DNA from: an uncultured Candidatus Saccharibacteria bacterium
Lineage (GTDB): Bacteria; Patescibacteriota; Minisyncoccia; Phycocordibacterales; JAKFXT01
Assembly (NCBI GenBank): GCA_964385825.1
Contig: CAYLPX010000001.1
Location: 271,959 to 335,958 of the forward strand
DNA length: 64,000 bases
Reading direction: 5' to 3'
Each line of letters starts with the position of its first letter. Position 1 is the stretch's first letter. The notes beneath the pieces are model-generated. The model worked only from the letters and a program-made list of their open reading frames with translations, did not search any database and had not been told where the DNA came from. This document shows, piece by piece, positions 1 through 64,000 of this stretch. The position numbers and the translations under genes are program-made.

Positions 1-347
1 ACACGCTACCCCGTGTGCCTTTTTTGGAGCTGAAGGAGGCCGTGCTTGGAAAAGAGTATGAACTTTCAATAGCACTAGTTGGTTCTACCACTTCCCGCAA
101 GCTCAACAAAACCTACCGAAGCAAAGACGCCCCTACAAACGTCCTCAGTTTCCCACTTTCCAAAAATGAAGGTGAGATTGTTCTTGATCTGGCCAAAATA
201 AAAACAGAAACAAAGAAGTTTGACCGAAAGTTTGAAAATCTTGTTGCATTTCTTTTTATCCACGGACTTTTTCATTTGAAAGGAATGGACCATGGTGTTA
301 CCATGGAGAATAAAGAGGCGAGTATTCGTAAGCGGTTTTTTATTTAG
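1..347 (+). CDS. ybeY: Endoribonuclease YbeY (rRNA maturation factor), 5' end cut by window edge
   Basis: HGLFHLKGMDH metal-binding motif (H-x-x-x-H-x-x-x-x-x-H); the frame is open back to position 1. Confidence 0.7.
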   Translation, partial: TLPRVPFLELKEAVLGKEYELSIALVGSTTSRKLNKTYRSKDAPTNVLSFPLSKNEGEIVLDLAKIKTETKKFDRKFENLVAFLFIHGLFHLKGMDHGVTMENKEASIRKRFFI

Positions 348-400
348 TTCTCTATAAGTAAAGACGCGCACCCTAACACACAAGCCTCTCCACTTTTATA

Positions 401-1588
401 ATGGCTCGTAACATAAGCGTTGGCGTTGATATTGGCACACGACATATTAAGGTTGTGGTCTCAACTCGTGGGGGCGAAAAAGATAGAGATTTCCCCAAGA
501 TCATTGGTACTGGCCAATCCGAATCAAAAGGACTTCGGCATGGTTACATCATCAATAGTGCCGATGTAACCGATGGTGTGCGGTTTGCAATTGCTGAGGC
601 AGAGAAAGCTTCTAAGATTAAGATTAAAAATGTTTTTCTTTCAATTGGTGGCATTGGACTTGAAGCAGCCACAAGTTCAGGTAGTGCTGTGGTTTCCCGT
701 GGAGACGGTGAAATAACTGATCTTGATACCCAAAAAGTAGAAGAAGCTGCTTTTTCCAATATTCCTCAGGCAGCTATTGTGAACCGAAAAGTCCTTCATC
801 ACATACCCCTCTCCTACAAAATAGATAACAAAGATGTCCCCTCACGAAACCCCCTCGGCATGAAGGGGCTCAAGCTTGATGTGCGCATGATTTTTATTAC
901 CGCCCTCGAACAGCAGGTTAATGACCTTATAGAAGCCGTGGAGGAAGCTGGCGTTACTGTGGACGATATTATGGCCTCCCCGCTCGCCGCAAGTTTAGTA
1001 TCACTCACCAAAACGCAGAAAATTGCAGGCTGTGTGCTGGCTAACATTGGAGCTGAAACCGTGTCAGTGGTGGTATATGAAAATAATATCCCTGTTTCCC
1101 TTGAAGTCTTCCCCATTGGCTCAACTGATATCACTAATGATATTGCACTTGGTCTGCGCGTCTCACTTGAAGAAGCAGAGAGTATCAAACTTGGAGCGAT
1201 TACCCAAACAAGTTATCCCAAAAAAGATTTAGACAAAATCATAGTAGCGCGCCTCTCTGATATTTTTGATCTAATTGAAGCGCACCTTAAAAAAATAAAT
1301 CGCAACGGACTTCTTCCTGCCGGCATCATTATGACCGGTGGTGGATCAGGTATTAACACCATAGAAGATTTGGCAAGAGCCGCCCTTCGTCTCCCTTCAA
1401 AAATTGGAACCCTGCCGGTAACCTCTGAAGGAAAGGCTATTAAGGATGCTTCCTGGGCGGTTGCATACGGCCTTACGATTTGGGGCTTTACGGGAGATGG
1501 TACCATGGGACGACCAAACGGCTTTAGCACCCTTTTTAAGGGGCTAGGGCGCTCCCTCCAAAACATAGTAAAACCACTTTTGCCGTAG
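401..1588 (+). CDS. ftsA: Cell division protein FtsA (actin-like ATPase)
   Basis: N-terminal VGVDIGT phosphate-1 motif, C-terminal MTGGGS motif, and it sits directly upstream of ftsZ. Confidence 0.8.
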   Translation: MARNISVGVDIGTRHIKVVVSTRGGEKDRDFPKIIGTGQSESKGLRHGYIINSADVTDGVRFAIAEAEKASKIKIKNVFLSIGGIGLEAATSSGSAVVSRGDGEITDLDTQKVEEAAFSNIPQAAIVNRKVLHHIPLSYKIDNKDVPSRNPLGMKGLKLDVRMIFITALEQQVNDLIEAVEEAGVTVDDIMASPLAASLVSLTKTQKIAGCVLANIGAETVSVVVYENNIPVSLEVFPIGSTDITNDIALGLRVSLEEAESIKLGAITQTSYPKKDLDKIIVARLSDIFDLIEAHLKKINRNGLLPAGIIMTGGGSGINTIEDLARAALRLPSKIGTLPVTSEGKAIKDASWAVAYGLTIWGFTGDGTMGRPNGFSTLFKGLGRSLQNIVKPLLP

Positions 1589-1772
1589 TAAGAATACTGC
1601 GCTAGACCACACTTTTTTCACTATAGGTGGAAAATGCTCCCCTTTACAAAAACACAAAACCGCTTTAAAAAGCGGTTTTTCCCACTTCAACATTACAACC
1701 ATAAAGTATCAAGGTTACATAGCAAAAACCCTTTGCTATCATTAAACCTAACTAAGGAAGAACATTAACGCT

Positions 1773-2990
1773 ATGGCAAAAATAAACCCAGAAATAGAGA
1801 CATTCGCCCGTATCCGCGTTATTGGAGTTGGTGGCTCTGGAAAGAATGCAACTAATCACATGGTTAACTCACATGTGAAAGGTGTGGACTTTATTGCCAT
1901 TAATACTGATGCACAAGACCTTCAGAATTCACTCGCAAAACGGAAAATACATATCGGTAAGAACTTAACTCGTGGACTTGGAACGGGAATGAATCCAGAT
2001 CTTGGTCGTCGCGCTGCTGAAGAAACAAAAGAAGAAATTCAAGAAGCTATCAAAGGTGCTGATATGGTTTTCATTGCTGGTGGAATGGGTGGTGGGACAG
2101 GTACCGGCGCAGCACCTATTGTCGCACAAACAGCGAAAGAACTCGGGGCCCTCACTGTTGCCGTAGTCACTCGTCCTTTCACCTTTGAAGGTGCGCAGCG
2201 TAACCGTTTGGCTGATCAGGGGCTCGAGGAACTCCGCAAACAGGTTGATGCCATGATTGTGATTCCGAACGACCGTATCCTCGCAACCGTTGCGAAAGAC
2301 ACGCTCGCAAAAACCGGCTTTGCAATGTCAGATGACATTCTCCGCCAAGCGGTTGAGGGAATTTCTGACCTTATCACCACCCCTGGGACCATTAACGTAG
2401 ACTTCGCGGATATCCGTTCAGTTATGGAGAATGCGGGAAGTGCGCTTATGGGTATCGGAACTGCATCGGGCGACAATCGCGCGGTTGAAGCTGCAAAAGG
2501 CGCTATCAACTCTCCCCTCCTTGATATTTCAATCCACAACGCCAAGGGCGTACTCTTCGCAGTTGCCGGAGGAGATGACCTTACTATGCTAGAAATCCAA
2601 GAGGCAGCTAAAGTCATCACTGAATCTATTGACCCTAATGCCCGAGTTATCTTCGGTACTATTTTTGATGAGAAACTAAAGAAAAACGAAATTAAGGTAA
2701 CCGTTATCGCAACTGGCTTTCCTGATCCAAGCAACCTTACTCGTGATTCACTTTTCCCAGTACGAGGTGCCTCAAAGGCTCCCGAGGAAGAAAGGAGGCT
2801 CGGTGGTATTTTCGGTGGAACGAGTAACTCAACTCCAACTATAAAAGAAAAAGTTGAAGAGAAAAAAAATGAACCCGTAGTAACAGCAACTCCTCAACCA
2901 ACTGACGTTAAAGATACTAAGCCTTTGCCAGATGAAGATTCTGACGACTGGGGCGCTGTTCCAGCATTCCTCCGTCGTAACAAGAAATAA
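1773..2990 (+). CDS. ftsZ: Cell division GTPase FtsZ
   Basis: GGGTGTG tubulin signature and a GVGGSG N-terminal motif. Confidence 0.95.
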
Positions 2991-3071
2991 GCACGTAATA
3001 CTGCAAAAAGAAAATCTTGGTGAAAGCCAAGATTTTCTTTTCTATAAACTATAGACTATAATCTATCAACT

Positions 3072-3998
3072 ATGGTATACGATGTGGCTATTATTGGTGG
3101 AGGTCCTGCCGGCACTGCAGCTGGTGTGTACGCTTCCCGCAAAAGATTGAAAACTATTCTTTTCGCAGAGACATTCGGCGGACAAAGTACAGTATCAGAT
3201 GATATTCAAAACTGGATCGGTACTCCACACATAAGTGGTGCTGATCTTGCCAAGTCCTTTGAAGCGCACCTTAAAACATATGCAGACGATATTGTAGACA
3301 TCAAAGTCCCTACGCGCGTTTCAAAGATTGAAAAAACTGACGATCATTTTACCCTTACCATTGACGGGGGTGAAACCTGTGAAGCAAAAACGATTCTCAT
3401 TACTGTTGGGAGCACCAGACGCAAAATAACAGTGCCTGGCGCTGATATATACGAACACAAGGGTATTACCTACTGTGCTTCATGCGACGGGCCAGTCTAT
3501 AGCGGTGAGGATGTGGTAGTTATCGGCGGTGGAAATGCAGGTTTTGAAAGCGCTGCACAGCTTGCTGCGTACTGTAAAAGCGTTACCATACTCCACAAGC
3601 ACGACTCCTTTAAAGCAGATGAGGTAACTGTGGCAAAAGTACTCGCCAAAGAAAATGTTAAAAGTATTTTGAACGCTGAACTCCTCTCTATTGAAGGGGA
3701 TAAGTTTGTAACCGGACTTACCTACAAAGATAAAGTTAGTGGCGAGACAAAAACACTCCCTGTAACGGGCGTATTTGTAGAAATCGGACTTATTCCCTCG
3801 ACTGATCTAGTTAACGACTTAGTTGAAAAAACCCCTGCCGGACAAATTATTATTGACCCACGCACACAGCAGACAAAAACTTACGGAATCTGGGCAGCTG
3901 GAGATTGTACCGACGTGCTATACCATCAGAACAACATTGCTGCAGGAGATGCAGTCCGAGCACTAGAGGACATGTATTTGCATATACACGCGAAATAA
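3072..3998 (+). CDS. trxB: Thioredoxin-disulfide reductase
   Basis: FAD site GGGPAG, redox CxxC (CASCDG), second Rossmann motif GGGNAG. Confidence 0.9.
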   Translation: MVYDVAIIGGGPAGTAAGVYASRKRLKTILFAETFGGQSTVSDDIQNWIGTPHISGADLAKSFEAHLKTYADDIVDIKVPTRVSKIEKTDDHFTLTIDGGETCEAKTILITVGSTRRKITVPGADIYEHKGITYCASCDGPVYSGEDVVVIGGGNAGFESAAQLAAYCKSVTILHKHDSFKADEVTVAKVLAKENVKSILNAELLSIEGDKFVTGLTYKDKVSGETKTLPVTGVFVEIGLIPSTDLVNDLVEKTPAGQIIIDPRTQQTKTYGIWAAGDCTDVLYHQNNIAAGDAVRALEDMYLHIHAK

Positions 3999-4035
3999 AA
4001 ACTACTCCCCTAGATTTAAATACCCCAATAAATAT

Positions 4036-4410
4036 ATGGACGAAACTTCACCTCCCCCAAAATTTAACTTTAATAAAATTTTAGAAACTTTTGGTTTCCT
4101 AATTAGAAACGGATTTGTTTGGTTTATTTTCTCTATATTTGCTGGCCTAGGTGAAATGGATATTAAATTTATTAGTGAAAAGACTTACGAATTGATAGGT
4201 CTTCCTTTTTTTCTTATCTGGCCAATACATACTTTCTACTTCATAAGTGTCCTATTAATTTTATTTTTTAAAAATGAACAGAATAAGTTTTTCATATTTA
4301 TACAAAAAAATCTTAAAACTTCTAAACTTCTTTTATTTACCCCTCTTGTATTTGTTTTCTCGATGGAACTTATTAGACTTATACTTTATTTAATCTTTCA
4401 AAAATTTTAA
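4036..4410 (+). CDS. Hypothetical small membrane protein in a very AT-rich island
   Basis: 124-aa ORF with 3 hydrophobic segments; extreme AT content; no recognisable family. Confidence 0.3.
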   Translation: MDETSPPPKFNFNKILETFGFLIRNGFVWFIFSIFAGLGEMDIKFISEKTYELIGLPFFLIWPIHTFYFISVLLILFFKNEQNKFFIFIQKNLKTSKLLLFTPLVFVFSMELIRLILYLIFQKF

Positions 4411-4422
4411 AAACTCGCTCTA

Positions 4423-4662
4423 CTAATCTAAAATGGTATTTTTAAGTTTTTCGAACGACGGATAATTACTAATGTTTTGTTCCTGAATAAAAGCTGTGTA
4501 TACGGTTTCCAACTCCTCAAGTGCATTTTCAATATTAACAATCATTAGTTGATCCTCTGCAGAATCTTTAATCTCAGGTTTATCTGTTGGTTTTTTAAGA
4601 TCCTTGAGTTCCAATAGTAGTGCTTGTATTGCGTAAAATGTTGTTTTTAAAGTTATTTCCAT
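4423..4662 (-). CDS. Hypothetical small acidic protein (79 aa, from the internal Met)
   Basis: The upstream part of the 188-aa ORF overlaps tRNA-Val and repeats, so only the AT-rich C-terminal 79 codons are plausible. Confidence 0.25.
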   Translation of the reverse strand: MEITLKTTFYAIQALLLELKDLKKPTDKPEIKDSAEDQLMIVNIENALEELETVYTAFIQEQNISNYPSFEKLKNTILD

Positions 4663-4681
4663 AGTACGTTTAATTATAATG

Positions 4682-4711
4682 CAGGATTCGGTCACGCATA
4701 ATTTTTTGCTA
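4682..4711. repeat. 30-bp direct repeat, copy 1 (caggattcggtcacgcataattttttgcta)
   Basis: Identical copy at 4781-4810; the two flank a 69-bp imperfect hairpin segment. Confidence 0.8.
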
Positions 4712-4780
4712 ACTTGTCTTGTGGTCAGGGATATTTTGCGTGTCGTCACACACAAAATTCCACGACCCTGGCTCGCAAGA

Positions 4781-4866
4781 CAGGATTCGGTCACGCATAA
4801 TTTTTTGCTAAAAATTTGCGCTACCCCGCCTCGGCTCATCAGCCTCCGGCCTTCAACTCCTATACC
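4781..4866 (+). repeat. tRNA-associated GGTCAC element, copy E1 (includes 30-bp direct repeat copy 2)
   Basis: About 75% identical to 37527-37600 and 8318-8395 (ggtcacRNataattttttgctaaaaatttNNgcgaccccgNctcggc...cagcc). Confidence 0.7.
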
Positions 4867-4873
4867 GCGCACG
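4852..4873. repeat. Inverted copy of the tRNA-Val 3' end (T-loop plus acceptor 3' strand)
   Basis: ttcaactcctataccgcgcac is the exact reverse complement of 4898-4918; the 21-bp arms are separated by a 24-nt spacer holding a cccct/agggg mini-hairpin. Confidence 0.85.
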
Positions 4874-4898
4874 CGCCCCTCTAAGGGGACTGTCTTAG

Positions 4899-4971
4899 TG
4901 CGCGGTATAGGAGTTGAACCTATGACCCCAATCACGTCAAGATTGTGCTCTACCAACTGAGCTAACCGCGC
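4899..4971 (-). tRNA. tRNA-Val (anticodon GAC)
   Basis: Manual cloverleaf: acceptor GCGCGGT/ACCGCGC, D arm GCTC/GAGC, anticodon stem CAATC/GATTG with loop TTGACGT, T arm ATAGG-TTCAACT-CCTAT. Confidence 0.85.
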
Positions 4972-5040
4972 ATGTAGCGATACTATCAAATCCCCCCGCT
5001 CCTTTCCACTCCCCTCTAAACAAAATTAAAGGTTAACTTA

Positions 5041-5505
5041 TTAATGCCCTTCAAAATAAGCTGTATTCCCCTCAGTTATAGAATGGGCTTTTACGAACCC
5101 ACTATTCACCTCTATCACATACCGAGCTTCCTTTTTAGAAGTTACCGTATTGGGGTATGTCTCTGGTTTAAAATCCTGTGTCACATCTACCACCTTCCAA
5201 TCACTATCAAACCAAACCAGATCGAGCGCAAACTTCATATCTTTCATCCAAAAATCGTAAAACCCTGGTTTATTAAAAACAAAAAGCATGCCAGCATTCT
5301 GTTCCAATTTTTCTCGCCCACTTAACCCCGTAGTTCGCAGAAGCGAATCATTTGCTACTTCAACTACCAACGTTGAGCCGTTGATAGTAAGGTCCCCAGC
5401 TCTCACATTCTCCAGCGTATGCTTATAGTTGTAGTACCAATATCCCACTCCAATACCAAGGAGAAGCAATATGAGAAGTACAATAGCTAGTAAGCGTTTC
5501 TTCAT
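5041..5505 (-). CDS. DUF192 family protein (secreted or membrane-anchored)
   Basis: DUF192-like block GMLFVF...DFWMKDMKFALD; start taken at MKKRLLAIV, an N-terminal TM/signal. Confidence 0.55.
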   Translation of the reverse strand: MKKRLLAIVLLILLLLGIGVGYWYYNYKHTLENVRAGDLTINGSTLVVEVANDSLLRTTGLSGREKLEQNAGMLFVFNKPGFYDFWMKDMKFALDLVWFDSDWKVVDVTQDFKPETYPNTVTSKKEARYVIEVNSGFVKAHSITEGNTAYFEGH

Positions 5506-5506
5506 A

Positions 5507-5908
5507 TTAGACGACACTTTGCGTGCAGTGAGCACAGCGTCTAGCCTCAAGCGGTATTTCACTCATACATTCCTTACACTTTTTAGTTGTGGGGTCAGCG
5601 GGGGGCTCCTTACGTGAACGGGCTATGAGCAAATTCATGGGCTTCACGACAAAGAAGAAAACAGCACTGGCTACGAGAATGAATGAAATGAGAGCATTAA
5701 TAAAATGCCCGTATTTAAAAACGCTCCCATTAAGCGTAAAAGAAAGTCCACTGAAGTCTGGCACTTTAGCAATAGCAGCAATGAGTGGTGTTAAAATATC
5801 CGCCACCAGCGCCGAAACAATAGTTCCAAAAGCGGCACCAACCACTACACCAACCGCCAGATCTACTACATTCCCGCGAAGCAAAAATTGTTTAAATTCC
5901 TGAAGCAT
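5507..5908 (-). CDS. mscL: Large-conductance mechanosensitive channel MscL with a C-terminal CxxC...CxxC zinc ribbon
   Basis: MLQEFKQFLLRGNVVDLAVGVVVGAAFG is the canonical MscL N-terminus; start taken at the internal Met. Confidence 0.85.
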   Translation of the reverse strand: MLQEFKQFLLRGNVVDLAVGVVVGAAFGTIVSALVADILTPLIAAIAKVPDFSGLSFTLNGSVFKYGHFINALISFILVASAVFFFVVKPMNLLIARSRKEPPADPTTKKCKECMSEIPLEARRCAHCTQSVV

Positions 5909-5966
5909 AAATTGCAAGATACTAATAAGTACCCCTATTTTAGCAGAGTTTAAGACGTGGGGTAAG

Positions 5967-6743
5967 TTAGTGTAGCCTACTGCGTATAAAAGCGTCACCA
6001 TCCTCGGCGGCAAGTTGAAGGGCCTCAAAGGAGGTAAAGAGAGCTCGCCTATCAGCAGATGTTTTCTTCCCCTTTAAACACTCGAGGTGTAGGTGTATTC
6101 CGTAGGCAAGTCCTGTTTGTCCCACTATGCCACACTGCACTCCCGCCTTATACATACCCTTACTTGGGGCTGCATCACGCGCATGGAAATATACAAATGT
6201 ACGATCAACACCTGCTACGTAGTAGAAAAAATAGTTCCCAAACTGCGCATGAAGCCCGCTCTCTATCACTTCCCCATCCGCACAAAAGTACATAGGAACA
6301 TTGTCTTCTCCCTGAGTACCGTAGTCCACCCCTGGATGATGCCCTGTTTTGGGATAGTTCACACTATCAGGCACCAGAAAGGCCTGCGTCACATGAAACT
6401 TATCTGCCCGAATGGGCACCGCCCAAACACTACTAGTTGGCGAAGTAATGGTTAAATCCACATGAACGCTTCCCGCTAGAAGTGCGGTGAAAACTTCTTG
6501 TATTTTGGCGCGTGTTTTAGGACCGAGCATACCAGCCCCCATGTCGGTAGCGCTTGCTATCACTCCATACTTTAATTGGAAACGAATAACTGCCGAGACT
6601 GTTTTGTCACCAAAAAAGCCTGTAACAACACCTTCTGGGTAAATAGTTTTATCAAGTGAAAGTAGCTGCTGCAGACGAGTCACGTCAGGGCCCGTATTCC
6701 CTTTTTTTATTTTGGACGTAAAAATCGCAGAAAGTGGTGGCAT
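5967..6743 (-). CDS. M23 family metallopeptidase with N-terminal peptidoglycan-binding domain
   Basis: PG_binding_1-like segment (GNTGPDVTRLQQLL...FQLKYGV) and M23 motifs (HPGVDYG, GIHLHLE). Confidence 0.8.
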   Translation of the reverse strand: MPPLSAIFTSKIKKGNTGPDVTRLQQLLSLDKTIYPEGVVTGFFGDKTVSAVIRFQLKYGVIASATDMGAGMLGPKTRAKIQEVFTALLAGSVHVDLTITSPTSSVWAVPIRADKFHVTQAFLVPDSVNYPKTGHHPGVDYGTQGEDNVPMYFCADGEVIESGLHAQFGNYFFYYVAGVDRTFVYFHARDAAPSKGMYKAGVQCGIVGQTGLAYGIHLHLECLKGKKTSADRRALFTSFEALQLAAEDGDAFIRSRLH

Positions 6744-6780
6744 GCAACAGATAGAAAGTAAGGTTCAAAAAGCTTCAAAA

Positions 6781-7293
6781 TTAACAACCTGGATAAAGAG
6801 GCTCTTTGGGTATGGCGGGTAAGTTGGGCACAGTTCTTGAGCTACCATCGCTTTTAACCAAATAAAATGAATCCCGGATACAAAAATTACCACCTATATT
6901 TTCTCCATAGTTAGCATCAAATTGATAAGGAATACCCCAAGGATCAAGTCGTGGAAGTTTGCTATATATTCCATTCGTTGCGGTCTCCACCTTAGTAAGC
7001 ACAGTATCTACCCTTGTGAGACATCCTGGCTCTGTGGGAACATGACCATTAGCTGTACAGAATCCGGCCGTCCAATTTCCCTCGGGAGCAATCTGTAAAA
7101 AACGCTGATTTGTTTCTCCTTGAGCAATAGTTATAGCTTTAACTATTTCATTCATTTCATATCTAGCTCTAGCCACCTGCGCTTTATCTCGTGCAGACTG
7201 TAAGGCGGCAAAAATGATGGAAGAAAGAAATCCAATGATTGAAACAACCACAAGAAGTTCTATAAGCGTAAAGCCTGTATTTCTACTCTTCAT
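6781..7293 (-). CDS. Type IV pilin / pseudopilin-like protein (prepilin N-terminal methylation motif)
   Basis: N-terminus MKSRNTGFTLIELLVVVSIIG is a class III signal (G/FTLIE). Confidence 0.7.
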   Translation of the reverse strand: MKSRNTGFTLIELLVVVSIIGFLSSIIFAALQSARDKAQVARARYEMNEIVKAITIAQGETNQRFLQIAPEGNWTAGFCTANGHVPTEPGCLTRVDTVLTKVETATNGIYSKLPRLDPWGIPYQFDANYGENIGGNFCIRDSFYLVKSDGSSRTVPNLPAIPKEPLYPGC

Positions 7294-7649
7294 ATAGTTG
7301 AACCACCACGAGATGGTATTTTCTTTAATTCTTCAAGTGGTAGAGAGTTTCGTAATTCTGGACTTAAATCCTCAAAATACATAACTGGCAAAGGCTGACT
7401 CTTTTCACCAATGCCAAAGTAACTATATGCAATAGTCCCCACCATTAATACAAAAAAGATGCTAGCTATTACTATTAATACCTTAGAAGCTTGAGTCTCA
7501 TCCTTAACTGTACCCCGGGACAACTTCATGACAAACTGGACAAGTTTTGGAGGAGTGTCTTGTCTATAATACTTAATAGCCCCCCAACTATTTTCTCCAC
7601 TCTCAATAATTTCAACCTTACTACTTGAATCTTGATTATATTGGTCCAT
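7290..7649 (-). CDS. Hypothetical single-TM protein translationally coupled to the pilin gene
   Basis: 4-bp ATGA overlap with the downstream pilin gene; one TM helix. Confidence 0.35.
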   Translation of the reverse strand: MDQYNQDSSSKVEIIESGENSWGAIKYYRQDTPPKLVQFVMKLSRGTVKDETQASKVLIVIASIFFVLMVGTIAYSYFGIGEKSQPLPVMYFEDLSPELRNSLPLEELKKIPSRGGSTI

Positions 7650-7766
7650 TGGAGATATTATACTTCAAAAAAACAATATTCACTTATTTTTCAACAACCA
7701 AGAATCCTGGTTACCCATTAAGAAATAATGGTTATGGGTCTCAACAAATAAATGGCTCTCTAAAAA

Positions 7767-8279
7767 TTAAAACCTCCTACTGTCGTAAGCCCAATGAAGT
7801 ACTGCTTGTCTTTGTCGCGGTCGACAAGAAAAATCTCCTTGCCGACACCCGTGCGCAATTTGGGCAATATGTCTTCTAATCGCAATCCACCGCTTAATCT
7901 GCCTCTCATCATCTTCACTTCTTCGTCCCATATAGTACCGGCAATACCACTCAAACCACCCCCTTGGATCCTGTGGATTGATCCAGCCATTACTTCGCCA
8001 AACTGCAAGAGACTGACTAGCATTCACTCCATAAAAATTAAGCTTAGGATCTCGTTTATAGACACCTTCAACCTGAAACTTCGCATGAGTAAACCAATCT
8101 TTAGGAAATTCCTTAGTACAATCACGCATATACACCCCACCAAAAACCCCGAGCGCTAACATTTCCTTAGGAGAGAGGTCGGGTTTAAATCGGGGGTCAA
8201 AGTTTTTGCCCATTGGCTCTGCTAGTGTATAGGTATACCCCTTTTGCATCTTATTATGTACTACAACTATCTTTTTCAT
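7767..8279 (-). CDS. Conserved hypothetical cytosolic protein (W/Y/R-rich motif GWFEWYCRYYMGRRSEDDERQIKRW)
   Basis: 170-aa ORF with host-like composition; I cannot place the family with confidence. Confidence 0.45.
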   Translation of the reverse strand: MKKIVVVHNKMQKGYTYTLAEPMGKNFDPRFKPDLSPKEMLALGVFGGVYMRDCTKEFPKDWFTHAKFQVEGVYKRDPKLNFYGVNASQSLAVWRSNGWINPQDPRGWFEWYCRYYMGRRSEDDERQIKRWIAIRRHIAQIAHGCRQGDFSCRPRQRQAVLHWAYDSRRF

Positions 8280-8302
8280 TATTTTAATTTAAATACTAAC
8301 AT

Positions 8303-8321
8303 GCGGAGATGGGGAGATTTG
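8303..8321. repeat. Direct repeat of the tRNA-Ser(CGA) 3' end (gcggagatggggagatttg), joined to the GGTCAC element
   Basis: Identical to 8479-8497 inside the tRNA gene. Confidence 0.85.
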
Positions 8322-8395
8322 GTCACAGATAAATTCTTTCAAAATTTTCCGCGACCCCGACTCGGCGACAAGCCCAAGCAAAGCTTGTCTTGTAT
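8318..8395 (+). repeat. tRNA-associated GGTCAC element, copy E3
   Basis: ggtcacagataaattctttcaaaattttccgcgaccccgactcggcgacaagcc aligns with E1 and E2. Confidence 0.6.
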
Positions 8396-8479
8396 ACCGC
8401 CTCCGTCTTTCAAATCTCCCCGTAACTCACACAATGATGCTTCGCTCAAATAGCATAAAGCTATTTTCGCGAATCATTG

Positions 8480-8566
8480 CGGAGATGGGGAGATTTGAAC
8501 TCCCGATGGGGTTACCCCCATGCCTGATTTCGAGTCAGGTGCCTTCAACCACTCAGCCACATCTCC
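8480..8566 (-). tRNA. tRNA-Ser (anticodon CGA), long variable arm
   Basis: Acceptor GGAGATG/CATCTCC, anticodon stem CCTGA/TCAGG with loop CTCGAAA, variable arm CATGGGGGTAACCCCATC, T arm GGGAG-TTCAAAT-CTCCC. Confidence 0.85.
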
Positions 8567-8588
8567 AAGACATCCTATCCTAACATTT

Positions 8589-8617
8589 TTGGCAATTTTA
8601 TAGAAAAGTGTTATAAT
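8589..8617 (+). promoter_or_regulatory. Sigma70-type promoter for tRNA-Glu (TTGGCA, 17-nt spacer, extended -10 TGtTATAAT)
   Basis: Near-consensus hexamers with 17-nt spacing; an ~80-nt leader with a hairpin plus T-run precedes the tRNA. Confidence 0.5.
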
Positions 8618-8705
8618 CGGCAGCGAGTGAGAAATCAAAAAGCTCGCTTTTTTGTTTGTCGCGAGCGAACCGATTATATGTAATCATATAGTGTCGCGAT
8701 ATTTT

Positions 8706-8777
8706 GGCCCTATCGTCTATCGGTTAGGACACGGCCTTTTCAAGGCTGGAAGCGGAGTTCGACTCTCCGTAGGGTCA
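8706..8777 (+). tRNA. tRNA-Glu (anticodon TTC)
   Basis: Acceptor GGCCCTA/TAGGGTC, D stem GTCT/GGAC, anticodon stem CGGCC/GGCTG with loop TTTTCAA, T arm CGGAG-TTCGACT-CTCCG. Confidence 0.85.
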
Positions 8778-8807
8778 CACGTAGTAACTTGTGACACAAA
8801 GAATCGG

Positions 8808-8836
8808 AAAAAAGGCGGGTACCCCGCCTTTTTTCC
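8808..8836 (+). terminator. Intrinsic terminator after tRNA-Glu (ggcgggtaccccgcc stem, A- and T-tracts on either side)
   Basis: GC stem-loop followed by TTTTTT. Confidence 0.7.
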
Positions 8837-8858
8837 TGCATGACTGTATAATTAAAAC

Positions 8859-9506
8859 ATGCTCTCCCACCTCATAGCACAATTACAGATAATGATTAGC
8901 ACTTATGGGGCTATTGGGGTATTTATCGCAGCGCTTACAGAAGAGGTCATAGCCCCCATTCCTTCAACACTTGTTGCTATGATTGCAGGTTTTTTCCTTA
9001 TTCCTGCACAATCATCACTCCTTTCTGCTGCTCTAGTCGGTATCATTAAAGTCGCTATACCTATGGCACTAGGTATTAGTTTGGGTTCACTACTCTTCTA
9101 TGGAGTAGCCTACTACGGTGGTAAACCCCTACTTGAAAAATATGGCAGATGGTTCGGTCTTTCATGGAAGAACGTTGGGGCTGCTGAAAAAAAGTTTGCC
9201 AAAAACCGTCGAGGTGAAGTAGCACTATTTCTCATGCGAGCTACCCCCTTCTTTCCAAGCGTTGCTATTTCTACCTTCGCAGGACTGATCCGTTATCCTG
9301 TTAAAAGATTCTTCATAATTTCACTTCTGGGGAGTGCAACGCGTTCACTTATAGTGGCGCTCATTGGCTGGCAACTACGCGACGCCTATCTGAAAATTGC
9401 TGACACCCTCGACCACCTTGAAAGCTTTGTTATGGCCGCTATCATATTTGGAGTGGCGGCATACATCGTTTTCAAAATGACTCGTAAAAAAGGAGCTATT
9501 GACTAA
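8859..9506 (+). CDS. DedA / VTT-domain (SNARE-associated) membrane protein
   Basis: Multi-TM protein with DedA-like motifs (EEVIAPIP, FLMRATPFFP). Confidence 0.75.
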   Translation: MLSHLIAQLQIMISTYGAIGVFIAALTEEVIAPIPSTLVAMIAGFFLIPAQSSLLSAALVGIIKVAIPMALGISLGSLLFYGVAYYGGKPLLEKYGRWFGLSWKNVGAAEKKFAKNRRGEVALFLMRATPFFPSVAISTFAGLIRYPVKRFFIISLLGSATRSLIVALIGWQLRDAYLKIADTLDHLESFVMAAIIFGVAAYIVFKMTRKKGAID

Positions 9507-9597
9507 AAGTATAAAAATTAGTATAAAATAGTCTGATCTGCTCTTTCCAGACTTTGCGAGAGCGGTCTTTTTTATTTACCCACAACTGGAGGTAGCC

Positions 9598-10230
9598 ATG
9601 CAGGGAAAAACAACTGCCGGCCAATCGGCTGGCAAGAAGGACATGGGGGCGCTGTTTGCCTCGCTCAAAGCCGGGGACATGTTGATGATTCCCTGCAACG
9701 AGTGTGGCGAGGCCCATACCCACGATTTTGCCGTTCTCAAGACCGAGCAGCACGACGGCGGAATCAAGATCTGGATTTCAAACCCAAACCCCGGAAAGCA
9801 TCATCTGCTCATGCCAGGGGTCAACCCTCTGTCGTGGGAGGCGGACAAGAAGATCATCTTGGACCGGGATGGTGACGAGTTCCCACTCGAAACCGGTGAC
9901 TTCCAGATCGAACGCGAGGCGGCCATGGCGGCTTACCAGAAACACATGGCTCTGCCGAAAATCCGCTGGCCGAAAGCGAAGATCACGAAAGACGACATCA
10001 ATACCGCACTCGAGGAACTCAAGCCGGGAAACATCGTCGATCAGATCCTCAACATGGCGGAGAACGGTGAATTGAAGACCACCGGGGAAATCGCGGCGCT
10101 GACTCTTGCCAATCTCGGCACCGAACCGACGCCAACATTGGTGGCCGCCGTGCTCAGCGTCAGCTTCCTTCTCAAGGAAATCGGGGAAGCGGCTGAGCTT
10201 TCGGTCAGGGTCGTAAGGATCCGCATGTAA
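9598..10230 (+). CDS. Hypothetical protein in GC-rich mini-island A
   Basis: ~60% GC versus ~40% in flanks, GGAGG ribosome-binding site 6 nt upstream, own terminator; CNECGEAH cysteine pair; no family recognised. Confidence 0.55.
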   Translation: MQGKTTAGQSAGKKDMGALFASLKAGDMLMIPCNECGEAHTHDFAVLKTEQHDGGIKIWISNPNPGKHHLLMPGVNPLSWEADKKIILDRDGDEFPLETGDFQIEREAAMAAYQKHMALPKIRWPKAKITKDDINTALEELKPGNIVDQILNMAENGELKTTGEIAALTLANLGTEPTPTLVAAVLSVSFLLKEIGEAAELSVRVVRIRM

Positions 10231-10247
10231 TCTGCCTCACGACGATC

Positions 10248-10275
10248 AAAGCCCGGCGCCAGCCGGGCTTTTTTT
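10248..10275 (+). terminator. Intrinsic terminator (gcccggc-GCCA-gccgggc followed by T7)
   Basis: Perfect GC stem plus T-run. Confidence 0.8.
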
Positions 10276-10285
10276 ATTTCTTATT

Positions 10286-11065
10286 TTATCGTTCTAAATT
10301 CTTTCGCAACACCACAAATGGTTCTTGCCCGTATGGATCCTTCCAGAACTCTACCTGCCAAGGGTGACCGGAATCTTCCACCATTTTTAAAATACGATCA
10401 TGCTGGTAAAAGTCAGCTTCCATATACAGTGTTCCTACTTCAGTAAGTAAATCCCAACCTTTAGTAATAATATAATTATGAAAATATGCCCCACCATCTG
10501 CAGCAAAGAAGGCTAGATGAGGTTCATAGTCCCGCTGTTCCGGATCAAGGTCCTTAAGTGCCTCGGGCGGAATATATGGTGGGTTAGCAACTATGGCATC
10601 ATACTGTCCGGTTAATCCGTCAAAACCATCAGCTGTAAATACTTTCACTCGACTCTTCTCTATATTATTCAGCTCCACACTTTTTTCTATTTGCTCTTTA
10701 AGATCGGGTTGGAGTTCTGATATCTCAACGTAAGAAGTGGGCAAATTCACAAGTAGTGCGAGTCCGATGCAACCTGAGCCAGAAAAGGTGTCCGCGAGGC
10801 GCAGTCGCCTCGCGGACTTTCTTTCAACTTCTTTTAACTCTCCAATTGCCCGCTCCACCCAAAAGGCAGTCTCCTCACGCGGAATCATCGGGTGATGTGA
10901 AAGATCTACCTTAGCCCCCAAAAAATCAACCACACCGAGCACATAAGCAAGCGGTTCTCCACTCTCTAGGCGCGCCACATCCTTTTTAAATTCTGCCCTA
11001 TCCGCATTCCCCCCATACTTAATAAGCTTCACCTGCTCTTTAGCACCCTCTAGATCGTAATACAT
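10286..11065 (-). CDS. prmC: Release-factor glutamine N5-methyltransferase PrmC/HemK
   Basis: NPPY motif (VANPPYIP) and GEPLAYVLG...F motif; start at the internal Met because the upstream part of the ORF covers a terminator hairpin at 11096-11125. Confidence 0.8.
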   Translation of the reverse strand: MYYDLEGAKEQVKLIKYGGNADRAEFKKDVARLESGEPLAYVLGVVDFLGAKVDLSHHPMIPREETAFWVERAIGELKEVERKSARRLRLADTFSGSGCIGLALLVNLPTSYVEISELQPDLKEQIEKSVELNNIEKSRVKVFTADGFDGLTGQYDAIVANPPYIPPEALKDLDPEQRDYEPHLAFFAADGGAYFHNYIITKGWDLLTEVGTLYMEADFYQHDRILKMVEDSGHPWQVEFWKDPYGQEPFVVLRKNLER

Positions 11066-11169
11066 ATTAAAATAGCTTACCGTATTACGGAAACGAAAAA
11101 CAGCCCCAGAGGGGCTGTTTTTCGTGCACTCCATGTGCTTTAAAGAACAAAAAGAACTAAATCAAAAAA

Positions 11170-11946
11170 TTAATTATCAGTCTTGGCTCCGTTATTGCGG
11201 TGCATCTTGCTATGCCCGCGCCCCTCCATCATGCCTGGATTTTTAGTTATAACGATAACCTTAGTCGCTGTAACTGTGGTACCTGCAGCATCCTTTGTTC
11301 CTTCAACTATAACTCGTGCGCCAGACACTACTGCAGTGATAGAAGAAGTTACCCCATCTTTCATAAAGACGGTATTACTTCCGGTCACCACATTAACGAG
11401 CGTTGTTGGAATAGTAGCTACTGTTGTAGTGCTACCCTTCATATGTGGGAGAAACGCATGACTTGCAACTGTAAAGTTTGTCCCAGTTACAGTGCTTACC
11501 GTGCCCATCACTCCCTTTGGAGCCATGATTGATGGCTTACCACCCTCAACTCCACGCGGGCCACCCACACGAATACTAGTAGCTGTAATGGTGGTTCCAT
11601 TAAGTGTTCCTTCAACTACGATCATGTTATTTACCGCTAGATCACTTAGTGCAGCTGCTTTATTTTTACCCTTAAGTATCTTGGCATTAGCCGCATCCAC
11701 GGTGTACGTAGTATTGCTTTTACCAACAATAGTAATACTGGTTCCGTTAATGGCTGTAATTTTGCCAAAAGCCGTAGGAGCTGTGTGCCCTAAGGTGCCC
11801 TTCATGTGCTTCATGAAAGAACCGCCAGTATTTTGAGATGAAGACGAATCTTCTGCTGCAAAAGCAGAGCCAGTAAGCATGGCCGAAATCGCAAGTGTTC
11901 CTGCGAGAATGGCTGTTTTATTTCTAGATAATTTTTTTTGTTTCAT
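11170..11946 (-). CDS. Secreted Thr/Val/Gly-rich protein with tandem internal repeats
   Basis: Signal peptide MKQKKLSRNKTAILAGTLAISAMLTGSAFA; repeated VxVEGT...TTxTAT...V blocks. Confidence 0.55.
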   Translation of the reverse strand: MKQKKLSRNKTAILAGTLAISAMLTGSAFAAEDSSSSQNTGGSFMKHMKGTLGHTAPTAFGKITAINGTSITIVGKSNTTYTVDAANAKILKGKNKAAALSDLAVNNMIVVEGTLNGTTITATSIRVGGPRGVEGGKPSIMAPKGVMGTVSTVTGTNFTVASHAFLPHMKGSTTTVATIPTTLVNVVTGSNTVFMKDGVTSSITAVVSGARVIVEGTKDAAGTTVTATKVIVITKNPGMMEGRGHSKMHRNNGAKTDN

Positions 11947-12171
11947 AGATATTGTTATGTAAGTAAGGAATGTTTCAGTTACTGATAAACTAGTAAATCC
12001 ATTAAACACAAACGGGCGCCAACGACCCGATCCTTTGCACCTGCAAAGAGGCGGTTACTCGCTTGTACTCATACTACGCAGCAGAGCACAACATTGGTGC
12101 TATCCACACTCCATAATTTTGTTTTGTAATTAAAAGCACATACTTAAACTATTATTCATCAATTAATTTTT

Positions 12172-12633
12172 ATGTTTCAAATAATTAGTCCATCTGCAGT
12201 GTTCATAGCCTCAATTGCTGCCTACTTGTTCGGCTGGGCTTGGTATTCACCAGTACTTTTCGGTAATACGTGGATGAATCTACTTGGTAAAACTAAAGAG
12301 AAGATGGCAGAGGCCAAAAGTGACATGATGCGAGTTATGGCTTATGGCTTCCTCGTTACTGTAATTACCGCCTACGGTATTGCTGTATTCCTTGCACTTA
12401 CGGAGCCACAAACCCTAATGGGAGCACTCCAAATCGGTATCTTACTTTGCTTTAGCTTCGTGGTGACAACTAAGTTCACTGAGCTTATCTATGAATCAAA
12501 CGAGCCTCATTGGAGCCGCAAGCCTCAAGAATTATTCTTTATTAGTGCCGGGTACCAAGTTGGCAGCTTCATGATCATGACTGCTGTTATTTGGTATGTT
12601 TCTTATGCTGGGATTATTCCTGGATTAATGTAA
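12172..12633 (+). CDS. DUF1761-like membrane protein
   Basis: AAYLFGWAWYSPVLFGNTWM motif; 4 TM segments. Confidence 0.55.
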   Translation: MFQIISPSAVFIASIAAYLFGWAWYSPVLFGNTWMNLLGKTKEKMAEAKSDMMRVMAYGFLVTVITAYGIAVFLALTEPQTLMGALQIGILLCFSFVVTTKFTELIYESNEPHWSRKPQELFFISAGYQVGSFMIMTAVIWYVSYAGIIPGLM

Positions 12634-12638
12634 GGGGA

Positions 12639-12682
12639 TCAAAAACTCCCCCGCAAAGCTTTGCTTTGCGGGGGAGTTTTCT
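12639..12682 (+). terminator. Intrinsic terminator (aaaactcccccgcaaagc / gctttgcgggggagtttt)
   Basis: 18-bp perfect stem with flanking A/T tracts. Confidence 0.75.
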
Positions 12683-12696
12683 GTAGTATCAGTTTT

Positions 12697-13902
12697 ATGC
12701 GTATTTTAGCCATAGAAACATCTTGTGACGAGACGGCTATAGCCATTCTAGACATTAGCGGGGATACAACTAATCCTACTGTCAAAGTCCTAGGTAATGC
12801 CCTACTCTCACAGATTAATATCCATAAAGAATATGGTGGGGTTTTTCCTATGCTTGCTAAACGTGAACACACTCGCGTAATCACCTCCCTACTTAAAAGT
12901 TCCCTGAAGGAAGCCGAACTTCTAAAGGAATACGTTGCGGAAATTGAAGAGGGTACAAAAGCAGAAATAAAGAAACTTTTAGAAAAAGAGGAGGGGCTTA
13001 GTACAGAACTACTTACCTTACTTGAAAATACAGAGAAGCCCGCTATTGAAGCTATTGCGGTAACCCATGGCCCAGGACTTGAACCAGCACTTTGGGTGGG
13101 AGTGAATTTCGCAACTGCGCTTTCCTTAGCATGGGAACTCCCCCTTATTCCGATTAACCATATGGAAGGACATATTCTTTCTTCCCTTTTAGTTAAAGAC
13201 TCTGGGGAGTACAAACTACCCACACCTTCTTTCCCCCTTCTTGCGCTTCTTATTTCTGGCGGACACACAGAGCTAGTGCTGATGGAAACCTGGGGGACGT
13301 ACAAAGTCATTGGTGAAACAAAAGATGACGCGGTCGGCGAAGCCTATGACAAAGTGGCCCGCATGCTAGGACTCCCATACCCAGGAGGACCAGAAATAAG
13401 TAAGTTAGCTGAAATAGCTCGCACAGAAAAGAAGGCAGGTACCGAATTCAAATTACCAAGACCCATGCTTCACAGTGATGATCTTAATTTTTCTTTTGCC
13501 GGACTTAAAACAGCAGTACTTTATACCGTAAAGAAAATCCCTGAATTAACAGAGACTATTAAGAAAGCATTGGCTCTGGAGTTTGAAAATGCTGTAGCTG
13601 AAGTTTTTGCCAAAAAAGTAGAGAAAGCACTGGAGGAAACAGGGGCACAGACATTTATTGTTGGTGGCGGGGTATCGGCTAATAAAAATATCAGAAAAGT
13701 TCTAAGCGAAATGATGCAAGAAAAATTTCCTGAAGTATCTTTCTACATTCCTGAAGCCAAACTCACTACCGACAACGCCATTATGATAGGCCTTGCTGGC
13801 TACACCCGATTTAAGGGAACACTTACCCCGAAAGAATTGAGGGGTCAAAACAATTTACCGAGTGCTTCTGCTATCAAAGCAGTGGGTAATTTAAAATTAT
13901 AA
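12697..13902 (+). CDS. tsaD: tRNA N6-adenosine threonylcarbamoyltransferase TsaD (Kae1/YgjD family) with a ~60-aa charged insertion
   Basis: MRILAIETSCDETAIAI N-terminus, HMEGHI, GGGVSAN; Glu/Lys-rich insert between the conserved blocks. Confidence 0.85.
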   Translation: MRILAIETSCDETAIAILDISGDTTNPTVKVLGNALLSQINIHKEYGGVFPMLAKREHTRVITSLLKSSLKEAELLKEYVAEIEEGTKAEIKKLLEKEEGLSTELLTLLENTEKPAIEAIAVTHGPGLEPALWVGVNFATALSLAWELPLIPINHMEGHILSSLLVKDSGEYKLPTPSFPLLALLISGGHTELVLMETWGTYKVIGETKDDAVGEAYDKVARMLGLPYPGGPEISKLAEIARTEKKAGTEFKLPRPMLHSDDLNFSFAGLKTAVLYTVKKIPELTETIKKALALEFENAVAEVFAKKVEKALEETGAQTFIVGGGVSANKNIRKVLSEMMQEKFPEVSFYIPEAKLTTDNAIMIGLAGYTRFKGTLTPKELRGQNNLPSASAIKAVGNLKL

Positions 13903-14012
13903 AGGTTTCTTGTATTAAAAATACAAGCTAGTAAACCTGCATTAGCTCCTCGGCTCGGAAATAAAAGAGGTTACTTTTTTATTTCTCTCGCTCTACGTCG
14001 CGAATAAAAAAC

Positions 14013-14043
14013 AGCCCAAGCGCTCCCGCGCTTGGGCTGTTTG
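14013..14043 (-). terminator. Intrinsic terminator of the GC-rich lipoprotein gene (cagcccaagcgc-TCCC-gcgcttgggctg)
   Basis: 12-bp perfect stem; A6 on the plus strand gives a T-run on the minus transcript. Confidence 0.75.
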
Positions 14044-14057
14044 CATCCGGACCACCC

Positions 14058-14657
14058 CTACGTTCGCTTCGGCTGTCGGCTGGAGAGGTAAAGCCAAACG
14101 GCGAAGCCTCCGGCAGCAAAGCCGAAGACGAGAGTGGCCACGGCTAGGCCAAAACCACCGACCATCGCCTTGAATTCAGGAGTGAAAACATCCACCCTAT
14201 TTTCAACCGGCGGAGCCGAGGTGAGGGATGTTGTCATCCCTTGCGGCAGTCGCGCTTCGAGCTTGTACTCATTGCTGGTAGGAGCTCCCTCGCCATCCGC
14301 GCTGTCGCCCGCCTTCGCTCCCTTCGCCGAGGAGCCGCCGCCCACGGTCACGTGGTCAATGAAGAAGGTGTAGTGGGTTTCCCCCACCTTCCTGGCAGCA
14401 CTGGTTTCCCAGCCCGCCTTCGGGGCTTTCTGCACCACCTTTTTCCTCGGGTAGACGTCGACGACGTAAGGCGCCGACAAAACCGAGGCTGCGGGGGCTT
14501 TTGCCACCGGAGGTGGGACGGGCTCACTCGGCTGGAATTCGTACGCCGCCGAAGGTGCCGCACGCCGGGTATCCCCGACGGAACCCATCTTGCTGGGACC
14601 GGCACCGGAACAGGCCGCAAGTATCGCGGCCAAAAAGACCGCCAAAAGACTGCGCAT
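14058..14657 (-). CDS. Lipoprotein with C-terminal TM anchor, GC-rich mini-island B
   Basis: ~62% GC with high GC3; GGAGGA ribosome-binding site 7 nt upstream of MRSLLAVFLAAILAAC (lipobox LAAC); Ala/Pro-rich. Confidence 0.6.
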   Translation of the reverse strand: MRSLLAVFLAAILAACSGAGPSKMGSVGDTRRAAPSAAYEFQPSEPVPPPVAKAPAASVLSAPYVVDVYPRKKVVQKAPKAGWETSAARKVGETHYTFFIDHVTVGGGSSAKGAKAGDSADGEGAPTSNEYKLEARLPQGMTTSLTSAPPVENRVDVFTPEFKAMVGGFGLAVATLVFGFAAGGFAVWLYLSSRQPKRT

Positions 14658-14823
14658 GGTGAATCCTCCAAGCAACCCCTACAAGGATTGCTTACAAAAA
14701 AAGAAAAGGTGTTGTAGCACCGTCTAGAGAATAAATTACCACTAAAATACAGAAAGTCAATGGTCTCTCTCTAAGCTAAAAACCTCGCAGGTAAGCCATT
14801 TTTTTGATATTCTTTGGAGTACT

Positions 14824-16959
14824 ATGGATGAAAAATTCCTCAAACCGTATAACGGATCTGAAGTTGAACCCCGCATATATAAAGCGTGGGAGGAATCTGG
14901 CTACTTCAACCCAGACAAACTCCCTGGTGAGCGGAGTGAAGCATATACCATCATTATGCCCCCACCGAATGCTAATGGGTCACTCCACGCTGGGCATGCT
15001 GTATTCGTAACTATTGAAGACCTGCTTATACGCTATAACCGTATGAAGGGCCTTAGGACCCTATGGCTCCCAGGAGCTGACCATGCTGGCTTTGAAACAC
15101 AGGTAGTGTATGAGAAAAAACTAGAGAAAGAGGGTCGCTCACGTTTTGAAATGACGCCAGAGGAACTTCGTGCGGAAATACTAGAATTCACCCTTGCTAA
15201 TAAAACCTTCATGGAAGGACAACTTAAGGCACTCGGCGCATCATGCGACTGGTCGCGTGAGAAGTTTACCCTGGACAAAGACATAGAAAAGGTTGTGTAT
15301 GGAACTTTCAAACAACTTCATGACGACAACCTTCTTTATCGTGGTAAACGTATTGTGAACTGGTGCGCCAAACACCAAACATCGCTTTCCGAGCTTGAAA
15401 CCGAATACAAAGAAAAGTCAGATCCCTTCTACTATTTCAAATACGGACCCTTCACCATCGGTACCGCGCGACCTGAAACAAAGTTCGGTGACAAGTATGT
15501 GGTGATGCATCCAGAAGACAAGCGCTATATGGAATATGCAAACGGACAAATGATTGAGCTGGAATGGATCAATGGACCTATTACTGCCACCATTATCAAA
15601 GACGAAGCTATCGACATGGAATTCGGTACGGGTGTTATGACCATTACTCCATGGCATGATGAAGTGGATTTTGGTATTGCCGAGCGCCATGAGTTAGATA
15701 AAGAACAAGTCATAGACCTGCGTGGTAAACTTTTGCCTATTGCCGGAGAGTTCGCTGGCATGAAAATAGCAGAGGCTCGCGGCAAAATAGTTGAAAAATT
15801 AAAAGAAAAGGGGCTACTGGTAAAAGTAGACGAAGTCTACAAGCATAATGTAAAAGTTTGCTACAAATGTGAGCAAACTATTGAACCACAAATACTCCCT
15901 CAATGGTTCGTAAAGATGAAACCACTTGCAGACGCGGTACTGGAGCGTATTGAAAATGACGAAGTAGCTTTCTATTCCGACAATTACAAAAAGATTTTGG
16001 TTAACTGGCTCACCAACATTACCGACTGGAACATTAGCCGCCAGATAGCGTGGGGTATTCCTATCCCCATAAAGTTTTGTGATGCTTGTGATACGTCATA
16101 TGTTGATATAGAAGATACACTCACGACTTGCGAGCACTGCCAGGGCGAACTACGCAAAGAACAAGATACCTTTGATACTTGGTTTTCCTCTGGTCAGTGG
16201 CCATTTGCCACTCTTGGCTACCCCAATAGTGAGGACTACCGAACTTTTTATCCCACACAAGTGATGGAAACTGCAGGTGACATCATCTTCTTCTGGGTGG
16301 CGCGCATGCTCATGCTTGGACTTTACCGGACTGGACAACTCCCCTTCACTACCGTATACCTCCACGGCACCGTGACGGCACGTGATGGCAAAAAAATGTC
16401 TAAGTCTAAGGGCAATGCGACCAGCCCCCTTGAACTAACTGAAAAGTATGGCACTGATGCCCTACGTATGGCCCTCATTATCGGCAACACTCCCGGAACA
16501 CCCACCGCACTTTATGAAGAGAAAATAAAAGCCTACAAACTCTTTGCTAACAAAATCTGGAACATCACCCGCTTTATTCTTACTAGCAACAAGGGAGTTG
16601 ATCTGCATGAGAAGCCAACGCTTACTGGTGGATCTGTTGACATCATGGCTCAGCTAGCAGAACTTATTCGTGACGTAACACTTGATATTGAAAACTATCG
16701 TTTTTACTTAGCTGGTGAAAAACTCTACCATTATGTGTGGCACACCTTTGCTGATGTGATACTAGAATCATGTAAAGATGAACTCAAAAATGGGACACCA
16801 GAGAAAAAATATGAAGTACAGTGGCTTCTCAACCACATACTCACCGTAGTCCTAAAACTCCTACACCCCTTCATGCCCTTCATAACCGAAGAAATTTGGA
16901 GTAGCTTACCCACAGAAAACAAACAAATGCTCATCGTGGAGCCTTGGCCTACGGTATAA
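14824..16959 (+). CDS. valS: Valine--tRNA ligase, short form without C-terminal coiled-coil
   Basis: HIGH-type motif (LHAGH), KMSKS, ValRS-specific DTWFSSGQWPF. Confidence 0.9.
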   Translation: MDEKFLKPYNGSEVEPRIYKAWEESGYFNPDKLPGERSEAYTIIMPPPNANGSLHAGHAVFVTIEDLLIRYNRMKGLRTLWLPGADHAGFETQVVYEKKLEKEGRSRFEMTPEELRAEILEFTLANKTFMEGQLKALGASCDWSREKFTLDKDIEKVVYGTFKQLHDDNLLYRGKRIVNWCAKHQTSLSELETEYKEKSDPFYYFKYGPFTIGTARPETKFGDKYVVMHPEDKRYMEYANGQMIELEWINGPITATIIKDEAIDMEFGTGVMTITPWHDEVDFGIAERHELDKEQVIDLRGKLLPIAGEFAGMKIAEARGKIVEKLKEKGLLVKVDEVYKHNVKVCYKCEQTIEPQILPQWFVKMKPLADAVLERIENDEVAFYSDNYKKILVNWLTNITDWNISRQIAWGIPIPIKFCDACDTSYVDIEDTLTTCEHCQGELRKEQDTFDTWFSSGQWPFATLGYPNSEDYRTFYPTQVMETAGDIIFFWVARMLMLGLYRTGQLPFTTVYLHGTVTARDGKKMSKSKGNATSPLELTEKYGTDALRMALIIGNTPGTPTALYEEKIKAYKLFANKIWNITRFILTSNKGVDLHEKPTLTGGSVDIMAQLAELIRDVTLDIENYRFYLAGEKLYHYVWHTFADVILESCKDELKNGTPEKKYEVQWLLNHILTVVLKLLHPFMPFITEEIWSSLPTENKQMLIVEPWPTV

Positions 16960-16983
16960 TTAAGGGAGCGAAGTGAACACTTA

Positions 16984-17016
16984 CTCCGCAAGGATTGGCT
17001 TCCAATCCTTGCGGAG
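16984..17016 (+). other. Perfect 15-bp stem hairpin (ctccgcaaggattgg-cttc-ccaatccttgcggag) between valS and the prsW-like gene
   Basis: Perfect inverted repeat with no T-run; possible terminator, attenuator or processing site. Confidence 0.6.
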
Positions 17017-17034
17017 CGCTTCCACAAAAATAAA

Positions 17035-17754
17035 ATGCCCCATCTATCTCCACTCACCTTCTTACTTGCGTTCCTAGGAGGTATTCTTCCTGCATTTCTA
17101 TGGTTAGTATTTTGGCTTCGCGAAGATAGACTTGACCCCGAGCCTCGCGATCTCCTAATTGCCACCTTTGCTGCTGGCATGGTAGCAACTCTCGTTGCCC
17201 TTATTACTGAAGGGGTATTACGAACTAAGTTCCCCAGCTTTGCCACAGACCAAGAGTTAAGTCAGATAGGCCTTATCCTTTGGGCGGGAGTAGAAGAGTT
17301 AGCCAAGTTTGGGGCCGCTTTTTTCATTGTCCTCAAACGACGAGAAAATGATGAGCCAATCGATAACATGATTTATCTAATTACCGCGGCGCTCGGATTC
17401 GCAGCCCTTGAAAACGCACTTTTCCTCCTTGACCCACTTTCCAAAGGTTATTACTTCAAAACACTTATAACCTCAGATATGCGCTTCCTCGGTTCAACTC
17501 TCCTTCATGTCGTATCCTCAGCTACCGTGGGTATAGCTATGGCTTTTGCATTTTGCAAACTTCCTCATATTCGCACACGATACACCGCAATCGGCCTTGT
17601 CCTCGCAACTGTATTGCATACACTCTTTAACTTATTTATACTTAGAAGTAGCGACAATCTTATTTCTGTCTTTGTAGTTCTCTGGGTTGGCGTCATTATT
17701 TTGCTTTTGTTCTTTGAGCGCGTAAAGCGTATCAACAAAAGCTGTGTCTACTAA
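17035..17754 (+). CDS. PrsW-family intramembrane metalloprotease
   Basis: EExxK (VEELAK), FxxxE/N (FAALEN), conserved His; multi-TM. Confidence 0.6.
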   Translation: MPHLSPLTFLLAFLGGILPAFLWLVFWLREDRLDPEPRDLLIATFAAGMVATLVALITEGVLRTKFPSFATDQELSQIGLILWAGVEELAKFGAAFFIVLKRRENDEPIDNMIYLITAALGFAALENALFLLDPLSKGYYFKTLITSDMRFLGSTLLHVVSSATVGIAMAFAFCKLPHIRTRYTAIGLVLATVLHTLFNLFILRSSDNLISVFVVLWVGVIILLLFFERVKRINKSCVY

Positions 17755-17760
17755 TACTTT

Positions 17761-18228
17761 ATGATGGAAAAACCAAAAAGATCTTTTTTTGACCGCCTAA
17801 CTGGGGTTGTAAATATGGACCATGAGCACGATGAAGATACCGAGGAGACTGAGGCTACGACTGAATCCTCTACTGCCTGGATGGATGAGGATAATGCCGT
17901 GGGTCAGCTCAATGTCGACGTCTACCAAACCCCCGACGCCATCTATATCAAAGCTTTTGTGGCCGGTGTAAAGCCAGAAGATTTAGATATCTCTATTACC
18001 CGTGATTTGGTAACCATTAACGGGAAAAGACTTGAGGACACCACTATCAAAGAAAGCGATCACTTCTTAAGCGAGCTATATTGGGGTGAGTTTGCTCGCT
18101 CTATAGTCCTTCCGGCTGAAATAGAAGCTGACGAAGCCGAAGCTTCCGAGCGGCATGGGCTTCTTGTTATTAAACTCCCTAAGATAGATAAAGACAAACA
18201 AACCCGTCTTCGCGTCAAAGCAAACTAA
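17761..18228 (+). CDS. Hsp20 / alpha-crystallin family small heat-shock protein
   Basis: Alpha-crystallin domain (VDVYQTPDAIYIKAFVAGVKPEDLDISI...VTINGKR); acidic N-terminus. Confidence 0.85.
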   Translation: MMEKPKRSFFDRLTGVVNMDHEHDEDTEETEATTESSTAWMDEDNAVGQLNVDVYQTPDAIYIKAFVAGVKPEDLDISITRDLVTINGKRLEDTTIKESDHFLSELYWGEFARSIVLPAEIEADEAEASERHGLLVIKLPKIDKDKQTRLRVKAN

Positions 18229-18233
18229 CACCT

Positions 18234-18524
18234 ATGGAATACGACGGAATAACTTTTAAAGAAGATGCTCCGCCACCAAGCGAAGCAATACTTGAAGCAC
18301 AAGCAAAAAAAGATACTAGCCTTGCAAGCTGGCTAGTAAAACATGGGATCGCAAAAGATGAAGCTGTAGCTAAAAAAGTCTTATTTATTGGAACTATCGT
18401 CTTTTTCGTTTTGGCTTTTGTGCCCTTCTTATACACCGGAATTACATTACTTCACCCACGCCCTCTTTTTGATAAAGATACTGGCTCAGCCTTCACTAAC
18501 AAGCCTCCCTATGCAGCCTTCTAA
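18234..18524 (+). CDS. Hypothetical small membrane protein
   Basis: 96 aa with one TM helix. Confidence 0.4.
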   Translation: MEYDGITFKEDAPPPSEAILEAQAKKDTSLASWLVKHGIAKDEAVAKKVLFIGTIVFFVLAFVPFLYTGITLLHPRPLFDKDTGSAFTNKPPYAAF

Positions 18525-18531
18525 TACTAAA

Positions 18532-19155
18532 ATGTCTCCCGTTATTCGCCCACATAATCAAGGTTTTTCGCTTATTGAACTTTTAGTCGTATTGGCCATT
18601 TTAAGCCTACTTTTCACAACTGTCTTTTCGCTCCTTAACTCTTCACAAGAAAGAGCTCGTGATGCAAAGCGTATTGCTGACATGAAGCGTATTCAATTAG
18701 CCGTTGAGCGATACTATGATGACTATGGACACTACCCTGACACCAACGGGCAGATTGCTTGCTTTGATTGCGGTAGTTTTTACAATACCCCTATAGTCAA
18801 TCCCGCGGCAACTGATATTCGTGCGGCCCTCCTGCCATATCTTAAAACCCCTCCAACAGACCCCCTCCCCTGGTCATCGCGCGGCGAGGCTGGATATCTG
18901 TATTGGGGACGCAGAAGTAGTTTTCAAATTACCTCTTTTTGGAATCCTGAAAATATGTTCAACTACCCAACCAGCATGAGCTACAACTGGTGGTGGTGTA
19001 ATTCTATTTCAGCCTCTGGTCAATGTGTACAGCATCCTCTAAACACAAGTGTGGTTAATTTTGCCTTTCTTGGCGCTGGAATCTGCTCAGACGGCTTTTG
19101 TAACGAATGGGGCGATCAGTGTATTGGGGGCAGGCCCACTACCTATTGCCAATAA
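18532..19155 (+). CDS. Type IV pilin-like protein with Cys-rich C-terminal domain
   Basis: Prepilin signal HNQGFSLIELLVVLAILSLL; about 10 cysteines in the C-terminal half. Confidence 0.6.
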   Translation: MSPVIRPHNQGFSLIELLVVLAILSLLFTTVFSLLNSSQERARDAKRIADMKRIQLAVERYYDDYGHYPDTNGQIACFDCGSFYNTPIVNPAATDIRAALLPYLKTPPTDPLPWSSRGEAGYLYWGRRSSFQITSFWNPENMFNYPTSMSYNWWWCNSISASGQCVQHPLNTSVVNFAFLGAGICSDGFCNEWGDQCIGGRPTTYCQ

Positions 19156-19170
19156 CTTAAAATTTTTAAC

Positions 19171-19211
19171 CAAAAATACTCCACATTTTTGTGCCGAGGA
19201 CCGGGCTCGAA
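19171..19211. repeat. 41-bp direct repeat, copy 1 (tRNA-Phe 3'-terminal 22 nt plus 19 nt of 3' flank)
   Basis: Identical to 19324-19364. Confidence 0.9.
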
Positions 19212-19292
19212 TCTTACAGATTCAGTCCCCGTGTTTGGATTTTTTCTCGCACAAGAGTGCTTGAAAAATGCTCAAACAGGCTTCGAGCCCGG

Positions 19293-19336
19293 CACGTTTG
19301 TCTCCCAGACAAACTCCTCGCGTCAAAAATACTCCA
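19293..19336. repeat. T-arm fragment in opposite orientation (ggcttcgagcccggcac) followed by hairpin tttgtct-ccc-agacaaa
   Basis: Matches the tRNA-Phe T-loop/T-stem in the orientation opposite to the gene; the same fragment-plus-hairpin module is seen at the Arg, Gly and Ser(CGA) loci. Confidence 0.7.
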
Positions 19337-19364
19337 CATTTTTGTGCCGAGGACCGGGCTCGAA
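19324..19364. repeat. 41-bp direct repeat, copy 2 (overlaps the 3' end of the tRNA-Phe gene)
   Basis: Identical to 19171-19211. Confidence 0.9.
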
Positions 19365-19417
19365 CCGGTGACCCCTTCCTCTTCAGGGAAATGCTCTACC
19401 AACTGAGCTACCTCGGC
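19345..19417 (-). tRNA. tRNA-Phe (anticodon GAA)
   Basis: Acceptor GCCGAGG/CCTCGGC, D arm GCTC-AGTTGGTA-GAGC, anticodon loop CTGAAGA, T arm ACCGG-TTCGAGC-CCGGT. Confidence 0.85.
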
Positions 19418-19427
19418 ATATTTATTA

Positions 19428-19492
19428 TCTACCAACTGAGCCCTGCCCTGTCTGCCGACAGGCAGGCTGCAAAGGCAGGTACCTCGGCAAAT
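19428..19492 (-). pseudogene. Disrupted partial copy of the tRNA-Phe 5' half (acceptor plus D arm) split by a 39-nt GC-rich insert
   Basis: The reverse complement reads TGCCGAGGTA|CCTGCCTTTGCAGCCTGCCTGTCGGCAGACAGGGCAGGG|CTCAGTTGGTAGAT. Confidence 0.55.
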
Positions 19493-19539
19493 ACCGATTA
19501 TTTATAACAGAAAAAAAGGCTATTTGCCAGTAAAAAAAA

Positions 19540-19914
19540 CTACTGTTTAACTGGGGTTTCTGGAGCCTCTGAGGGAATTTTAACCTTATTAAGAATATTC
19601 TGAATCCCGGGGGTTGTAGGGAGTTTTAGGTTTTTTGCCCCCTGTTCAGTGGCATTAAGTGTAGAGGTAAAATTGAGCAAGGCACGCCCCGTTTCAATAA
19701 CACTATAGTAGCCAGATTGAATAATATTAAAATAGGGGCGTAATTGGTAATAACTAACTCCAAGTAGACTTACAATAATGATAACCTTAAACCAGGTATA
19801 AAAACGGGACCAGCGAACATAACTTTGGATACCTTTCAGCATCTTGTTATTTTCATCTGTCTCTTCAGCTATTTTCTCAAGCAATTGTCTTCCGTACGGA
19901 TCAGTTGGTGGCAT
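19540..19914 (-). CDS. Hypothetical membrane protein
   Basis: 124 aa with one TM helix. Confidence 0.4.
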   Translation of the reverse strand: MPPTDPYGRQLLEKIAEETDENNKMLKGIQSYVRWSRFYTWFKVIIIVSLLGVSYYQLRPYFNIIQSGYYSVIETGRALLNFTSTLNATEQGAKNLKLPTTPGIQNILNKVKIPSEAPETPVKQ

Positions 19915-19969
19915 GCTATATAGTATACCACCCTAAAAATATGGCAGAAGCAAGAATCTGTGAGTAAAA

Positions 19970-19988
19970 GGTGCTCTCGGCCGGAATC
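19970..19988. repeat. Direct repeat of the tRNA-Arg(CCT) 3' end (ggtgctctcggccggaatc)
   Basis: Identical to 20104-20122 in the tRNA gene. Confidence 0.85.
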
Positions 19989-20030
19989 TCGCCCAACGGT
20001 CGCGGGTGCTTTTCCATTTCGCTCCGCTCA

Positions 20031-20071
20031 ATAAGGAAAAGCCTTTCGATTCCGGCACATAAGCAAAGCAG
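20031..20071. repeat. T-arm fragment in opposite orientation (cctttcgattccggcac) followed by hairpin ataagcaaa-gcag-tttgcttat
   Basis: Same module as at the Gly and Phe loci. Confidence 0.7.
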
Positions 20072-20105
20072 TTTGCTTATTCAGAACACCCTCATTATAT
20101 TCGGG

Positions 20106-20177
20106 TGCTCTCGGCCGGAATCGAACCGACAATAACTCCTTAGGACGGAGCAGTTATATCCATTTAACTACGAGAGC
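20106..20177 (-). tRNA. tRNA-Arg (anticodon CCT)
   Basis: Acceptor GCTCTCG/CGAGAGC, D stem GTTA/TAAC, anticodon stem GCTCC/GGAGT with loop GTCCTAA, T arm GTCGG-TTCGATT-CCGGC. Confidence 0.75.
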
Positions 20178-20186
20178 TTGTCTGCC

Positions 20187-20236
20187 ACTATACCATCAAG
20201 TTCTCCGTAGAAAAAACACCCTCTTTAAGGGTGTTT
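20187..20236. terminator. Long hairpin (ccgtagaaaaaacaccc-tcttta-agggtgttttttctacgg), a bidirectional terminator candidate
   Basis: 17-bp stem with internal A/T tracts; lies between tRNA-Arg and the grx-like gene. Confidence 0.6.
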
Positions 20237-20267
20237 TTTCTACGGACTCAACCGATAAATTAACCAA

Positions 20268-20507
20268 TTATGCTGCTACCCCTAGAGCACTCGCAAAAGC
20301 TTGTTTATCAAAACCAACCATAATTTGCCCATCAATGTCTATTACTGGTACCCCCTTCTGTCCTGACTTGTCTACCATTTCAGTAAGCTTCTCGCGATCA
20401 GCTTGAACATTATACTCGGTATACGCAATACCATTCTCCTTCATAAAATCTTTAGCCATGTTACAAAAATGGCAAGTTGGAGTGCTGTAGATTTGGATAT
20501 TTTTCAT
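20268..20507 (-). CDS. Glutaredoxin-like / NrdH-redoxin family protein
   Basis: 79 aa, CHFC active site after beta1 (IQIYSTPTCHFC), thioredoxin-fold pattern. Confidence 0.75.
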   Translation of the reverse strand: MKNIQIYSTPTCHFCNMAKDFMKENGIAYTEYNVQADREKLTEMVDKSGQKGVPVIDIDGQIMVGFDKQAFASALGVAA

Positions 20508-20621
20508 ACGCTTTTTAAATTAGTTTTTTAAAGGAATAATATTATATCAAGAATTATAATTGAGTTCCAGTTCTCCTAGAGACACGAGTAGCATCTTCTA
20601 CCCACAAATAAGGTAAACACA

Positions 20622-20642
20622 GTAGTGCGGGTAGGGGTAATC
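20622..20642. repeat. Direct repeat of the tRNA-Gly 3' end (tagtgcgggtaggggtaatcg)
   Basis: Identical to 20766-20786. Confidence 0.85.
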
Positions 20643-20663
20643 GCCCCCCTACAGGAGCAGTAC

Positions 20664-20754
20664 AGCTTTTCCTTATGTTTGCTTGATAGGAATCAATCAA
20701 ACATAAGGAAAAGCTTTTTTGATTACCCCACACAGACAAAGCAGTTTGTCTGTT
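20664..20754. repeat. 18-bp perfect hairpin, T-arm fragment in opposite orientation (ttttgattaccccacac), and hairpin acagacaaa-gcag-tttgtctgt
   Basis: agcttttccttatgtttg / caaacataaggaaaagct is a perfect inverted repeat; the module order matches the Arg and Phe loci. Confidence 0.7.
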
Positions 20755-20767
20755 TACCACAGATTTA

Positions 20768-20838
20768 GTGCGGGTAGGGGTAATCGAAACCCCGCCTCAA
20801 CCTTGGGAAGGTCGCATTCTGCCACTAAACTATACCCG
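20768..20838 (-). tRNA. tRNA-Gly (anticodon CCC)
   Basis: Acceptor GCGGGTA/TACCCGC, anticodon stem CGACC/GGTTG with loop TTCCCAA, T arm GGGGT-TTCGATT-ACCCC. Confidence 0.8.
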
Positions 20839-20882
20839 CATTAATACGCGTATAGTTTAGCAAAATAAATACTGTCCTTAAA

Positions 20883-21443
20883 CTACCTGAAAATATCCAC
20901 AAACGAACTAAAGAAGTGGTCAAAAAAGCCTCGCACCGCCCCTTTTTGAGTAAGGCTCTCATCAGTATTGGCGAGTACCACCACAGCCACCTCCTCTCCT
21001 TGCTTCATAACATTAAACTTAGACCGGATTTCATTTTCCTGTCCCGAAATAGTTCGCAATCGTTTAAGCTCACTATTTAAAAAATCCTGACGCTTAGTAA
21101 GTTCACTGAGCTCATAAGCAACTCGCTTACTATCAACCGCCGCTTCCTCACTTTTGTGGTAGAGATTCCATGTCCCCTTGACCCCAATGAGTAAAAGAAA
21201 AAACATCAAAAAGAGTATTTTCTTAGAGTAGAGTGATTCCCTAAACTTTCTTTTTTCGTTAGGTAGGCGCATTAGAAATATTGTACCATTTGAGCTACTT
21301 TTTCCTTCTACTTGGCGTCGGTGGCCCCACAACCCCTCCGCTCCCCTTTTTTTGGTTTTTCTGCTATAGTTTCCCCATTGTCCATATACATAAACGCTTA
21401 CACGTATGCTACTCAATAAAAAACATAAGAAAGTACTGAACAC
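20883..21443 (-). CDS. Possible FtsB/DivIC-like septum-formation initiator (TM plus coiled coil); N-terminal part of the ORF is doubtful
   Basis: TM helix ILFLMFFLLLIG then a coiled-coil with Leu heptads; probable start at the internal Met (MRLPNEK). Confidence 0.35.
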   Translation of the reverse strand: MFSTFLCFLLSSIRVSVYVYGQWGNYSRKTKKRGAEGLWGHRRQVEGKSSSNGTIFLMRLPNEKRKFRESLYSKKILFLMFFLLLIGVKGTWNLYHKSEEAAVDSKRVAYELSELTKRQDFLNSELKRLRTISGQENEIRSKFNVMKQGEEVAVVVLANTDESLTQKGAVRGFFDHFFSSFVDIFR

Positions 21444-21533
21444 CTTCTGGGCTCTTTTTAGCGCCTTTATTGTTCTTAGTATGGTAGGGTTCCTCCTCCT
21501 ACCACTGTTTCAGAACTAAGTACTCCTAGAGTC

Positions 21534-23351
21534 TTAGCGTTTAAAATCTTTAGGGACATCCTCGCTCCCCGCACGCATCATTTTCAAAAATACTTCTTGT
21601 GGAATACTTACTTTGCCGTGAGCCTGCAATCGCTCTTTTCCGCGCTTCTGCTTTTCCCACAACTTTCGCTTACGAGTAATATCTCCACCATAGAGGTTTG
21701 CTGTCACGTTCTTCTTAAGCGCAGGGAGTGAACGAGATGCGATAATACGACCAAGTGCCTTACCTTGGATTTTAGTCACGAAGAGTTGCTTTGGTAATAC
21801 AGAGTAGAGTCTCACCACCGCATCCTCAGCTTCTTCTTGTGCGCGATTAGTCGGTACCACACGCGCGAACGCAGGCACTTCCTCTTCAGCTACTAACAAA
21901 TCAAGTTTGGTTACCGAAGCCTTGCGAAGTGGAAGCATTTCATAGGATAGCGAAGCATATCCCGAGGAAGCGCTTTTAACCTCATCAAAAAAGTTTCGCA
22001 TGAGTTCTCTTAGCGGCATTTCAATAACGAGTGTTGTTCGCTCCTCAAAGTCTGTCGTTTCTAAAACTGAAGCTTCATGCACATAGAGAAGTTGCATGAG
22101 ATTTCCGAGGTGCTCAGGTGGAGTGATGATAGAAACCTTAGCCCACGGCTCATATACCTCAGCTACATTTCCATGCTCAGGGAAAAGGGATGGGGTGTAG
22201 ACCATTTCTTTTTTCCCATTTTTCAGTGTCACTTCGTAAATAATAGAGGGGGTAGTAATAATAAGCTCCAAATCAAACTCACGACTAAGGCGCTCAGTAA
22301 TAATTTCGAGGTGGAGCATCCCAAGGAATCCACAACGGAAACCACGGCCAAGCGAACCTGATTGCTCTTCTTCAAAAGTGAGGGAGGAGTCAGTGAGTTT
22401 AAGACGGAGAAGCGCTTGCTTAAGCGTATTAAAATCATCTTGGCTCTCTGGATACACCGATGCCCAGACCACAGGAGCGGGTGCCATATATCCAGGGAGC
22501 GCCTCAAGCTTGCCGCGGAAAGAAAGTACCGTGTCTCCCACATTCGCCACTCCTGGCTCTTTAATACCAGTTACAATGTATCCAATTTGCCCCATACCAA
22601 TTGTTTCTTGTGGTAGTGGAGTAGGCGAAAACACCCCAACCTCAAGCGCTTGAAAACGTTTGTTTACCGCATTTAACACTAGTTCATCAAAGCGCTTAAC
22701 CTTTCCATCAAACACACGCACATACAGAATAATCCCCTTGTGATCCGAATACTGGAAATCAAACACCAGACTACGGAGCCCCTCTGTAACTCCGGCAGTT
22801 GGAGCTGGCACACGAGTGATGATAGCCTCCAGTAGTTCCGCAACTCCCTGCCCAGTTTTACCCGAGGTTTCCATAATACTTTCTTCAGTACACTGGAGAA
22901 GCTTAATGATTTCCTGCTTCACCTCCGCGATTCTAGCAAGTGGCGAATCTATTTTTGAAAGCACAGGAATGATGACAAGCCCCGCATCACGCGCCATGCG
23001 GAGTGTGGTGAGCGTTTGCGCCTGCACACCCTGAGTTGCATCAACTAAAAGGAGTGCTCCCTCAACAGCCTTCATGGCGCGCGATACTTCATATGAGAAG
23101 TCTATGTGCCCTGGAGTATCAATGAGATTGAGATTGTAATCAACACCACTCAGCTTGTGGTGCATGCAAACTGGTGTCATTTTGATAGTGATACCACGCT
23201 CACGCTCAAGATCCATAGAGTCAAGCACTTGCTCACGCATTTTGCGCTTCTCAATAGTAGCCGTAACTTCAAGCATGCGGTCAGCCAACGTAGACTTCCC
23301 ATGGTCAATGTGAGCTATGATAGAGAAATTTCGAATGAATTTCGGGTCCAT
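21534..23351 (-). CDS. lepA: Elongation factor 4 (LepA)
   Basis: GTPase motifs AHIDHGKST, DTPGH, NKID; LepA-specific C-terminal domain. Confidence 0.95.
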   Translation of the reverse strand: MDPKFIRNFSIIAHIDHGKSTLADRMLEVTATIEKRKMREQVLDSMDLERERGITIKMTPVCMHHKLSGVDYNLNLIDTPGHIDFSYEVSRAMKAVEGALLLVDATQGVQAQTLTTLRMARDAGLVIIPVLSKIDSPLARIAEVKQEIIKLLQCTEESIMETSGKTGQGVAELLEAIITRVPAPTAGVTEGLRSLVFDFQYSDHKGIILYVRVFDGKVKRFDELVLNAVNKRFQALEVGVFSPTPLPQETIGMGQIGYIVTGIKEPGVANVGDTVLSFRGKLEALPGYMAPAPVVWASVYPESQDDFNTLKQALLRLKLTDSSLTFEEEQSGSLGRGFRCGFLGMLHLEIITERLSREFDLELIITTPSIIYEVTLKNGKKEMVYTPSLFPEHGNVAEVYEPWAKVSIITPPEHLGNLMQLLYVHEASVLETTDFEERTTLVIEMPLRELMRNFFDEVKSASSGYASLSYEMLPLRKASVTKLDLLVAEEEVPAFARVVPTNRAQEEAEDAVVRLYSVLPKQLFVTKIQGKALGRIIASRSLPALKKNVTANLYGGDITRKRKLWEKQKRGKERLQAHGKVSIPQEVFLKMMRAGSEDVPKDFKR

Positions 23352-23493
23352 CTGGCCATACTACAGCAAAAAACGGCTAAAAACAAAGGTAATTTAAGAG
23401 AGGAATACTAGACAAATATGTAAATATATGCTATAATTAAAAAAGGTAAGTTTCGTCCCAACTCTATGGGACTCATTGAAAAAGGAGTTTGCC

Positions 23494-23640
23494 ATGGCCT
23501 TCCTTAACAACCTGCTCAACTCGCCCTGTTTTCTGGAAACTCTCCCCCCCTGGGCAATATTGCCCGTCGTAGGCCTCAGTACCGTAGCAATAATTCTCGC
23601 CTGCCTCAAAATCGAGAATTGCATGAAGCCACGGTGCTGA
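23494..23640 (+). CDS. Small membrane peptide (48 aa), GC-rich mini-island C
   Basis: AAAGGAG ribosome-binding site, GC-rich codons, hydrophobic core, followed by a cccccgcgc-GCCA-gcgcggggg terminator. Confidence 0.4.
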   Translation: MAFLNNLLNSPCFLETLPPWAILPVVGLSTVAIILACLKIENCMKPRC

Positions 23641-23664
23641 TTCACAAATGAAGGGTTAGACGAC

Positions 23665-23696
23665 CCCCCGCGCGCCAGCGCGGGGGTTTTGTTTTC
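23665..23696 (+). terminator. Intrinsic terminator (GC stem with GCCA loop plus T-tract)
   Basis: ccccccgcgcgccagcgcgggggttttgtttt. Confidence 0.75.
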
Positions 23697-23780
23697 TATT
23701 GTTTTTTAAACCATTTTGCTATAGGCTTCTGGTAGAACGGTCCACCTCCACCATAAGCGAGAGTTTACTGAGGGAGCAAA

Positions 23781-24041
23781 ATGAAAACACTTTCGGATGC
23801 ATGGAACACCACACTGGGGATTCTGTACCTCGTGGGATCAATCTTCGTGGGCTTTTGGATCTACGCCCAGTTTTCTTTCGGGCAGATGCCGCTTCCCATG
23901 GCACTACGGATTTTCCTGATCCTCGGGGTTTACGTCACGGCAATGATCAGCTCGATTGACTTTGTGCGTAACAAGCCGCACTTAGCGCTCATCTCTTTGG
24001 TCGTCACCCTCCAGATGCTCTGGCTGGCATGCAAGAGCTGA
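23781..24041 (+). CDS. Small two-TM membrane protein (86 aa), GC-rich mini-island D
   Basis: GAGGGAG ribosome-binding site, GC-rich, own terminator (cccgcgc-GCAA-gcgcggg). Confidence 0.5.
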   Translation: MKTLSDAWNTTLGILYLVGSIFVGFWIYAQFSFGQMPLPMALRIFLILGVYVTAMISSIDFVRNKPHLALISLVVTLQMLWLACKS

Positions 24042-24055
24042 CAGCCAACCACCAC

Positions 24056-24085
24056 CCCGCGCGCAAGCGCGGGACTTTTATTTTC
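24056..24085 (+). terminator. Intrinsic terminator with GNRA (GCAA) loop
   Basis: ccccgcgcgcaagcgcggg followed by a T-rich tract. Confidence 0.75.
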
Positions 24086-24114
24086 TAGTATCTACCCGCC
24101 TAACTTAACCCAAT

Positions 24115-24160
24115 GAACGTGACGTCTATTCACGCTATAGCGTAAATAGACGTCACGTTC
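24115..24160. repeat. 46-bp near-perfect palindrome (1 mismatch) containing two GACGTC sites and a central cgctatagcg
   Basis: gaacgtgacgtctattcacgctatagcgtaaatagacgtcacgttc. Confidence 0.8.
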
Positions 24161-24263
24161 ACTTTCCCTATTTCTCTATTTTTATATTCTGAAATCACTA
24201 ATCTTCTTCGCTTGCTCCTATTTACATTCGCAAATCTTAGAACACAAATCTTCCCTTAATCTC

Positions 24264-25940
24264 CTACACTTCTTGCGAGGCTACTATTTCTTCTTTTCTA
24301 AAACGTTTACTGAAGGCTAGTATTACTTCCTTAAACTCCTGGTTCTTTAATATGTGTAGTAGAAAAGCTCCTGCAATTATTCCAAGAACTCCCGCCAAAA
24401 ATCCCTGCAAGAAAACACCTTTAAACGTATTGAGATTTAATACAGAACCCAAGTAATCAAGTGCATAATACGCTACCAATCCCATGAAAATAGCAGAGGC
24501 GAAACTGTGGAAGGCTGTAGCCCCAATCTCTAACTTTGCTACCTTAAAATCTCTTTTGAATAATATGAAGAAAAGCATAGTATTAATAAGGGCTCCTACT
24601 GAAAAAGCGAGTGGCAAAATGAGAACTGCTGTACCATTAACACCCTCAACTCGAAGCAAGTGCTCCATAAAAATCTTAAACATCCCATTGGTAGCAAAAG
24701 AACGTAGTCCTACAAAAGCCACCAACATGGTACTTAGTCCCGAAACAAGCCCTACCCACAAAGCTTCCTTATTGCGACGAGTGGCATAGTAAGCTCTAAC
24801 CAATAACAACGAGAGACTTTGTGCCAACACTGAAACCACAAAGAGGGCGAGGCAGGCCGCAGTAAGTCTAGTGTCTTGCCAGGTGAAATTACCGCTACCT
24901 AAAATAACTCGTACGATTTGAGCGCGGAGTACTATGAACAGTACCGTAATTGGAAACACCCAAAACATAATGTGGCGCACTGCACTACGCACCTGCGATA
25001 TAAATGCCTCCATATCCCCCGCCCCGAAAAATCGTGCAAGCACTGGGAAAGTTGCCACGGAGTAAGAAGCGCCAACTAATGTAAGCGGTATGTTCTGCAT
25101 ATTCTGTGCGAAGTTCATAACTGCCACTGACCCAGCGCCAATCGTCGTAGCAATACCCGTTAAGAGCAGTAAAACTAGCTGGTTCATGCCGAGCGCTACC
25201 CCACGAAACAATGAGAGCTTTCCTGCTTGAGTAATATCATCCCAAAGCACGTGAAAAGTGAGGCGCGGAAGTAACCCCTCTTTGATGACAAATGGTAGTT
25301 GTATACCCATGTGCATAAAAGCTCCGAGTAGTACTCCAAAAGCTAGCCCCGTAACTCCAAAGGCGGGGTAGAAGAACAGAATACCTACAATAATCCCAAC
25401 ATTGTAAAGAATCGGTGAGAGACTTGTGATGTAGAAACGGTTATAGAGCTGTACCACCGTAGCCAGAAGTCCAGAGAAAGAAAAGAAAAAGGGCGACAAA
25501 AGTAATATACGCATGAGTGTAATGAGCGTATCGCCATATGCCCCAAAGGCAAGACCGGGGAATAGTATTTTTGCTAACTGTGGTGCGAACACAAAAGCAA
25601 GAAAAGCAGCGAGGGCAATAAGGACGAAGGAGACAGTGAAGAGACTATTGAGAAGTCCCTTAGCCCTCTCCTTCCCACCCTCTTCAAGAGCCCCATCAAT
25701 AAGCGGGATGAGTACAGCGAGCGAGAGAATAGCGGCGACGCAGTAAAAGATGAAGTCCTGCACCCTAAAGGCGGCATAGTAGATATCCAAAACTGGGCCA
25801 GCACCAAACGTACTAGCTAACAGGCGGTCGCGCACAAGACCTAAGAGCTGGGAGAGAAAAGCAGAAAGCGCGAGTAGGTATGCCGCATGATGAATGCTCC
25901 CCACATCGCGCCCAAGGAAACGGAAGAATTTCTCTACCAT
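24264..25940 (-). CDS. murJ: Lipid II flippase MurJ (MviN)
   Basis: 558 aa with 14 TM helices; MurJ N-terminal pattern (LSQLLGLVRDRLLASTFGAG). Confidence 0.85.
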   Translation of the reverse strand: MVEKFFRFLGRDVGSIHHAAYLLALSAFLSQLLGLVRDRLLASTFGAGPVLDIYYAAFRVQDFIFYCVAAILSLAVLIPLIDGALEEGGKERAKGLLNSLFTVSFVLIALAAFLAFVFAPQLAKILFPGLAFGAYGDTLITLMRILLLSPFFFSFSGLLATVVQLYNRFYITSLSPILYNVGIIVGILFFYPAFGVTGLAFGVLLGAFMHMGIQLPFVIKEGLLPRLTFHVLWDDITQAGKLSLFRGVALGMNQLVLLLLTGIATTIGAGSVAVMNFAQNMQNIPLTLVGASYSVATFPVLARFFGAGDMEAFISQVRSAVRHIMFWVFPITVLFIVLRAQIVRVILGSGNFTWQDTRLTAACLALFVVSVLAQSLSLLLVRAYYATRRNKEALWVGLVSGLSTMLVAFVGLRSFATNGMFKIFMEHLLRVEGVNGTAVLILPLAFSVGALINTMLFFILFKRDFKVAKLEIGATAFHSFASAIFMGLVAYYALDYLGSVLNLNTFKGVFLQGFLAGVLGIIAGAFLLHILKNQEFKEVILAFSKRFRKEEIVASQEV

Positions 25941-25957
25941 ATCCCTACTACTGTTTG

Positions 25958-28357
25958 TTAATTCGCCTCAACGTTAGCTGAAGTCGGCTTTTTCTTCTCT
26001 GAAACTGGGGGTGTCTTACGCTTCTCTGGCTTACTATCAAGTGGTGGTGTTACATCAGCAAATGGAGACTTACCTATCTTGAGGTTCCCAAGGATGAAAT
26101 CCACTTCCTTGTTATCAGGGTTGCTGTTCTTTAGATCCTGGAACAGAGCAGTGGCATCTGACAATTTACCTAAACGGTAGTATGTAAGTCCCAAGAAGTA
26201 TTTGGCATTCGCATACGTTGGCTCAAGTTGGATAGCTCGCTCAAGTCCCTTAGCGGCATTACTATAATCAGCCTGATTGTAGTAAAGGAGTCCAAGCTGG
26301 AAGAAGAGTACTGGGTTTGTTGGAGAAATAAGGGCTCCTGCAGTAACAGCCTCTATCGCCTTCCTAGTATTACCCTCACCCACTTCTATTTGTGTAAGAA
26401 GAAAGATAGCATCGGTGTAATTATTCTTAAGGTTAATAGCTTCACCAATGTACTCACGCGCTTTCTCATTATTACCAGCAGCTACTTCAAGCTGTGCTTC
26501 CTGCAAACGAAGTGCTGGGGATGTTGGGTTAAGTTCTACCGCCTTCTTGTAAGTTTCGCGAGCCTGATCAGCAACTCCCTGAATCTTAAGTGGCACCACT
26601 GCTGCAAATGTCTGAGCCAATGTCTGGTAGTTAAGATAATTCTCAGGGTTCAGTTTTACTGCAGCCTGTCCGCTCGCAACTGCTCCAGTAAGGTAACTCT
26701 GGAAAGCATTACGCGCCTCCTCTTCTTTCCCAGTTTCTGGTTGCGTGTTAGCAATCATATTAAGCCGAGCAAGGAAAATGTTGGAAAGTGTACGATAGAA
26801 AGCATCGTTCTCCTCTATGGTAAGTGCACGCTTTACTCCATTCTCTACACCAAGTAGATCGTTATTCTTCTGGTATGTAATTAGTGCATTATTGAAGGTG
26901 TAGAAGGCTACGAAACGCTCTACTGATATGTACACGCAAGTTGCAAAAGCAATGATAAGCACAATCGTTACCAAGCTTCCTACGAAACTTTTACCAGGAT
27001 GATTAGAGAAAGTGAAAGTTTTCTGTGGAATAGTATGCTCAAGCGCCAAAGTAGAGATGAAGATCCCCGTAAAGAGGTACGCCAGAGCATACATGGCATG
27101 GGACGGCGTGTAGAAAATAGCTGTTAACCAGAAATAGATTGATCCCACAAAAGATGAGAAAGCGAGATAGTGAGCAAATGCATCACCATGAAGCTTTAAT
27201 ACACCTTTAAGACCCTCGTACGCGAAGAGAGCAAAGAATAGAAGCCACGCAAAGAGTCCAAGTCCACCGAGTGTGACTAGAACACTTGGAATAGTTCCAA
27301 CACCTGAAGTGAAATCAAGTGACCAGAATACTGACTCATTAACCTCTGCTGGCTTTTGCTTAAGCCACTCGGTAACAAACATATTAGGACCAACACCGAC
27401 AAATGGGTGTGCCTTCATGGTACGAACACCGAGAGAAAGTGTTGTTGCCCAGGATGGACGAGCTTCTAGCTGCGAAACCCCCAATTTGTTAGAAATACTA
27501 TTACCAAGTGAATTTCCCCAGAAAATGAAAAGTATAGAGATAAACAGTACTACAATCGGCGCCCAAGAAACCTGACTTGCCCTTGTTGCGAGTTTTTCAT
27601 GCCCACCATGGTGCCGTGCGTAGGAAAGTGAATAAAGGAAGAAAGCTAATGAGAAGAAACCAATGATGTACCAGAGTGTGGTGAAATTAACTATTGCAAG
27701 GAATACAACACCAAGCACAAGCCCTATCCGAAGTACAAGACGCCAGAAGCCCTTAGACTCAAGCACACCGAGAGAAATCATCGAAAGTATCGTGACAAAG
27801 CCAGCAAAGAATCCAAGATCAGTCCAAGATCCAACAAGGTTAGCGGTTGAACCACTAAATATACCGAAGGAAAGAGCGCTCGGAGCAAGAAAGCGCACTA
27901 TATTGTAGAGCACTGCCACGAAGAATGAGAAGAGTAGTGCAATATAGATGTTGAAGAGTGAGGTTTTAGAGCGGAAGGCTACTGGAACCAAAAGAGTGAG
28001 AAGAAAAGCTACCAACATGAAAAAAGCTGTATCGAGCTCAAATCCTTGACCGAGAAGCGAAACAACCTGATGCATACTTGAAAAACCACTCACTATATAG
28101 ACCACTAACACTACAAAGAGACCAAGAAGTGTGTAGCTCTTAGGAATGGTTATACTTCCCTCTTTAAGTACTCCAAAAAGATACAGAATGGTTAGAGCAA
28201 ATACAGCAACAAAAAGGAAGAAGCCCTTGCCGAAAGCAAACGGGAGCGCCGCAACCGGTACGAAAAATATTGGTAATAGAAACGCTAACGCTATAAATAA
28301 TTTATTCCCCCATCGCAAAAACAAGTTCTGCTTCTTTTCTTCCATTGCTCCTTCCAT
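25958..28357 (-). CDS. Polytopic membrane protein (O-antigen ligase/Wzy-like) fused to C-terminal TPR repeats
   Basis: >12 TM helices at the N-terminus, then a C-terminal ~300 aa with several TPR-like repeats (YYNQADYSNAAKGLERAIQLEP...). Confidence 0.55.
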   Translation of the reverse strand: MEGAMEEKKQNLFLRWGNKLFIALAFLLPIFFVPVAALPFAFGKGFFLFVAVFALTILYLFGVLKEGSITIPKSYTLLGLFVVLVVYIVSGFSSMHQVVSLLGQGFELDTAFFMLVAFLLTLLVPVAFRSKTSLFNIYIALLFSFFVAVLYNIVRFLAPSALSFGIFSGSTANLVGSWTDLGFFAGFVTILSMISLGVLESKGFWRLVLRIGLVLGVVFLAIVNFTTLWYIIGFFSLAFFLYSLSYARHHGGHEKLATRASQVSWAPIVVLFISILFIFWGNSLGNSISNKLGVSQLEARPSWATTLSLGVRTMKAHPFVGVGPNMFVTEWLKQKPAEVNESVFWSLDFTSGVGTIPSVLVTLGGLGLFAWLLFFALFAYEGLKGVLKLHGDAFAHYLAFSSFVGSIYFWLTAIFYTPSHAMYALAYLFTGIFISTLALEHTIPQKTFTFSNHPGKSFVGSLVTIVLIIAFATCVYISVERFVAFYTFNNALITYQKNNDLLGVENGVKRALTIEENDAFYRTLSNIFLARLNMIANTQPETGKEEEARNAFQSYLTGAVASGQAAVKLNPENYLNYQTLAQTFAAVVPLKIQGVADQARETYKKAVELNPTSPALRLQEAQLEVAAGNNEKAREYIGEAINLKNNYTDAIFLLTQIEVGEGNTRKAIEAVTAGALISPTNPVLFFQLGLLYYNQADYSNAAKGLERAIQLEPTYANAKYFLGLTYYRLGKLSDATALFQDLKNSNPDNKEVDFILGNLKIGKSPFADVTPPLDSKPEKRKTPPVSEKKKPTSANVEAN

Positions 28358-28453
28358 AGGTTTTTGGTATTGCTACTTTGTAATTAGCCATAAGTATAGC
28401 AAGAGAGTGCTTAATGCAAAGAGGAAAAGTGGGCTTCTACAGAGCCACTTTAT

Positions 28454-28463
28454 GTGCTATAAT
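28454..28463 (+). promoter_or_regulatory. Extended -10 (TGcTATAAT) for rnpB
   Basis: tgctataat 7 nt upstream of the predicted P1 5' end. Confidence 0.5.
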
Positions 28464-28468
28464 ATAAA

Positions 28469-28822
28469 GGTTCTTGTTGGATAACCGCGCTTAGCCCTTT
28501 TGGGGCTTAGTGAGGAAAGTCCGGGCATAGCTAGGCTTTAGCCTAGAGCACGGTAGCGGGTAACCCCCGTCTGTGGCAACACAAGAGGTGCGAACAGTGA
28601 CGCTGATGTCGAAAGGCTAGGTTCCCTCTTATTTAGTTAAGGGAAAATCTTGTTGAAAAACAAGGGTGCAACGGCAAAATCCTTACCACTATGCAAGGCC
28701 GTGCTCTGGGGCAACCCAGAGAGTGCCGCTTGAGCCCATCAGCAATGGTGGGCCTAGATAAATGGTTATCGTTTTGTTTCGCAAGAAATGAAATACAGAA
28801 CCCGGCTTATAGGCAGGAACAC
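28469..28822 (+). ncRNA. rnpB: RNase P RNA (bacterial type A)
   Basis: P4 halves GAGGAAAGTCCGGGC and ACAGAACCCGGCTTA; GCTTGAGCC...GGGCCTAGATAAATGG matches the E. coli P15-P18 region; P1 pairs ggttcttg with caggaac. Confidence 0.85.
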
Positions 28823-28830
28823 AACAATGG

Positions 28831-28860
28831 AAAGGCCGCGCGCAAGCGCGGCCTTTTCTT
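28831..28860 (+). terminator. Intrinsic terminator after rnpB (ggccgcgc-GCAA-gcgcggcc plus T-tract)
   Basis: Perfect stem with a GNRA loop. Confidence 0.8.
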
Positions 28861-28892
28861 ATTCCAGTGTTTTGGAACAAGTAAAAGAACAA

Positions 28893-29183
28893 TTACACCC
28901 CCTCCTTAGGGCGATTGTGATTCATCAAATCTTCAAGGCTGAATACACCAGCCATAAGAAGGAACATTTGCACTGACGCCAAGTGGCGATTGGCTTTTCC
29001 CCATTTCCCTTCCTGCAGAGCGAGTTCCTTAATACCTGGAAGCAAGTATTTGGCGTGTGCGATCAGTTCCTTGATAGCAAACGGTCCAGGTTTATTGGTA
29101 TCAAGACGAGCGGGGGGAGTGGGAAAAATAGTGAGTATAGCCTCGTAGCTCTTAACAACTTCGAGTACTGATGCGGGGGTCAT
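28893..29183 (-). CDS. Hypothetical protein
   Basis: 96-aa ORF with host-like composition. Confidence 0.35.
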   Translation of the reverse strand: MTPASVLEVVKSYEAILTIFPTPPARLDTNKPGPFAIKELIAHAKYLLPGIKELALQEGKWGKANRHLASVQMFLLMAGVFSLEDLMNHNRPKEGV

Positions 29184-29310
29184 AGCGACACCTCCATGGA
29201 GTTGAAATAACCATATCAGTATAACAAAAAATCTTTTTCAAAAAAACACTTGCGCAAATCCCCAGTAGTGCTATGGTTTCTCTATATCAACCCTCCCTAG
29301 GGAGTTCTTC

Positions 29311-29670
29311 ATGTACAAAGCTATCATTCGCCGGCGCGGGAGTAATGAACTTGCCACTGTCCCTGCTGATTCGCCCAGCCTCCGCTGCGCCTTCATCATG
29401 CACGAGGATAAGACCTGGTCCCCCGCGACCAACCTTCGACTCCGAATCCCCGTCAACCAGCACAAGGAAGTTGATCTTGGCAACGAATCGGGAGAAGCGG
29501 TTGAGGTCCTCCTGATCTACAACAGTGCGACAAACGAAGGTGAGCAGTCCATGATTTGCTTCGCCCAAAACTTCGGCCGGAGAGAGATTGAGGTCCGGGA
29601 GACTCTCAAGGGACTCGCGGCCAGAAACAGGACTCCCCCACTCGTCACTGCTCACGGCTGGCCCCAGTAG
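29311..29670 (+). CDS. Hypothetical protein, GC-rich mini-island E
   Basis: GC3 about 70% in this frame; AGGGAG ribosome-binding site; terminator at 29685-29715; the antisense ORF is rejected. Confidence 0.5.
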   Translation: MYKAIIRRRGSNELATVPADSPSLRCAFIMHEDKTWSPATNLRLRIPVNQHKEVDLGNESGEAVEVLLIYNSATNEGEQSMICFAQNFGRREIEVRETLKGLAARNRTPPLVTAHGWPQ

Positions 29671-29684
29671 GGCTTCTGTGAGCA

Positions 29685-29715
29685 CAAAAAACCGCCGGTC
29701 CCCCGGCGGTTTTTC
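29685..29715 (+). terminator. Intrinsic terminator (accgccgg-TCCC-ccggcggt plus T-tract)
   Basis: aaaaaaccgccggtcccccggcggtttttc. Confidence 0.8.
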
Positions 29716-29889
29716 AATTTCTTATAGCTAAAATGTAGACAAATTTTATTTTAGTATCCTAACATTGTGGGTAGTTGTGGATAAAAGGGTGTATTAATGC
29801 TTATATGGCTTATAATGAACCAAGTAAGCATAAGCGCATGCAATGCTTGCGGATAAAAAGCCACAGTTGATATTTGAGAGACAAAATCG

Positions 29890-29972
29890 TACCGGTGACG
29901 GGATTTGAACCCGCAATCCAGCCAGGAGCTAGTTCCGTAAACTAGTGCGTATACCAATTTCGCCACACCGGC
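29890..29972 (-). tRNA. Class II (long variable arm) tRNA, Leu-like body; anticodon reads ACG in my manual fold; identity uncertain
   Basis: Acceptor GCCGGTG/CACCGGT (G1-U72), D arm GCG-AAATTGGTATA-CGC, anticodon stem CTAGT/ACTAG with loop TTACGGA, 14-nt variable arm, T arm GCGGG-TTCAAAT-CCCGT, discriminator A. Confidence 0.6.
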
Positions 29973-30075
29973 ATGATTTTGCCTCCCAATTGTTCGTTGT
30001 GGCTTTTTATATTCTTTATTCTTTTGTCAAAACCCCAAACTGCTGCAGTTTGGGGTTTACTCTTTATTCTATGTC

Positions 30076-32409
30076 CTACTGCACTTCACACGTTCCTCCA
30101 ACACAGGCGAGCTCTTTGGCTCCTTCAGTCTGATCTACCATTTCGTAGAGCACAATTTTGGAGAAATCAATGTCAGGAATCTTTTGAGTTAATTCGTCAT
30201 AGCGCTTCTTATCTATATCTTCATACGGCGCCAATTTGTATACATGGTCACTGCGTGGCAAGAACGAAAGTCCCCCTACAATATCCCAGTTCTTGTATAC
30301 CCAGTGTCCCACTTCAATCCATTCATCATTACCGACTGAAATAGTTACCGATGGGTTATGATCAGTGAAATTCACTTTCACTTTCTTCCAGTACTCAAGT
30401 TGCTCTATGGCAGTAAGGTCGTTACGGAATGTTTTAGCAGAAGTTGGTGCCTTCATGGGAAACTCAAGTACGAATGTATTAGCAGTATCCATGGTCTGCC
30501 CTACTTCTGGGTGGAATGGAACACCCTGATCCTTCATAAGCTGGAAGAGTGGATCGTTAGCTGAAATACGCACGCGACGTATGTAGTACTCAGAGTGTCG
30601 AGGGTGCATACCGGACGAGGCATCCACAAGCTGTGAGACTGTGCCAGAAGGCTTAACACAAGTTACAGAGGTTGATTGGTTAATCTTCAACTTCTTAGCA
30701 TATTCCTTGTTTGTCTCAATAGCTTCCTCGCGAAGTTTAGCAAGCACCTTATCCTGACGAACTACCTCACTATCCCACTGACCAGTGAGTGACACTCCAA
30801 GTAGGCGCTCTTCATCACAGTTTTCCTTCCACTCCTTAGAAAGGTAGTTAAAGTTAGTGAGTGTAGACTGGTACGTTCCAAGCATTGAAGCCAAGCGGAC
30901 CTTACGCATAAGTGTCTTTTCGGTATCATCCGCACGACACACCACCTCAGTTAAGTTACAGAACTGTTTGGAGCGCAGAACAATTTCTCCACAGGGGTTA
31001 GTACCCACCTTGCGACGATCTTCTTCGCTCATTTTCTTATAGCGACGCTCTGGTATCTGGGATGGAAGTGATCCACGATTAAATATGCCACGCTCACCGG
31101 ATCCACTCTTGGCAAGTGAGAGCCATTCTTCCATAAAATCAGTCGCCGTTGGCTTCTCAAGGTAGGCTGCCGAGTTATTAGAGAGGGAGCGCTGTGGCTC
31201 TAGTACATAAAACTGTCCATCCTTAGCATGACGGATTTCGTTATCATCCAAATCAGAAAGTGAAATGAGAGCTGTACGACGTACTCCTCCTGCTACCACG
31301 ATCTCACCGATCTTGCAGATAATGTCATGGATATCAATGTTGCGTAGACGCTTACCCTGCTTACTTAGGATTTTACTCTTGGCGAAATCCATAAGCTGCA
31401 TAAGCGGCTCAGGACCTGAAGCGCGACCCCCCATAGTATTAAGACGTGCTCCATTAGGACGAACTTTTGAGTAATCAAAGTCTATATCTTTACCATCAAA
31501 CCATGTTTCAAGACCAACGGTGAGTGCCTCACACCAACCATCTTTTGAATCGCCCACAACATGCGTTTTCAGCATTTTGCCACTCTGACGTTTTACAATC
31601 GGGAACTGCTGGGCTGTTTCTGACTCAACAGAGAAACCTACCCCGCAACCACTCATAGAGAGGTACATAATTTCTGAAATGTCGCGAGGAGTACTTGGTG
31701 CAATATATGAACAGTTGTATCCTGTAGCGTTATTACTTCGTGCAGCCTTTCCTGCTGACCACATAAGGCGCATAGAAGGCATAACTTCCATTTTAAGCAC
31801 CGCTTCCTTCATTTCCGCGTAATCTTTTTCAGAATACTTATCACCAATATTTTCGCGCATGAAGGTAAAGTAACGGTCTACCGCCTCAACCCATGTCTCA
31901 CGACGTCCCTCTGCGTCATTAAAACGAGAGTATGAACGGAAGAAAATAAATTCTGAATACTGACTTTGAAAATACTGACGACTCTCATCGGTGAGGGTCT
32001 TTACCTTTTCTGGAACCTTGAATCCCATCTTGCGTTGCTCAGAACGCTTCTCACGATAGAGAATATACCCCTTCGCAGTTTGTACGTACTCACTCAAAAT
32101 AAGTTCCTTTTCAACAGAATCCTGTACACCCTCAACAGTCGGTAGGAAATTCTTATACTTTTTAGTGATACGCACCAAATCTGCCAAAACCTTATTCCCT
32201 ACCATTTCTGCTTCCTCAAGTGAACCCTCATTGTTGGCCGCCATCGCCTTGTGGATAGCGTTCACAATCTTTTCCATATCAAAGGGCACGAGTGTGCCAT
32301 CACGCTTTTGAATCTGCTTCACAAAGGGATTGGTTTTCACCTGCTTTTCAGGAACAACTACTGCTACTTTTGAGATTTTCTCTCCCTTTGTTGTTTTGGC
32401 GGAACTCAT
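30076..32409 (-). CDS. nrdJ: Adenosylcobalamin-dependent (class II) ribonucleotide reductase with N-terminal ATP-cone
   Basis: ATP-cone (KRDGTLVPFDMEKIVNAIHKA); class II core with an NPCGEI active-site region; 777 aa. Confidence 0.85.
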   Translation of the reverse strand: MSSAKTTKGEKISKVAVVVPEKQVKTNPFVKQIQKRDGTLVPFDMEKIVNAIHKAMAANNEGSLEEAEMVGNKVLADLVRITKKYKNFLPTVEGVQDSVEKELILSEYVQTAKGYILYREKRSEQRKMGFKVPEKVKTLTDESRQYFQSQYSEFIFFRSYSRFNDAEGRRETWVEAVDRYFTFMRENIGDKYSEKDYAEMKEAVLKMEVMPSMRLMWSAGKAARSNNATGYNCSYIAPSTPRDISEIMYLSMSGCGVGFSVESETAQQFPIVKRQSGKMLKTHVVGDSKDGWCEALTVGLETWFDGKDIDFDYSKVRPNGARLNTMGGRASGPEPLMQLMDFAKSKILSKQGKRLRNIDIHDIICKIGEIVVAGGVRRTALISLSDLDDNEIRHAKDGQFYVLEPQRSLSNNSAAYLEKPTATDFMEEWLSLAKSGSGERGIFNRGSLPSQIPERRYKKMSEEDRRKVGTNPCGEIVLRSKQFCNLTEVVCRADDTEKTLMRKVRLASMLGTYQSTLTNFNYLSKEWKENCDEERLLGVSLTGQWDSEVVRQDKVLAKLREEAIETNKEYAKKLKINQSTSVTCVKPSGTVSQLVDASSGMHPRHSEYYIRRVRISANDPLFQLMKDQGVPFHPEVGQTMDTANTFVLEFPMKAPTSAKTFRNDLTAIEQLEYWKKVKVNFTDHNPSVTISVGNDEWIEVGHWVYKNWDIVGGLSFLPRSDHVYKLAPYEDIDKKRYDELTQKIPDIDFSKIVLYEMVDQTEGAKELACVGGTCEVQ

Positions 32410-32538
32410 AATGAACTATGTGATATAGACTACGTTAATAAAGACTACCGACTAAAATATCATTGAAAATTAAGGCTTTCTCGTCTCCCAATTTCGTAAT
32501 TGGACTCTTATTGTACCTCTCGTTTGGCGGCAAAAAGA

Positions 32539-32689
32539 GTGGATAACTTGGTCTTTTGTAATTAGAAAATGGTAGATGATTAGTGTAAAGACCGGTGGGA
32601 AATGAGCCACTAAAATCAAGCTAAAATTGACCTAAAAAATAACTTTTTGCTAATAAAAAGAAAAAAAATAATGCAAGTGGATAACTTCT
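32539..32689 (-). promoter_or_regulatory. Two DnaA-box-like 9-mers (TTATCCACT) 138 bp apart in the ~370-nt nrdJ leader
   Basis: The minus-strand leader contains aagTTATCCACTtgc and aagTTATCCACTctt, an 8/9 match to TTATCCACA. Confidence 0.35.
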
Positions 32690-32780
32690 AAACCTAGAAT
32701 ACCTAACTTATAACGTAATAATGCAAAAGCCGGCCAAAGAGTCCTCTCACATCTGTATTTAATATACAAAAAATGATTTT

Positions 32781-33500
32781 CTATCCCACTAGTGGTACTT
32801 CTAGCACTAAAATATCGCTCCCCTCCTCCACTTCTAGTTTTACCTCGCTTGTATCACTTACCCCTGCTGCGTCTCTTTTTGAAAGTGTGTATGTTTCATC
32901 TATTTTTGCTGCGCCCTCTATCACTATGATGTACACCCCTGTATTTTTTCCTTGAATTTTGTATGTTATGTTTTGCTTTTGACTAAACTTACCCCGCGAG
33001 AGATATGCATCTTGAAATATCTGAATGCCACTATCACTTTTCTCCCTGCTTACAAACGTAAATAAATTATTTTCAAACAATTTCTCATCAATATGCTTTT
33101 CTTCATAACGTGGGGGGAGTCCCCACTCCCTTGGTGTAATCCAAATTTGAAAAAGTTCTACAGGTTCCTCGTGGTCATTCCATTCTGCATGAGTAATACC
33201 CGTCCCTGCAGACATTATCTGCACCATAGAGCTGTCTATTGAAGATGTATTACCAATATTATCTTTATGTGTCAGTTTTCCACTGAAAGGAATAGTGATA
33301 ATCTCCATATCCCTGTGTGAATGTGCGCCAAAACCAGACTTTGGGGCGATAGTATCGTCGTTAAGCACTCGAAGCGCGCCGAAACCAAGCCGCTTTGGGT
33401 CATAATGCTCCGCGAAAGAGAATGAATGGTAACTTTCGAGCCAATCAATCTTTGTCTTAAACCTTTGATCAGCTCTCTCTAGTAGGTACTTCCCCGCCAT
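32781..33500 (-). CDS. Pirin-family cupin protein
   Basis: Bicupin length; HSHRDMEI metal-site motif; C-terminal second cupin. Confidence 0.75.
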   Translation of the reverse strand: MAGKYLLERADQRFKTKIDWLESYHSFSFAEHYDPKRLGFGALRVLNDDTIAPKSGFGAHSHRDMEIITIPFSGKLTHKDNIGNTSSIDSSMVQIMSAGTGITHAEWNDHEEPVELFQIWITPREWGLPPRYEEKHIDEKLFENNLFTFVSREKSDSGIQIFQDAYLSRGKFSQKQNITYKIQGKNTGVYIIVIEGAAKIDETYTLSKRDAAGVSDTSEVKLEVEEGSDILVLEVPLVG

Positions 33501-33913
33501 TATGCAAAAAACTTAACAAGAGACATAGTAATAACACTGGTTGTACCACAAAGAAATCCACCCCAAAGTATATCTACTGTTGCTAATTTCCATGGCCAAG
33601 AAGTCAAAGTTGCCATATTAGTGAAATCATAAATACCATAACTAAGTATCCCAAAAAGTCCCCCTATGAGAAATGTATAAAGAAGTGACATACCCTCCAC
33701 CTTTGGAAAGACAAAAACCATAAGCCCCACAAGGAGAAGTACATACACGAGTCCCGCTGGTAGAAGTTTAATATCAAAAGCACCAGAGGCAGTCAGCCTC
33801 GCGAGACTCCCCATCTGCGTTTTATAAAAATTAGTAGCCACGAACGAAAGCCAGACGAAATCCAAGAGAAGCATACTTCCCGCTGCGAAAACAATTGTTT
33901 TGATGTATTCCAT
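33500..33913 (-). CDS. Small 4-TM membrane protein (DUF2177-like)
   Basis: 137 aa; hydrophobic profile and the MLLLDFVWL segment resemble DUF2177. Confidence 0.4.
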   Translation of the reverse strand: MEYIKTIVFAAGSMLLLDFVWLSFVATNFYKTQMGSLARLTASGAFDIKLLPAGLVYVLLLVGLMVFVFPKVEGMSLLYTFLIGGLFGILSYGIYDFTNMATLTSWPWKLATVDILWGGFLCGTTSVITMSLVKFFA

Positions 33914-33929
33914 ATAAAGTAAGTATATC

Positions 33930-34202
33930 TTATTTTTTATCCATCCAATTCCACCATTTCAATTTCTTGGGATCATGCTTTTTATGTTCTGCGAAGTAGA
34001 CGGCACAGCGGAATACATAAAGAAGGCATCTATCCTGCACTTTCCCCTCAAACTTATTTGACTTAGCGTATAATTTTTCCGGATTTTCTCCCTTAAGGCA
34101 GGAAACTCGTTTAATACCAATATTCCGTAAATCTGCAGCTATACTCTTCCCCACCCCGGGAATACTTTCAAGTGATCCTTCTTTAGGATTACCTTTTTTC
34201 AT
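33930..34202 (-). CDS. Helix-hairpin-helix domain protein (Cdd1-like)
   Basis: LESIPGVGKSIAADLRNIGI is an HhH motif. Confidence 0.5.
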   Translation of the reverse strand: MKKGNPKEGSLESIPGVGKSIAADLRNIGIKRVSCLKGENPEKLYAKSNKFEGKVQDRCLLYVFRCAVYFAEHKKHDPKKLKWWNWMDKK

Positions 34203-34205
34203 AAA

Positions 34206-34979
34206 TTATGGCCGAAGGCCCCTTCCGGTTTTAAAGAGCCACCATGCCACACCAGCAAGCAACAAATTAAATACACAAAGTATCGCAAAAGAAAGTGAGA
34301 CTGAAGTATCGCTCGTACCCAAGAATCCATACCGAAAACCGTTGATCATGTACAGTATGGGGTTGAAAAGCGAAACTACTTGCCAGAAATGTGGGAGCAC
34401 ACTGACCGAGTAGAACACACCGCCTAGGTAAGTAAGTGGGGTTAAAACGAATGTGGGGAAAATAGAAACGCTGTCAAAAGAGGTGCCGAATACTCCATTA
34501 ATAAGCCCAGCGAGCGAAAAGAGGGTTGAGGTTAAGAAAAAGAAAGCGAGAATAATGGGGAACGAGAAAATAGGAATATGGGTGAAGAACATAGCAAGGC
34601 CAATAATCACCGCACCAGTTATAAAAGCCCGCACTATTCCCCCACTAATAATACCAAGAATCAAAATAAGGTACGGAGTGGGCGACACCAAAATCTCCTC
34701 AATATGTTTCATAAACTTTGCTGAAAAGAAGGTAAATGCTGTATTCATGAAGGCATTGACGATAATTGACATCATGACAAGCCCCGGCACAATAAACTGC
34801 ATATAGGAGTGTCCATTGATAGGCGCTATCTGGCTACCAATAAACTTACCAAAAATGAGGAAGTAGAGGCCGGTGGTGATTGCGGGTGGCAAAAGTGTCT
34901 GAGTCCAAATACGAAAAAGGCGCACTACATCTTTGCGTACAATCGTATAGAAACTAGTCCACATTTGTGCAGCGTTCAT
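34206..34979 (-). CDS. ABC-2 type transporter permease
   Basis: 6 TM helices; ABC-2 family pattern; adjacent to an ABC ATPase. Confidence 0.8.
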   Translation of the reverse strand: MNAAQMWTSFYTIVRKDVVRLFRIWTQTLLPPAITTGLYFLIFGKFIGSQIAPINGHSYMQFIVPGLVMMSIIVNAFMNTAFTFFSAKFMKHIEEILVSPTPYLILILGIISGGIVRAFITGAVIIGLAMFFTHIPIFSFPIILAFFFLTSTLFSLAGLINGVFGTSFDSVSIFPTFVLTPLTYLGGVFYSVSVLPHFWQVVSLFNPILYMINGFRYGFLGTSDTSVSLSFAILCVFNLLLAGVAWWLFKTGRGLRP

Positions 34980-34980
34980 A

Positions 34981-35961
34981 TTATTTAGTGTGATGGATAA
35001 AGAATTCTTCTAGTCGATTGCTCTTGTTGCGCAAACTTAGAACTTTATAACCCTTTTTGTTTAAATCAGCGATAGCTTCATTCAGTGTATAGGTTTTAGT
35101 AAGTGTCATCTCAAGTGTTTTACTTTCGGGAATAACTGCACAAGGTACGGGAAAAGCGTTTTTATCACTTTCAGTCATTTCCTTATTGAGGTCGAAGACA
35201 AACGTCTCTTCTTCCATATTGGCTAAAAGCTTTTTAATTTCCCCCTCTGCTACTATTTCACCCTTGTTGATAATAGCGACATTACGACAAAGCTGCTCAG
35301 CCTCTTCAAGGTAATGAGTAGTGAGAATAATAGTGACTCCACTTTTGTTAAGCTCCGTGAGAAAAGTCCACATGCCACGCCGAAGCTCTATATCCACTCC
35401 CGCGGTCGGCTCATCCAGTATGAGGAGCTGTGGCTGGTGTACCAGCGCTCTCACTATCATGAGACGGCGCTTCATACCACCAGAGAGTTTCATTGATTGC
35501 TCATTGCGTTTCTCCCAAAGTCCCAAATCTTTAAGGTACTTTTCTGTAAGTGGCATAGCATCTTCGCGTGATATGCCATAGTACCCCGCTTGGTTGAGAA
35601 TAATGTCTATCACTTTCTCAAAAATGCCAGCATTAAACTCCTGCGGAACAACACCCACATGCATTTTTGCTTTCTGCGCATCATCGTCTATGGAAAGTCC
35701 TGCTATCTTTACTTCCCCTCCACTTTTATTCACCAGTCCACATACAACATTAATAGCAGTTGTCTTCCCTGCACCATTAGGGCCAAGCAGAGCGAAAAAG
35801 TCTCCTTTTGGTACCGTGAGGTTAATACCCCTTAGCGCCACGGTTCCCGAATCGTAGACTTTCTTTAGATTTTTTATTTCAAGGGCATTCACGAACGTGT
35901 GGGAGTTAATCCTTAATGAAAGGAATATTGCCAGCAATATCAGCCTTGCCGATTTGAACAC
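34981..35961 (-). CDS. ABC transporter ATP-binding protein (true start probably a downstream GTG)
   Basis: Walker A GPNGAGKTT, signature LSGGMKRRL, Walker B LILDEPTAGVD; the annotated N-terminus overlaps the upstream gene by 56 bp. Confidence 0.85.
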   Translation of the reverse strand: MFKSARLILLAIFLSLRINSHTFVNALEIKNLKKVYDSGTVALRGINLTVPKGDFFALLGPNGAGKTTAINVVCGLVNKSGGEVKIAGLSIDDDAQKAKMHVGVVPQEFNAGIFEKVIDIILNQAGYYGISREDAMPLTEKYLKDLGLWEKRNEQSMKLSGGMKRRLMIVRALVHQPQLLILDEPTAGVDIELRRGMWTFLTELNKSGVTIILTTHYLEEAEQLCRNVAIINKGEIVAEGEIKKLLANMEEETFVFDLNKEMTESDKNAFPVPCAVIPESKTLEMTLTKTYTLNEAIADLNKKGYKVLSLRNKSNRLEEFFIHHTK

Positions 35962-36418
35962 CCTTATTTCGAAGGAGGTCGTACGCCGTTGTTACATGAA
36001 AGAAGAAATTCGGATGCACATAAAAGCGTAAGTAGGTGTCACCCACAAGATGCATACCTGGGAAATACGGAATGGTTACTGTAATTGTCGCAGCATCCTT
36101 AAAATCTTCCGGTGAAAATGTCTTCAAATACTCAACTGTCTTATCAATACGTGCATAGAGCTCAGCAAAATTACTTTCGGTATCTTCGAACTTTGGTGCT
36201 TCCTTACCAGTGAGTCTTGCAGCGGCCCCTTTGGCATTGTCAGTTGCAACTTGCACCTGTTTTACGAGAGGAAACATATCTGGCGCAAAGCGAAGGGCAA
36301 GCATGTCAGTTTCAGGAATACCCTGCTCTTTGGCAAACGCTTCACCTTTTGCGAGAACCCCCTTTAGAGCAGTGAGTGTGTTGATAAATACAGGAACAGA
36401 AAAGTCATAGTAATTCAT
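35906..36418 (-). CDS. DUF1993 family protein
   Basis: 170 aa all-helical; DUF1993-like blocks (FINTLTALKGVL, TAYDLLR). Confidence 0.5.
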   Translation of the reverse strand: MNYYDFSVPVFINTLTALKGVLAKGEAFAKEQGIPETDMLALRFAPDMFPLVKQVQVATDNAKGAAARLTGKEAPKFEDTESNFAELYARIDKTVEYLKTFSPEDFKDAATITVTIPYFPGMHLVGDTYLRFYVHPNFFFHVTTAYDLLRNKGVQIGKADIAGNIPFIKD

Positions 36419-36532
36419 AAAATTATTATATTAAAGAATGGTTAAAGTAATCCATTTTCGCACACACCCTCCAGAATAACAAATCACTCAGAAGTTGCGA
36501 AAATCACACCATTAGTTAGTATAAAGCAATAT

Positions 36533-36913
36533 ATGTTTGAAAATTTAGGAACCAGTGATTTTGGAGACAACCCTGAAAAACAAGGGGTTCTTATTCATTC
36601 TGAGGAAAACGAAGGGGGTATAAACCCCGAGGTAATTATGGAGTTAAGTGGTGCTTGGAAAGAATTGCATGCAAAACTTGAGACAATGACTCCTGTCCAA
36701 AAAATGGAAAATCTGAATGAAACACTTGATGAATTAATCAGAATAGCAAGAACTTACATCACTCATGTTAACGGTGGCACTTTTCCAACCGGAGTCTACA
36801 CAACAACGAGAGACATGCTCGCGCACCTTGAAGGAGACGATGAGTCCACACTATTTAATGGACTTACAAAAACCTACGACGAAATACTAAGCCTGCTTGG
36901 CAAGAAAAAATAA
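36533..36913 (+). CDS. Hypothetical acidic protein
   Basis: 126-aa ORF. Confidence 0.4.
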   Translation: MFENLGTSDFGDNPEKQGVLIHSEENEGGINPEVIMELSGAWKELHAKLETMTPVQKMENLNETLDELIRIARTYITHVNGGTFPTGVYTTTRDMLAHLEGDDESTLFNGLTKTYDEILSLLGKKK

Positions 36914-36940
36914 AAAAGACCGCGCACTTCGTGCGCGGTC
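36913..36940 (-). terminator. Intrinsic terminator (gaccgcgcac-TTC-gtgcgcggtc) for the GC-rich gene 36957-37220
   Basis: 10-bp perfect stem; A6 on the plus side gives a T-run on the minus transcript. Confidence 0.75.
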
Positions 36941-36956
36941 ACTCGAGGATGGAAGC

Positions 36957-37220
36957 TCAGCGAATGAGCCTTGGCCTCCTCTTGCTGTCCCCGAACCCCT
37001 TGGCGGGGTCAAACTTGTGCTTGGGGTGGTCGTAGTACGGCTGGTGACTGCCAGCCTGCGCTACGTCACTAACCACCCCATCCTGTGCATGCTGGCGCGC
37101 CATTTTGGCGGCCACATCAACATGCCCCGCATCCTCCGGGTCAAAGGCCACGTAGGCCTGTCCCGGAAAATGGAACGCCTTAGGAGACGCATTCGCCCCC
37201 AACTTCTTTGATTCCCCCAT
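36957..37220 (-). CDS. Hypothetical small protein, GC-rich mini-island F
   Basis: AAGGAGG ribosome-binding site 6 nt upstream of ATG; GC-rich; own terminator. Confidence 0.5.
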   Translation of the reverse strand: MGESKKLGANASPKAFHFPGQAYVAFDPEDAGHVDVAAKMARQHAQDGVVSDVAQAGSHQPYYDHPKHKFDPAKGFGDSKRRPRLIR

Positions 37221-37359
37221 GGATCCCTCCTTGGAAAAGGGGTTAGAAAAAACGAAATGAGCCCTAAGCTCCGAAATATATTATATCATATATATACAAA
37301 AAAGCAAGTCATCACGACCTGCTCGGGAATTCAGAAAATCTCATTTCGCTAAGGTATTT

Positions 37360-37379
37360 GCGGAGACGGAGAGATTTGG
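37360..37379. repeat. Imperfect copy of a tRNA-Ser 3' end (gcggagacggagagatttgg) joined to a GGTCAGGAATATTTT motif
   Basis: 17/19 match to 37412-37430 (tRNA-Ser GGA) and to the Ser(CGA) 3' end; ggtcaggaatatttt also occurs at 4723-4737 as ggtcagggatatttt. Confidence 0.7.
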
Positions 37380-37413
37380 TCAGGAATATTTTAGGATCCC
37401 TCCCATACAGAGC

Positions 37414-37498
37414 GGAGGCGGCGAGATTTGAACTCGCGAAACCTTTCGGTTTACACGCTTTCCAAGCGTGCGCACTAGACCACTATGCGACGCCTCCG
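37414..37498 (-). tRNA. tRNA-Ser (anticodon GGA), long variable arm
   Basis: Acceptor GGAGGCG/CGCCTCC, D stem GCAT/GTGC, anticodon stem CACGC/GCGTG with loop TTGGAAA, variable arm TAAACCGAAAGGTTTC, T arm GCGAG-TTCAAAT-CTCGC. Confidence 0.8.
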
Positions 37499-37526
37499 CT
37501 CTGTAAAGGATTTGAAGAATCGTACT

Positions 37527-37600
37527 ATGCGCACTAGGTCACAGATAATTTTTTGCTAAAAATTTCTGCGACCCCGTCTCGGCTCGTCAGCCTCCGACTC
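37527..37600 (+). repeat. tRNA-associated GGTCAC element, copy E2
   Basis: ggtcacagataattttttgctaaaaatttctgcgaccccgtctcggctcgtcagcctccg is about 85% identical to E1; preceded by a scrambled copy of the tRNA-Ser D-arm region (actatgcgcactag). Confidence 0.7.
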
Positions 37601-37664
37601 TTCGGGTTTTACATTCAACCCGAAGCACTATACGACGTCTCCAGTCTGGCAAAGATAACAGAAA

Positions 37665-37692
37665 ATTAGAAATAAAAGAAGCCGCGCTTACG
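37665..37692 (-). terminator. Intrinsic terminator (gccgcgc-TTAC-gcgcggc) for the GC-rich gene 37716-38141
   Basis: GC stem with A-tract on the plus side. Confidence 0.75.
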
Positions 37693-37715
37693 CGCGGCCT
37701 TACCCTACCCGACTT

Positions 37716-38141
37716 TCAGCCGACAAACTTGCGAAGGTCGACCGTAGTTGCACGAATCGACGGCCTTCGGGAACCAAGCTGCCTCTTCGGCTTCACCTTG
37801 ATGGGAGGTGCCGGAACAGCTTTCCCGTCGAGTAAACTTGCAGAAAGCAGTGACATCGACCCACGCGGGAGCTGATCAAGGAACCGAGCAAACCATGGCT
37901 GCTTCATGTTCCACCGCCGCTCTTCCGCATCGATGATCTCGAGCACGGGATCGCGTGTCCCCAAAGCATCGCTCGTCACTGGGAGTTCGAGCCCCATGCT
38001 GTCCATCGCAACCAGAGGTTCCTCTGGCTCGTCCGCATCAGGAAGAACCACCGACACGTATCCATCCGGGAATCGGCTCGATACCCTGTTCCAGCGCCCG
38101 GTACTGCTGTTCCACACTTGATGCATGGGAATTCCCCCCAA
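37716..38141 (-). CDS. Hypothetical protein, GC-rich mini-island G
   Basis: GC-rich ORF with terminator; start MGGIP or MHQVW. Confidence 0.45.
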   Translation of the reverse strand: MGGIPMHQVWNSSTGRWNRVSSRFPDGYVSVVLPDADEPEEPLVAMDSMGLELPVTSDALGTRDPVLEIIDAEERRWNMKQPWFARFLDQLPRGSMSLLSASLLDGKAVPAPPIKVKPKRQLGSRRPSIRATTVDLRKFVG

Positions 38142-38230
38142 GACAAAGTACGGTTTAATTACGAAAAGATCGGCCTAAGCCTGCCTGATATTTAACCACT
38201 ATCGTGTAAGAAGTCAAAGCTTTTTGTTCA

Positions 38231-39145
38231 CTAACGACTGTCTACAAGGGCTGCGATACGCTCTTTGATAGGTGGGTGGGTACTAAAAAGTTTAGCGAAC
38301 CAAGATACTTCAGCCTTATCATCTTCATCCTCGCCAGTCCTGCCAAGTGGGTTCGAAATGAAAAGGTGCGCAGTCGCAGAGCTATGTTTTTGCATTGGTT
38401 GGCCATACTTCCCTATTTTTTGGAGTGCCGTTGCAAGTCCGTCAGGATAACGTGTCAAAAGTACACCGGACGCATCCGCCAAAAACTCTCGCTTACGGGA
38501 AATAGCTAGTTGAATCATGGTTGCGGCAAGCGGCGCCAAAATAGAAGCAATAATACCGAGAATGAAAAGTGCTGTTCCTGCTTTATTGTCCCTATCACTA
38601 TTCCCACCATAAAAAGATGCTCGACGGAATATGTCACAAATGATTGAAACAAAACCAACGAGCACCACCGCAACCGTACCGAGGAGCATGTCTCTGTTTC
38701 CAATATGTGAAAGCTCATGTGCTATAACCCCCTCAAGCTCCACTTTAGTCAAAAGCGGAAGAAGGCCAGTCGTTACACACACCACCGAGTGTTCTGGATC
38801 GCGGCCCGTAGCAAAAGCATTCGGTGCCGGATCTTCTACCACAAACACACGAGGCTTCGGAAGTCCTGCAGTGATAGCTAAGTTCTCAACAATATTATGT
38901 AAATCACGATACTCATTTGGATCTGCTTCATGTGCACCAGTCATCGCTAACACCAATGAGTCAGAGTACCAGTAAGAAGCAATGTTCATGACAATACTAA
39001 TAATGACTGCAATATAGAGAATAGAAGGATTACCATAAATAGCACTAAAGAGCCAGCCTAAAAGTATGACAATGATGAAAAACCCGCTCATCAGAAACCA
39101 GGTCTTCCGAATATTACTATCTTTATAGGTGTAAGCGGTAGCCAT
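38231..39145 (-). CDS. htpX: Zinc metalloprotease HtpX (M48)
   Basis: HELSHIGNRDM (HExxH); 4 TM helices. Confidence 0.9.
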   Translation of the reverse strand: MATAYTYKDSNIRKTWFLMSGFFIIVILLGWLFSAIYGNPSILYIAVIISIVMNIASYWYSDSLVLAMTGAHEADPNEYRDLHNIVENLAITAGLPKPRVFVVEDPAPNAFATGRDPEHSVVCVTTGLLPLLTKVELEGVIAHELSHIGNRDMLLGTVAVVLVGFVSIICDIFRRASFYGGNSDRDNKAGTALFILGIIASILAPLAATMIQLAISRKREFLADASGVLLTRYPDGLATALQKIGKYGQPMQKHSSATAHLFISNPLGRTGEDEDDKAEVSWFAKLFSTHPPIKERIAALVDSR

Positions 39146-39204
39146 ACATCAATCACATTTCTCAATACTGTTTGAGAAATTCAGTGTAGGGAGATTAAAA
39201 CTTC

Positions 39205-39756
39205 TTAGAACTTTACTTCAACAGGATTTTTGGCTGCCTGTTCATCAGCTCCAAGCTGGAAGAGTTCTGCCTTTTCAAAATGAAATGTAGAAGCAATAAG
39301 GTTACCGGGGAATTTCTCCATCGCAGTATTCTGCTCAAGAACGTTACCGTTGTAGAAACGACGAGCGGCTTGGATCTTGTTCTCAGTATCGGAAAGCTCT
39401 GTTTGAAGTCCGAGAAAATTCTGATTGGCCTTAAGTTCTGGATACGCTTCTGCGATAGCAAACACACTCTTTAAGGCACCAGCAAGCATGTTCTCTGCCT
39501 GACCCTTATCAGCTGCGCCTGTTGCGCTCATAGCACGACTGCGAGCTTCAGTTACTTTTTCAAATGCAGTGCTCTCATGAGTTGCATATCCCTTTACGGT
39601 ATTCACCAAGTTAGGAATAAGATCATAGCGACGCTTCAGTTGCACATCAATATCACTCCATGCCTCTTTGGTTCGATTAACAAGCGTTACGAAACGATTG
39701 TACATAGCAATAAGTACAAAGAGAAAAACAACAAGAATAATTCCAAAAAACATCAT
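39205..39756 (-). CDS. lemA: LemA family protein
   Basis: N-terminal TM; LemA blocks (RRYDLIPNLV, FYNG). Confidence 0.85.
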   Translation of the reverse strand: MMFFGIILVVFLFVLIAMYNRFVTLVNRTKEAWSDIDVQLKRRYDLIPNLVNTVKGYATHESTAFEKVTEARSRAMSATGAADKGQAENMLAGALKSVFAIAEAYPELKANQNFLGLQTELSDTENKIQAARRFYNGNVLEQNTAMEKFPGNLIASTFHFEKAELFQLGADEQAAKNPVEVKF

Positions 39757-39893
39757 AAATAAATTAGTTAGTATTTCTTAATATCTATATTATACAAGCT
39801 TTTTTATGTGTAGACAATAATACGAAAAACTTTACTTAGAAGCTCTATTGCTTATAGTTAAGGAGGCGTTATTTACTAACCCGGAGAATCATC

Positions 39894-40436
39894 ATGGAAA
39901 CGACACAAGCACTGAAAGTAGCAACTGTCGTTTTCCCTCTTCGGAAAACGGCAGATGGCACCGAGGAGGTTCTGCTCGGGGAAAAAACTAAGAAAATTGG
40001 TATTGGTTGCCCCACGGGACCAGGTGGCATGGTTAACGAAAACGAAACAATACGACAAGCGGCCGCCCGCGAGACCTTTGAAGAAACCGGCCTCATTGTG
40101 GCTCCAAACAGCCTACGGTATGTTGGGGTGATTACGTTCAATAATTACAAAACCACGGACACCGAGCCATTCCGTATTCGTGTTCACTTTTTCCTCGCCC
40201 CAGAATGGTCCGGTACTGTCATCGAAAGGGACGATGGCTTCAAAAACCTGATCTGGTACGAAGTGAATGATTTGCCTCTCAGTCGCATGATGGCGGCTGA
40301 CCCACACTTCGTACCACGAATGCTTGCTGGTGAGAAAGTAATTGGCTCTGCTCACTATCTCGGCGACCAACGTACGCTCTACCCAAACACCAACGTCTTT
40401 GCTCGCAGTGTCATTGGCGAGTTTGATGTGGAGTAA
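39894..40436 (+). CDS. NUDIX hydrolase
   Basis: Nudix box GGMVNENETIRQAAARETFEETGL. Confidence 0.8.
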   Translation: METTQALKVATVVFPLRKTADGTEEVLLGEKTKKIGIGCPTGPGGMVNENETIRQAAARETFEETGLIVAPNSLRYVGVITFNNYKTTDTEPFRIRVHFFLAPEWSGTVIERDDGFKNLIWYEVNDLPLSRMMAADPHFVPRMLAGEKVIGSAHYLGDQRTLYPNTNVFARSVIGEFDVE

Positions 40437-40451
40437 GGGTCCCACGGGAGC

Positions 40452-40483
40452 AAAAAGCCGACGCATCGCGCCGGCTTTTTTTA
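40452..40483 (+). terminator. Intrinsic terminator after the NUDIX gene
   Basis: aaagccgacgcatcgcgccggcttttttt. Confidence 0.7.
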
Positions 40484-40557
40484 TAATATACGGGGTATTG
40501 CTTTTTAATGGAAATATGTTATAAATTACCCCAGGACCACATGGCCAAGGAGGCCAA

Positions 40558-40741
40558 GATGAAAACTGTTCTGATTTTGGCACTGGTGGGGGTCATCTCC
40601 GCCTGTGCCGAACCGACCATGCGAAGCACGGTCACCCCCGTCACCGGGGAAAAGACCCCGGAGGGAGGAGTGCGGTTCAACCCTGCACAATCAAGCCCTC
40701 CACCCATCGTCGTCATCGGGGAGAAGGAGGCAAGGCGCTAG
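40558..40741 (+). CDS. Small lipoprotein (61 aa), GC-rich mini-island H
   Basis: AAGGAGG ribosome-binding site; MKTVLILALVGVISAC lipobox; Pro-rich tail; perfect terminator 40763-40795. Confidence 0.5.
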
Positions 40742-40762
40742 GGGAAGTAAAACCCTTCTCGC

Positions 40763-40795
40763 AAAAGGCCGATGCGCGTGCGCATCGGCCTTTTT
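40763..40795 (+). terminator. Intrinsic terminator (aggccgatgcgc-GT-gcgcatcggcct plus T5)
   Basis: 12-bp perfect stem. Confidence 0.8.
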
Positions 40796-40823
40796 ACTTT
40801 TTATATTTTCCCTCCCCCTACAT

Positions 40824-42473
40824 TTAATATCCCATTCCTCCCATTCCAGGATTTCCACCCTCTGCTTTCTCCTCCTTTGGTTCATCAGTAATAGCTACTT
40901 CCGTAGTGAGCATAATAGCGGCTGCAGAACAAGCGTTCTCAACCCCAGAGCGAGTTACTTTGACCGGATCTATAATCCCGGACGCAATCATATCGGGAAC
41001 CATTTCATCCATAGCCGCATCATATCCAGCATTCCCCTTAGCTTCCTTTACCTTCTCAACAATAACCGCGCCATCATCCTTACCCGCATTAATAGCAATC
41101 TGACGAAGTGGCATTTCAAGTGCTCGCAGTACTATCCCCACACCCACTTCAAACTCCTTAGCAAAACTTGTTCCCTCACTTTTTGGCATCTTACTTGCTA
41201 CTTTTTCAGCTGCCTTGATAAGAGCAACTCCACCACCAACTACAATCCCCTCTTCTATCGCGGCCTTAGTCGCATTAACAGCGTCCTCAATCTTAAGCTT
41301 AAGATACTTCATCTCGGTTTCAGTCGCCGCTCCAACTTTAATAACAGCCACACCCCCTGAGAGCTTTGCAATACGCTCATCTATCTTTTCAATATCATAT
41401 TTAGAAGTTGTCCCTTTCTTCTGGGTCTTAAGCGATGCAATACGGGCGTCAATATCTGAACGCTTACCCTTACCACCCACCACAATAGTATTGTCTTTAG
41501 TTGCAATCACTTTATTCGCACGACCGAGCATACTGATTTCTGCTTTCTCAAGAGTGATACCCGTCTCATCAGTTATCACTGTAGCCCCGATAGTTGTTGC
41601 GAGGTCCTGAAGTAATTCCTTTTTGCGATCACCATACCCTGGTGCCTTCACGGCCAAAATATTAAACGTACCGCGAATCTTATTTAGTACAAACGCGGTG
41701 AGAGCTTCACCTTCCACTTCTTCGGCAACAATCACAAGCTCCTTCTTGCCGGAGTTCGCGATTTGTTCAAGCAAAGGAAGTATTTCTTTAAGGGTAGAAA
41801 TCTTTTTGTCAGTAAGGAGTACATAGGCATCTTTGTAGACTGCTTCCATACGCTCCCCGTCAGTAACCATGTAGGCTGAAACGTATCCACGATCGAACTG
41901 TAACCCTTCGACAAACTCAGCCTCAACACCGAAAGAGTGTGATTCCTCAACTGTTACTACTCCATCCTTACCCACCTTCTCAATAGTGTCAGCAATAATA
42001 GTACCAATCTCGCGACTCTCAGCTGAGATGGTTGCTACCTGCATAATATCTTCCTTACCTTTAACTGGCTTAGCCATAGCTTTAAGAGCCTGAACTACTG
42101 CTTCGCTAGCCTTCTCAATACCCATACGGATACCCATAGCATTCACCCCCATGGCAGTTTGCTTCACACCCTCTTTTACAATCGCTTGCATGAGTACTGT
42201 TGCGGTAGTAGTACCATCTCCAGCTGCATCATTAGTTTTGTTGGCTACTTCTTTCGCAATTTCAGCACCCATATTCTCAAACTTATCTTTGAGCACAATT
42301 TCGCGAGCAATAGACACCCCGTCATTTGTGATAGTGGGAGCTCCGTATCCTTTATCAAACACCACATTACGCCCTCGAGGACCAATGGTTATTTTAACGG
42401 CATCAGCCACAGCATCCACTCCTTTCATAAGAGCTTCACGCGCCTTTTCGTGATAGAGAATTTGTTTTGCCAT
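40824..42473 (-). CDS. groEL: Chaperonin GroEL
   Basis: Full-length Hsp60 with a C-terminal GGM-type repeat tail. Confidence 0.97.
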   Translation of the reverse strand: MAKQILYHEKAREALMKGVDAVADAVKITIGPRGRNVVFDKGYGAPTITNDGVSIAREIVLKDKFENMGAEIAKEVANKTNDAAGDGTTTATVLMQAIVKEGVKQTAMGVNAMGIRMGIEKASEAVVQALKAMAKPVKGKEDIMQVATISAESREIGTIIADTIEKVGKDGVVTVEESHSFGVEAEFVEGLQFDRGYVSAYMVTDGERMEAVYKDAYVLLTDKKISTLKEILPLLEQIANSGKKELVIVAEEVEGEALTAFVLNKIRGTFNILAVKAPGYGDRKKELLQDLATTIGATVITDETGITLEKAEISMLGRANKVIATKDNTIVVGGKGKRSDIDARIASLKTQKKGTTSKYDIEKIDERIAKLSGGVAVIKVGAATETEMKYLKLKIEDAVNATKAAIEEGIVVGGGVALIKAAEKVASKMPKSEGTSFAKEFEVGVGIVLRALEMPLRQIAINAGKDDGAVIVEKVKEAKGNAGYDAAMDEMVPDMIASGIIDPVKVTRSGVENACSAAAIMLTTEVAITDEPKEEKAEGGNPGMGGMGY

Positions 42474-42492
42474 AAGTTTTTAAATTAAAAAA

Positions 42493-42879
42493 TTAAGAAT
42501 TGAGAATAGCGATGATTTCACTCTCACGGACAATAATATACTCCTCACCGCTCAGCGAAATTTTATCGCCCCACTGATAAAGCACGGTATCTCCCACAGA
42601 AACTGCAACTGCTATATGTGAACCGTGCTCATAGCGACCATTTCCAACAGCAACAACTTTGCCACGTTTGCCACCCATATCCTTATCAGCTGACTCAGGA
42701 AGTATGAACCCTGAAGCTGTAGTACGTACGGTTTCGATATCTGTGAGCTCTTTGAGAAGTACTCGATCATTAAGCGGGATAATGGGAGATACCGCATGTT
42801 TAGCAGTGACATTTTTTTTGTGAGAAACTACTTTCTTGCCACTCTTTTTTGCAACTGATTTCTTTGTTTTCTTGGCCAT
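42493..42879 (-). CDS. groES: Co-chaperonin GroES with a ~30-aa lysine-rich N-terminal extension
   Basis: Core IIPLNDRVLLKEL...GDTVLYQWGDKI; N-terminal MAKKTKKSVAKKSGKKVVSHKKNVTAKHA. Confidence 0.9.
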   Translation of the reverse strand: MAKKTKKSVAKKSGKKVVSHKKNVTAKHAVSPIIPLNDRVLLKELTDIETVRTTASGFILPESADKDMGGKRGKVVAVGNGRYEHGSHIAVAVSVGDTVLYQWGDKISLSGEEYIIVRESEIIAILNS

Positions 42880-43014
42880 ATATAAAAATGACAGCTAGTA
42901 ATTAAACTAACCTTCTATAGATATAGAGAGGTTCTAGTGCTGTGATTATAGAGTAAAAATACGCAAAATCCAGATATTGACATTTTTTAAAAAAATTATA
43001 TAAATCAAGAAGAA

Positions 43015-43281
43015 TTGTCCATCCCGAGGGAAAACATGATCCAACCATTTTGGCTTTACCTCCTTACCTTTGCGATTGGGATATGTGTTGCCCATATCGC
43101 AAGCCATTGCGAAAAAATGGCGATGAGTCCCGCCAGAAGAATGTTGGCGGAGGCTCGGGAGAAGAAGTACCCAACTCCCTCGATTTTCTGGCAAATCATG
43201 GCGGCCATTCTGGCTGCATGGGTAATGGACTATGCGGGGGAAATAACCGACTTTTACACACTCGGACCGCCGCCGTACTAA
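43015..43281 (+). CDS. Small membrane protein, GC-rich mini-island I
   Basis: GAGGGA ribosome-binding site; GC-rich; 38-bp terminator module downstream. Confidence 0.45.
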   Translation: MSIPRENMIQPFWLYLLTFAIGICVAHIASHCEKMAMSPARRMLAEAREKKYPTPSIFWQIMAAILAAWVMDYAGEITDFYTLGPPPY

Positions 43282-43287
43282 CCCCGT

Positions 43288-43325
43288 CCCCGCGAAGGCC
43301 GCCTTCGCGGGGCCTTTGTTTGTAT
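43288..43325 (+). terminator. 38-bp terminator module, copy 1 (ccccgcgaagg-CCGC-cttcgcgggg, then cctttgtttgtat)
   Basis: Identical to 43633-43670. Confidence 0.8.
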
Positions 43326-43382
43326 AAATAAAGGTTTTATTTTATTCTTCTAGCTAGAAGTTACCCACACAGGAGACACCTG

Positions 43383-43631
43383 ATGGACACCATTTTCAAT
43401 GTACTCACGGTTACGTGGCATTACACATGCCTCATACTGCCGTGGTGGATGATCGGCCTCGTGCCCATCATTCTCCCTATCCCAAACCCAACCCCAGGAA
43501 GGATCATTCTCGGGGAAAAGTGGTGGCATATCCCGAATGGAAAAGAGCTCCTCCTGGGACTCGTCCGCGGAGTCGCCCTTTTCGCCGGCCTCTGGCTGCT
43601 CATTTGGGTGCTCGCTCAGATCGCCAACTGA
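43383..43631 (+). CDS. Small Trp-rich membrane protein, GC-rich mini-island J
   Basis: AGGAGA ribosome-binding site; GC-rich; identical terminator module downstream. Confidence 0.45.
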   Translation: MDTIFNVLTVTWHYTCLILPWWMIGLVPIILPIPNPTPGRIILGEKWWHIPNGKELLLGLVRGVALFAGLWLLIWVLAQIAN

Positions 43632-43632
43632 C

Positions 43633-43670
43633 CCCCGCGAAGGCCGCCTTCGCGGGGCCTTTGTTTGTAT
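43633..43670 (+). terminator. 38-bp terminator module, copy 2
   Basis: Identical to 43288-43325. Confidence 0.8.
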
Positions 43671-43691
43671 TTTTGACTCTTTTTTGGTCTT

Positions 43692-43940
43692 TTGTTATAC
43701 TGTTTTCCAATGCAATTACTATCTACGGTTATGTCGTATGTACAAGTCGTACTAGCGGTACTCCTTATTGGAGGCATACTACTTCAACAACGAGGCGCAG
43801 GTCTCGGTGGTGCTTTTGGCGCTGACAGTACATTTGGCTATAACACAAGACGGGGTGCAGAAAAAATTATCTTTGAAGCTACCATTATTCTTTCGGTCCT
43901 TTTTGTCGCAAGCGCCGTTATTACGCTTATTATCAAATAG
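43692..43940 (+). CDS. secG: Preprotein translocase subunit SecG
   Basis: VLAVLLIGGILLQQRGAGLGGAFG is the SecG signature (LLQ..G.GLG..FG); two TM helices. Confidence 0.7.
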   Translation: MLYCFPMQLLSTVMSYVQVVLAVLLIGGILLQQRGAGLGGAFGADSTFGYNTRRGAEKIIFEATIILSVLFVASAVITLIIK

Positions 43941-44076
43941 TCTTCCCTTCCTAGTCTTTTAGACTACTGTTTCTATACTACCGGTCTCCCGCAAGCTCTC
44001 TTTAATACAACTAAGAGTCCTGATGCTTGCCCCTCTTTAACAGGAAGACTTCTCGTTATTAAACGCTCTCCATACT

Positions 44077-45849
44077 GTGAACCCATTTGACCCTTCTTTA
44101 AAAAAACATAGTCCGCTTAAACCACTCCGCGTAACTGGTATTGTAAAACGAGCTCTCGGACACTTTTCTCTCTTTGAGCGCAGTGTATTTTACATACTAG
44201 CCCTTATTATGGGTATCACTGCACTTACCCTACTTTTACGAGTAAACAACCTCTTCACTACTCCTATCCCTATGCTAGGAGGCGAACTACGAGAGGGTGT
44301 TATTGGTTCTGCGCGATTCATTAACCCTGTGCTTGCAGTGTCTGATTCCGATCGTGACCTCACAACACTTATTTATTCAGGCCTCACACGCTCACTCCCT
44401 GACGGTTCCATCGTTCCAGATTTGGCAAGTAGCTATTCTATAGAAGATAACGGTAAGACCTATGATTTCAAATTAAAAGATGCAGTCACCTTCCACGACG
44501 GCAAGCCCGTTACTGCAAGTGATGTTGAATATACTATTCAAAAGATCCAAGATCCTGCAATCAAAAGTCCGAAACGTCCTAATTGGGATGGGGTTACTGT
44601 TGAGAAAGTAAATGAAAAGGAAATTAAGTTTCACTTAAAGCAAGCCTACGCACCTTTTCTCCTCAACACCAATATTGGAATCCTGCCAAAACATATTTGG
44701 AAAGATGCTACTGCTGATGAATTCCCACTATCACTCTACAACTTTGAGCCTATAGGCTCAGGTCCCTATAGCGTAACTTCAATTGACCACAACAGTGCCG
44801 GCCTACCACTTGCTTACACGCTTTCACCATTTAAAAACTACGCGCTCGGCAGCCCTCACATTAAAACCATTACTTTTTCCTTCTTTCCGAACGAGCAAAG
44901 TCTCTTTGATGCCTATACTAAAAAGACTATAGATAGCATTCATAGTGTTAGTCCCGATAAGTTAGATGCGCTAAAGCGTACTGATACTCATATAGAAACA
45001 GCGACCCTTCCTCGTGTCTTTGCTATTTTCTTCAACCAGAATGAAAACCCGGTATTCACCGATATCAATGTTCGCAAGGCGCTAGATATGGTTACCCCTA
45101 AACAAGAAATCGTGAACAAGGTTTTCAATGGATATGGCACAGTTAACAATGGTCCATTACCACCTGAACTTGCTACATCTTCTACTCCAACCATTTCCCT
45201 AACCCCAGACTTAACACTTAACAATGCACGAGCGCTGCTTGCAAAATCTGGCTGGGTCTACAACGAGCAAACTCATGTAGTAGAAAAAACAATTAAAACC
45301 AAAAAGAAAACCGAAACCCAAACACTTTCTTTCTCACTCTCAACTGCTGATACCCCTGAACTTAAAGAAACTGCCCAGCTACTCAAAGCAGCCTGGGAAA
45401 AACTAGGGGCTACGGTTGATGTAAAAGTTTTTGAAGGAGGAGATCTCAACCAAAACATTATTCGCCCGCGCAAATACGACACACTTCTTTTTGGTGAAGT
45501 AGTTGGGCGAGACTTAGACCTCTATGCTTTCTGGCACTCAAGCCAGCGCAACGACCCCGGACTTAATGTTGCCATGTACACCAATGCCAAAACCGATAAA
45601 ATGCTTGAACTTGCTAGAACCCTAGAAACAGATAGCGATCGCATTGCGCAGTATCAAGCCTTTGCTATAGAACTAACGAAAGAAACTCCTGCCATATTCC
45701 TCTACTCTCCACAGTTCATCTACCTTTTACCTAACACTATTAATGATGTAACTCTCAAAAACATAACCATACCTTCAGAGCGGTTTGCGAATGTATATGA
45801 GTGGTATATAGACACAGAACGTGTATGGAAAGTATTTGCTAAGCATTAA
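44077..45849 (+). CDS. ABC transporter substrate-binding protein, family 5 (peptide/nickel type)
   Basis: 590 aa with an N-terminal TM anchor; SBP_bac_5-like blocks. Confidence 0.75.
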   Translation: MNPFDPSLKKHSPLKPLRVTGIVKRALGHFSLFERSVFYILALIMGITALTLLLRVNNLFTTPIPMLGGELREGVIGSARFINPVLAVSDSDRDLTTLIYSGLTRSLPDGSIVPDLASSYSIEDNGKTYDFKLKDAVTFHDGKPVTASDVEYTIQKIQDPAIKSPKRPNWDGVTVEKVNEKEIKFHLKQAYAPFLLNTNIGILPKHIWKDATADEFPLSLYNFEPIGSGPYSVTSIDHNSAGLPLAYTLSPFKNYALGSPHIKTITFSFFPNEQSLFDAYTKKTIDSIHSVSPDKLDALKRTDTHIETATLPRVFAIFFNQNENPVFTDINVRKALDMVTPKQEIVNKVFNGYGTVNNGPLPPELATSSTPTISLTPDLTLNNARALLAKSGWVYNEQTHVVEKTIKTKKKTETQTLSFSLSTADTPELKETAQLLKAAWEKLGATVDVKVFEGGDLNQNIIRPRKYDTLLFGEVVGRDLDLYAFWHSSQRNDPGLNVAMYTNAKTDKMLELARTLETDSDRIAQYQAFAIELTKETPAIFLYSPQFIYLLPNTINDVTLKNITIPSERFANVYEWYIDTERVWKVFAKH

Positions 45850-45896
45850 AAAGATTACAAAAATTATTATTAAACACGATAGATAACTATTACTTT

Positions 45897-47864
45897 ATGA
45901 ATGATCAACAAAACAATTCTGGAACTCCGCACAGTCCAAGGTCTCCTCGTACACCACGAAGCGCCTCACATGGAAGAACACCACACACACGAAGTGCTGC
46001 GGATCACGCTGGCGCTTCACACACTGCGCGTCCACCACGAACAGGAAGCCGTGGAGGGGCCCGCCAAGGTGGGGCCGGTGGACGAGGCCGATCTCGTTCT
46101 CGCTTCCCAGAGCGAGCACCATTTTCTCCACGCGAGGATGCTTCCAAAATCACCACCCCAACCGCCCTCAAGGATATGCTACCAGCACCAGACGCTGATA
46201 CGTTCCGCATTATTCCACTTGGTGGAGTAGAGGAAGTAGGTCGCAACATGACCGTTGTTGAACTTCATAACGATATCTTTGTGCTTGATTGCGGTTTCCA
46301 ATTCACCCCAGAGAGTGATGCTCCTGGTATTGATTACATTCTGCCCAACACCAAATACCTTGAGGATCGCAAAGAACGCATAAAAGGAGTAATCATTACC
46401 CACGGACACTTGGATCACATTGGAGGCATTCCTTACATCATGGACCGTATTGGTAACCCACCTATTTATACCCGCTACCTCACCAGTCTTATGATTTTGA
46501 AGCGTAATGCTGAATTCCCTCACCTCTCACCAAGCAACATTATTGTGGTAGAACCAGGTCAAAAAGTAACTGCGGGAGATACGCCTATTTCCTTCTTCCC
46601 AGTTACTCACTCCATACCGGACGCTATGGGCGTAGTTATTGAAACCAAGCATGGCAACATCGTCTTCACGGGAGACTTAAAACTAGATCACGAGAATGGT
46701 ATACCAACTGAAGAAGAAGCTAAGCGTTGGGACAATCTCAATAAGCAAAAAAATGTGTTCTTCGCTGCAGACTCTACCAACACCGAGCGCCCTGGGTTCT
46801 CTATTACTGAGCGTCAGGTATATGACACCCTAGAAGATATCATTAAAAATACTAAGGGTCGCCTCATCATTGGAACATTCGCTTCGCAGTTCGAACGCAT
46901 GATCAAAATCATCGAAGTTGCAGCTAAGTATAACCGCAAGATTGTAACTGAGGGACGAAGTATTCGCACCAACATTGAAATCGCCAAAGAAGGTGGAATC
47001 CTAAATGTTGATGAAAGTATCTTTATTACTTCAGATCAAATACCGAACTACCCACCAGATCGTATACTCATTCTAGCGACTGGTGCGCAGGGAGAGGAGT
47101 TCGCGGCACTCAATCGTATTGCCAGCAAGAAAGACAAGAATATTTTCTTTACTGAGCAGGACACTGTTGTGCTTTCCTCCTCAGTTATCCCAGGAAACGA
47201 AATTTCTGTGCAGAAACTCAAAGACAATCTCTACCGTCACAATCTAAAAATCATTCACTACCGTGTGTCGGATGTGCACTCTACAGGACATGGAAATGCT
47301 GGGGAACTTGTCTGGATCAACCAAAAGGTTAACGCTAAGTTCTTCATGCCTTCCTATGGTTTCCGCTCTATGACCACTTGCCACGCTCGAGCAGTGATTG
47401 ATGCTGGTTTTCCTAAAGAAAACGTGGTGCTCGCTGACAACGGTACTATTATTGAAATTAAAAACGGCACGGAAATGCAAGTCCTCAAAGAAAAAGCTCC
47501 TTCAACTCCACTTATGGTTGATGGCTTCTCTATTGGAGACATGCAGGAAGTTGTCATCCGAGACCGCCAAACCCTCTCCAAAGATGGTATGTTCGTCATT
47601 ATTGGTTCAGTGAACCCTCGTACAGGAAAACTACGTAAGTCACCTGACATTATTTCCCGCGGCTTCGTATATCTACGAGAATCACAAGAACTTTTGAACC
47701 AAACGAGACTAATCGTTAAGAAAACTATTGAAGATACTACTGTTGGCATGAATCCAATTAATCTTGAGTACACCAAAAATGCGCTCGTTGATAATGTATC
47801 TCGTTTTCTATTCCAAAAAACTAACAAACGTCCGATTGTTATTCCCGTTTTAATCGGCCTATAA
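45897..47864 (+). CDS. rnj: Ribonuclease J (metallo-beta-lactamase / beta-CASP); an alternative start at 46176 gives the canonical N-terminus
   Basis: IIPLGGVEEVGRNMTVVE, HGHLDHIG, beta-CASP motifs; the 93-codon Arg/Ser/Gly-rich 5' extension lies in a 250-bp GC-rich block. Confidence 0.85.
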   Translation: MNDQQNNSGTPHSPRSPRTPRSASHGRTPHTRSAADHAGASHTARPPRTGSRGGARQGGAGGRGRSRSRFPERAPFSPREDASKITTPTALKDMLPAPDADTFRIIPLGGVEEVGRNMTVVELHNDIFVLDCGFQFTPESDAPGIDYILPNTKYLEDRKERIKGVIITHGHLDHIGGIPYIMDRIGNPPIYTRYLTSLMILKRNAEFPHLSPSNIIVVEPGQKVTAGDTPISFFPVTHSIPDAMGVVIETKHGNIVFTGDLKLDHENGIPTEEEAKRWDNLNKQKNVFFAADSTNTERPGFSITERQVYDTLEDIIKNTKGRLIIGTFASQFERMIKIIEVAAKYNRKIVTEGRSIRTNIEIAKEGGILNVDESIFITSDQIPNYPPDRILILATGAQGEEFAALNRIASKKDKNIFFTEQDTVVLSSSVIPGNEISVQKLKDNLYRHNLKIIHYRVSDVHSTGHGNAGELVWINQKVNAKFFMPSYGFRSMTTCHARAVIDAGFPKENVVLADNGTIIEIKNGTEMQVLKEKAPSTPLMVDGFSIGDMQEVVIRDRQTLSKDGMFVIIGSVNPRTGKLRKSPDIISRGFVYLRESQELLNQTRLIVKKTIEDTTVGMNPINLEYTKNALVDNVSRFLFQKTNKRPIVIPVLIGL

Positions 47865-47876
47865 GTGGCTTATACA

Positions 47877-47907
47877 AAAAACTGCATCAACCTGATGCAG
47901 TTTTTTG
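47877..47907 (+). terminator. Intrinsic terminator after rnj (aaaaaactgcatca-ACC-tgatgcagtttttt)
   Basis: 8-bp stem with flanking A6/T6. Confidence 0.75.
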
Positions 47908-47927
47908 TTATACTTACTCTATACTCT

Positions 47928-49118
47928 ATGAAGCACCTCGTCACACTGACCCAAGAACATATCATGGTTATCCTCCTTTGCCTTGCCAACCTTTTTCTCT
48001 CTTTTCACTACTTTCTCACCATCTATATCAATTCTTCCTTTCTAAGTAAACTCCTGTTTAGTAACCAAAATTTTGTTGTTACATTCCTCTACAGTGTCGC
48101 TTCGCTCGTCACCTGCCTTTTCTTTCTCTTTGCAACACATTTTTTGACACGCCTTGGAGCCTATCGTCTCTCGCTCATTATTACCACTATTGATTTACTA
48201 GCGGTAAATATTTTAAGTCTCACCCACAACCTCGCTCTAGTGCTGCCATTTCTTTTCCTCCACCTCACCAGTATTCCACTTATCTTTTTCCTTTTTGATA
48301 TTTTCCTTGAGCACTTTTCACCCCGCCTACACACCACTGGTTCAACCCGTGGAGTATTCCTCACTGTAGGAAATATCGCCCTAGTGCTTTCTCCTTTTTT
48401 CATCTCACTCCTTGGCATAGCCCAGAATGACTTCTCGTACATTTACAAACTTTCTGGTTTGTTCCTATTCCCACTTCTTTTTATTTTCCTTTTCTCTTTT
48501 AGGAACTTTAAAGATCCCGTGTACCCACACAGCTCCGTACACGGAGAACTTTACCGAATGCTGCGCAATAAGAATATTCGTGGAGCTGTGTTTGCTAATT
48601 TTATTTTGCAGATTTTCTTTTCAGTCATGGTTATCTACTTACCGCTCTATCTCATAGACACCATCGGCTTTTCATGGAGTGAGTTTGGACTGATACTATC
48701 GATCGCACTCTTACCTTTTGCATTATTTGAACTTCCTATCGGTCTTTTAGCGGATAGAAAATATGGGGAACAAGAAATGATGAGTTTGGGGTTCGTCGTA
48801 CTTGCGGTCGCTGTTACTCTTCTTTCTTTTATTAGTGTTAAGAGTTTGGCGATTTTTGCAACAGTGCTCTTTGCAACCCGTGTTGGAGCAGCCCTTATCG
48901 AAACAACTTCTGAAAGCTACTTTTTTAAAAAAACGGAAGATGCCGACGCTGATTTAACTGGTATATTCCGCATGACCCGTCCAGTTTCTTACCTTATAGG
49001 GCCACTTCTGGGACTACCAATTGTTCTATTTTTTTCCTATCATTATCTCTTTATAGCAGTTGGGCTAATCATGCTAACAGGTCTTTATTTCTCTTTTTCT
49101 ATAGAAGATACTCGCTAA
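47928..49118 (+). CDS. MFS-type transporter
   Basis: About 12 TM helices; start moved to the Met downstream of the terminator hairpin. Confidence 0.55.
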   Translation: MKHLVTLTQEHIMVILLCLANLFLSFHYFLTIYINSSFLSKLLFSNQNFVVTFLYSVASLVTCLFFLFATHFLTRLGAYRLSLIITTIDLLAVNILSLTHNLALVLPFLFLHLTSIPLIFFLFDIFLEHFSPRLHTTGSTRGVFLTVGNIALVLSPFFISLLGIAQNDFSYIYKLSGLFLFPLLFIFLFSFRNFKDPVYPHSSVHGELYRMLRNKNIRGAVFANFILQIFFSVMVIYLPLYLIDTIGFSWSEFGLILSIALLPFALFELPIGLLADRKYGEQEMMSLGFVVLAVAVTLLSFISVKSLAIFATVLFATRVGAALIETTSESYFFKKTEDADADLTGIFRMTRPVSYLIGPLLGLPIVLFFSYHYLFIAVGLIMLTGLYFSFSIEDTR

Positions 49119-49948
49119 AGCATAAACTTGCTTTCCTTCTTTTGTATGAGCCCCTCTTGAAGAAGTTCTTTGCATATAGTTTCAGTATCAAACTTAGCAA
49201 CTCCTATTTTTTCTTTAACCTGCTTATATAAAGTTCGTGGCGCTAAAGCACCCCCCAAAAGAAGTTTGGGTACAAGTCCCCTCACTTCCCGCCTTGACCC
49301 CTTAAAGCTTCCTTGCTTTTGATATACCCTACTTTGCTTATTCTTATTTCCAACCGCCTTCTTAAGGTGAGCTCCGAAATCCATCAATAATCCATACCAC
49401 TCCTTAAAACCACTTTTAGGTAAAAGTTTGGTGAGCACCTTCTCAAGCTCCCCTTCAGGTACATTGTGTTTGGATGAAAAAAAGTAATGAATTAAAACCG
49501 TACGAATATTGGTCTCAAGTACCACCATCTTTTCATTGTAGGCAAAAGTGAGTACTGCTGCAGCAGTGTAGTGACCAACCCCCGGCAACGTTCGCAAAGC
49601 TTCATACGTTGAAGGTGTATCACCTTTATATACTTCAACAATCCTCTTTGCTGCTTCATGCAAAAATCGAGCTCTGCGATTATAGCCAAGACCACTCCAA
49701 AGCGTAAGTACATCCTTAAGCGGTGCCCGTGCTAATGCATGTACTGTTTTAAAACGCTTTAAGAAATTTTTATAAAATGGAACTACCCGATCTGCTTGTG
49801 TTTGCTGAAGCATGATTTCAGAAACCAAAATATGATACGGATCATGAGTATCCCTCCATGGAAATGAGCGGTAACCTGTTTTTTTAAATCGTAGCAGCTC
49901 CTTCTTAAAAATCGCTTTCTGTTTTTCTATTTGCATACCTGCAAACAT
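49115..49948 (-). CDS. HhH-GPD base-excision DNA glycosylase (MutY / endonuclease III family)
   Basis: HILVSEIMLQQTQ...GLGYNRRA and an HhH-GPD loop (LPGVGHYTAAAVL). Confidence 0.75.
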   Translation of the reverse strand: MFAGMQIEKQKAIFKKELLRFKKTGYRSFPWRDTHDPYHILVSEIMLQQTQADRVVPFYKNFLKRFKTVHALARAPLKDVLTLWSGLGYNRRARFLHEAAKRIVEVYKGDTPSTYEALRTLPGVGHYTAAAVLTFAYNEKMVVLETNIRTVLIHYFFSSKHNVPEGELEKVLTKLLPKSGFKEWYGLLMDFGAHLKKAVGNKNKQSRVYQKQGSFKGSRREVRGLVPKLLLGGALAPRTLYKQVKEKIGVAKFDTETICKELLQEGLIQKKESKFML

Positions 49949-49950
49949 AA

Positions 49951-49985
49951 AACCCCTCCCTACACTGAGGGAGGGGTTTTATGTT
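49951..49985 (-). terminator. Intrinsic terminator (aaaacccctccc-tacact-gggaggggtttt)
   Basis: 12-bp stem; abuts the annotated start of the glycosylase gene. Confidence 0.7.
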
Positions 49986-50627
49986 TTAGTTTGTAGTAAA
50001 AGTTGCCTCTATGAGACCCTTATCATTTTTTATAGGAGCATCCTCTGAAGTATCAAATCCACGACTTCCAGTATCCTCATAGAGTACAGCATGATACTTT
50101 GCGCCAGCGACAGTTCCGCGTAATAGTTCAACTTCTCCAAGATGAATCCCTGGCTCAAAACGAGCAGCACCAAGCACATTACCGAGTTCTCCATTTTTAT
50201 CCTCATGAATTGCCACCCAACCAGGTACAGAAAGTGTTACCATAGTGACTTCTGCTGTAGTGCCAGCCTTTTGATCGTTAGCAGCAATAGCATTAGTGCC
50301 TGAAACACTTACAGGCTCTTTGCGGACCTTCGGAGTAGGAGCGGTGACTACTTCTTTGGTAACTTCTTCTGTCTTTGCTGTATCTACTCCCATAGTAGCT
50401 GGTGTAGAAGTTGCACTCTCTAGCATTTCTGCACTGTCCATATCTTCTGTAACTACAACCTTTTGATTGTCTCCTTTTGATAACCACATACCAAACGCCC
50501 CAACAACTGCACCAATAAGAAAGGCTGTAACTAGTTTACCCATACCAGTACTAGTTGAAGCCATATTCTTTTTTGCTTCAAGTAATTTTTTCTGATCAGC
50601 GTTGAGGAGATTTTTCGGCGTTTCCAT
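49986..50627 (-). CDS. Hypothetical membrane-anchored protein
   Basis: TM helix then a Thr/Ala-rich linker and a C-terminal domain; start at the internal Met. Confidence 0.4.
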   Translation of the reverse strand: METPKNLLNADQKKLLEAKKNMASTSTGMGKLVTAFLIGAVVGAFGMWLSKGDNQKVVVTEDMDSAEMLESATSTPATMGVDTAKTEEVTKEVVTAPTPKVRKEPVSVSGTNAIAANDQKAGTTAEVTMVTLSVPGWVAIHEDKNGELGNVLGAARFEPGIHLGEVELLRGTVAGAKYHAVLYEDTGSRGFDTSEDAPIKNDKGLIEATFTTN

Positions 50628-50745
50628 GAAATATAGGTTACGTAAGTAATGCCATAAGTGTAACAAGTGTACTTTTCTCGTCAAAATAGCCAAAATAGAG
50701 CAAATATTACGTAATATTCACTCAAAATCCCTATTTTTATAGATT

Positions 50746-50952
50746 TTAAATACCAGTTACTCCTCCCGTTAAACCACTTAGTGCTTTCGGTAGAAAAACC
50801 ATAGTACCAAGTAGAGGTAATAGTGTGAGAAGGGCAGTAATGATAAGCACCCAGAAAAAATACTTTCGCGTTTTTTCAGCTGATTCTTTAACTTCGTCCA
50901 GCTTACTATCAAGCTGTGCTAACTTCACCAAAATTTCTTGTTCCTTGTCCAT
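50746..50952 (-). CDS. Hypothetical small membrane protein
   Basis: 68 aa; coiled-coil then a TM helix. Confidence 0.35.
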   Translation of the reverse strand: MDKEQEILVKLAQLDSKLDEVKESAEKTRKYFFWVLIITALLTLLPLLGTMVFLPKALSGLTGGVTGI

Positions 50953-50965
50953 ACGCTTAAGTATA

Positions 50966-51676
50966 CTACAGGTAATACACTACATCTTTACGTTCTACCA
51001 CCACCTCCCATTTTTTCTTCTTCGCTTGCTTAAAAAGTTTTTGATTGGGGTTAAAACAAATGGGGTGCTCAACCAACTGAAGAAATGCAGCATCACTTTC
51101 GGTATCTCCCACCCCGACTGAATCAACTAAGGTAAGCCCCTCTTTAACTAAAGCTCTTTTTGTCACCATAGCCTTATTTTGAATAATATGCTCATCAATC
51201 ACCTTACCCGTAAAACAATCATTGGGACCAAGTTCATAAATACGACCGTACACTTTGTCAAAACCAAGCTTTATACAAAATGAATCAAGAATAGCTTTAG
51301 GAGACTGAGAGATTGCGAGGAGATAGTATCCGTCTTTCTTTAATTTCTTTACTAAATCGCGAGTATACTTGTAAGTGCGGTGTTGGTAGCGTTCAATCGT
51401 TGCATCAGCCACTTCTTTAAAATCTTTGTATGGTACCCCCTTGAGGTGTCCCATGAAAGCTTTTACCACCGCATCTATATAGCTCTGGTAATCACCCTCA
51501 CGATCTAACCATTTTTCTTTATGCTTCAAATACACACTGCGGGCAGAAAGTGGGAACACCCCTTTATCTATCAGCATGTCAGTAAGTTCAATAAGAAGAC
51601 TGGAGCGAAATATAGTCCCATCTACATCAAAAATCGCCACCTTCTTACCCTCATGTAATATATCTTCCTTTATCAT
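50966..51676 (-). CDS. HAD-superfamily hydrolase (subfamily IB, phosphoserine-phosphatase-like)
   Basis: Motif I FDVDGT; motif IV GVGDTESD. Confidence 0.8.
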   Translation of the reverse strand: MIKEDILHEGKKVAIFDVDGTIFRSSLLIELTDMLIDKGVFPLSARSVYLKHKEKWLDREGDYQSYIDAVVKAFMGHLKGVPYKDFKEVADATIERYQHRTYKYTRDLVKKLKKDGYYLLAISQSPKAILDSFCIKLGFDKVYGRIYELGPNDCFTGKVIDEHIIQNKAMVTKRALVKEGLTLVDSVGVGDTESDAAFLQLVEHPICFNPNQKLFKQAKKKKWEVVVERKDVVYYL

Positions 51677-51771
51677 TTCTCTAAGTATACGCCTTTAAGA
51701 AAACTAATTGAAACTTTGACTTTTCTAAAAAATGCTGCATAATCCACATTAGACAAACCACGGAGAGAATC

Positions 51772-52146
51772 ATGCAAGTTTACAAGGCCTTTGTAGTTGA
51801 AGGTGGGGTGCTGAAGAGCCTTTCGGCGACTGGCCCCCTAGAGCACATCTACAAATTCAGGGAATGGAGTCAATTGCTCCCCTGGCAGGAACAACATGGG
51901 CTTGGCTTCTTTGCCTTCGAAGATCTGGAGGCCGCTCACCATGCGCTCGGAAAGGGGGGTTACATTGCAGTATGCGAAACTACCGAGCTCCTGTCGCGCC
52001 CCAGAGCACTCCTTTCGCAGGAACAACATCCGCCAAAGGATCTATCTGTGGGGCGAATCCTCACATACCTTGACCCTTGCATCGTGGAGATGGTTGAGCC
52101 CGGCACTATTTGGTGCAGGGATATCCGCCCACTCAACTGGGCTTAA
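51772..52146 (+). CDS. Hypothetical protein, GC-rich mini-island K
   Basis: GGAGAG ribosome-binding site; GC-rich; terminator 52147-52205. Confidence 0.45.
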   Translation: MQVYKAFVVEGGVLKSLSATGPLEHIYKFREWSQLLPWQEQHGLGFFAFEDLEAAHHALGKGGYIAVCETTELLSRPRALLSQEQHPPKDLSVGRILTYLDPCIVEMVEPGTIWCRDIRPLNWA

Positions 52147-53231
52147 CGCCCCAGTTTTTCCAACCGAAGCCCCAAGAGCCTGATCGCCAGGCGCTTGGGG
52201 TTTTCCTTTTTTTCAAAGAAAGGTAAGAGAAGTTTTAGTGCTGTCAAAGAAAGTTGGCGAGAAGAGGTAATCGGGGTACTAAGAGTAATCCCTCTGGTTT
52301 TCGTTTCAAAATCAGAAAAACGAGCAATAAGTGTTACCTTCCTAGCTTCTTTAAAACCTGCTTTTTGTAATTTGCCAAAAAGGGTTTCTGCCGTCCTTTC
52401 CATATACTTAGTTGCCTCTTTAAGCGTTGCAATATCGTCATGAAACGTTTCTTCTTCTCCTATTGATTTCGCCACAGCTGCTTCTGTTTGTATTTCCCGA
52501 TCATCCTCTCCAAGCGCGTATTGCTCTAACTTCTTGCTATATACCCCTAGAGTCTTTTTTAGCGTTTCTCCGTTAGCTTTTCGTATATCGTGCACTGTAA
52601 AAATTTTCATTCGTTTTAAAACCTCATCCGTTTTTTCACCAACACCAGGAAGCACCGCAGCCTTAAGAGGAGCAAGAAAATTCAAAGTCTCATGAGATGG
52701 GACTACTACCAGCCCAAGTGGCTTTTTCATATCCGAGGCAATTTTTGCTACCAGCTTATTTTTCCCAATACCAATTGAACAGGTAAGCTTTTCTGTTTCT
52801 AATATTTCTGCCTGTATCTGTTTAGCTAGTACTGCTGCTTCCTTAAAAGTTTTGCAAAATGAAAGATCTGCATACCCCTCATCAATACTCGTTTCCTCAA
52901 ACACCGGTGCATACTTCTTAATTATTTTAAACACTTTTTGCGAGACTGCTCCATACTTACGAAAAGCAGGAGTGATGAAAATAACCTCAGGGTTTCCAGA
53001 CTTTTTTGCAGCTTGGCTTAGCTTCCACGCGCGAGTAATAGGCAGCCCTGCATGTAGGCCATAAGCACGTGCCAGATAATTCGCGGTAGCAATAACTCCG
53101 CGCCCCCTCCCACCCTCAGGATCTGCTCCTACAGCAATAGGCATTCCGGCCAAATACGGTTTATCCCGCTCCTCCACCGAAGCAAAGAAAGCATTCATAT
53201 CTATATGTGCAATAATTTTCTCTATTTTCAC
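52143..53231 (-). CDS. dinB: DNA polymerase IV (DinB)
   Basis: IAHIDMNAFFASVE N-terminus; Y-family palm blocks. Confidence 0.9.
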   Translation of the reverse strand: MKIEKIIAHIDMNAFFASVEERDKPYLAGMPIAVGADPEGGRGRGVIATANYLARAYGLHAGLPITRAWKLSQAAKKSGNPEVIFITPAFRKYGAVSQKVFKIIKKYAPVFEETSIDEGYADLSFCKTFKEAAVLAKQIQAEILETEKLTCSIGIGKNKLVAKIASDMKKPLGLVVVPSHETLNFLAPLKAAVLPGVGEKTDEVLKRMKIFTVHDIRKANGETLKKTLGVYSKKLEQYALGEDDREIQTEAAVAKSIGEEETFHDDIATLKEATKYMERTAETLFGKLQKAGFKEARKVTLIARFSDFETKTRGITLSTPITSSRQLSLTALKLLLPFFEKKENPKRLAIRLLGLRLEKLGR

Positions 53232-53267
53232 CTACTCAGTATAGTTAAAAACTAATTTTAAAATAAC

Positions 53268-53297
53268 GTTGACCCATCACTACTTCTAAGCTACAGT
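53268..53297 (+). promoter_or_regulatory. Candidate sigma70 promoter (TTGACC, 18-nt spacer, TACAGT) for the GC-rich gene
   Basis: Hexamers upstream of the GAGGAGG ribosome-binding site. Confidence 0.35.
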
Positions 53298-53327
53298 TGG
53301 GGTCGCTTGTTCACTGAGGAGGCCACC

Positions 53328-53765
53328 ATGTGGCAACGCATCAAAAAGGCTTGGCGCGTACTACGTGCGCCCCATGAGCAGACTGCGAAATGGGTGTATG
53401 TCGCCCACCCCATCCGTGGAGACATTGCGGGGAACCTGCAAAAGCTGATAGAGATCCGAAGGGAGATCATTTAGCAAGGGCACATCCCCGTCATCCCCTA
53501 CTTGGCCCCGCTTGAAATCCTCCGCGATTACATCGAGGCGGAGCGGACCCAAGGGATGATGATCAACTTCGCCTACCTTCGCTCCGGTATGGTGGATGAA
53601 CTCTGGCTCTATGGGGATACAATATCTAACGGCATGTGGGCCGAAATCAAAACGGCCATCACGATGGGAATCCGGGTTGTTCCAAAGACCCCAGGCACTC
53701 TGCACTGTTGCCAAGAAGCGCAAGATCGAGGGATCATTGCGCAATTCATGCGAAGTGTCCAGTAA
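53328..53765 (+). pseudogene. GC-rich gene (mini-island L) interrupted by a single in-frame TAG at 53472-53474
   Basis: A 48-codon ORF and a 87-codon ORF share one frame with uniformly high GC3, a GAGGAGG ribosome-binding site, and a terminator at 53775-53808; the conceptual product is 145 aa (VYVAHPIRGD...). Confidence 0.4.
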
Positions 53766-53774
53766 ACCCTTCTT

Positions 53775-53808
53775 CACGAAGCCCCGCTCATGCGGGGCCC
53801 TTTTTTTA
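53775..53808 (+). terminator. Intrinsic terminator (gccccgc-TCAT-gcggggc plus T7)
   Basis: GC stem plus T-run. Confidence 0.8.
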
Positions 53809-54561
53809 CTTTAAAGTAAACGCAGCTTTCACGGTCACCATCACCTCCTTCTTAATATCCCCTGTTGCATATGCCCCGTAATCAGACACTTCAACAGAAT
53901 TAAGTGGGAGTACTTGCACCACACCACTTGAAGCGTTCTTTAATTGACCAACCATCTTACCCGACGCTCCAGCAATCTTTTCAGCCCTGGCTCTAGCATC
54001 CTTAATGGCATCAGAAAGTAATGAAACTCGCAAATCACTTAACTTTGAATAGTAGTATTCGAGTCCCGCCGTGGTGAATACAACTCCATCATCAACTAAA
54101 GTTCTTGTCTGTTTGGCAAGCCCCGTTATCTTATCCACCTCACTTGAATCAACAGTAACCTCTTGGCTCAGCGTATACCTTTTTTCAACATTTGGGTTTG
54201 TATTGTTGCTGTAAGAGTAATCTTCATTCATAGAAATGGCCGCAATGGTTAGTTCCTCATCCTTAACCCCATTCTTGTCCATAAATACTTTAACCAGAGC
54301 CTCATCTTTTGCCATTGCCGCATACCCAGACTTGAGGTTACTAAGAGGTACGGTCCGACTAAAACTTGCCCGCCACTTCACCGTATCCGAAGTTACCTCT
54401 TGTTTAGCAGAACCAGTAACTGAAAGAGAATCATCTAAGAGACGTACTTTATAAAAGGCATATGCGCCAACCGCAGTACTTAGTACAAGTGCAAGCCCAA
54501 TAACTATAGGGGCAAATAGTAATGAGGGAGAAGCACCGAGTTTTATATGTGAATCTTGCAT
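53806..54561 (-). CDS. SIMPL domain protein (DUF541)
   Basis: N-terminal TM; SIMPL-like blocks (YTLSQEVTVDSSEVDK). Confidence 0.7.
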   Translation of the reverse strand: MQDSHIKLGASPSLLFAPIVIGLALVLSTAVGAYAFYKVRLLDDSLSVTGSAKQEVTSDTVKWRASFSRTVPLSNLKSGYAAMAKDEALVKVFMDKNGVKDEELTIAAISMNEDYSYSNNTNPNVEKRYTLSQEVTVDSSEVDKITGLAKQTRTLVDDGVVFTTAGLEYYYSKLSDLRVSLLSDAIKDARARAEKIAGASGKMVGQLKNASSGVVQVLPLNSVEVSDYGAYATGDIKKEVMVTVKAAFTLK

Positions 54562-54587
54562 AAAGCGATTTTATCCTAATTATTATA

Positions 54588-55409
54588 CTAAAGAAACACT
54601 CGTGTTTTAAGGTAGGCAAGTCCGCCGTAAAGTCCCCCAAGGTCTCCTAATTCTGCCTTTTTAATTATCGGGGCTTCAGGAAAAATCGTCAGTAATTGTC
54701 CCACATATTCCTCTACCTTACTTACTTTTATGCCAACCTCTTTGAACATAGAACCCCCGAGGACCACTGCATTCGGTGACCAATAGACAATAGTGTTATA
54801 CACACCGACGGCACAAAGATGGGCATATTCATCCCAGATCTTTGGATCGGTTATATCCTTTGGGTGCTTACCGTACCGATCAAACATAGCTGAACCTGAA
54901 ATTAGACTTTCTAACTCCTGCGGAACACCGTTGGCAACAAGTAGTTGGTGCCCTGGTTCAAAGCCATATGCTGATTCACTAATTAGTCCATTCACAATGC
55001 GCACCCCCCCAACTCCAGTTGAAACCGTGAGGTACGCCATAATGTCCTGATCTTGTCCCGCTCCATAGTGTGCCTCACCGAGCCCCACGAGTGCTGTATC
55101 GTTTTCGATATATACCTTAGTGCGAAGAGCTTCTTCTATATAGATACCAACCTCCCTCCCATCCCAACTAGGTAAGTGGGGTGCTTTAAGTAAGGTAGTT
55201 CTCTCTTTGTTCAAAACGCCAGGCAAACCTATAACCACACCATCTGGCTTTTGGTTATGTGTAATTTGCTCCACCGTTTGCGCGAAGGTGCGTATAGCCA
55301 CCTCAAAGTTCTGCGGAGTATCCAAAATAGTGGGAATAGAAAAACGCTTGAGGTCCTCACTCCCCGCAACACGCATTTTTGTTCCACCAATGTCAGCAAC
55401 AATATACAT
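54588..55409 (-). CDS. ROK-family glucokinase
   Basis: ADIGGTKMRVA ATP-binding N-terminus; ROK signature region; start moved to MYIVADIGG. Confidence 0.8.
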   Translation of the reverse strand: MYIVADIGGTKMRVAGSEDLKRFSIPTILDTPQNFEVAIRTFAQTVEQITHNQKPDGVVIGLPGVLNKERTTLLKAPHLPSWDGREVGIYIEEALRTKVYIENDTALVGLGEAHYGAGQDQDIMAYLTVSTGVGGVRIVNGLISESAYGFEPGHQLLVANGVPQELESLISGSAMFDRYGKHPKDITDPKIWDEYAHLCAVGVYNTIVYWSPNAVVLGGSMFKEVGIKVSKVEEYVGQLLTIFPEAPIIKKAELGDLGGLYGGLAYLKTRVFL

Positions 55410-55458
55410 AAAAATTAAAATTGAGTTGTCGTCCCAAAGATACGTATAGTATACAGGC

Positions 55459-56406
55459 TTATTCTCTAATCTTCTCTTTGAATTCTTTGATAAGTGGTGT
55501 TGCCGCCCCATCAATCCCCTTCTTATTCGCAATAGTTAACGCCATAAAATCAGCCACCAGGAGCGAGCCGAAAATCCGCTCAAACGCTGTTTCGCCGCGC
55601 ATAATGGTAGTTAACACAGTATAGCCACGCTCCAAAAGTATAGCCTTCAAAACTTCCATTCGTTTAACTACTCGAGGATGATCATTAGCATCTTCTATAA
55701 AAATAAAAGTATATGGTCCAATATCATTGTACGCAGACATTTCATTATGATTGAGCTCAGGAAACACATTAAAGAAAGCTGGGAGTTTAGCTGTTTCGTT
55801 AAGTTTAATTTTCCAGTTATATACAACCGCATAATTTTCGGCAGAACTATACACAACCGGGATAGAACCATCCAAACTTTGCGCCAAAGCCTCTCCTTCG
55901 CTTCTATAGCTTTCTGGATTTATCACCGTAACAAGACTCTGCAAGAGCTCCAGTGCATCAGTGTGACCAGAGAGTGCTGCAAGAGCAATGGTTGAGTACC
56001 CAATAGCGCTGCGCGGTTCAATTCCAGGATTAGGCAAGTCTATATACGGTAACCCCTCCTGCTTGGCCAACTCAAGCAGCTCCCCGCCGTCTGCCATTAT
56101 CGCGACATCATATCCTTTCACTGTTGCTTCTTGATATGCATCCAGTACTTCTTCAGTTTCGCCCGAATAAGAAGAGAGGATAATAAGAGCATCCTTTAGG
56201 AAATAATCAGGCACTTTCGGTAGTCCGTAGTTGCGATGGATGAGGAAATCAAAGGCAGGGTATGCACAACGCAAAATATCAGCACAAAGATGAGACCCCC
56301 CCATCCCAACAAGCACAAACTTATCATGATTCTTCAGTTTGTCCTTATTTTCTATCACTGGAACATAGGTGAACTGCTCCGCAAACTCTAAAATAGCTTT
56401 TTCCAT
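55459..56406 (-). CDS. Bifunctional phosphoglucose/phosphomannose isomerase (SIS domain, archaeal-type PGI/PMI)
   Basis: Two SIS domains; VLVGMGGSHL motif. Confidence 0.8.
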   Translation of the reverse strand: MEKAILEFAEQFTYVPVIENKDKLKNHDKFVLVGMGGSHLCADILRCAYPAFDFLIHRNYGLPKVPDYFLKDALIILSSYSGETEEVLDAYQEATVKGYDVAIMADGGELLELAKQEGLPYIDLPNPGIEPRSAIGYSTIALAALSGHTDALELLQSLVTVINPESYRSEGEALAQSLDGSIPVVYSSAENYAVVYNWKIKLNETAKLPAFFNVFPELNHNEMSAYNDIGPYTFIFIEDANDHPRVVKRMEVLKAILLERGYTVLTTIMRGETAFERIFGSLLVADFMALTIANKKGIDGAATPLIKEFKEKIRE

Positions 56407-56437
56407 AGATAGAATAAGTATAGCAAGATATATTCCT

Positions 56438-58423
56438 TTATGAAGCGGGGTTACAGGCCTTGCAATACCCGAGTTCTTCTAGTCTATTGAGGTAGCAAAT
56501 AACTGTATTAATATATTCTGAATGACTCCAAGTAAGAGGGGTCGCGCCAATTTGCTCCCCATTTTCGGGGTGAAGTTGTTCAGAGAGTACTCCGGATGGC
56601 TGAGCGTACTTTGCTACCCAGGTCAAAATAGTTCTAACTTTACTAAACTCTTTTTCAGTCTGAGCTTGCGAAATATAGTACTGTGCAAGCCAAAGCGTCG
56701 TGATAATCCACGGATTCCCCGGAGTGTTTGCTGATACTCTATAGTAATTATCCCCCTCATACCGTGCTAAGCCTTTAACTGTGATATTTTTAGAAAGCCC
56801 TTCTTCAGTTAGTGCTACTACTTTTACCAAACGCGGATCATTAACAGGAAGCAATTTAAATAAAAATACTCCAAACATACTAGAAGTATCAAGTGTTGTG
56901 TCACGCACTATTTCCTTACCTTTAAAAGAAATCTGCTTTATAAAGTATTGCAACTTTTCATCGTACAAATGTTTAAGTACAGCTACTTTCACTTCTTCAG
57001 CCCCCTTGCGGTACTTTGCTTCGTTGTTTTCCTTACCCAAGAGTTTTGAGAACTCGGCGGCTGCAATAAGCGCACCGTAGACTGCGCAGGCGGTAAATGT
57101 ACTGACTCCATACTTCTCTTCCCATAAATCATAACTAGATTTCGGTAAATTTGTTTTCGTATCACGATACGAAAGCATGAAGTCAGCTGCCTTTTCAATA
57201 ACCTCGTTATACATACTTTCTATGAACTCGACATCTCGTGTCCGTTTGTAGTGTTCATAGAGCGCCCAAATAACAAGCGCTGTTTCATCCTCCTGTATGG
57301 GAAGTTGAAACTGACCATCACGAATATAAGGGTGCCAGGAGGAGCCGAGTGATTGATCGGGCAGATACTTATGCATAAAATACCCTTCAGTACTAATTAC
57401 CCCCTTACAGAACTCAAAAAAACGACGTGCTACATGACTATCTCCTGCTCGATCAAGTGCTACAGCAGAAAAAGCTCCATCCCGCGGCCACATATAGGCA
57501 TACGTGTCTTTACCTTGATGAAGCATATCAGAATCCCCCGAAGCAATAATCGCCCCACCATCATCAGTATGTGCGCGCACAATCATGAGGGAACGCTTAA
57601 AAAGCTTCACAATGTCCGGCGTTAAACTATAAAAACTAAAGTTATATTTATTCACCCACGCATGCCAAAAATCAGTAGTACTTTCCAATATGTGCTCTGG
57701 TGTTTTTTTCATCACCTCCGCATTGAGTGTTAATGCTTCGGGGATAGAAGTTGCTCCCACCATCCAATAGTGCACAGTCTTTGACTCCCCACCATTATAA
57801 AAACCATAAAAGCCGAGCACCGAATCAACGGGCCCATGTTCAATAGGGTTTTTGGACAGGACACCATCTTCAGCGTCTTTATGCGACCCTTCTTTATCCT
57901 GATAGTTGGAGAGCCCGATCGTATAATCTGAAAATGGGACTCCATCTATTTCTCCATTAAGGAGAAAAACTCGACGGCCCTTATAGTGAATGATAGCGTG
58001 GCGCACTGGATCAAAGTATCCCGTATCGGCACTATGGGACTTATACAATTCAAACTGATGTCCTAAGTAAAGCTTGAGCTCTCTACTCTTTTTTAAAATA
58101 TTAGTGACTAGTATCTTTCGTACAAAAATACTTTTTTCGTTATACACCACATCATGAAACTCTAGTTTTACCTGTAGTCGTGGGTGTTCAGCTACAATCA
58201 CACTTCCGAGTGACTCTTCCTCACTACCAACCACGATCTGCCACTCTGGATCTTCCCCAAACCAATGCATAGCATTGTCTACAAAAAGCCCGATCTTGTG
58301 TACATAATGACCCCGCACCTGATCCTCAAGGCCCACATAAGGGAAATACAAATCGCGAACTTGTGCAAAGCGATCAAGTCCAACTAACGTCTTGCCGTTT
58401 CCAAGAACTAATGAGCGAGGCAT
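56438..58423 (-). CDS. Glycoside hydrolase family 15 (glucoamylase / glucodextranase-like)
   Basis: 661 aa with an (alpha/alpha)6 catalytic region carrying GH15-like Trp/Glu blocks. Confidence 0.8.
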   Translation of the reverse strand: MPRSLVLGNGKTLVGLDRFAQVRDLYFPYVGLEDQVRGHYVHKIGLFVDNAMHWFGEDPEWQIVVGSEEESLGSVIVAEHPRLQVKLEFHDVVYNEKSIFVRKILVTNILKKSRELKLYLGHQFELYKSHSADTGYFDPVRHAIIHYKGRRVFLLNGEIDGVPFSDYTIGLSNYQDKEGSHKDAEDGVLSKNPIEHGPVDSVLGFYGFYNGGESKTVHYWMVGATSIPEALTLNAEVMKKTPEHILESTTDFWHAWVNKYNFSFYSLTPDIVKLFKRSLMIVRAHTDDGGAIIASGDSDMLHQGKDTYAYMWPRDGAFSAVALDRAGDSHVARRFFEFCKGVISTEGYFMHKYLPDQSLGSSWHPYIRDGQFQLPIQEDETALVIWALYEHYKRTRDVEFIESMYNEVIEKAADFMLSYRDTKTNLPKSSYDLWEEKYGVSTFTACAVYGALIAAAEFSKLLGKENNEAKYRKGAEEVKVAVLKHLYDEKLQYFIKQISFKGKEIVRDTTLDTSSMFGVFLFKLLPVNDPRLVKVVALTEEGLSKNITVKGLARYEGDNYYRVSANTPGNPWIITTLWLAQYYISQAQTEKEFSKVRTILTWVAKYAQPSGVLSEQLHPENGEQIGATPLTWSHSEYINTVICYLNRLEELGYCKACNPAS

Positions 58424-58450
58424 AAAAAATTGCCAAAATAAAATTACACT

Positions 58451-58810
58451 TTACACGTATGCCTTAATAGCCTCTTCAACAACTACAAGAGCTTCTTCCT
58501 TATTCTTCACTTTGTGAAGCTGCTTACTGCAACGCTCATCACACAGAACTCCCCCAACCCATACTGCAAAATCATTTTTATCTTTTGCTACATGATGGCG
58601 GAATTGTTCCTCAGACATTTCTTTAAGTGCGCGCCGTAAGTCCATGAGACTACTTAAAATGGGGCCATTATTAACCCAAAAACAGAGCTCACCTGAGACC
58701 TCACGCATTTTTTTACCCTGTGTTTTGCCAGTTCCTTTTTTGGCCGTAACTTTCTTTACCGCTGCAGGTTTCTTGCTCACACTTTTAGTACTAACTTTTT
58801 TTACTACCAT
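58451..58810 (-). CDS. Hypothetical protein with lysine-rich N-terminal tail
   Basis: KKVSTKSVSKKPAAVKKVTAKKGTGKTQGKK tail and an 80-aa globular domain; embedded in the glycogen cluster. Confidence 0.45.
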   Translation of the reverse strand: MVVKKVSTKSVSKKPAAVKKVTAKKGTGKTQGKKMREVSGELCFWVNNGPILSSLMDLRRALKEMSEEQFRHHVAKDKNDFAVWVGGVLCDERCSKQLHKVKNKEEALVVVEEAIKAYV

Positions 58811-58883
58811 ATAAATATTGTGGACGAAAATTCCCTACTGTGTCGACGTTCACAGTGTTATACAAAAAGTATAGCATGAGAAA

Positions 58884-60074
58884 CTATTCAACACGGAGTC
58901 TTAAGTCGTTGATAACATTCATATAATTCATAAATGCATCATAGGGCGACTCGTATGGAGAAAAGTAAGCGTGCACGTCACCGTCGTTAAACCATTTAGT
59001 ACACATATAGTAGAAATGGTCGGAGGTTGTTAGCTTCCGCCAGGCTTCAATGAGCGCCTGATCATTACTCTTAAGCACTTTCTCTTCTAGTTTATACACG
59101 GCATCTATTGCTTGATGTTGCATAGGATTTCCCACCCACGCGGTTAAGTCCCGATCAGTGTCTGCCCAGGTCAGAATATGAGGGACATCAAGTTCACCAC
59201 GCACTGGGAAACTTCGCACTACTTCGCTCGGTGTCTTAAAATTATTATCAGGATGCTTTAGGATCTCCGCTGGCAAAGCTTCCAAAAAATGGAAAATACC
59301 CGTGTCTTCCCACTGATGTTCACCAAAGGTTTCATAGTCCATAAAAAGATTCACGGTGTCTCCATTGCCATTCGTACTGTTAAACCATTGTGTAAACTTA
59401 GGAGCAGTGAGGGGCCACTCAGCCCAATCACGCGATGAGAAACGAAAGGCGATATCATCGGAGAGTTTATAGTTCTTAAGCAGAAGCTTAATACGTTTGG
59501 TCCCGACTGGTTTGTAAAGAAAGTTGGGACTGCGCCACCCTAATACCTTGTCCCACCCCTCAGCAATGATTCCTTTATACCCCTTATCATCAGCCCAATA
59601 TGCCAGATCATTTCTATAAGAAAGTTCGGTATTTCTGAATACTTCTGGACGCACACCAAAAAGTTTCCAGATCAAGTCTCGGTGCATTTGTACTTGTTTT
59701 TCAAACTCCTCCTCAGAATAAAAGAAAGCGAGGGAGTGATAATAGGTTTCTCCCAATATCTCAACGCGCCCCGTGTCAACCATTTGTTTAAAAAGATCTA
59801 TAAGGTCGGGCGCTACTTCTTGCATCTGCTCAAGAGCAATACCAGAGAAAGAATATGAGGCTTTGAAGTCTTTGTGGCGCTTTAGTAACTCAAGAATAAG
59901 TTTGGTCGTCGGGTAGTAGGATTTCTCGGCCACTTTAGCCAATATTTTTTTGTTATTCGTTTTCCCCTCTCCTTCGTCATTAAAGTAGTGTGGGTCATTC
60001 CCAATATCAAAAACCCGATATTTTTTTACCCGATAGGGCTGGTGAACTTGGAAATAGAAACAGAGCGAAGTCAT
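58884..60074 (-). CDS. Glycoside hydrolase family 57 (alpha-amylase / alpha-glucanotransferase type)
   Basis: FQVHQPYR N-terminal GH57 signature. Confidence 0.8.
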   Translation of the reverse strand: MTSLCFYFQVHQPYRVKKYRVFDIGNDPHYFNDEGEGKTNNKKILAKVAEKSYYPTTKLILELLKRHKDFKASYSFSGIALEQMQEVAPDLIDLFKQMVDTGRVEILGETYYHSLAFFYSEEEFEKQVQMHRDLIWKLFGVRPEVFRNTELSYRNDLAYWADDKGYKGIIAEGWDKVLGWRSPNFLYKPVGTKRIKLLLKNYKLSDDIAFRFSSRDWAEWPLTAPKFTQWFNSTNGNGDTVNLFMDYETFGEHQWEDTGIFHFLEALPAEILKHPDNNFKTPSEVVRSFPVRGELDVPHILTWADTDRDLTAWVGNPMQHQAIDAVYKLEEKVLKSNDQALIEAWRKLTTSDHFYYMCTKWFNDGDVHAYFSPYESPYDAFMNYMNVINDLRLRVE

Positions 60075-60192
60075 GGGGTGGTTGATAGTTTATAGCAAGA
60101 AAGTTTATAGAAAATGCGGGGAATAGGGATAGAACACTTATAAGTATAGCGCAAAAATAAAAGCCCCGCGCTAGCCGCTGCGCGTGTGCTTT

Positions 60193-61431
60193 CTATTTGT
60201 TTCCAAAAAAGCCCTTTAGTCTTTCTATAATAGCCCTTAGCTTTTTAGCTGCTCTCTCCCAGCTGATATGAACCACTTCCTCAAGTCCATTCCCGCGCAA
60301 CGTAGCAGAAAGTCCACTATACCCAAGTACTCCCAAAATCTTATTGGCCATTTCGTCTGTATCCCAGAAATCTACCTTAAGTGCATTCTTTACCACTTCT
60401 GACACACCCGATTGCTTCGATATAAGTACAGGAGTCCCCAACTTCATGGCTTCAAGTGGCACAATACCGAACGGTTCTGATACTGACGGCATCACTACTA
60501 AGTCGCTAGAAGCAATAGTATCCGCCAGTGCTTGCCCTCGCATAAAATCATGAAAGAGTACCTTGTCCCCTATCTTATAGTACGAGGCTTCCTGCATCAG
60601 CTGTCGTTGCATATCTCCTGATCCCACAATAAGAAAAATAACTTTGGGATTCTTCTCGAGCACCTTGCATGCTGCTTTTATTAAATAATCCACTCCCTTC
60701 TGTATAGTAATGCGCCCATAGTATAGAACTACTTTATAGCCAGCGCTCTTGAGTCCCCGCAATTGATCATTCCTTCCTCCTTCGTAGGGAAAAGTAACAT
60801 CATCAATTCCATTATGGACTACAACCACTTTCTCCTCTGGTATACCATAATGCCTCACCACCATGTCTTTCGTATACTGTGATACTGCTATAATGCAATC
60901 TGCCTCATGAAAACCATCATACTCAACCTGATACACTTCTTCATTTACTCCACTCCCCCCGGTTCTATCAAACTCAGTTGCATGGATGTGTACAATGAGC
61001 GGTTTACCCGAAATCCTTCTTGCCTCAAGTCCTGCACCAAAAGAGAGCCAATCATGCGCATAGATAACATCGTAATTATCTTCTTTTACCAACTTGCCAC
61101 CTAGAAGTGCATACCGCCTAACTTCAGCCATAAGTGAGTCGCCGTATATACTACCCCTCAACCCACTTTTTTTTCCATATTTCTTTTCATATTCACCCGC
61201 ACTCATGTAAGGAGTAACAGGGGAATTAACGCCCTTATATTTTATATCGTCTGTTCCTGCCAACTTCATTTTAACTCCCTCATCACCCCCTATTTTTCCT
61301 TTAGGCAATACGAAAGTGATATCAAAACCTTCTTGTGTGAGTGCGCGAGAGAGACCCATGCAGGCAACCCCCAACCCTCCACTATTGTGAGGGGGAAATT
61401 CCCAACCATACATAAGAACTTTTGTAGCCAT
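60193..61431 (-). CDS. Glycogen-synthase-like glycosyltransferase (GT-B, GT4/GT5)
   Basis: KVLMYGWEFPPHNSGGLGVA N-terminus typical of archaeal/bacterial glycogen synthases; C-terminal E-x7-E region. Confidence 0.75.
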   Translation of the reverse strand: MATKVLMYGWEFPPHNSGGLGVACMGLSRALTQEGFDITFVLPKGKIGGDEGVKMKLAGTDDIKYKGVNSPVTPYMSAGEYEKKYGKKSGLRGSIYGDSLMAEVRRYALLGGKLVKEDNYDVIYAHDWLSFGAGLEARRISGKPLIVHIHATEFDRTGGSGVNEEVYQVEYDGFHEADCIIAVSQYTKDMVVRHYGIPEEKVVVVHNGIDDVTFPYEGGRNDQLRGLKSAGYKVVLYYGRITIQKGVDYLIKAACKVLEKNPKVIFLIVGSGDMQRQLMQEASYYKIGDKVLFHDFMRGQALADTIASSDLVVMPSVSEPFGIVPLEAMKLGTPVLISKQSGVSEVVKNALKVDFWDTDEMANKILGVLGYSGLSATLRGNGLEEVVHISWERAAKKLRAIIERLKGFFGNK

Positions 61432-61505
61432 TGGCAAATAACGCTCCAGACGGAACTTACTAGAATCGTACCACGCCTCCACCCCAAAGCGGTGTGTATT
61501 ACTTA

Positions 61506-63533
61506 CTATTTTCCAACTCCAATTGATCGAAGAAAGGCCTTATTGTTCGGTTTGCGTCCCAAGAATCCTTTAACGAGTTCCATTTCATCCATCGATGATC
61601 CTTTTTCAAGTATCCACTCACGATATTTTTTACCAATAGCTTTATTAAGCAATCCTTTTTTCTCAAATTCAGTAAACATATCCTGCGCAAAAACTTCTGA
61701 CCAAAGATAGCCGTAATAGCCCGCATCATACCCACCGGCTAAATGCCCAAAACCTGCTGGGTGAAGACTTTTAGGGGAAGGAGAAATGTGAGTTAGTCTT
61801 TCAGTAATCTTTGCTGCATGAGTATTAAGAGCTCCCTTAACTTTTCCCGTATGCATATCCATATCAAGAAGACCGAACGTTAGCTGACGGAGCACAGCAT
61901 ACCCCCCAACAAAGTTCTTCGCCTTTTTCATTTTCTCTATAAGTGCATCTGGCAAAGACTTTCCCGTTTGGAAGTGAGCTGAAATTTTCTTCAGCATTTT
62001 TTTATCCCAAACCCAGTTTTCCAAAATCTGCGACGGCATTTCTACATAATCACGCACAACATTAGTTCCCGCTTGAGAAGCAAAGCGAGTCTTAGTTAGA
62101 ATTCCATGCATTACGTGTCCAAACTCATGAAAAAGAGTTTCAACTTCACCGTGTGTCAAAAGCGAGGGAATATTCTTTTGTGGCCTAGCAAAATTAGCAA
62201 TAATAACTGAAGCAGGTGCTTTATATAATTCCCTGCCCCCTTCCTTAATAATCTCTCCATTAAAAAAATTATAAGCGCATGCATGGCTAAATTTACCTTC
62301 CCGTGGAAAAAGATCCATGAAGAAATAGGCGATTATTTTCCCCCCATCTTTAACTGCATAACTTTCCACATCATACTGCCAAACAGGCAAATCCGTTTTT
62401 TGGAAAGTTACACCAAGAAGAGTCTGGTATACCTCAAAGAGCCCCTTCTTTACTTTCTCAAAGGGAAAATACTCACGAATTTTCTGACTATCCACATTAT
62501 AAAGTTTTTTCTTTAACTCATTTGAATAGTAACCATCGTAATACGTATAGGGGGCCTTAGGGTCACCAATTAATTTACGTTTAAAATCTTGTAGTTGTTT
62601 AAATTCTTTTTTCCAAAGTGGCGCAACTCTTTTCTCAAGATCTTGAAGAAATGCATAAACAGCTTTCGGAGTCTTTGCCATCTGTTCTTCTAGTACATAG
62701 TCTGCATGAGTTTTATACCCGAGCAACTTCGCATGCACCTCGCGGAGCTTCATCATTTTTGTCAGAATCTCAAGATTTTTCTTACCACCCTTAAGCCCCA
62801 ACTTATCTGCCAATTCCTTTCTTTTTTTGTCATTTCTGGCATTAGTCAGGAATGGGCCACTATCTGGATACTCCAAAGTTACCTTGTATCTACCCTTACC
62901 ATCCCGCTGTAATCCCTTTAGATAAATCTCTGAAAGTCCTTCTGTTTCCTCCTCACTTACCCAAATATGATCTTTGTATTCGTTGAGATTTTTATCAAAC
63001 TGAATGGAAAGTTTAGAGCGCTCCTTAATATTCTTTTTCACTAATTCTCTTTTTGCTTTTGGCAAGCCAAAACCCATACGCAAGTAACCCCTCCAAGTAT
63101 CACCAAGCAACTTTTTTGCATCAAATTCTAGTTTCTCTTTTTTTGCATTCCCTTCCACATATTCTTTAATAGCCAGATACAAGTTTTCGTCATATGCGAT
63201 ATCAACTATTTCTTTACTGTATAATTCTTCAGCCATGTGTGCTGCATCCCGCACCTCTTTAGATATCGCAACATAACCAAGTACTCCGACACAAGACAGC
63301 TCTTCCCCATACGGATCCCCCGCTTTTTCAAGAGCTAAAATAGTATTCTCAAATGTTCTCTCACTCTTTGGTATCTTTTTTATTACCTCATGGTCCGCCT
63401 TAACTTTATCTAGAACCTTCTCCGGAATAGCCAAAATATCTTTAGGAGTCCACTTAACCCAAGCAAAATCGGCCGCAGTATAAGTCTTAACTGGCAACTT
63501 TTTCGTGTTTAACATCCGCGGATTATAGCACAA
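61506..63533 (-). CDS. M3 family metallopeptidase (oligopeptidase A / Dcp-like)
   Basis: HEFGHVMHG zinc motif; length and blocks fit M3. Confidence 0.85.
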   Translation of the reverse strand: MCYNPRMLNTKKLPVKTYTAADFAWVKWTPKDILAIPEKVLDKVKADHEVIKKIPKSERTFENTILALEKAGDPYGEELSCVGVLGYVAISKEVRDAAHMAEELYSKEIVDIAYDENLYLAIKEYVEGNAKKEKLEFDAKKLLGDTWRGYLRMGFGLPKAKRELVKKNIKERSKLSIQFDKNLNEYKDHIWVSEEETEGLSEIYLKGLQRDGKGRYKVTLEYPDSGPFLTNARNDKKRKELADKLGLKGGKKNLEILTKMMKLREVHAKLLGYKTHADYVLEEQMAKTPKAVYAFLQDLEKRVAPLWKKEFKQLQDFKRKLIGDPKAPYTYYDGYYSNELKKKLYNVDSQKIREYFPFEKVKKGLFEVYQTLLGVTFQKTDLPVWQYDVESYAVKDGGKIIAYFFMDLFPREGKFSHACAYNFFNGEIIKEGGRELYKAPASVIIANFARPQKNIPSLLTHGEVETLFHEFGHVMHGILTKTRFASQAGTNVVRDYVEMPSQILENWVWDKKMLKKISAHFQTGKSLPDALIEKMKKAKNFVGGYAVLRQLTFGLLDMDMHTGKVKGALNTHAAKITERLTHISPSPKSLHPAGFGHLAGGYDAGYYGYLWSEVFAQDMFTEFEKKGLLNKAIGKKYREWILEKGSSMDEMELVKGFLGRKPNNKAFLRSIGVGK

Positions 63534-63563
63534 AATGTGGGGGTAAAAATCGCCCCACAGAAA

Positions 63564-64000
63564 CTATTCCTCAGCGAAAAAGGCTTTGTGGATCTTACGT
63601 ACCTCAAGTCCAAAAGTAGCCCCGTCTTCACGCCTAGGGTGCTCCATAGTGATGGGGTAATCTCCAACAATACGAAACTCCTTCATGATAATAACCCGAT
63701 TGGCAAGCGCCACGGCTTCTTCTATTAAGTGCGTCACCATAATAATAGTAGCCCCTGTTTCTTGCCAAAGCGTACTAATATCTCCATGTAATTCTTCAGT
63801 AGTCTTAGGATCAAGAGCCGAAAAGGGTTCGTCCAGAAGTAACACTTCTGGATTGGAAGATAGTGCCCGCGCAATACCAATACGTTGTCGTTGGCCACCC
63901 GAAAGTTCGCGGGGAAGCCTTTCCTTAAAATCCCCAAGCCCCAATTTCTCAATTGCGCTTTGGGCTCTTTGATTAATGTCTGCTTCAGTGCCACCAATTG
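63564..64000 (-). CDS. ABC transporter ATP-binding protein, 5' end beyond window edge
   Basis: LSGGQRQRIGIARAL signature, Walker B LLLDEPFSALD, H-loop; the frame stays open upstream to the window end. Confidence 0.75.
   Translation of the reverse strand, partial: IGGTEADINQRAQSAIEKLGLGDFKERLPRELSGGQRQRIGIARALSSNPEVLLLDEPFSALDPKTTEELHGDISTLWQETGATIIMVTHLIEEAVALANRVIIMKEFRIVGDYPITMEHPRREDGATFGLEVRKIHKAFFAEE

Follow-up and report, generated by a model that had tools for sequence, protein, structure and literature searches.

Organization of the groES-secG gap

The locus analysed here lies in a 64-kb stretch of DNA (the window) and corresponds to the gap between the divergent groEL-groES (- strand) and secG-SBP-RNase J (+ strand) genes. 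The genome is of the Paceibacteria (Patescibacteria/CPR) type, and the relatives retrieved via the downstream SBP_bac_5 protein are all CPR MAGs. An identical 38-bp module had been predicted to stand behind two adjacent, small, GC-rich membrane-protein ORFs of this gap, and the two copies are indeed exact (Table 1).

Table 1. Features of the groES-secG slot and its borders (positions in the window)
Feature	Position	Strand	Description
groEL	40824-42473	-	PF00118 (JGI Pfam call)
groES (Cpn10), left core border of the slot	42493-42879	-	ORF list; PF00166 (JGI Pfam call)
Putative first-unit promoter	42977-43004	+	TTGACA 42977-42982, 16 nt, TATAAA 42999-43004; read from the sequence
ORF1	43036-43281	+	81 aa; ATG at 43036; two hydrophobic helices; GAGGG Shine-Dalgarno 8 nt upstream; GC3 0.59
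Terminator copy 1 (predicted)	43288-43325	+	Stem 43288-43298 / 43302-43312; loop CCG; tail CCTTTGTTTGTAT
Spacer	43326-43382	+	57 nt, AT-rich; 14-bp perfect palindrome CTTCTAGCTAGAAG at 43347-43360; AGGAG ribosome-binding site of ORF2
ORF2	43383-43631	+	82 aa; two hydrophobic helices; GC3 0.70
Terminator copy 2 (predicted)	43633-43670	+	Identical to copy 1; tail abuts the secG promoter
secG promoter	43673-43701	+	TTGACT, 17 nt, TG-TATACT; 10/12 matches, extended -10; conserved in L005
secG, right core border of the slot	43710-43940	+	PF03840; called start 43710, alternative ATG 43731

The 38-mer (CCCCGCGAAGGCCGCCTTCGCGGGGCCTTTGTTTGTAT) is present in two exact copies on the + strand of the window, and no third copy was detected in these 64 kb with up to three mismatches allowed (shuffle expectation 0, 100 shuffles). 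Identity extends over 38 nt, from the first base of the stem through ...GTAT, and the flanks are unrelated on both sides. The repeat starts 6 nt behind the stop codon of ORF1 and 1 nt behind that of ORF2. It comprises an 11-bp stem with nine G-C pairs, a 3-nt CCG loop and a T-rich tail (CCTTTGTTTG), and the predicted RNA fold of the hairpin has an energy of -21.8 kcal/mol (z = -3.8 versus shuffles). The features expected of an intrinsic terminator are all found in the sequence, namely a G+C-rich stem-loop, a T-rich tract and a location at the 3' end of a unit. Judged by sequence and predicted fold, the 38-mer is a strong, textbook intrinsic terminator, as had been proposed, and both hairpins probably terminate transcription in vivo. 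The locus is arranged identically in JGI contigs assembled independently of the window, at least six of which, drawn from five samples, show it. The repeat is thus not a one-off assembly artefact.

No Rfam family reaches its gathering score between positions 42880 and 43740, where sub-threshold hits (E-values up to 10) are confined to the hairpin. Searches with a 30-mer taken from the module gave no match in the genome, viral and metagenome contig collections, from which the source genome is itself absent. A degenerate version of the hairpin (CCCCGCG N8-14 CGCGGGGCCTTTG) yields five single matches in viral contigs (62-72% GC) and more than 120 matches in metagenomes. Almost all of the latter are lone generic terminators in contigs of 55-75% GC, and none is accompanied by relatives of ORF2, of secG or of the 168-aa gene described below. 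Two other types of short repeats were considered for the module and rejected: a DNA-uptake sequence, as no 12-mer besides the module itself is over-represented, and a CRISPR array, which requires at least three regular repeats with 25-50-nt spacers, whereas the two copies observed here are 345 nt apart and separated by a coding gene.

The putative first-unit promoter was missed by the promoter scan because position 6 of its -10 hexamer is an A; alignments show homology between this region and the first-slot promoter in two related lineages (L005 and L034). By contrast with unit 1 and its TTGACA-16-TATAAA motif, unit 2 displays no sigma-70-like match: the scan found no convincing sigma-70 promoter in the 57-nt spacer ahead of ORF2. 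This spacer has no homolog in any fetched locus either, except in contigs of the same strain. Both units of the window carry a terminator but, as the sequence upstream of ORF2 lacks a recognisable promoter, unit 2 is not clearly autonomous. Finally, no recombinase, transposase or phage domain was found among the scanned main ORFs (at least 110 aa) of the window, nor do the JGI Pfam calls for positions 33383-53150 include any.

ORF1 and ORF2 are unrelated, and ORF2 is an old resident

No similarity is detectable between ORF1 and ORF2 (BLASTP E = 0.16 over nine residues; shuffle z = 0.38, p = 0.34), in agreement with the claim that the two genes are unrelated, and simple paralogy was rejected on these values. 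The original prediction was to give way to a simple tandem duplication if the module occurred only here and the two ORFs proved to be diverged paralogues. The module does occur only here within the 64 kb, but the ORFs are not diverged paralogues, so that this refutation does not apply.

Both ORFs encode two hydrophobic segments and are preceded by a Shine-Dalgarno sequence, and in both GC3 exceeds GC1 and GC2 (GC3 of 0.59 in ORF1 and 0.70 in ORF2, versus 0.33-0.45 in 17 core genes of the window). They belong to a set of about 12 small window ORFs without Pfam match, with GC3 values of 0.59-0.73, which are located in discrete GC-rich islands, many with a strong terminator of their own. One of these islands (23494-24089) has the same layout as the present locus: related terminators (85% alike, tail included) stand behind its two small hydrophobic ORFs. 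A third relative of this terminator follows the RNase P RNA.

ORF2 and its ortholog in the lineage of L005, L035 and L177 share 55% amino acid and 61% nucleotide identity, with start, stop and length kept and no indels. Versus L005/L035, differences are distributed as 33/17/46 over the three codon positions, dN/dS is about 0.15-0.21 and dS is 1.7-2.3 (1.86 for groEL). ORF2 is a real gene under purifying selection and, as its dS matches that of groEL, an old, vertically inherited resident of the locus. An exhaustive HMMER search with ORF2 as query returned only two matches among 1.84 billion representatives, the sole ortholog being of the L035 type, and no relatives outside the genus were found among 5.8 billion proteins or the same 1.84 billion representatives. 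Earlier homolog searches with ORF1 and ORF2 had likewise retrieved nothing beyond the queries themselves or a fragment. ORF1 is an orphan, matching only itself among the 5.8 billion proteins; it weakly resembles ORFx, the gene occupying the same position in L005 (FW...LAAW.M.Y; p = 0.017). Neither ORF1, ORF2, ORFx nor the 177-aa gene of L038 described below has a Pfam, PHROG or PADLOC match. The cargo presumably consists of small membrane proteins, to which no role is assigned.

The same slot in related lineages

The order groEL-groES, gap, secG-SBP is conserved in many Paceibacteria, and the length of the gap, hereafter the slot, varies from 139 to 1849 nt. The slot is devoid of cargo in L040, L019, L014 and L012, is occupied in L179 by a ClpP-like gene whose terminator is of another type, and holds other genes in L011, L016, L018 and L021.

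The closest species-level relative of the window genome is L005 (81% and 94% amino acid identity for SBP and GroEL, respectively). Its slot reads: promoter, ORFx (76 aa), ORF2 ortholog (82 aa), terminator, promoter, a 168-aa GC-rich gene, terminator, secG. The two terminators are exactly identical over 34 nt (CCCCGCGCAGCCGCCTGCGCGGGGCCTTTGTTTT). Compared with the window, they show compensatory changes in the inner stem (CCCCGCGAAGG..CCTTCGCGGGG in the window versus CCCCGCGCAG..CTGCGCGGGG in L005) and an unchanged tail. Similarly, in the slot of L038 (68% identity for GroES), a 177-aa gene, a terminator, a promoter, a 146-aa HTH-like gene and a second terminator precede secG, and a common 24-nt terminator (CCGCCGCGCGCAAGCGCGGCTTTT) stands behind these two unrelated genes. 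The added units of L005 and L038 have TTGACA promoters. That of L005 begins with a promoter/leader which is homologous to the first-slot unit of L034 and weakly so to the first unit of L005 itself (z = 3.0). The 168-aa gene gives a sub-threshold hint of NTP_transf_2 (E = 0.016), and searches of viral contigs, PLSDB plasmids and INPHARED phages gave no match to its protein; for the 146-aa gene of L038, there are sub-threshold hints of HTH_3 and of a PHROG repressor.

Among 97 predicted terminators from all Patescibacteria loci fetched, identical pairs are found only in this slot, and only in the window, L005 and L038. Identity within an array combined with difference between lineages is thus a property of this slot. 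The terminator had been suggested to be a portable module travelling with genes, and this part of the original prediction is not supported: each lineage has its own version, common to all its units (38 nt in the window, 34 nt in L005 and 24 nt in L038), so that the terminator tracks the locus and the genome, not the cargo. The exact repeat ends 13, 10 and 4 nt beyond the stem in the three lineages. Because this end is variable, junctions limited by selection (U-tract kept, next promoter spared) fit better than a fixed cleavage site.

Turnover of units

Three L005-like sequences, with 91-99% nucleotide identity to L005, provide a comparison at the level of strains: L035 and L178 (JGI) and L177 (a 19.9-kb Logan contig). 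All of them carry ORFx, ORF2 and a single terminator ahead of secG. What is missing from them is a unit of exactly 663 bp, made of spacer, promoter, 168-aa gene and one terminator. In L034, the GroES of which is 90% identical to that of the window, the 168-aa unit, leader included, directly adjoins the groES-side promoter region, and homology to the unit of L005 sets in a few bases ahead of the -35 box (z = 21). The coding parts of the two 168-aa genes are about 95% identical at the nucleotide level, versus about 81% for groEL between these lineages. The 168-aa unit, found at different slot positions in L005 and L034, has thus moved between lineages and positions. The predicted cassette-like assembly is thus borne out: the gap holds different cargo in relatives, one unit is present or absent in near-identical strains, and the same unit is found in two positions.

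In the window species, a 1-kb Logan contig (L048) shows ORF1, terminator and secG in direct succession, the ORF2 unit being absent; it is the only such contig of this species. Logan contigs are presumably built with k = 31. As a 38-nt repeat could then collapse where coverage is low, the loss of the ORF2 unit in L048 is only suggestive; two other Logan contigs begin exactly 30 nt (k-1 for k = 31) before the repeat end.

Identity between L177 and L005 is mosaic, ranging from 88 to 100% per 200 nt, and secG is unusually similar between the window and L005 (dS of 0.31, versus 1.86 for groEL). Both observations show that homologous recombination is frequent among these strains. In addition, samples containing the window species also contain the L035 species. 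An apparent breakpoint at the terminator between L177 and L005 (91.7% identity to its left, 98.2% to its right) was not relied on, as the 200-nt profile shows a general mosaic.

A model for the growth and decay of the array

We consider it probable that the slot is a recombination hotspot holding stacked, moron-like transcription units, and that the terminator belongs to the locus and lineage and is duplicated upon unit addition. Each unit would consist of a leader/promoter, a small lineage-specific GC-rich gene and a terminator, and would be largely self-contained. The right border of the slot would be fixed (terminator, secG promoter, secG), the resident terminator insulating secG from read-through, while the cargo differs among strains. 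Most likely, DNA from a related strain with other slot cargo would then recombine by homology at its secG/terminator end, the other end being joined illegitimately directly downstream of the resident terminator, the only point at which neither the resident gene nor the secG promoter would be damaged. Such an addition would yield an array with two copies of that lineage's terminator. Later, these direct repeats of 24-38 nt may recombine or slip, resulting in precise unit deletion.

Because direct repeats of this length permit precise unit loss, array turnover is expected to be quick, and the young age of the terminator copies would explain why they are still identical. As the flanks differ right up to the stem, it is unlikely that diverged terminators were converted; the identity reflects recent copying. 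What is seen are only products of the first terminator-unit-terminator arrangement; the recombination route, and the direction (gain or loss) of each event, are those that we infer. Three histories could account for the array of the window: a terminator copy plus spacer could have been inserted into a bicistronic ORFx-ORF2-like operon, the first gene could have been replaced by ORF1-terminator-spacer, or ORF2 could have come as an added unit whose promoter has since decayed. The island at 23494-24089 may be an aged version of the same process.

Alternative explanations

A rather doubtful alternative is an older tandem duplication of a promoter-gene-terminator unit followed by gene replacement or runaway divergence, the terminators being kept identical by conversion or selection (concerted evolution). 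The two window units are of nearly equal size from start codon to terminator end (290 versus 288 nt), they encode proteins of 81-82 aa with two helices each, and the promoter/leader of the L005 168-aa unit retains its weak similarity (z = 3.0) to that of the first unit; furthermore, the 23494-24089 island, with its two small GC-rich ORFs and 85%-alike terminators, has the look expected of an aged duplicate. However, ORF1 and ORF2 share no sequence similarity, and the dissimilarity of the flanks up to the stem would leave conversion without homology to start from. Identity at 38 of 38 positions is incompatible with complete divergence of everything else. The L005 duplicate is demonstrably young, as it is polymorphic among strains which are 91-99% identical, and ORF2, having diverged in step with groEL (dS of 1.7-2.3 versus 1.86), is an old resident instead of a recent ORF1 copy. 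It is very improbable that the GC-rich segments are structured non-coding RNAs or remnants with their own terminators, or that the repeat arose by misassembly. In AT-rich CPR genomes, GC-rich islands often prove to be RNAs, and ORF1 has no homolog anywhere searched (5.8 billion proteins). Yet there is no Rfam match even at E-values up to 10, except on the hairpin, and the frame, length and start of ORF2 are kept across 39% nucleotide divergence (33/17/46 by codon position; dN/dS of 0.15-0.21). Both ORFs also have a Shine-Dalgarno sequence, a GC3 above GC1 and GC2, and two hydrophobic helices. At least six contigs, from five JGI assemblies, show the same arrangement.

It is also unlikely that a dedicated cassette-recombination system, whether integron-like or based on a tyrosine or serine recombinase, uses the hairpin as its attachment site. 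In the recombinase version, the site would be a 9-bp inverted repeat with a 6-7-bp spacer. In either version, units would excise as circles carrying one hairpin and re-insert at a hairpin, and the enzyme would act in trans, encoded elsewhere. The array has the corresponding form, i.e. ORF plus 3' palindrome, repeated, and in three lineages the limits of the repeat are those of the hairpin module. Within each genome the repeats are uniform, and they differ from lineage to lineage, as attC sites do in sedentary chromosomal integrons. The precise presence/absence of the 168-aa unit, its occurrence in two slot positions, and short exact repeats of tRNA 3' ends in the same genome, which resemble integration scars, are likewise as this explanation would have them. 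Conversely, the 64-kb window yielded no integrase or recombinase domain, the perfect hairpin lacks GTTRRRY/RYYYAAC core sites and extrahelical bases in a module of only 24-38 nt, the repeat end varies (13, 10 and 4 nt from the stem), and the 38-mer is found nowhere else in the window. Moreover, the left neighbour of the L034 unit is the groES-side promoter region and not a hairpin, and the units carry promoter and leader sequences. We regard as quite unlikely the broader proposal of a clade-wide, integron-independent cassette system, in which the terminator hairpin would double as recombination site and units would excise as circles and re-insert before secG, perhaps elsewhere; catalysis would fall to a recombinase encoded beyond the 64 kb, or to the host Xer or RecA machinery. 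If a dedicated recombination mechanism were true, it would be a new kind of cassette system.

Implications for small-gene turnover

CPR/Patescibacteria genomes are tiny and usually called streamlined, yet they are full of small lineage-specific genes, the origin and turnover of which are poorly understood. With unit addition at the resident terminator as the probable process, the locus offers a base-pair-resolved view of small-gene turnover in a fixed slot between two essential operons. On one side, the slot would be marked by a conserved promoter/leader and on the other by a lineage-specific terminator, and single-gene units would be stacked between them, swapped between co-occurring species and lost via the repeats. 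Exact terminator duplicates would, provided that the pattern is general, serve as a cheap sequence signature of very recent gene gain in uncultured bacteria, as well as a natural 'landing pad' design for engineering such organisms.

Comparison with known systems

According to the passages on morons in Cumby et al. (2012; PMC3594210), phage morons are independent transcription units located between conserved genes, with their own promoter and terminator, a GC content unlike that of their neighbours, accessory or unassigned cargo, and horizontal spread. The slot units of L005 and L038 match this description; in the window, a terminator ends each of the two units, and a plausible promoter precedes unit 1. 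The GC3 contrast (0.59-0.70 versus 0.33-0.45), the differing slot content among relatives and the polymorphic 168-aa unit are further similarities. Unlike morons, the slot units lie in a core chromosomal region (groES/secG) with no prophage genes around, and they are stacked in tandem with an exactly identical terminator in common; in addition, unit 2 of the window is without a recognisable promoter.

Integron cassette arrays, above all those of sedentary chromosomal integrons with homogeneous attC sites, resemble the slot: small ORFs, most of them orphans, stand in tandem with a palindromic repeat behind each. These repeats are similar within a genome but vary from lineage to lineage, and units are gained, lost and reshuffled. 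An attC site is an imperfect palindrome of 57-141 nt, with R''/L''/L'/R' boxes (RYYYAAC ... GTTRRRY) and extrahelical bases. No GTTRRRY motif is present in positions 43201-43720, and the only RYYYAAC motif of this interval lies inside ORF2. An integron was rejected on the absence of attC core sites and of any IntI-type integrase in the 64-kb window, in line with the earlier remark that neither was evident. The slot further differs from integrons in that no IntI, attI or Pc was found in the window, and in that its repeat has no R'/R'' core sites, being a perfect hairpin of 24-38 nt without extrahelical bases. Slot units have a promoter and leader, their number is only two or three, and the repeat doubles as a predicted intrinsic terminator.

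Some mobile elements target terminators or palindromic hairpins, among them group IIC introns and REP-targeting IS. The insertion point in the slot is similarly located immediately 3' of an intrinsic-terminator hairpin, but no intron RNA, reverse transcriptase or transposase was found, and the inserted DNA is an ordinary gene unit.

Finally, horizontal-transfer hotspots between core genes are known from bacterial chromosomes, as is homology-facilitated illegitimate recombination. As in these cases, the slot shows variable cargo within fixed core flanks and a mosaic of flank identity, and homology on one side would provide the anchor for an additive insertion. The slot differs in its very small scale (single genes of 0.3-0.7 kb) and in that its own terminator, and more loosely the promoter/leader, form repeated borders, resulting in exact direct repeats. 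A targeted literature search found no earlier description of a terminator as an exactly repeated border. The locus is best filed not as a new mobile element or class, but as an unusually clear example of a very small chromosomal gene-flux hotspot with its own terminator as repeated border.

A second locus with paired terminators

Between lepA and murJ (23494-24089), the window holds a second locus whose architecture matches that of the groES-secG gap, where identical 38-nt terminator copies follow the unrelated ORF1 and ORF2. The two lepA-murJ genes, ORFa and ORFb, have GC3 values of 0.65 and 0.71, respectively, no family match was found for either of them, and each is followed by a terminator. 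These two terminators are 85% alike, tails included, and a third relative (79%), located at 28831-28868, follows the RNase P RNA. Directly past the ORFb terminator and ahead of the end of murJ lies a long, perfect-looking palindrome, which may act as an operator or terminate transcription in both directions. The groES-secG gap contains a shorter palindrome, which is a candidate regulator-binding site and has no counterpart in the relatives.

Coordinates of features in the window
Feature	Position	Description
ORFa	23494-23640	48 aa, hydrophobic
Terminator behind ORFa	23665-23700	
ORFb	23781-24041	86 aa, hydrophobic
Terminator behind ORFb	24056-24089	
48-nt palindrome	24114-24161	arms of 24 nt, 96% complementarity, no spacer; TGAACGTGACGTCTATTCACGCTA / TAGCGTAAATAGACGTCACGTTCA
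14-bp perfect palindrome	43347-43360	CTTCTAGCTAGAAG; upstream of ORF2, in the spacer behind terminator copy 1
31-nt exact direct repeat	4682-4712 / 4781-4811	adjoins tRNA gene
41-nt exact direct repeat	19171-19211 / 19324-19364	adjoins tRNA gene
21-nt exact direct repeat	20623-20643 / 20766-20786	adjoins tRNA gene
Hairpin 3' of tRNA-Arg	20044-20088	71% alike with next
Hairpin 3' of tRNA-Gly	20717-20761	
GC-rich island	9545-10282	
GC-rich island	13964-14703	
GC-rich island	29270-29740	
GC-rich island	36880-37255	
GC-rich island	37663-38185	
GC-rich island	40272-40822	
GC-rich island	51782-52219	
GC-rich island	53264-53809	

The groES-secG gap in related contigs

When the window is compared with L005, its closest species-level relative, secG and its promoter (43642-43940 versus L005 5553-5871) show 91-92% nucleotide identity and a dS of 0.31. 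Divergence is far greater for groEL, beyond groES on the left side of the gap (81%, dS 1.86), and for the SBP gene downstream of secG (60-80%). As secG and its promoter are so much more alike than either of these genes, a recent recombination tract between these two co-occurring species, ending at the terminator, is suggested.

In JGI sample 3300045348, one end of each of two window-species contigs consists of unrelated sequence. In L046 it covers positions 1-88, with the junction midway within ORF2 (window position 43500); in L176 it covers positions 1-291, with the junction within groES (window position 42635). Either the contig ends are chimeric or a subpopulation carries genuine rearrangements. 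In L040, a relative with no cargo gene at this place, the "empty" gap (3777-4000, minus strand) is 224 nt long and still has a TTGACA box; a GC-rich hairpin with an imperfect stem and a T-rich run come next, ahead of the secG promoter. These elements may form a promoter-terminator pair devoid of an intervening gene.

GC-rich gene islands

Two compositional classes are found in the genome: core genes, with GC3 values of 0.33-0.45, and small ORFs without Pfam match, with values of 0.59-0.73. The latter, about a dozen in number, lie in discrete GC-rich islands, many of which are closed by strong GC-rich terminators.

Separately, a longer reading of the RNase J ORF, by about 100 aa (45897-46199), is possible. 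The extension is GC-rich, of low complexity and rich in Arg, Pro, Gly and Ser (GC2 0.72, GC3 0.35). In the JGI calls, RNase J has 562 aa instead, and a gene of 75 aa lies on the other strand; RNase J is called at 655-700 aa in relatives.

Repeats and hairpins next to tRNA genes

The hairpins 3' of tRNA-Arg and tRNA-Gly differ by compensatory changes (CATAAGCAAAGCAGTTTGCTTAT versus CACAGACAAAGCAGTTTGTCTGT), and are another case in which different genes are followed by related 3'-end modules. Copies of the three exact direct repeats are separated by 99-153 nt. The 41-mer and the 21-mer contain the final 19-21 nt of tRNA-Phe and tRNA-Gly, and more fragments resembling tRNA ends occur close by (about 19283-19297 and 19980-20010). 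These tRNA-adjacent repeats resemble att-site scars left by integrative elements, but the DNA between them is much too short for such an element.

Follow-up and report, generated by a model that had tools for sequence, protein, structure and literature searches.

What is encoded by the GC-rich block at the 5' end of the RNase J gene (rnj) of this uncultured Candidatus Saccharibacteria bacterium? Across the window, by which we mean the whole stretch of 64,000 nucleotides that was analysed, the mean GC content is 0.44, whereas in 150-bp windows at 45950–46150 it reaches values of up to 0.64, ~3.5 SD above that mean; the block is one of several GC-rich stretches of the window, ~10 others exceeding 0.55 GC. 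A preliminary description of this DNA correctly pointed to the block and offered two ways to account for it: either RNase J carries a disordered N-terminal extension made from foreign DNA read out of frame, or a small GC-rich gene overlaps the true start of rnj. The observation itself stands in part and so does its interpretation. As argued below, the block is very probably native coding sequence for a disordered RNase J extension of ~92 residues, rich in R, P, G and S, with predicted translation from the ATG at 45897.

The rnj gene and its N-terminal tail

The features of the locus on which the argument depends are the following.

45850–45896, forward strand: AT-rich intergenic spacer of 47 bp between the SBP_bac_5 gene and rnj
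45897–47864, forward strand: rnj, encoding RNase J (655 amino acids plus stop; ATG at 45897), assigned by Pfam, a PDB match and synteny
45897–46172, forward strand: N-terminal polycationic tail, predicted to be intrinsically disordered (residues 1–92), which is the GC-rich block
45943–46041, forward strand: pair of 18-nt direct repeats (45943–45960 and 46024–46041) encoding P-R-x-P-R
46044–46106, forward strand: RG/RS-rich core of the tail, GSRGGARQGGAGGRGRSRSRF, from translation
46104–46208, forward strand: linker that joins the tail to the catalytic core, FPERAPFSPREDASKITTPTALKDMLPAPDADTFR, from alignment and pLDDT

The domain architecture of RNase J is complete, with the metallo-beta-lactamase domain (Lactamase_B, PF00753/PF12706, residues 114–271), the beta-CASP domain (RNase_J_b_CASP, PF22505, E=1e-40, residues 320–445) and the RNase J C-terminal domain (RNase_J_C, PF17770, E=1e-21, residues 553–653) all present. 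Solved RNase J structures give full-length matches (E=5e-123 to 1e-80), the best of which is RNase J1 chain 3zq4_A (E=5e-123). The HxHxDH zinc-binding motif takes the form THGHLDH (residues 168–174), with H169, H171, D173 and H174 invariant in an alignment of 46 sequences, and the gene order SecG, SBP_bac_5, rnj, MFS is kept in the three closest relatives, the genomes in which synteny was examined.

The core motif IIPLGG begins at residue 105, and in alignments with solved RNase J chains the match starts at query residue ~95–104, in no case earlier. Among the 104 residues upstream of the core are 16 R, 13 P, 13 A, 12 S, 11 G and 10 T, for a net charge of +10, and the hydrophobic fraction of the tail is 0.08; translation of the ORF 45897–47864 yields the RS/RG/P-rich tail that had been quoted in the preliminary description. 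The RG motifs consist of one SRGG and one GGRGRSRSR cluster within 21 residues, fewer repeats than a classical tri-RGG box calls for. AlphaFold2, supplied with the 46-sequence alignment, assigns residues 1–92 a pLDDT of 31–40, that is, below 50, and no secondary structure, with pLDDT climbing from residue 93 on. Other R-rich tails were also considered in the window; the only candidates lie in frames opposite longer ORFs with which they overlap, and they are probably non-coding.

Composition of the GC-rich block

Does the composition of the block require any explanation beyond the protein that it encodes? Codons 8–90 of the tail have GC contents of 0.67, 0.83 and 0.35 at codon positions 1, 2 and 3, respectively, against 0.53, 0.35 and 0.42 in the remainder of rnj. 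The excess at the first two positions follows from the low-complexity sequence, rich in R, P, A, S, G and T, that these codons specify, and the GC content of the block as a whole is high because R, P, G and A are specified by codons with G or C at positions 1 and 2. For the same amino acids encoded with the window's own codon usage, the expected GC3 is 0.383±0.045 and the expected total GC is 0.588±0.016; the observed values are 0.365 and 0.583. The low GC3 of the rnj frame, to which the preliminary description had drawn attention, is real (0.35–0.37) but not anomalous. The companion statement, that GC3 is highest in the frame of the ORF starting at 45901, is incorrect: the third position of that frame is the first position of rnj (0.66–0.67), and the remaining frame, the third position of which is the second position of rnj, is higher still (0.72–0.83). 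The rnj reading frame fully explains the GC-rich block.

These figures bear directly on the proposal of an out-of-frame foreign origin, under which the block would be a GC-rich segment of foreign or mobile DNA, acquired recently and read through in the rnj frame by chance. The elevated local GC and the presence of further GC-rich islands in the window could be cited in its favor, but the match of both GC3 and total GC to native codon usage speaks against it. A blastn search with the block matched nothing in the rest of the window, in related loci, in phages or in plasmids. Within 45700–46400, the block is flanked by neither direct nor inverted repeats, the sole repeat being the 18-nt pair inside the tail, and no tandem repeats were found within the block. 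Furthermore, 83 of the 86 related loci have a tail in this position, synteny is kept in the three closest relatives, and the C-terminal half of the tail aligns residue-for-residue with that of the closest of these. The foreign-insertion reading is effectively refuted, and we assign it a minimal probability.

The tail in related genomes

The RNase J extension encoded by the block is not peculiar to this genome. Basic tails of at least 57 amino acids that are rich in R, P, G and S are encoded in the rnj frame in 114 of the 120 best homologues. Of the 86 related loci, 80 were taken from species-representative genomes and five more from metagenomes, the window itself being the last; in 83 of the 86, the tail is at least 50 amino acids long (median, 93), and tail lengths over homologues and loci together span 57–228 amino acids. 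Across the loci, the tails have mean frequencies of 0.17 for R and 0.02 for K and net charges of +9 to +37, and across genomes tail GC3 follows core GC3 (r=0.83, with core GC3 from 0.36 to 0.93). Given that nearly all related Patescibacteria carry such a tail on RNase J, the tail in the window is ordinary for its lineage, and, on the evidence of these sequences, an extension of this kind characterizes RNase J across the lineage of Paceibacteria-type Patescibacteria. A disordered, basic RS/RG-type extension, as initially described, is borne out by the relatives and by AlphaFold2, and orthologues carry it in the rnj frame, the very outcome that the preliminary description had named as refuting its proposal.

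The tails of the window and of its closest relative (P0001) share the initial residues MND.Q and also the segment GGRGRSRSRFP[DE]RAPF.PREDASKI, within which GGRGRSRSRF of the RG/RS core is identical. The linker, which aligns nearly residue-for-residue between the two, is conserved better than any other part of the extension, and the junction P.PD.DT.R is conserved in 20 relatives. The RG-cluster pattern is matched by 31 of the 83 tails of relatives. Most other Paceibacteria tails have motifs of their own, namely, M..APAPAPAP (56 of 83) and R[RQ]I[QR]R[IT]LRR (47 of 83); both are missing from the tails of the window's clade, so that any function dependent on these motifs may differ here.

Between the window and the closest relative, the tail differs at 37, 23 and 69 sites at codon positions 1, 2 and 3, respectively (69 of the 103 third positions), with pN of 0.28 and pS of 0.78. 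Synonymous change has reached saturation against every available relative, the closest one included, so dS is undefined, dN/dS is not computable and only pN and pS are given. That the tail is under constraint is suggested by two observations, pN below pS and the retained composition. The sequence of the extension drifts fast; its length (~80–110 amino acids), low hydrophobicity and net charge (~+0.125 per residue) are kept.

Alternative reading frames and the start site

So could the block, nevertheless, harbor another gene, or remain untranslated? Three further features have to be taken into account.

45901–46230, forward strand: alternative-frame ORF of 109 amino acids (the "+2 frame" of the preliminary description), a compositional by-product, not a gene
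45895–46249, reverse strand: two ORFs, 45895–46131 (78 amino acids) and 46004–46249 (81 amino acids), by-products of the same composition
46176–46178, forward strand: internal ATG (Met94), previously taken for the canonical start, not conserved as a start codon

According to the overlap scenario, rnj, the true start of which would be at 46176, overlaps with a small GC-rich gene, for which 45901–46230 and the two minus-strand ORFs are the candidates. There is, indeed, a 109-codon ORF with an ATG that had been described as encoding a real-looking protein, its frame is mostly open in relatives as well (88, 143 and 101 codons), and an in-frame Met lies upstream of the catalytic core. However, the 45901 frame is equally or more open in 49% of 5000 synonymous resamplings, so its openness is compositional. 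The alternative frames are open because hydrophobic residues are nearly absent from the tail, and T is accordingly rare at codon position 2 (0.08 in the tail vs 0.32 in the core). None of the three alternative ORFs has a Pfam match, and no homologue of the 45901 ORF product was found among 5.8 billion protein clusters. Alignment scores are 12.5–28 for the alternative-frame product against 92–260 for the rnj frame; in the comparison with the closest relative, the rnj frame scores 260 (58% identity) and the other two frames score 12.5, in the case of the 45901 frame, and 80. The third position of the 45901 frame, which is the first position of rnj, changes less than the third position of rnj (37 vs 69), and the synonymous sites of rnj are as saturated in the tail (pS 0.78) as in the core (0.74), so that no second constraint is apparent. 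The open lengths of the minus-strand frames vary among relatives. A separate candidate, the frame starting at 45899, has two stops vs 5.8 expected but is closed by 7–14 stops in relatives; it was rejected as coding, the small number of stops being attributed to an excess of A-ending codons.

The start codon that this scenario requires fares no better. There is an ATG at 46176, as claimed, and it precedes MLPAPDADTFRIIPLGG, but the position of Met94 is occupied by L, I or V in relatives, with Met found only in the window and in the closest relative. The sequence upstream of 46176 is C-rich, that upstream of the other genes of the window AT-rich. No Shine-Dalgarno motif was found in the spacer 45850–45896, and the same is true of most genes in the window; the AT-rich, Shine-Dalgarno-less sequence 5' of 45897 is typical of the genome, and a spacer of like kind sits immediately 5' of the tail-encoding ATG in relatives. 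Failing the tests of homology, conservation and synonymous sites, the overlapping gene is effectively refuted by these sequence comparisons, its residual probability being negligible.

The same internal ATG is compatible with yet another possibility, namely, that the region serves rnj as an untranslated 5' leader or as a structured regulatory RNA, with translation from 46176. Genes for RNases are often autoregulated via their leaders. The 5' UTR of RNase E is one example of such regulation (PMC11321048). The folding of the region, however, is no better than that of shuffled sequences, 31 of 200 of which reach the same stability (z=-1.06), and, in a scan of the window against Rfam, the rnj 5' region has no match. 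The frame is open over a median of 93 codons (79–228) in 83 of the 86 related loci, the substitutions follow a protein-like pattern by codon position, and, again, the internal Met is not conserved. A leader RNA is, in our judgment, very unlikely.

The value of this outcome is mainly negative: a GC island combined with a good-looking ORF is the footprint of a disordered segment rich in Arg, Pro and Gly. The diagnostic signs are a native GC3, G or C at the first two codon positions and the lack of T at the second, and the same reasoning applied elsewhere can avert false calls of an "overlapping gene" or a "foreign insert".

Possible functions of the tail

What might the tail of RNase J be doing? 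By analogy with better-characterized systems, its role is probably that of an arm for RNA binding or scaffolding. The tail would be an electrostatic RNA-binding arm and/or a platform for multivalent interactions, and may anchor RNase J on substrates, on ribosomes or on partner enzymes, in an assembly resembling a degradosome or a condensate. The candidate phyla radiation (CPR) keeps rnj, rnc and pnp as conserved ribonucleases (PMC12641178). A broader conjecture, which we put forward tentatively and consider possible although somewhat doubtful, is that polycationic disordered RNase J tails are not confined to Helicobacter but widespread and evolved repeatedly, and that in Patescibacteria, with just rnj, rnc and pnp as a minimal RNase set, they would organise RNA decay by tethering RNase J to RNA or ribosomes and nucleating a minimal degradosome or condensate. 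The tail is near-universal in a large clade of Patescibacteria and common among diverse RNase J clusters; in the literature that we searched, a disordered N-terminal extension of RNase J is described for Helicobacter only. These tails appear to be a reasonable target for the study of RNA-decay organisation in bacteria with minimal sets of RNases.

Comparison with known systems

With the canonical RNase J of B. subtilis (J1/J2), T. thermophilus, S. coelicolor and D. radiodurans, the present protein shares the core, matching from residue ~100, including the beta-lactamase, beta-CASP and C-terminal domains and the HGHLDH motif. The canonical enzymes, however, start 5–25 residues before the first beta-strand, whereas here there are ~92 extra disordered residues.

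The resemblance to eukaryotic RGG/RG boxes and RS domains is purely compositional: clusters of RG, RGG and RS (SRGG, GGRGRSRSR) lie within a disordered segment, and RNA binding is the typical role of motifs of this kind in eukaryotes. Unlike the eukaryotic domains, the tail has a handful of RG and RS dipeptides and no long RS repeat array, and we know of no SR-protein kinases or arginine methyltransferases that act on it.

A close parallel in position is the N-terminal extension of H. pylori RNase J (residues 1 to ~132/136): the enzyme is the same, the extension lies directly upstream of the metallo-beta-lactamase domain, its length is on the order of 100 amino acids, and it is predicted to be intrinsically disordered and is not seen in structures. 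This 132-residue region is reported to be important for activity and has been proposed to drive the formation of degradosome foci, roles reported for H. pylori only (PMC10700544, PMC7492731). The two tails do not align and show no sequence homology, with phmmer matching only residues 144–687 of the full-length H. pylori chain 8cgl_A to query residues 102–649, and the tail described here is rich in Arg, Pro, Gly and Ser and almost devoid of Lys, unlike that of H. pylori. Since the Helicobacter extension is called lineage-specific in the literature, we infer that the tails of Helicobacter and Patescibacteria most likely arose independently.

Among 144 diverse RNase J cluster representatives, 62 have extensions of at least 50 amino acids, with a net charge of at least +8 in 56 of the 62; about half are Arg-rich and half Lys-rich. 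The choice of R or K correlates weakly with genome composition, for which the GARP/FYMINK ratio of the core served as the proxy (rho 0.16, p=0.04), too weakly for any claim on this choice. The taxonomic breadth of the tails is only partly established because only one of the 10 distant tail-bearing representatives could be placed, in a Bacillota genus.

Another counterpart is the C-terminal domain of RNase E, the scaffold of degradosomes and BR-bodies, which is likewise disordered, arginine-rich and low in hydrophobicity and is attached to the main mRNA-decay nuclease. RNase J is a member of the beta-CASP family, whereas RNase E has the RNase E/G fold; the tail here is N-terminal and much shorter, and has no recognisable partner-binding microdomains or membrane-targeting helix. 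RNA binding, recruitment of partners and condensation are plausible roles of the tail by this analogy, and, if these hold, the tail of Patescibacteria would have an organising role resembling that of the RNase E C-terminal domain elsewhere.

The RNase J gene and its N-terminal tail

The window protein belongs to the RNase J family, and every defining feature tested is present. From residue ~100 on, its identity is unambiguous, with Pfam matches to Lactamase_B, RNase_J_b_CASP (E=1e-40) and RNase_J_C; furthermore, the catalytic core carries the THGHLDH motif, and every solved RNase J is a full-length match to the protein (B. subtilis J1, 3zq4, E=5e-123). The alignment of all solved structures begins at query residue 95-104, so the first ~92 residues are an extra N-terminal segment (hereafter, the tail). 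The ORF listing for this region is as follows.

45897-47864, + strand: rnj ORF, 655 codons, from ATG to stop
45901-46230, + strand: alternative ORF, 109 codons
46176, + strand: internal ATG (Met94 of the rnj product)
opposite the GC-rich block at the rnj 5' end, - strand: two ORFs

Thus, both the alternative ORF and the internal ATG of the preliminary description exist. The downstream MFS transporter ORF has a listed GTG start at 47865 that abuts the rnj stop codon (window 47862-47867); the MFS gene of relatives begins ~70 nt past rnj (4983 to 5052 in L001, the closest related locus), so the real start in the window probably lies further downstream.

Origin of the GC-rich block

The GC-rich block at the 5' end of rnj is real: GC content is ~0.64 at 45920-46160 (150-bp windows) compared to 44% for the window. 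So could it be a foreign segment, as previously proposed? The 104 residues that precede the core include R16, P13, A13, S12, G11, T10 and H5, with hydrophobic residues nearly absent and a net charge of +10. In the rnj frame, GC1/GC2/GC3 are 0.67/0.83/0.35 for codons 8-90 and 0.53/0.35/0.42 for the remainder of the gene, that is, the excess is confined to codon positions 1 and 2, those that specify the amino acid. This pattern is accounted for by R (CGN), P (CCN), G (GGN) and A (GCN), all encoded with G or C at the first two positions. When synonymous codons were resampled for the tail's own amino-acid sequence, with codon usage taken from 16 long window genes, both total GC (0.583 observed vs 0.588±0.016 expected) and GC3 (0.365 vs 0.383±0.045) were matched, so that the protein sequence alone suffices for the high GC and the "low GC3"; the latter was correctly observed but is not anomalous. 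Codon usage of the block is accordingly native. Furthermore, there are no flanking repeats, the sole repeat being an internal 18-nt one that encodes P-R-x-P-R; tandem repeats were not found in the block, the window contains no second copy of it, and related loci, phages and plasmids yielded no match at the DNA level. We have to reject the foreign insertion. The possibility that the block is a structured RNA or a leader is countered by the absence of an Rfam match and by a fold energy z-score of -1.06.

Within the tail (45897-46208), A-ending codons are favored (A3 0.35 vs 0.24 expected; T3 0.29 vs 0.38), with CCA used for 11 of the 13 prolines and CGA for 6 of the 16 arginines. Across the 83 tail-bearing loci among the related rnj loci (L001-L085), tail GC3 is on average 0.146 below core GC3, and for the window the lower value is in line with the codon usage specific to R, P, G, A, S and T.

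The alternative frames

The same block had also been read as a small gene overlapping the rnj 5' end in the 45901 frame, which was said to have the highest GC3 and a translation resembling a real protein. GC3 of this frame is simply rnj-frame GC1 (0.66-0.67) and is exceeded by that of the remaining frame (0.72-0.83), where the third position is rnj position 2. The openness of the 45901 frame is itself unsurprising: stops in it require T at rnj position 2, which the lack of hydrophobic residues makes rare (8% of tail codons vs 32% of core codons). Of 5000 synonymous resamplings, 49% left the frame at least as open as observed, and it is largely open in relatives too (88-143 codons), as expected from composition alone. 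A search of 5.8 billion protein clusters with its translation found no homologue, and there is no Pfam match either. Global alignment of the three forward frames to the closest relative yields scores of 260 (rnj), 12.5 and 80. Coding in the 45901 frame would predict the most variation at the third position of that frame, which is rnj position 1; instead, tail differences from L001 at rnj codon positions 1/2/3 number 37/23/69 (pN 0.28, pS 0.78) and follow the rnj frame. Synonymous sites are saturated to a similar extent in the tail and the core (pS 0.78 and 0.74), and nothing in this comparison points to an additional, overlapping constraint on the tail. Thus, the overlapping gene is rejected as well.

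The frame from 45899 contains 2 stops vs 5.8 expected (p about 0.04), a scarcity due to the preference of the tail for A-ending codons; with 7-14 stops in relatives, this frame is not coding. Taken together, the GC island, the low GC3 and the open alternative frame are what a disordered, Arg/Pro/Gly/Ser-rich coding segment is expected to produce.

The translation start

The preliminary description took Met94 for the canonical RNase J start. In most relatives, this position is occupied by L, I or V, so Met94 is not conserved as an initiator. C-rich sequence precedes 46176, whereas the sequence upstream of 45897 is AT-rich and lacks a Shine-Dalgarno motif, as is the case for most window genes. 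Of ~40 window genes, most are AT-rich upstream and lack a Shine-Dalgarno-like motif in the 30 nt before the start, which points to initiation that is largely Shine-Dalgarno-independent in this organism.

Conservation of the tail in relatives

The best 120 homologues (60-88% identity) all come from Patescibacteria or Paceibacteria-type metagenome genomes, and in 114 of these the N-terminus is extended by an R/P/G/S-rich tail of 57 aa or more; the few short-tailed ones look like miscalled starts or fragments. The comparison covered 86 loci: the window itself, 80 loci of GTDB species-representative genomes and five more from metagenomes. Of these, 83 carry a tail of 50 aa or more (median 93 aa), in agreement with the RS/RG-rich N-terminal tail originally described; that relatives share it at the protein level in the rnj frame speaks against both the foreign and the overlapping-gene readings. 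These tails have mean R and K fractions of 0.17 and 0.02, net charges of +9 to +37 and a hydrophobic fraction of 0.11. Tail GC1/GC2 is near 0.73/0.73 in all tail-bearing loci, and tail GC3 tracks the core GC3 of the respective genome (r=0.83 over core values of 0.36 to 0.93), the behavior of a native translated sequence. The gene order SecG, SBP_bac_5, rnj, MFS is conserved, with an AT-rich spacer immediately 5' of the tail-encoding ATG. Thus, the tail is an ordinary feature for this lineage.

The window and its closest relative are 96% identical in the core and 58% in the tail; both begin with MND.Q and contain the stretch GGRGRSRSRFP[ED]RAPF.PREDASKI..PTA.KDMLP.PD..TFR. At the amino-acid level, the tail diverges ~10x faster than the core (dN 0.36 vs 0.03); judging from these comparisons, it keeps its length, charge and composition while its sequence diverges. 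Most other Paceibacteria tails begin with M..APAPAPAP (56 of 83), and 47 of the 83 contain the basic motif R[RQ]I[QR]R[IT]LRR (e.g. RPGRVSRQIRRTLRRP or RPGGASRRIQRILRRP) about 25-30 residues ahead of the core. Either might act as a short linear motif for interaction or RNA binding; neither was found in the window's clade in the scan of 83 tails. Sister sequences P0005, P0006, P0010-P0012 and P0014 carry RR..R.YHAR near the N-terminus, and this R.R.YHAR-like motif is absent from the window tail.

Extensions beyond the clade

A search of 1.84 billion 50%-identity cluster representatives was used to assess breadth. Among the best 150 RNase J representatives, the core start was alignable in 144, and 62 of these are extended at the N-terminus by at least 50 and up to 360 aa, with a net charge of at least +8 in 56; 30 extensions are Arg-rich and 31 Lys-rich. 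Ten representatives were looked up, and one Lys-rich extension belongs to Candidatus Avanaerovorax (Bacillota). An exception is P0187, whose 184-aa extension (net charge -10, hydrophobic fraction 0.31) may be an additional folded domain. Tail-bearing proteins are already routinely annotated as RNase J. In the literature that we found, such an extension is described only for Helicobacter and called lineage-specific, so its wider distribution appears to be under-described.

Other features of the window

About 10 other stretches of the window exceed 0.55 GC (200-bp windows), with a maximum of 0.67 around 14400; none of them encodes an Arg-rich tail of a recognizable gene.

9552-10296, 13939-14734, 29251-29742, 36866-37278, 37666-38189: other GC-rich stretches
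40505-40836, 43390-43709, 51796-52209, 53266-53704: other GC-rich stretches, continued
9598-10230, + strand: ORF, 210 aa; GGAGG Shine-Dalgarno motif upstream, rare in this genome
14058-14675, - strand: ORF, 205 aa; N- and C-terminal segments hydrophobic
28469-28825, + strand: bacterial class A RNase P RNA, 128.9 bits
29889-29972, - strand: tRNA-Arg(ACG), 84 nt (ARAGORN)

The two ORFs have no Pfam match and may be lineage-specific or acquired genes. The tRNA, unusually long for tRNA-Arg, may contain an insertion or have an extended arm.

Possible function and comparison with known systems

The AlphaFold2 model (46-sequence alignment) is confident in the core, and residues 1-92 have pLDDT 31-40 and no secondary structure, consistent with intrinsic disorder. 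There is little doubt that the tail is a native, translated, disordered segment. That it functions as an RNA-binding or scaffolding arm, as analogy with other RNases would have it, we consider about an even bet. The most plausible role for a flexible, Arg-rich polycation attached to a ribonuclease would be non-specific RNA binding, which could enrich substrate around the enzyme or keep RNase J attached to ribosomes or rRNA; the arm may in addition serve partner enzymes or condensates as a site of multivalent contact. CPR genomes retain the conserved RNases rnj, rnc and pnp (PMC12641178), which makes a central role of RNase J in their RNA decay likely; the modest upside, should the hypothesis hold, is that the tail would be an organizing module of RNA decay in Patescibacteria.

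The tail resembles RGG/RS regions in composition only. In RNase E, an arginine-rich disordered C-terminal domain scaffolds degradosomes and BR-bodies (PMC10412687, PMC11321048). In H. pylori RNase J, a 132-aa disordered N-terminal region is reported to be important for activity, and a role in driving degradosome foci has been suggested (PMC10700544, PMC7492731). Alignment of the full-length H. pylori chain 8cgl_A to the window protein starts only at residue 144 of that chain; the two extensions are not homologous, but the window tail may work in a similar manner.
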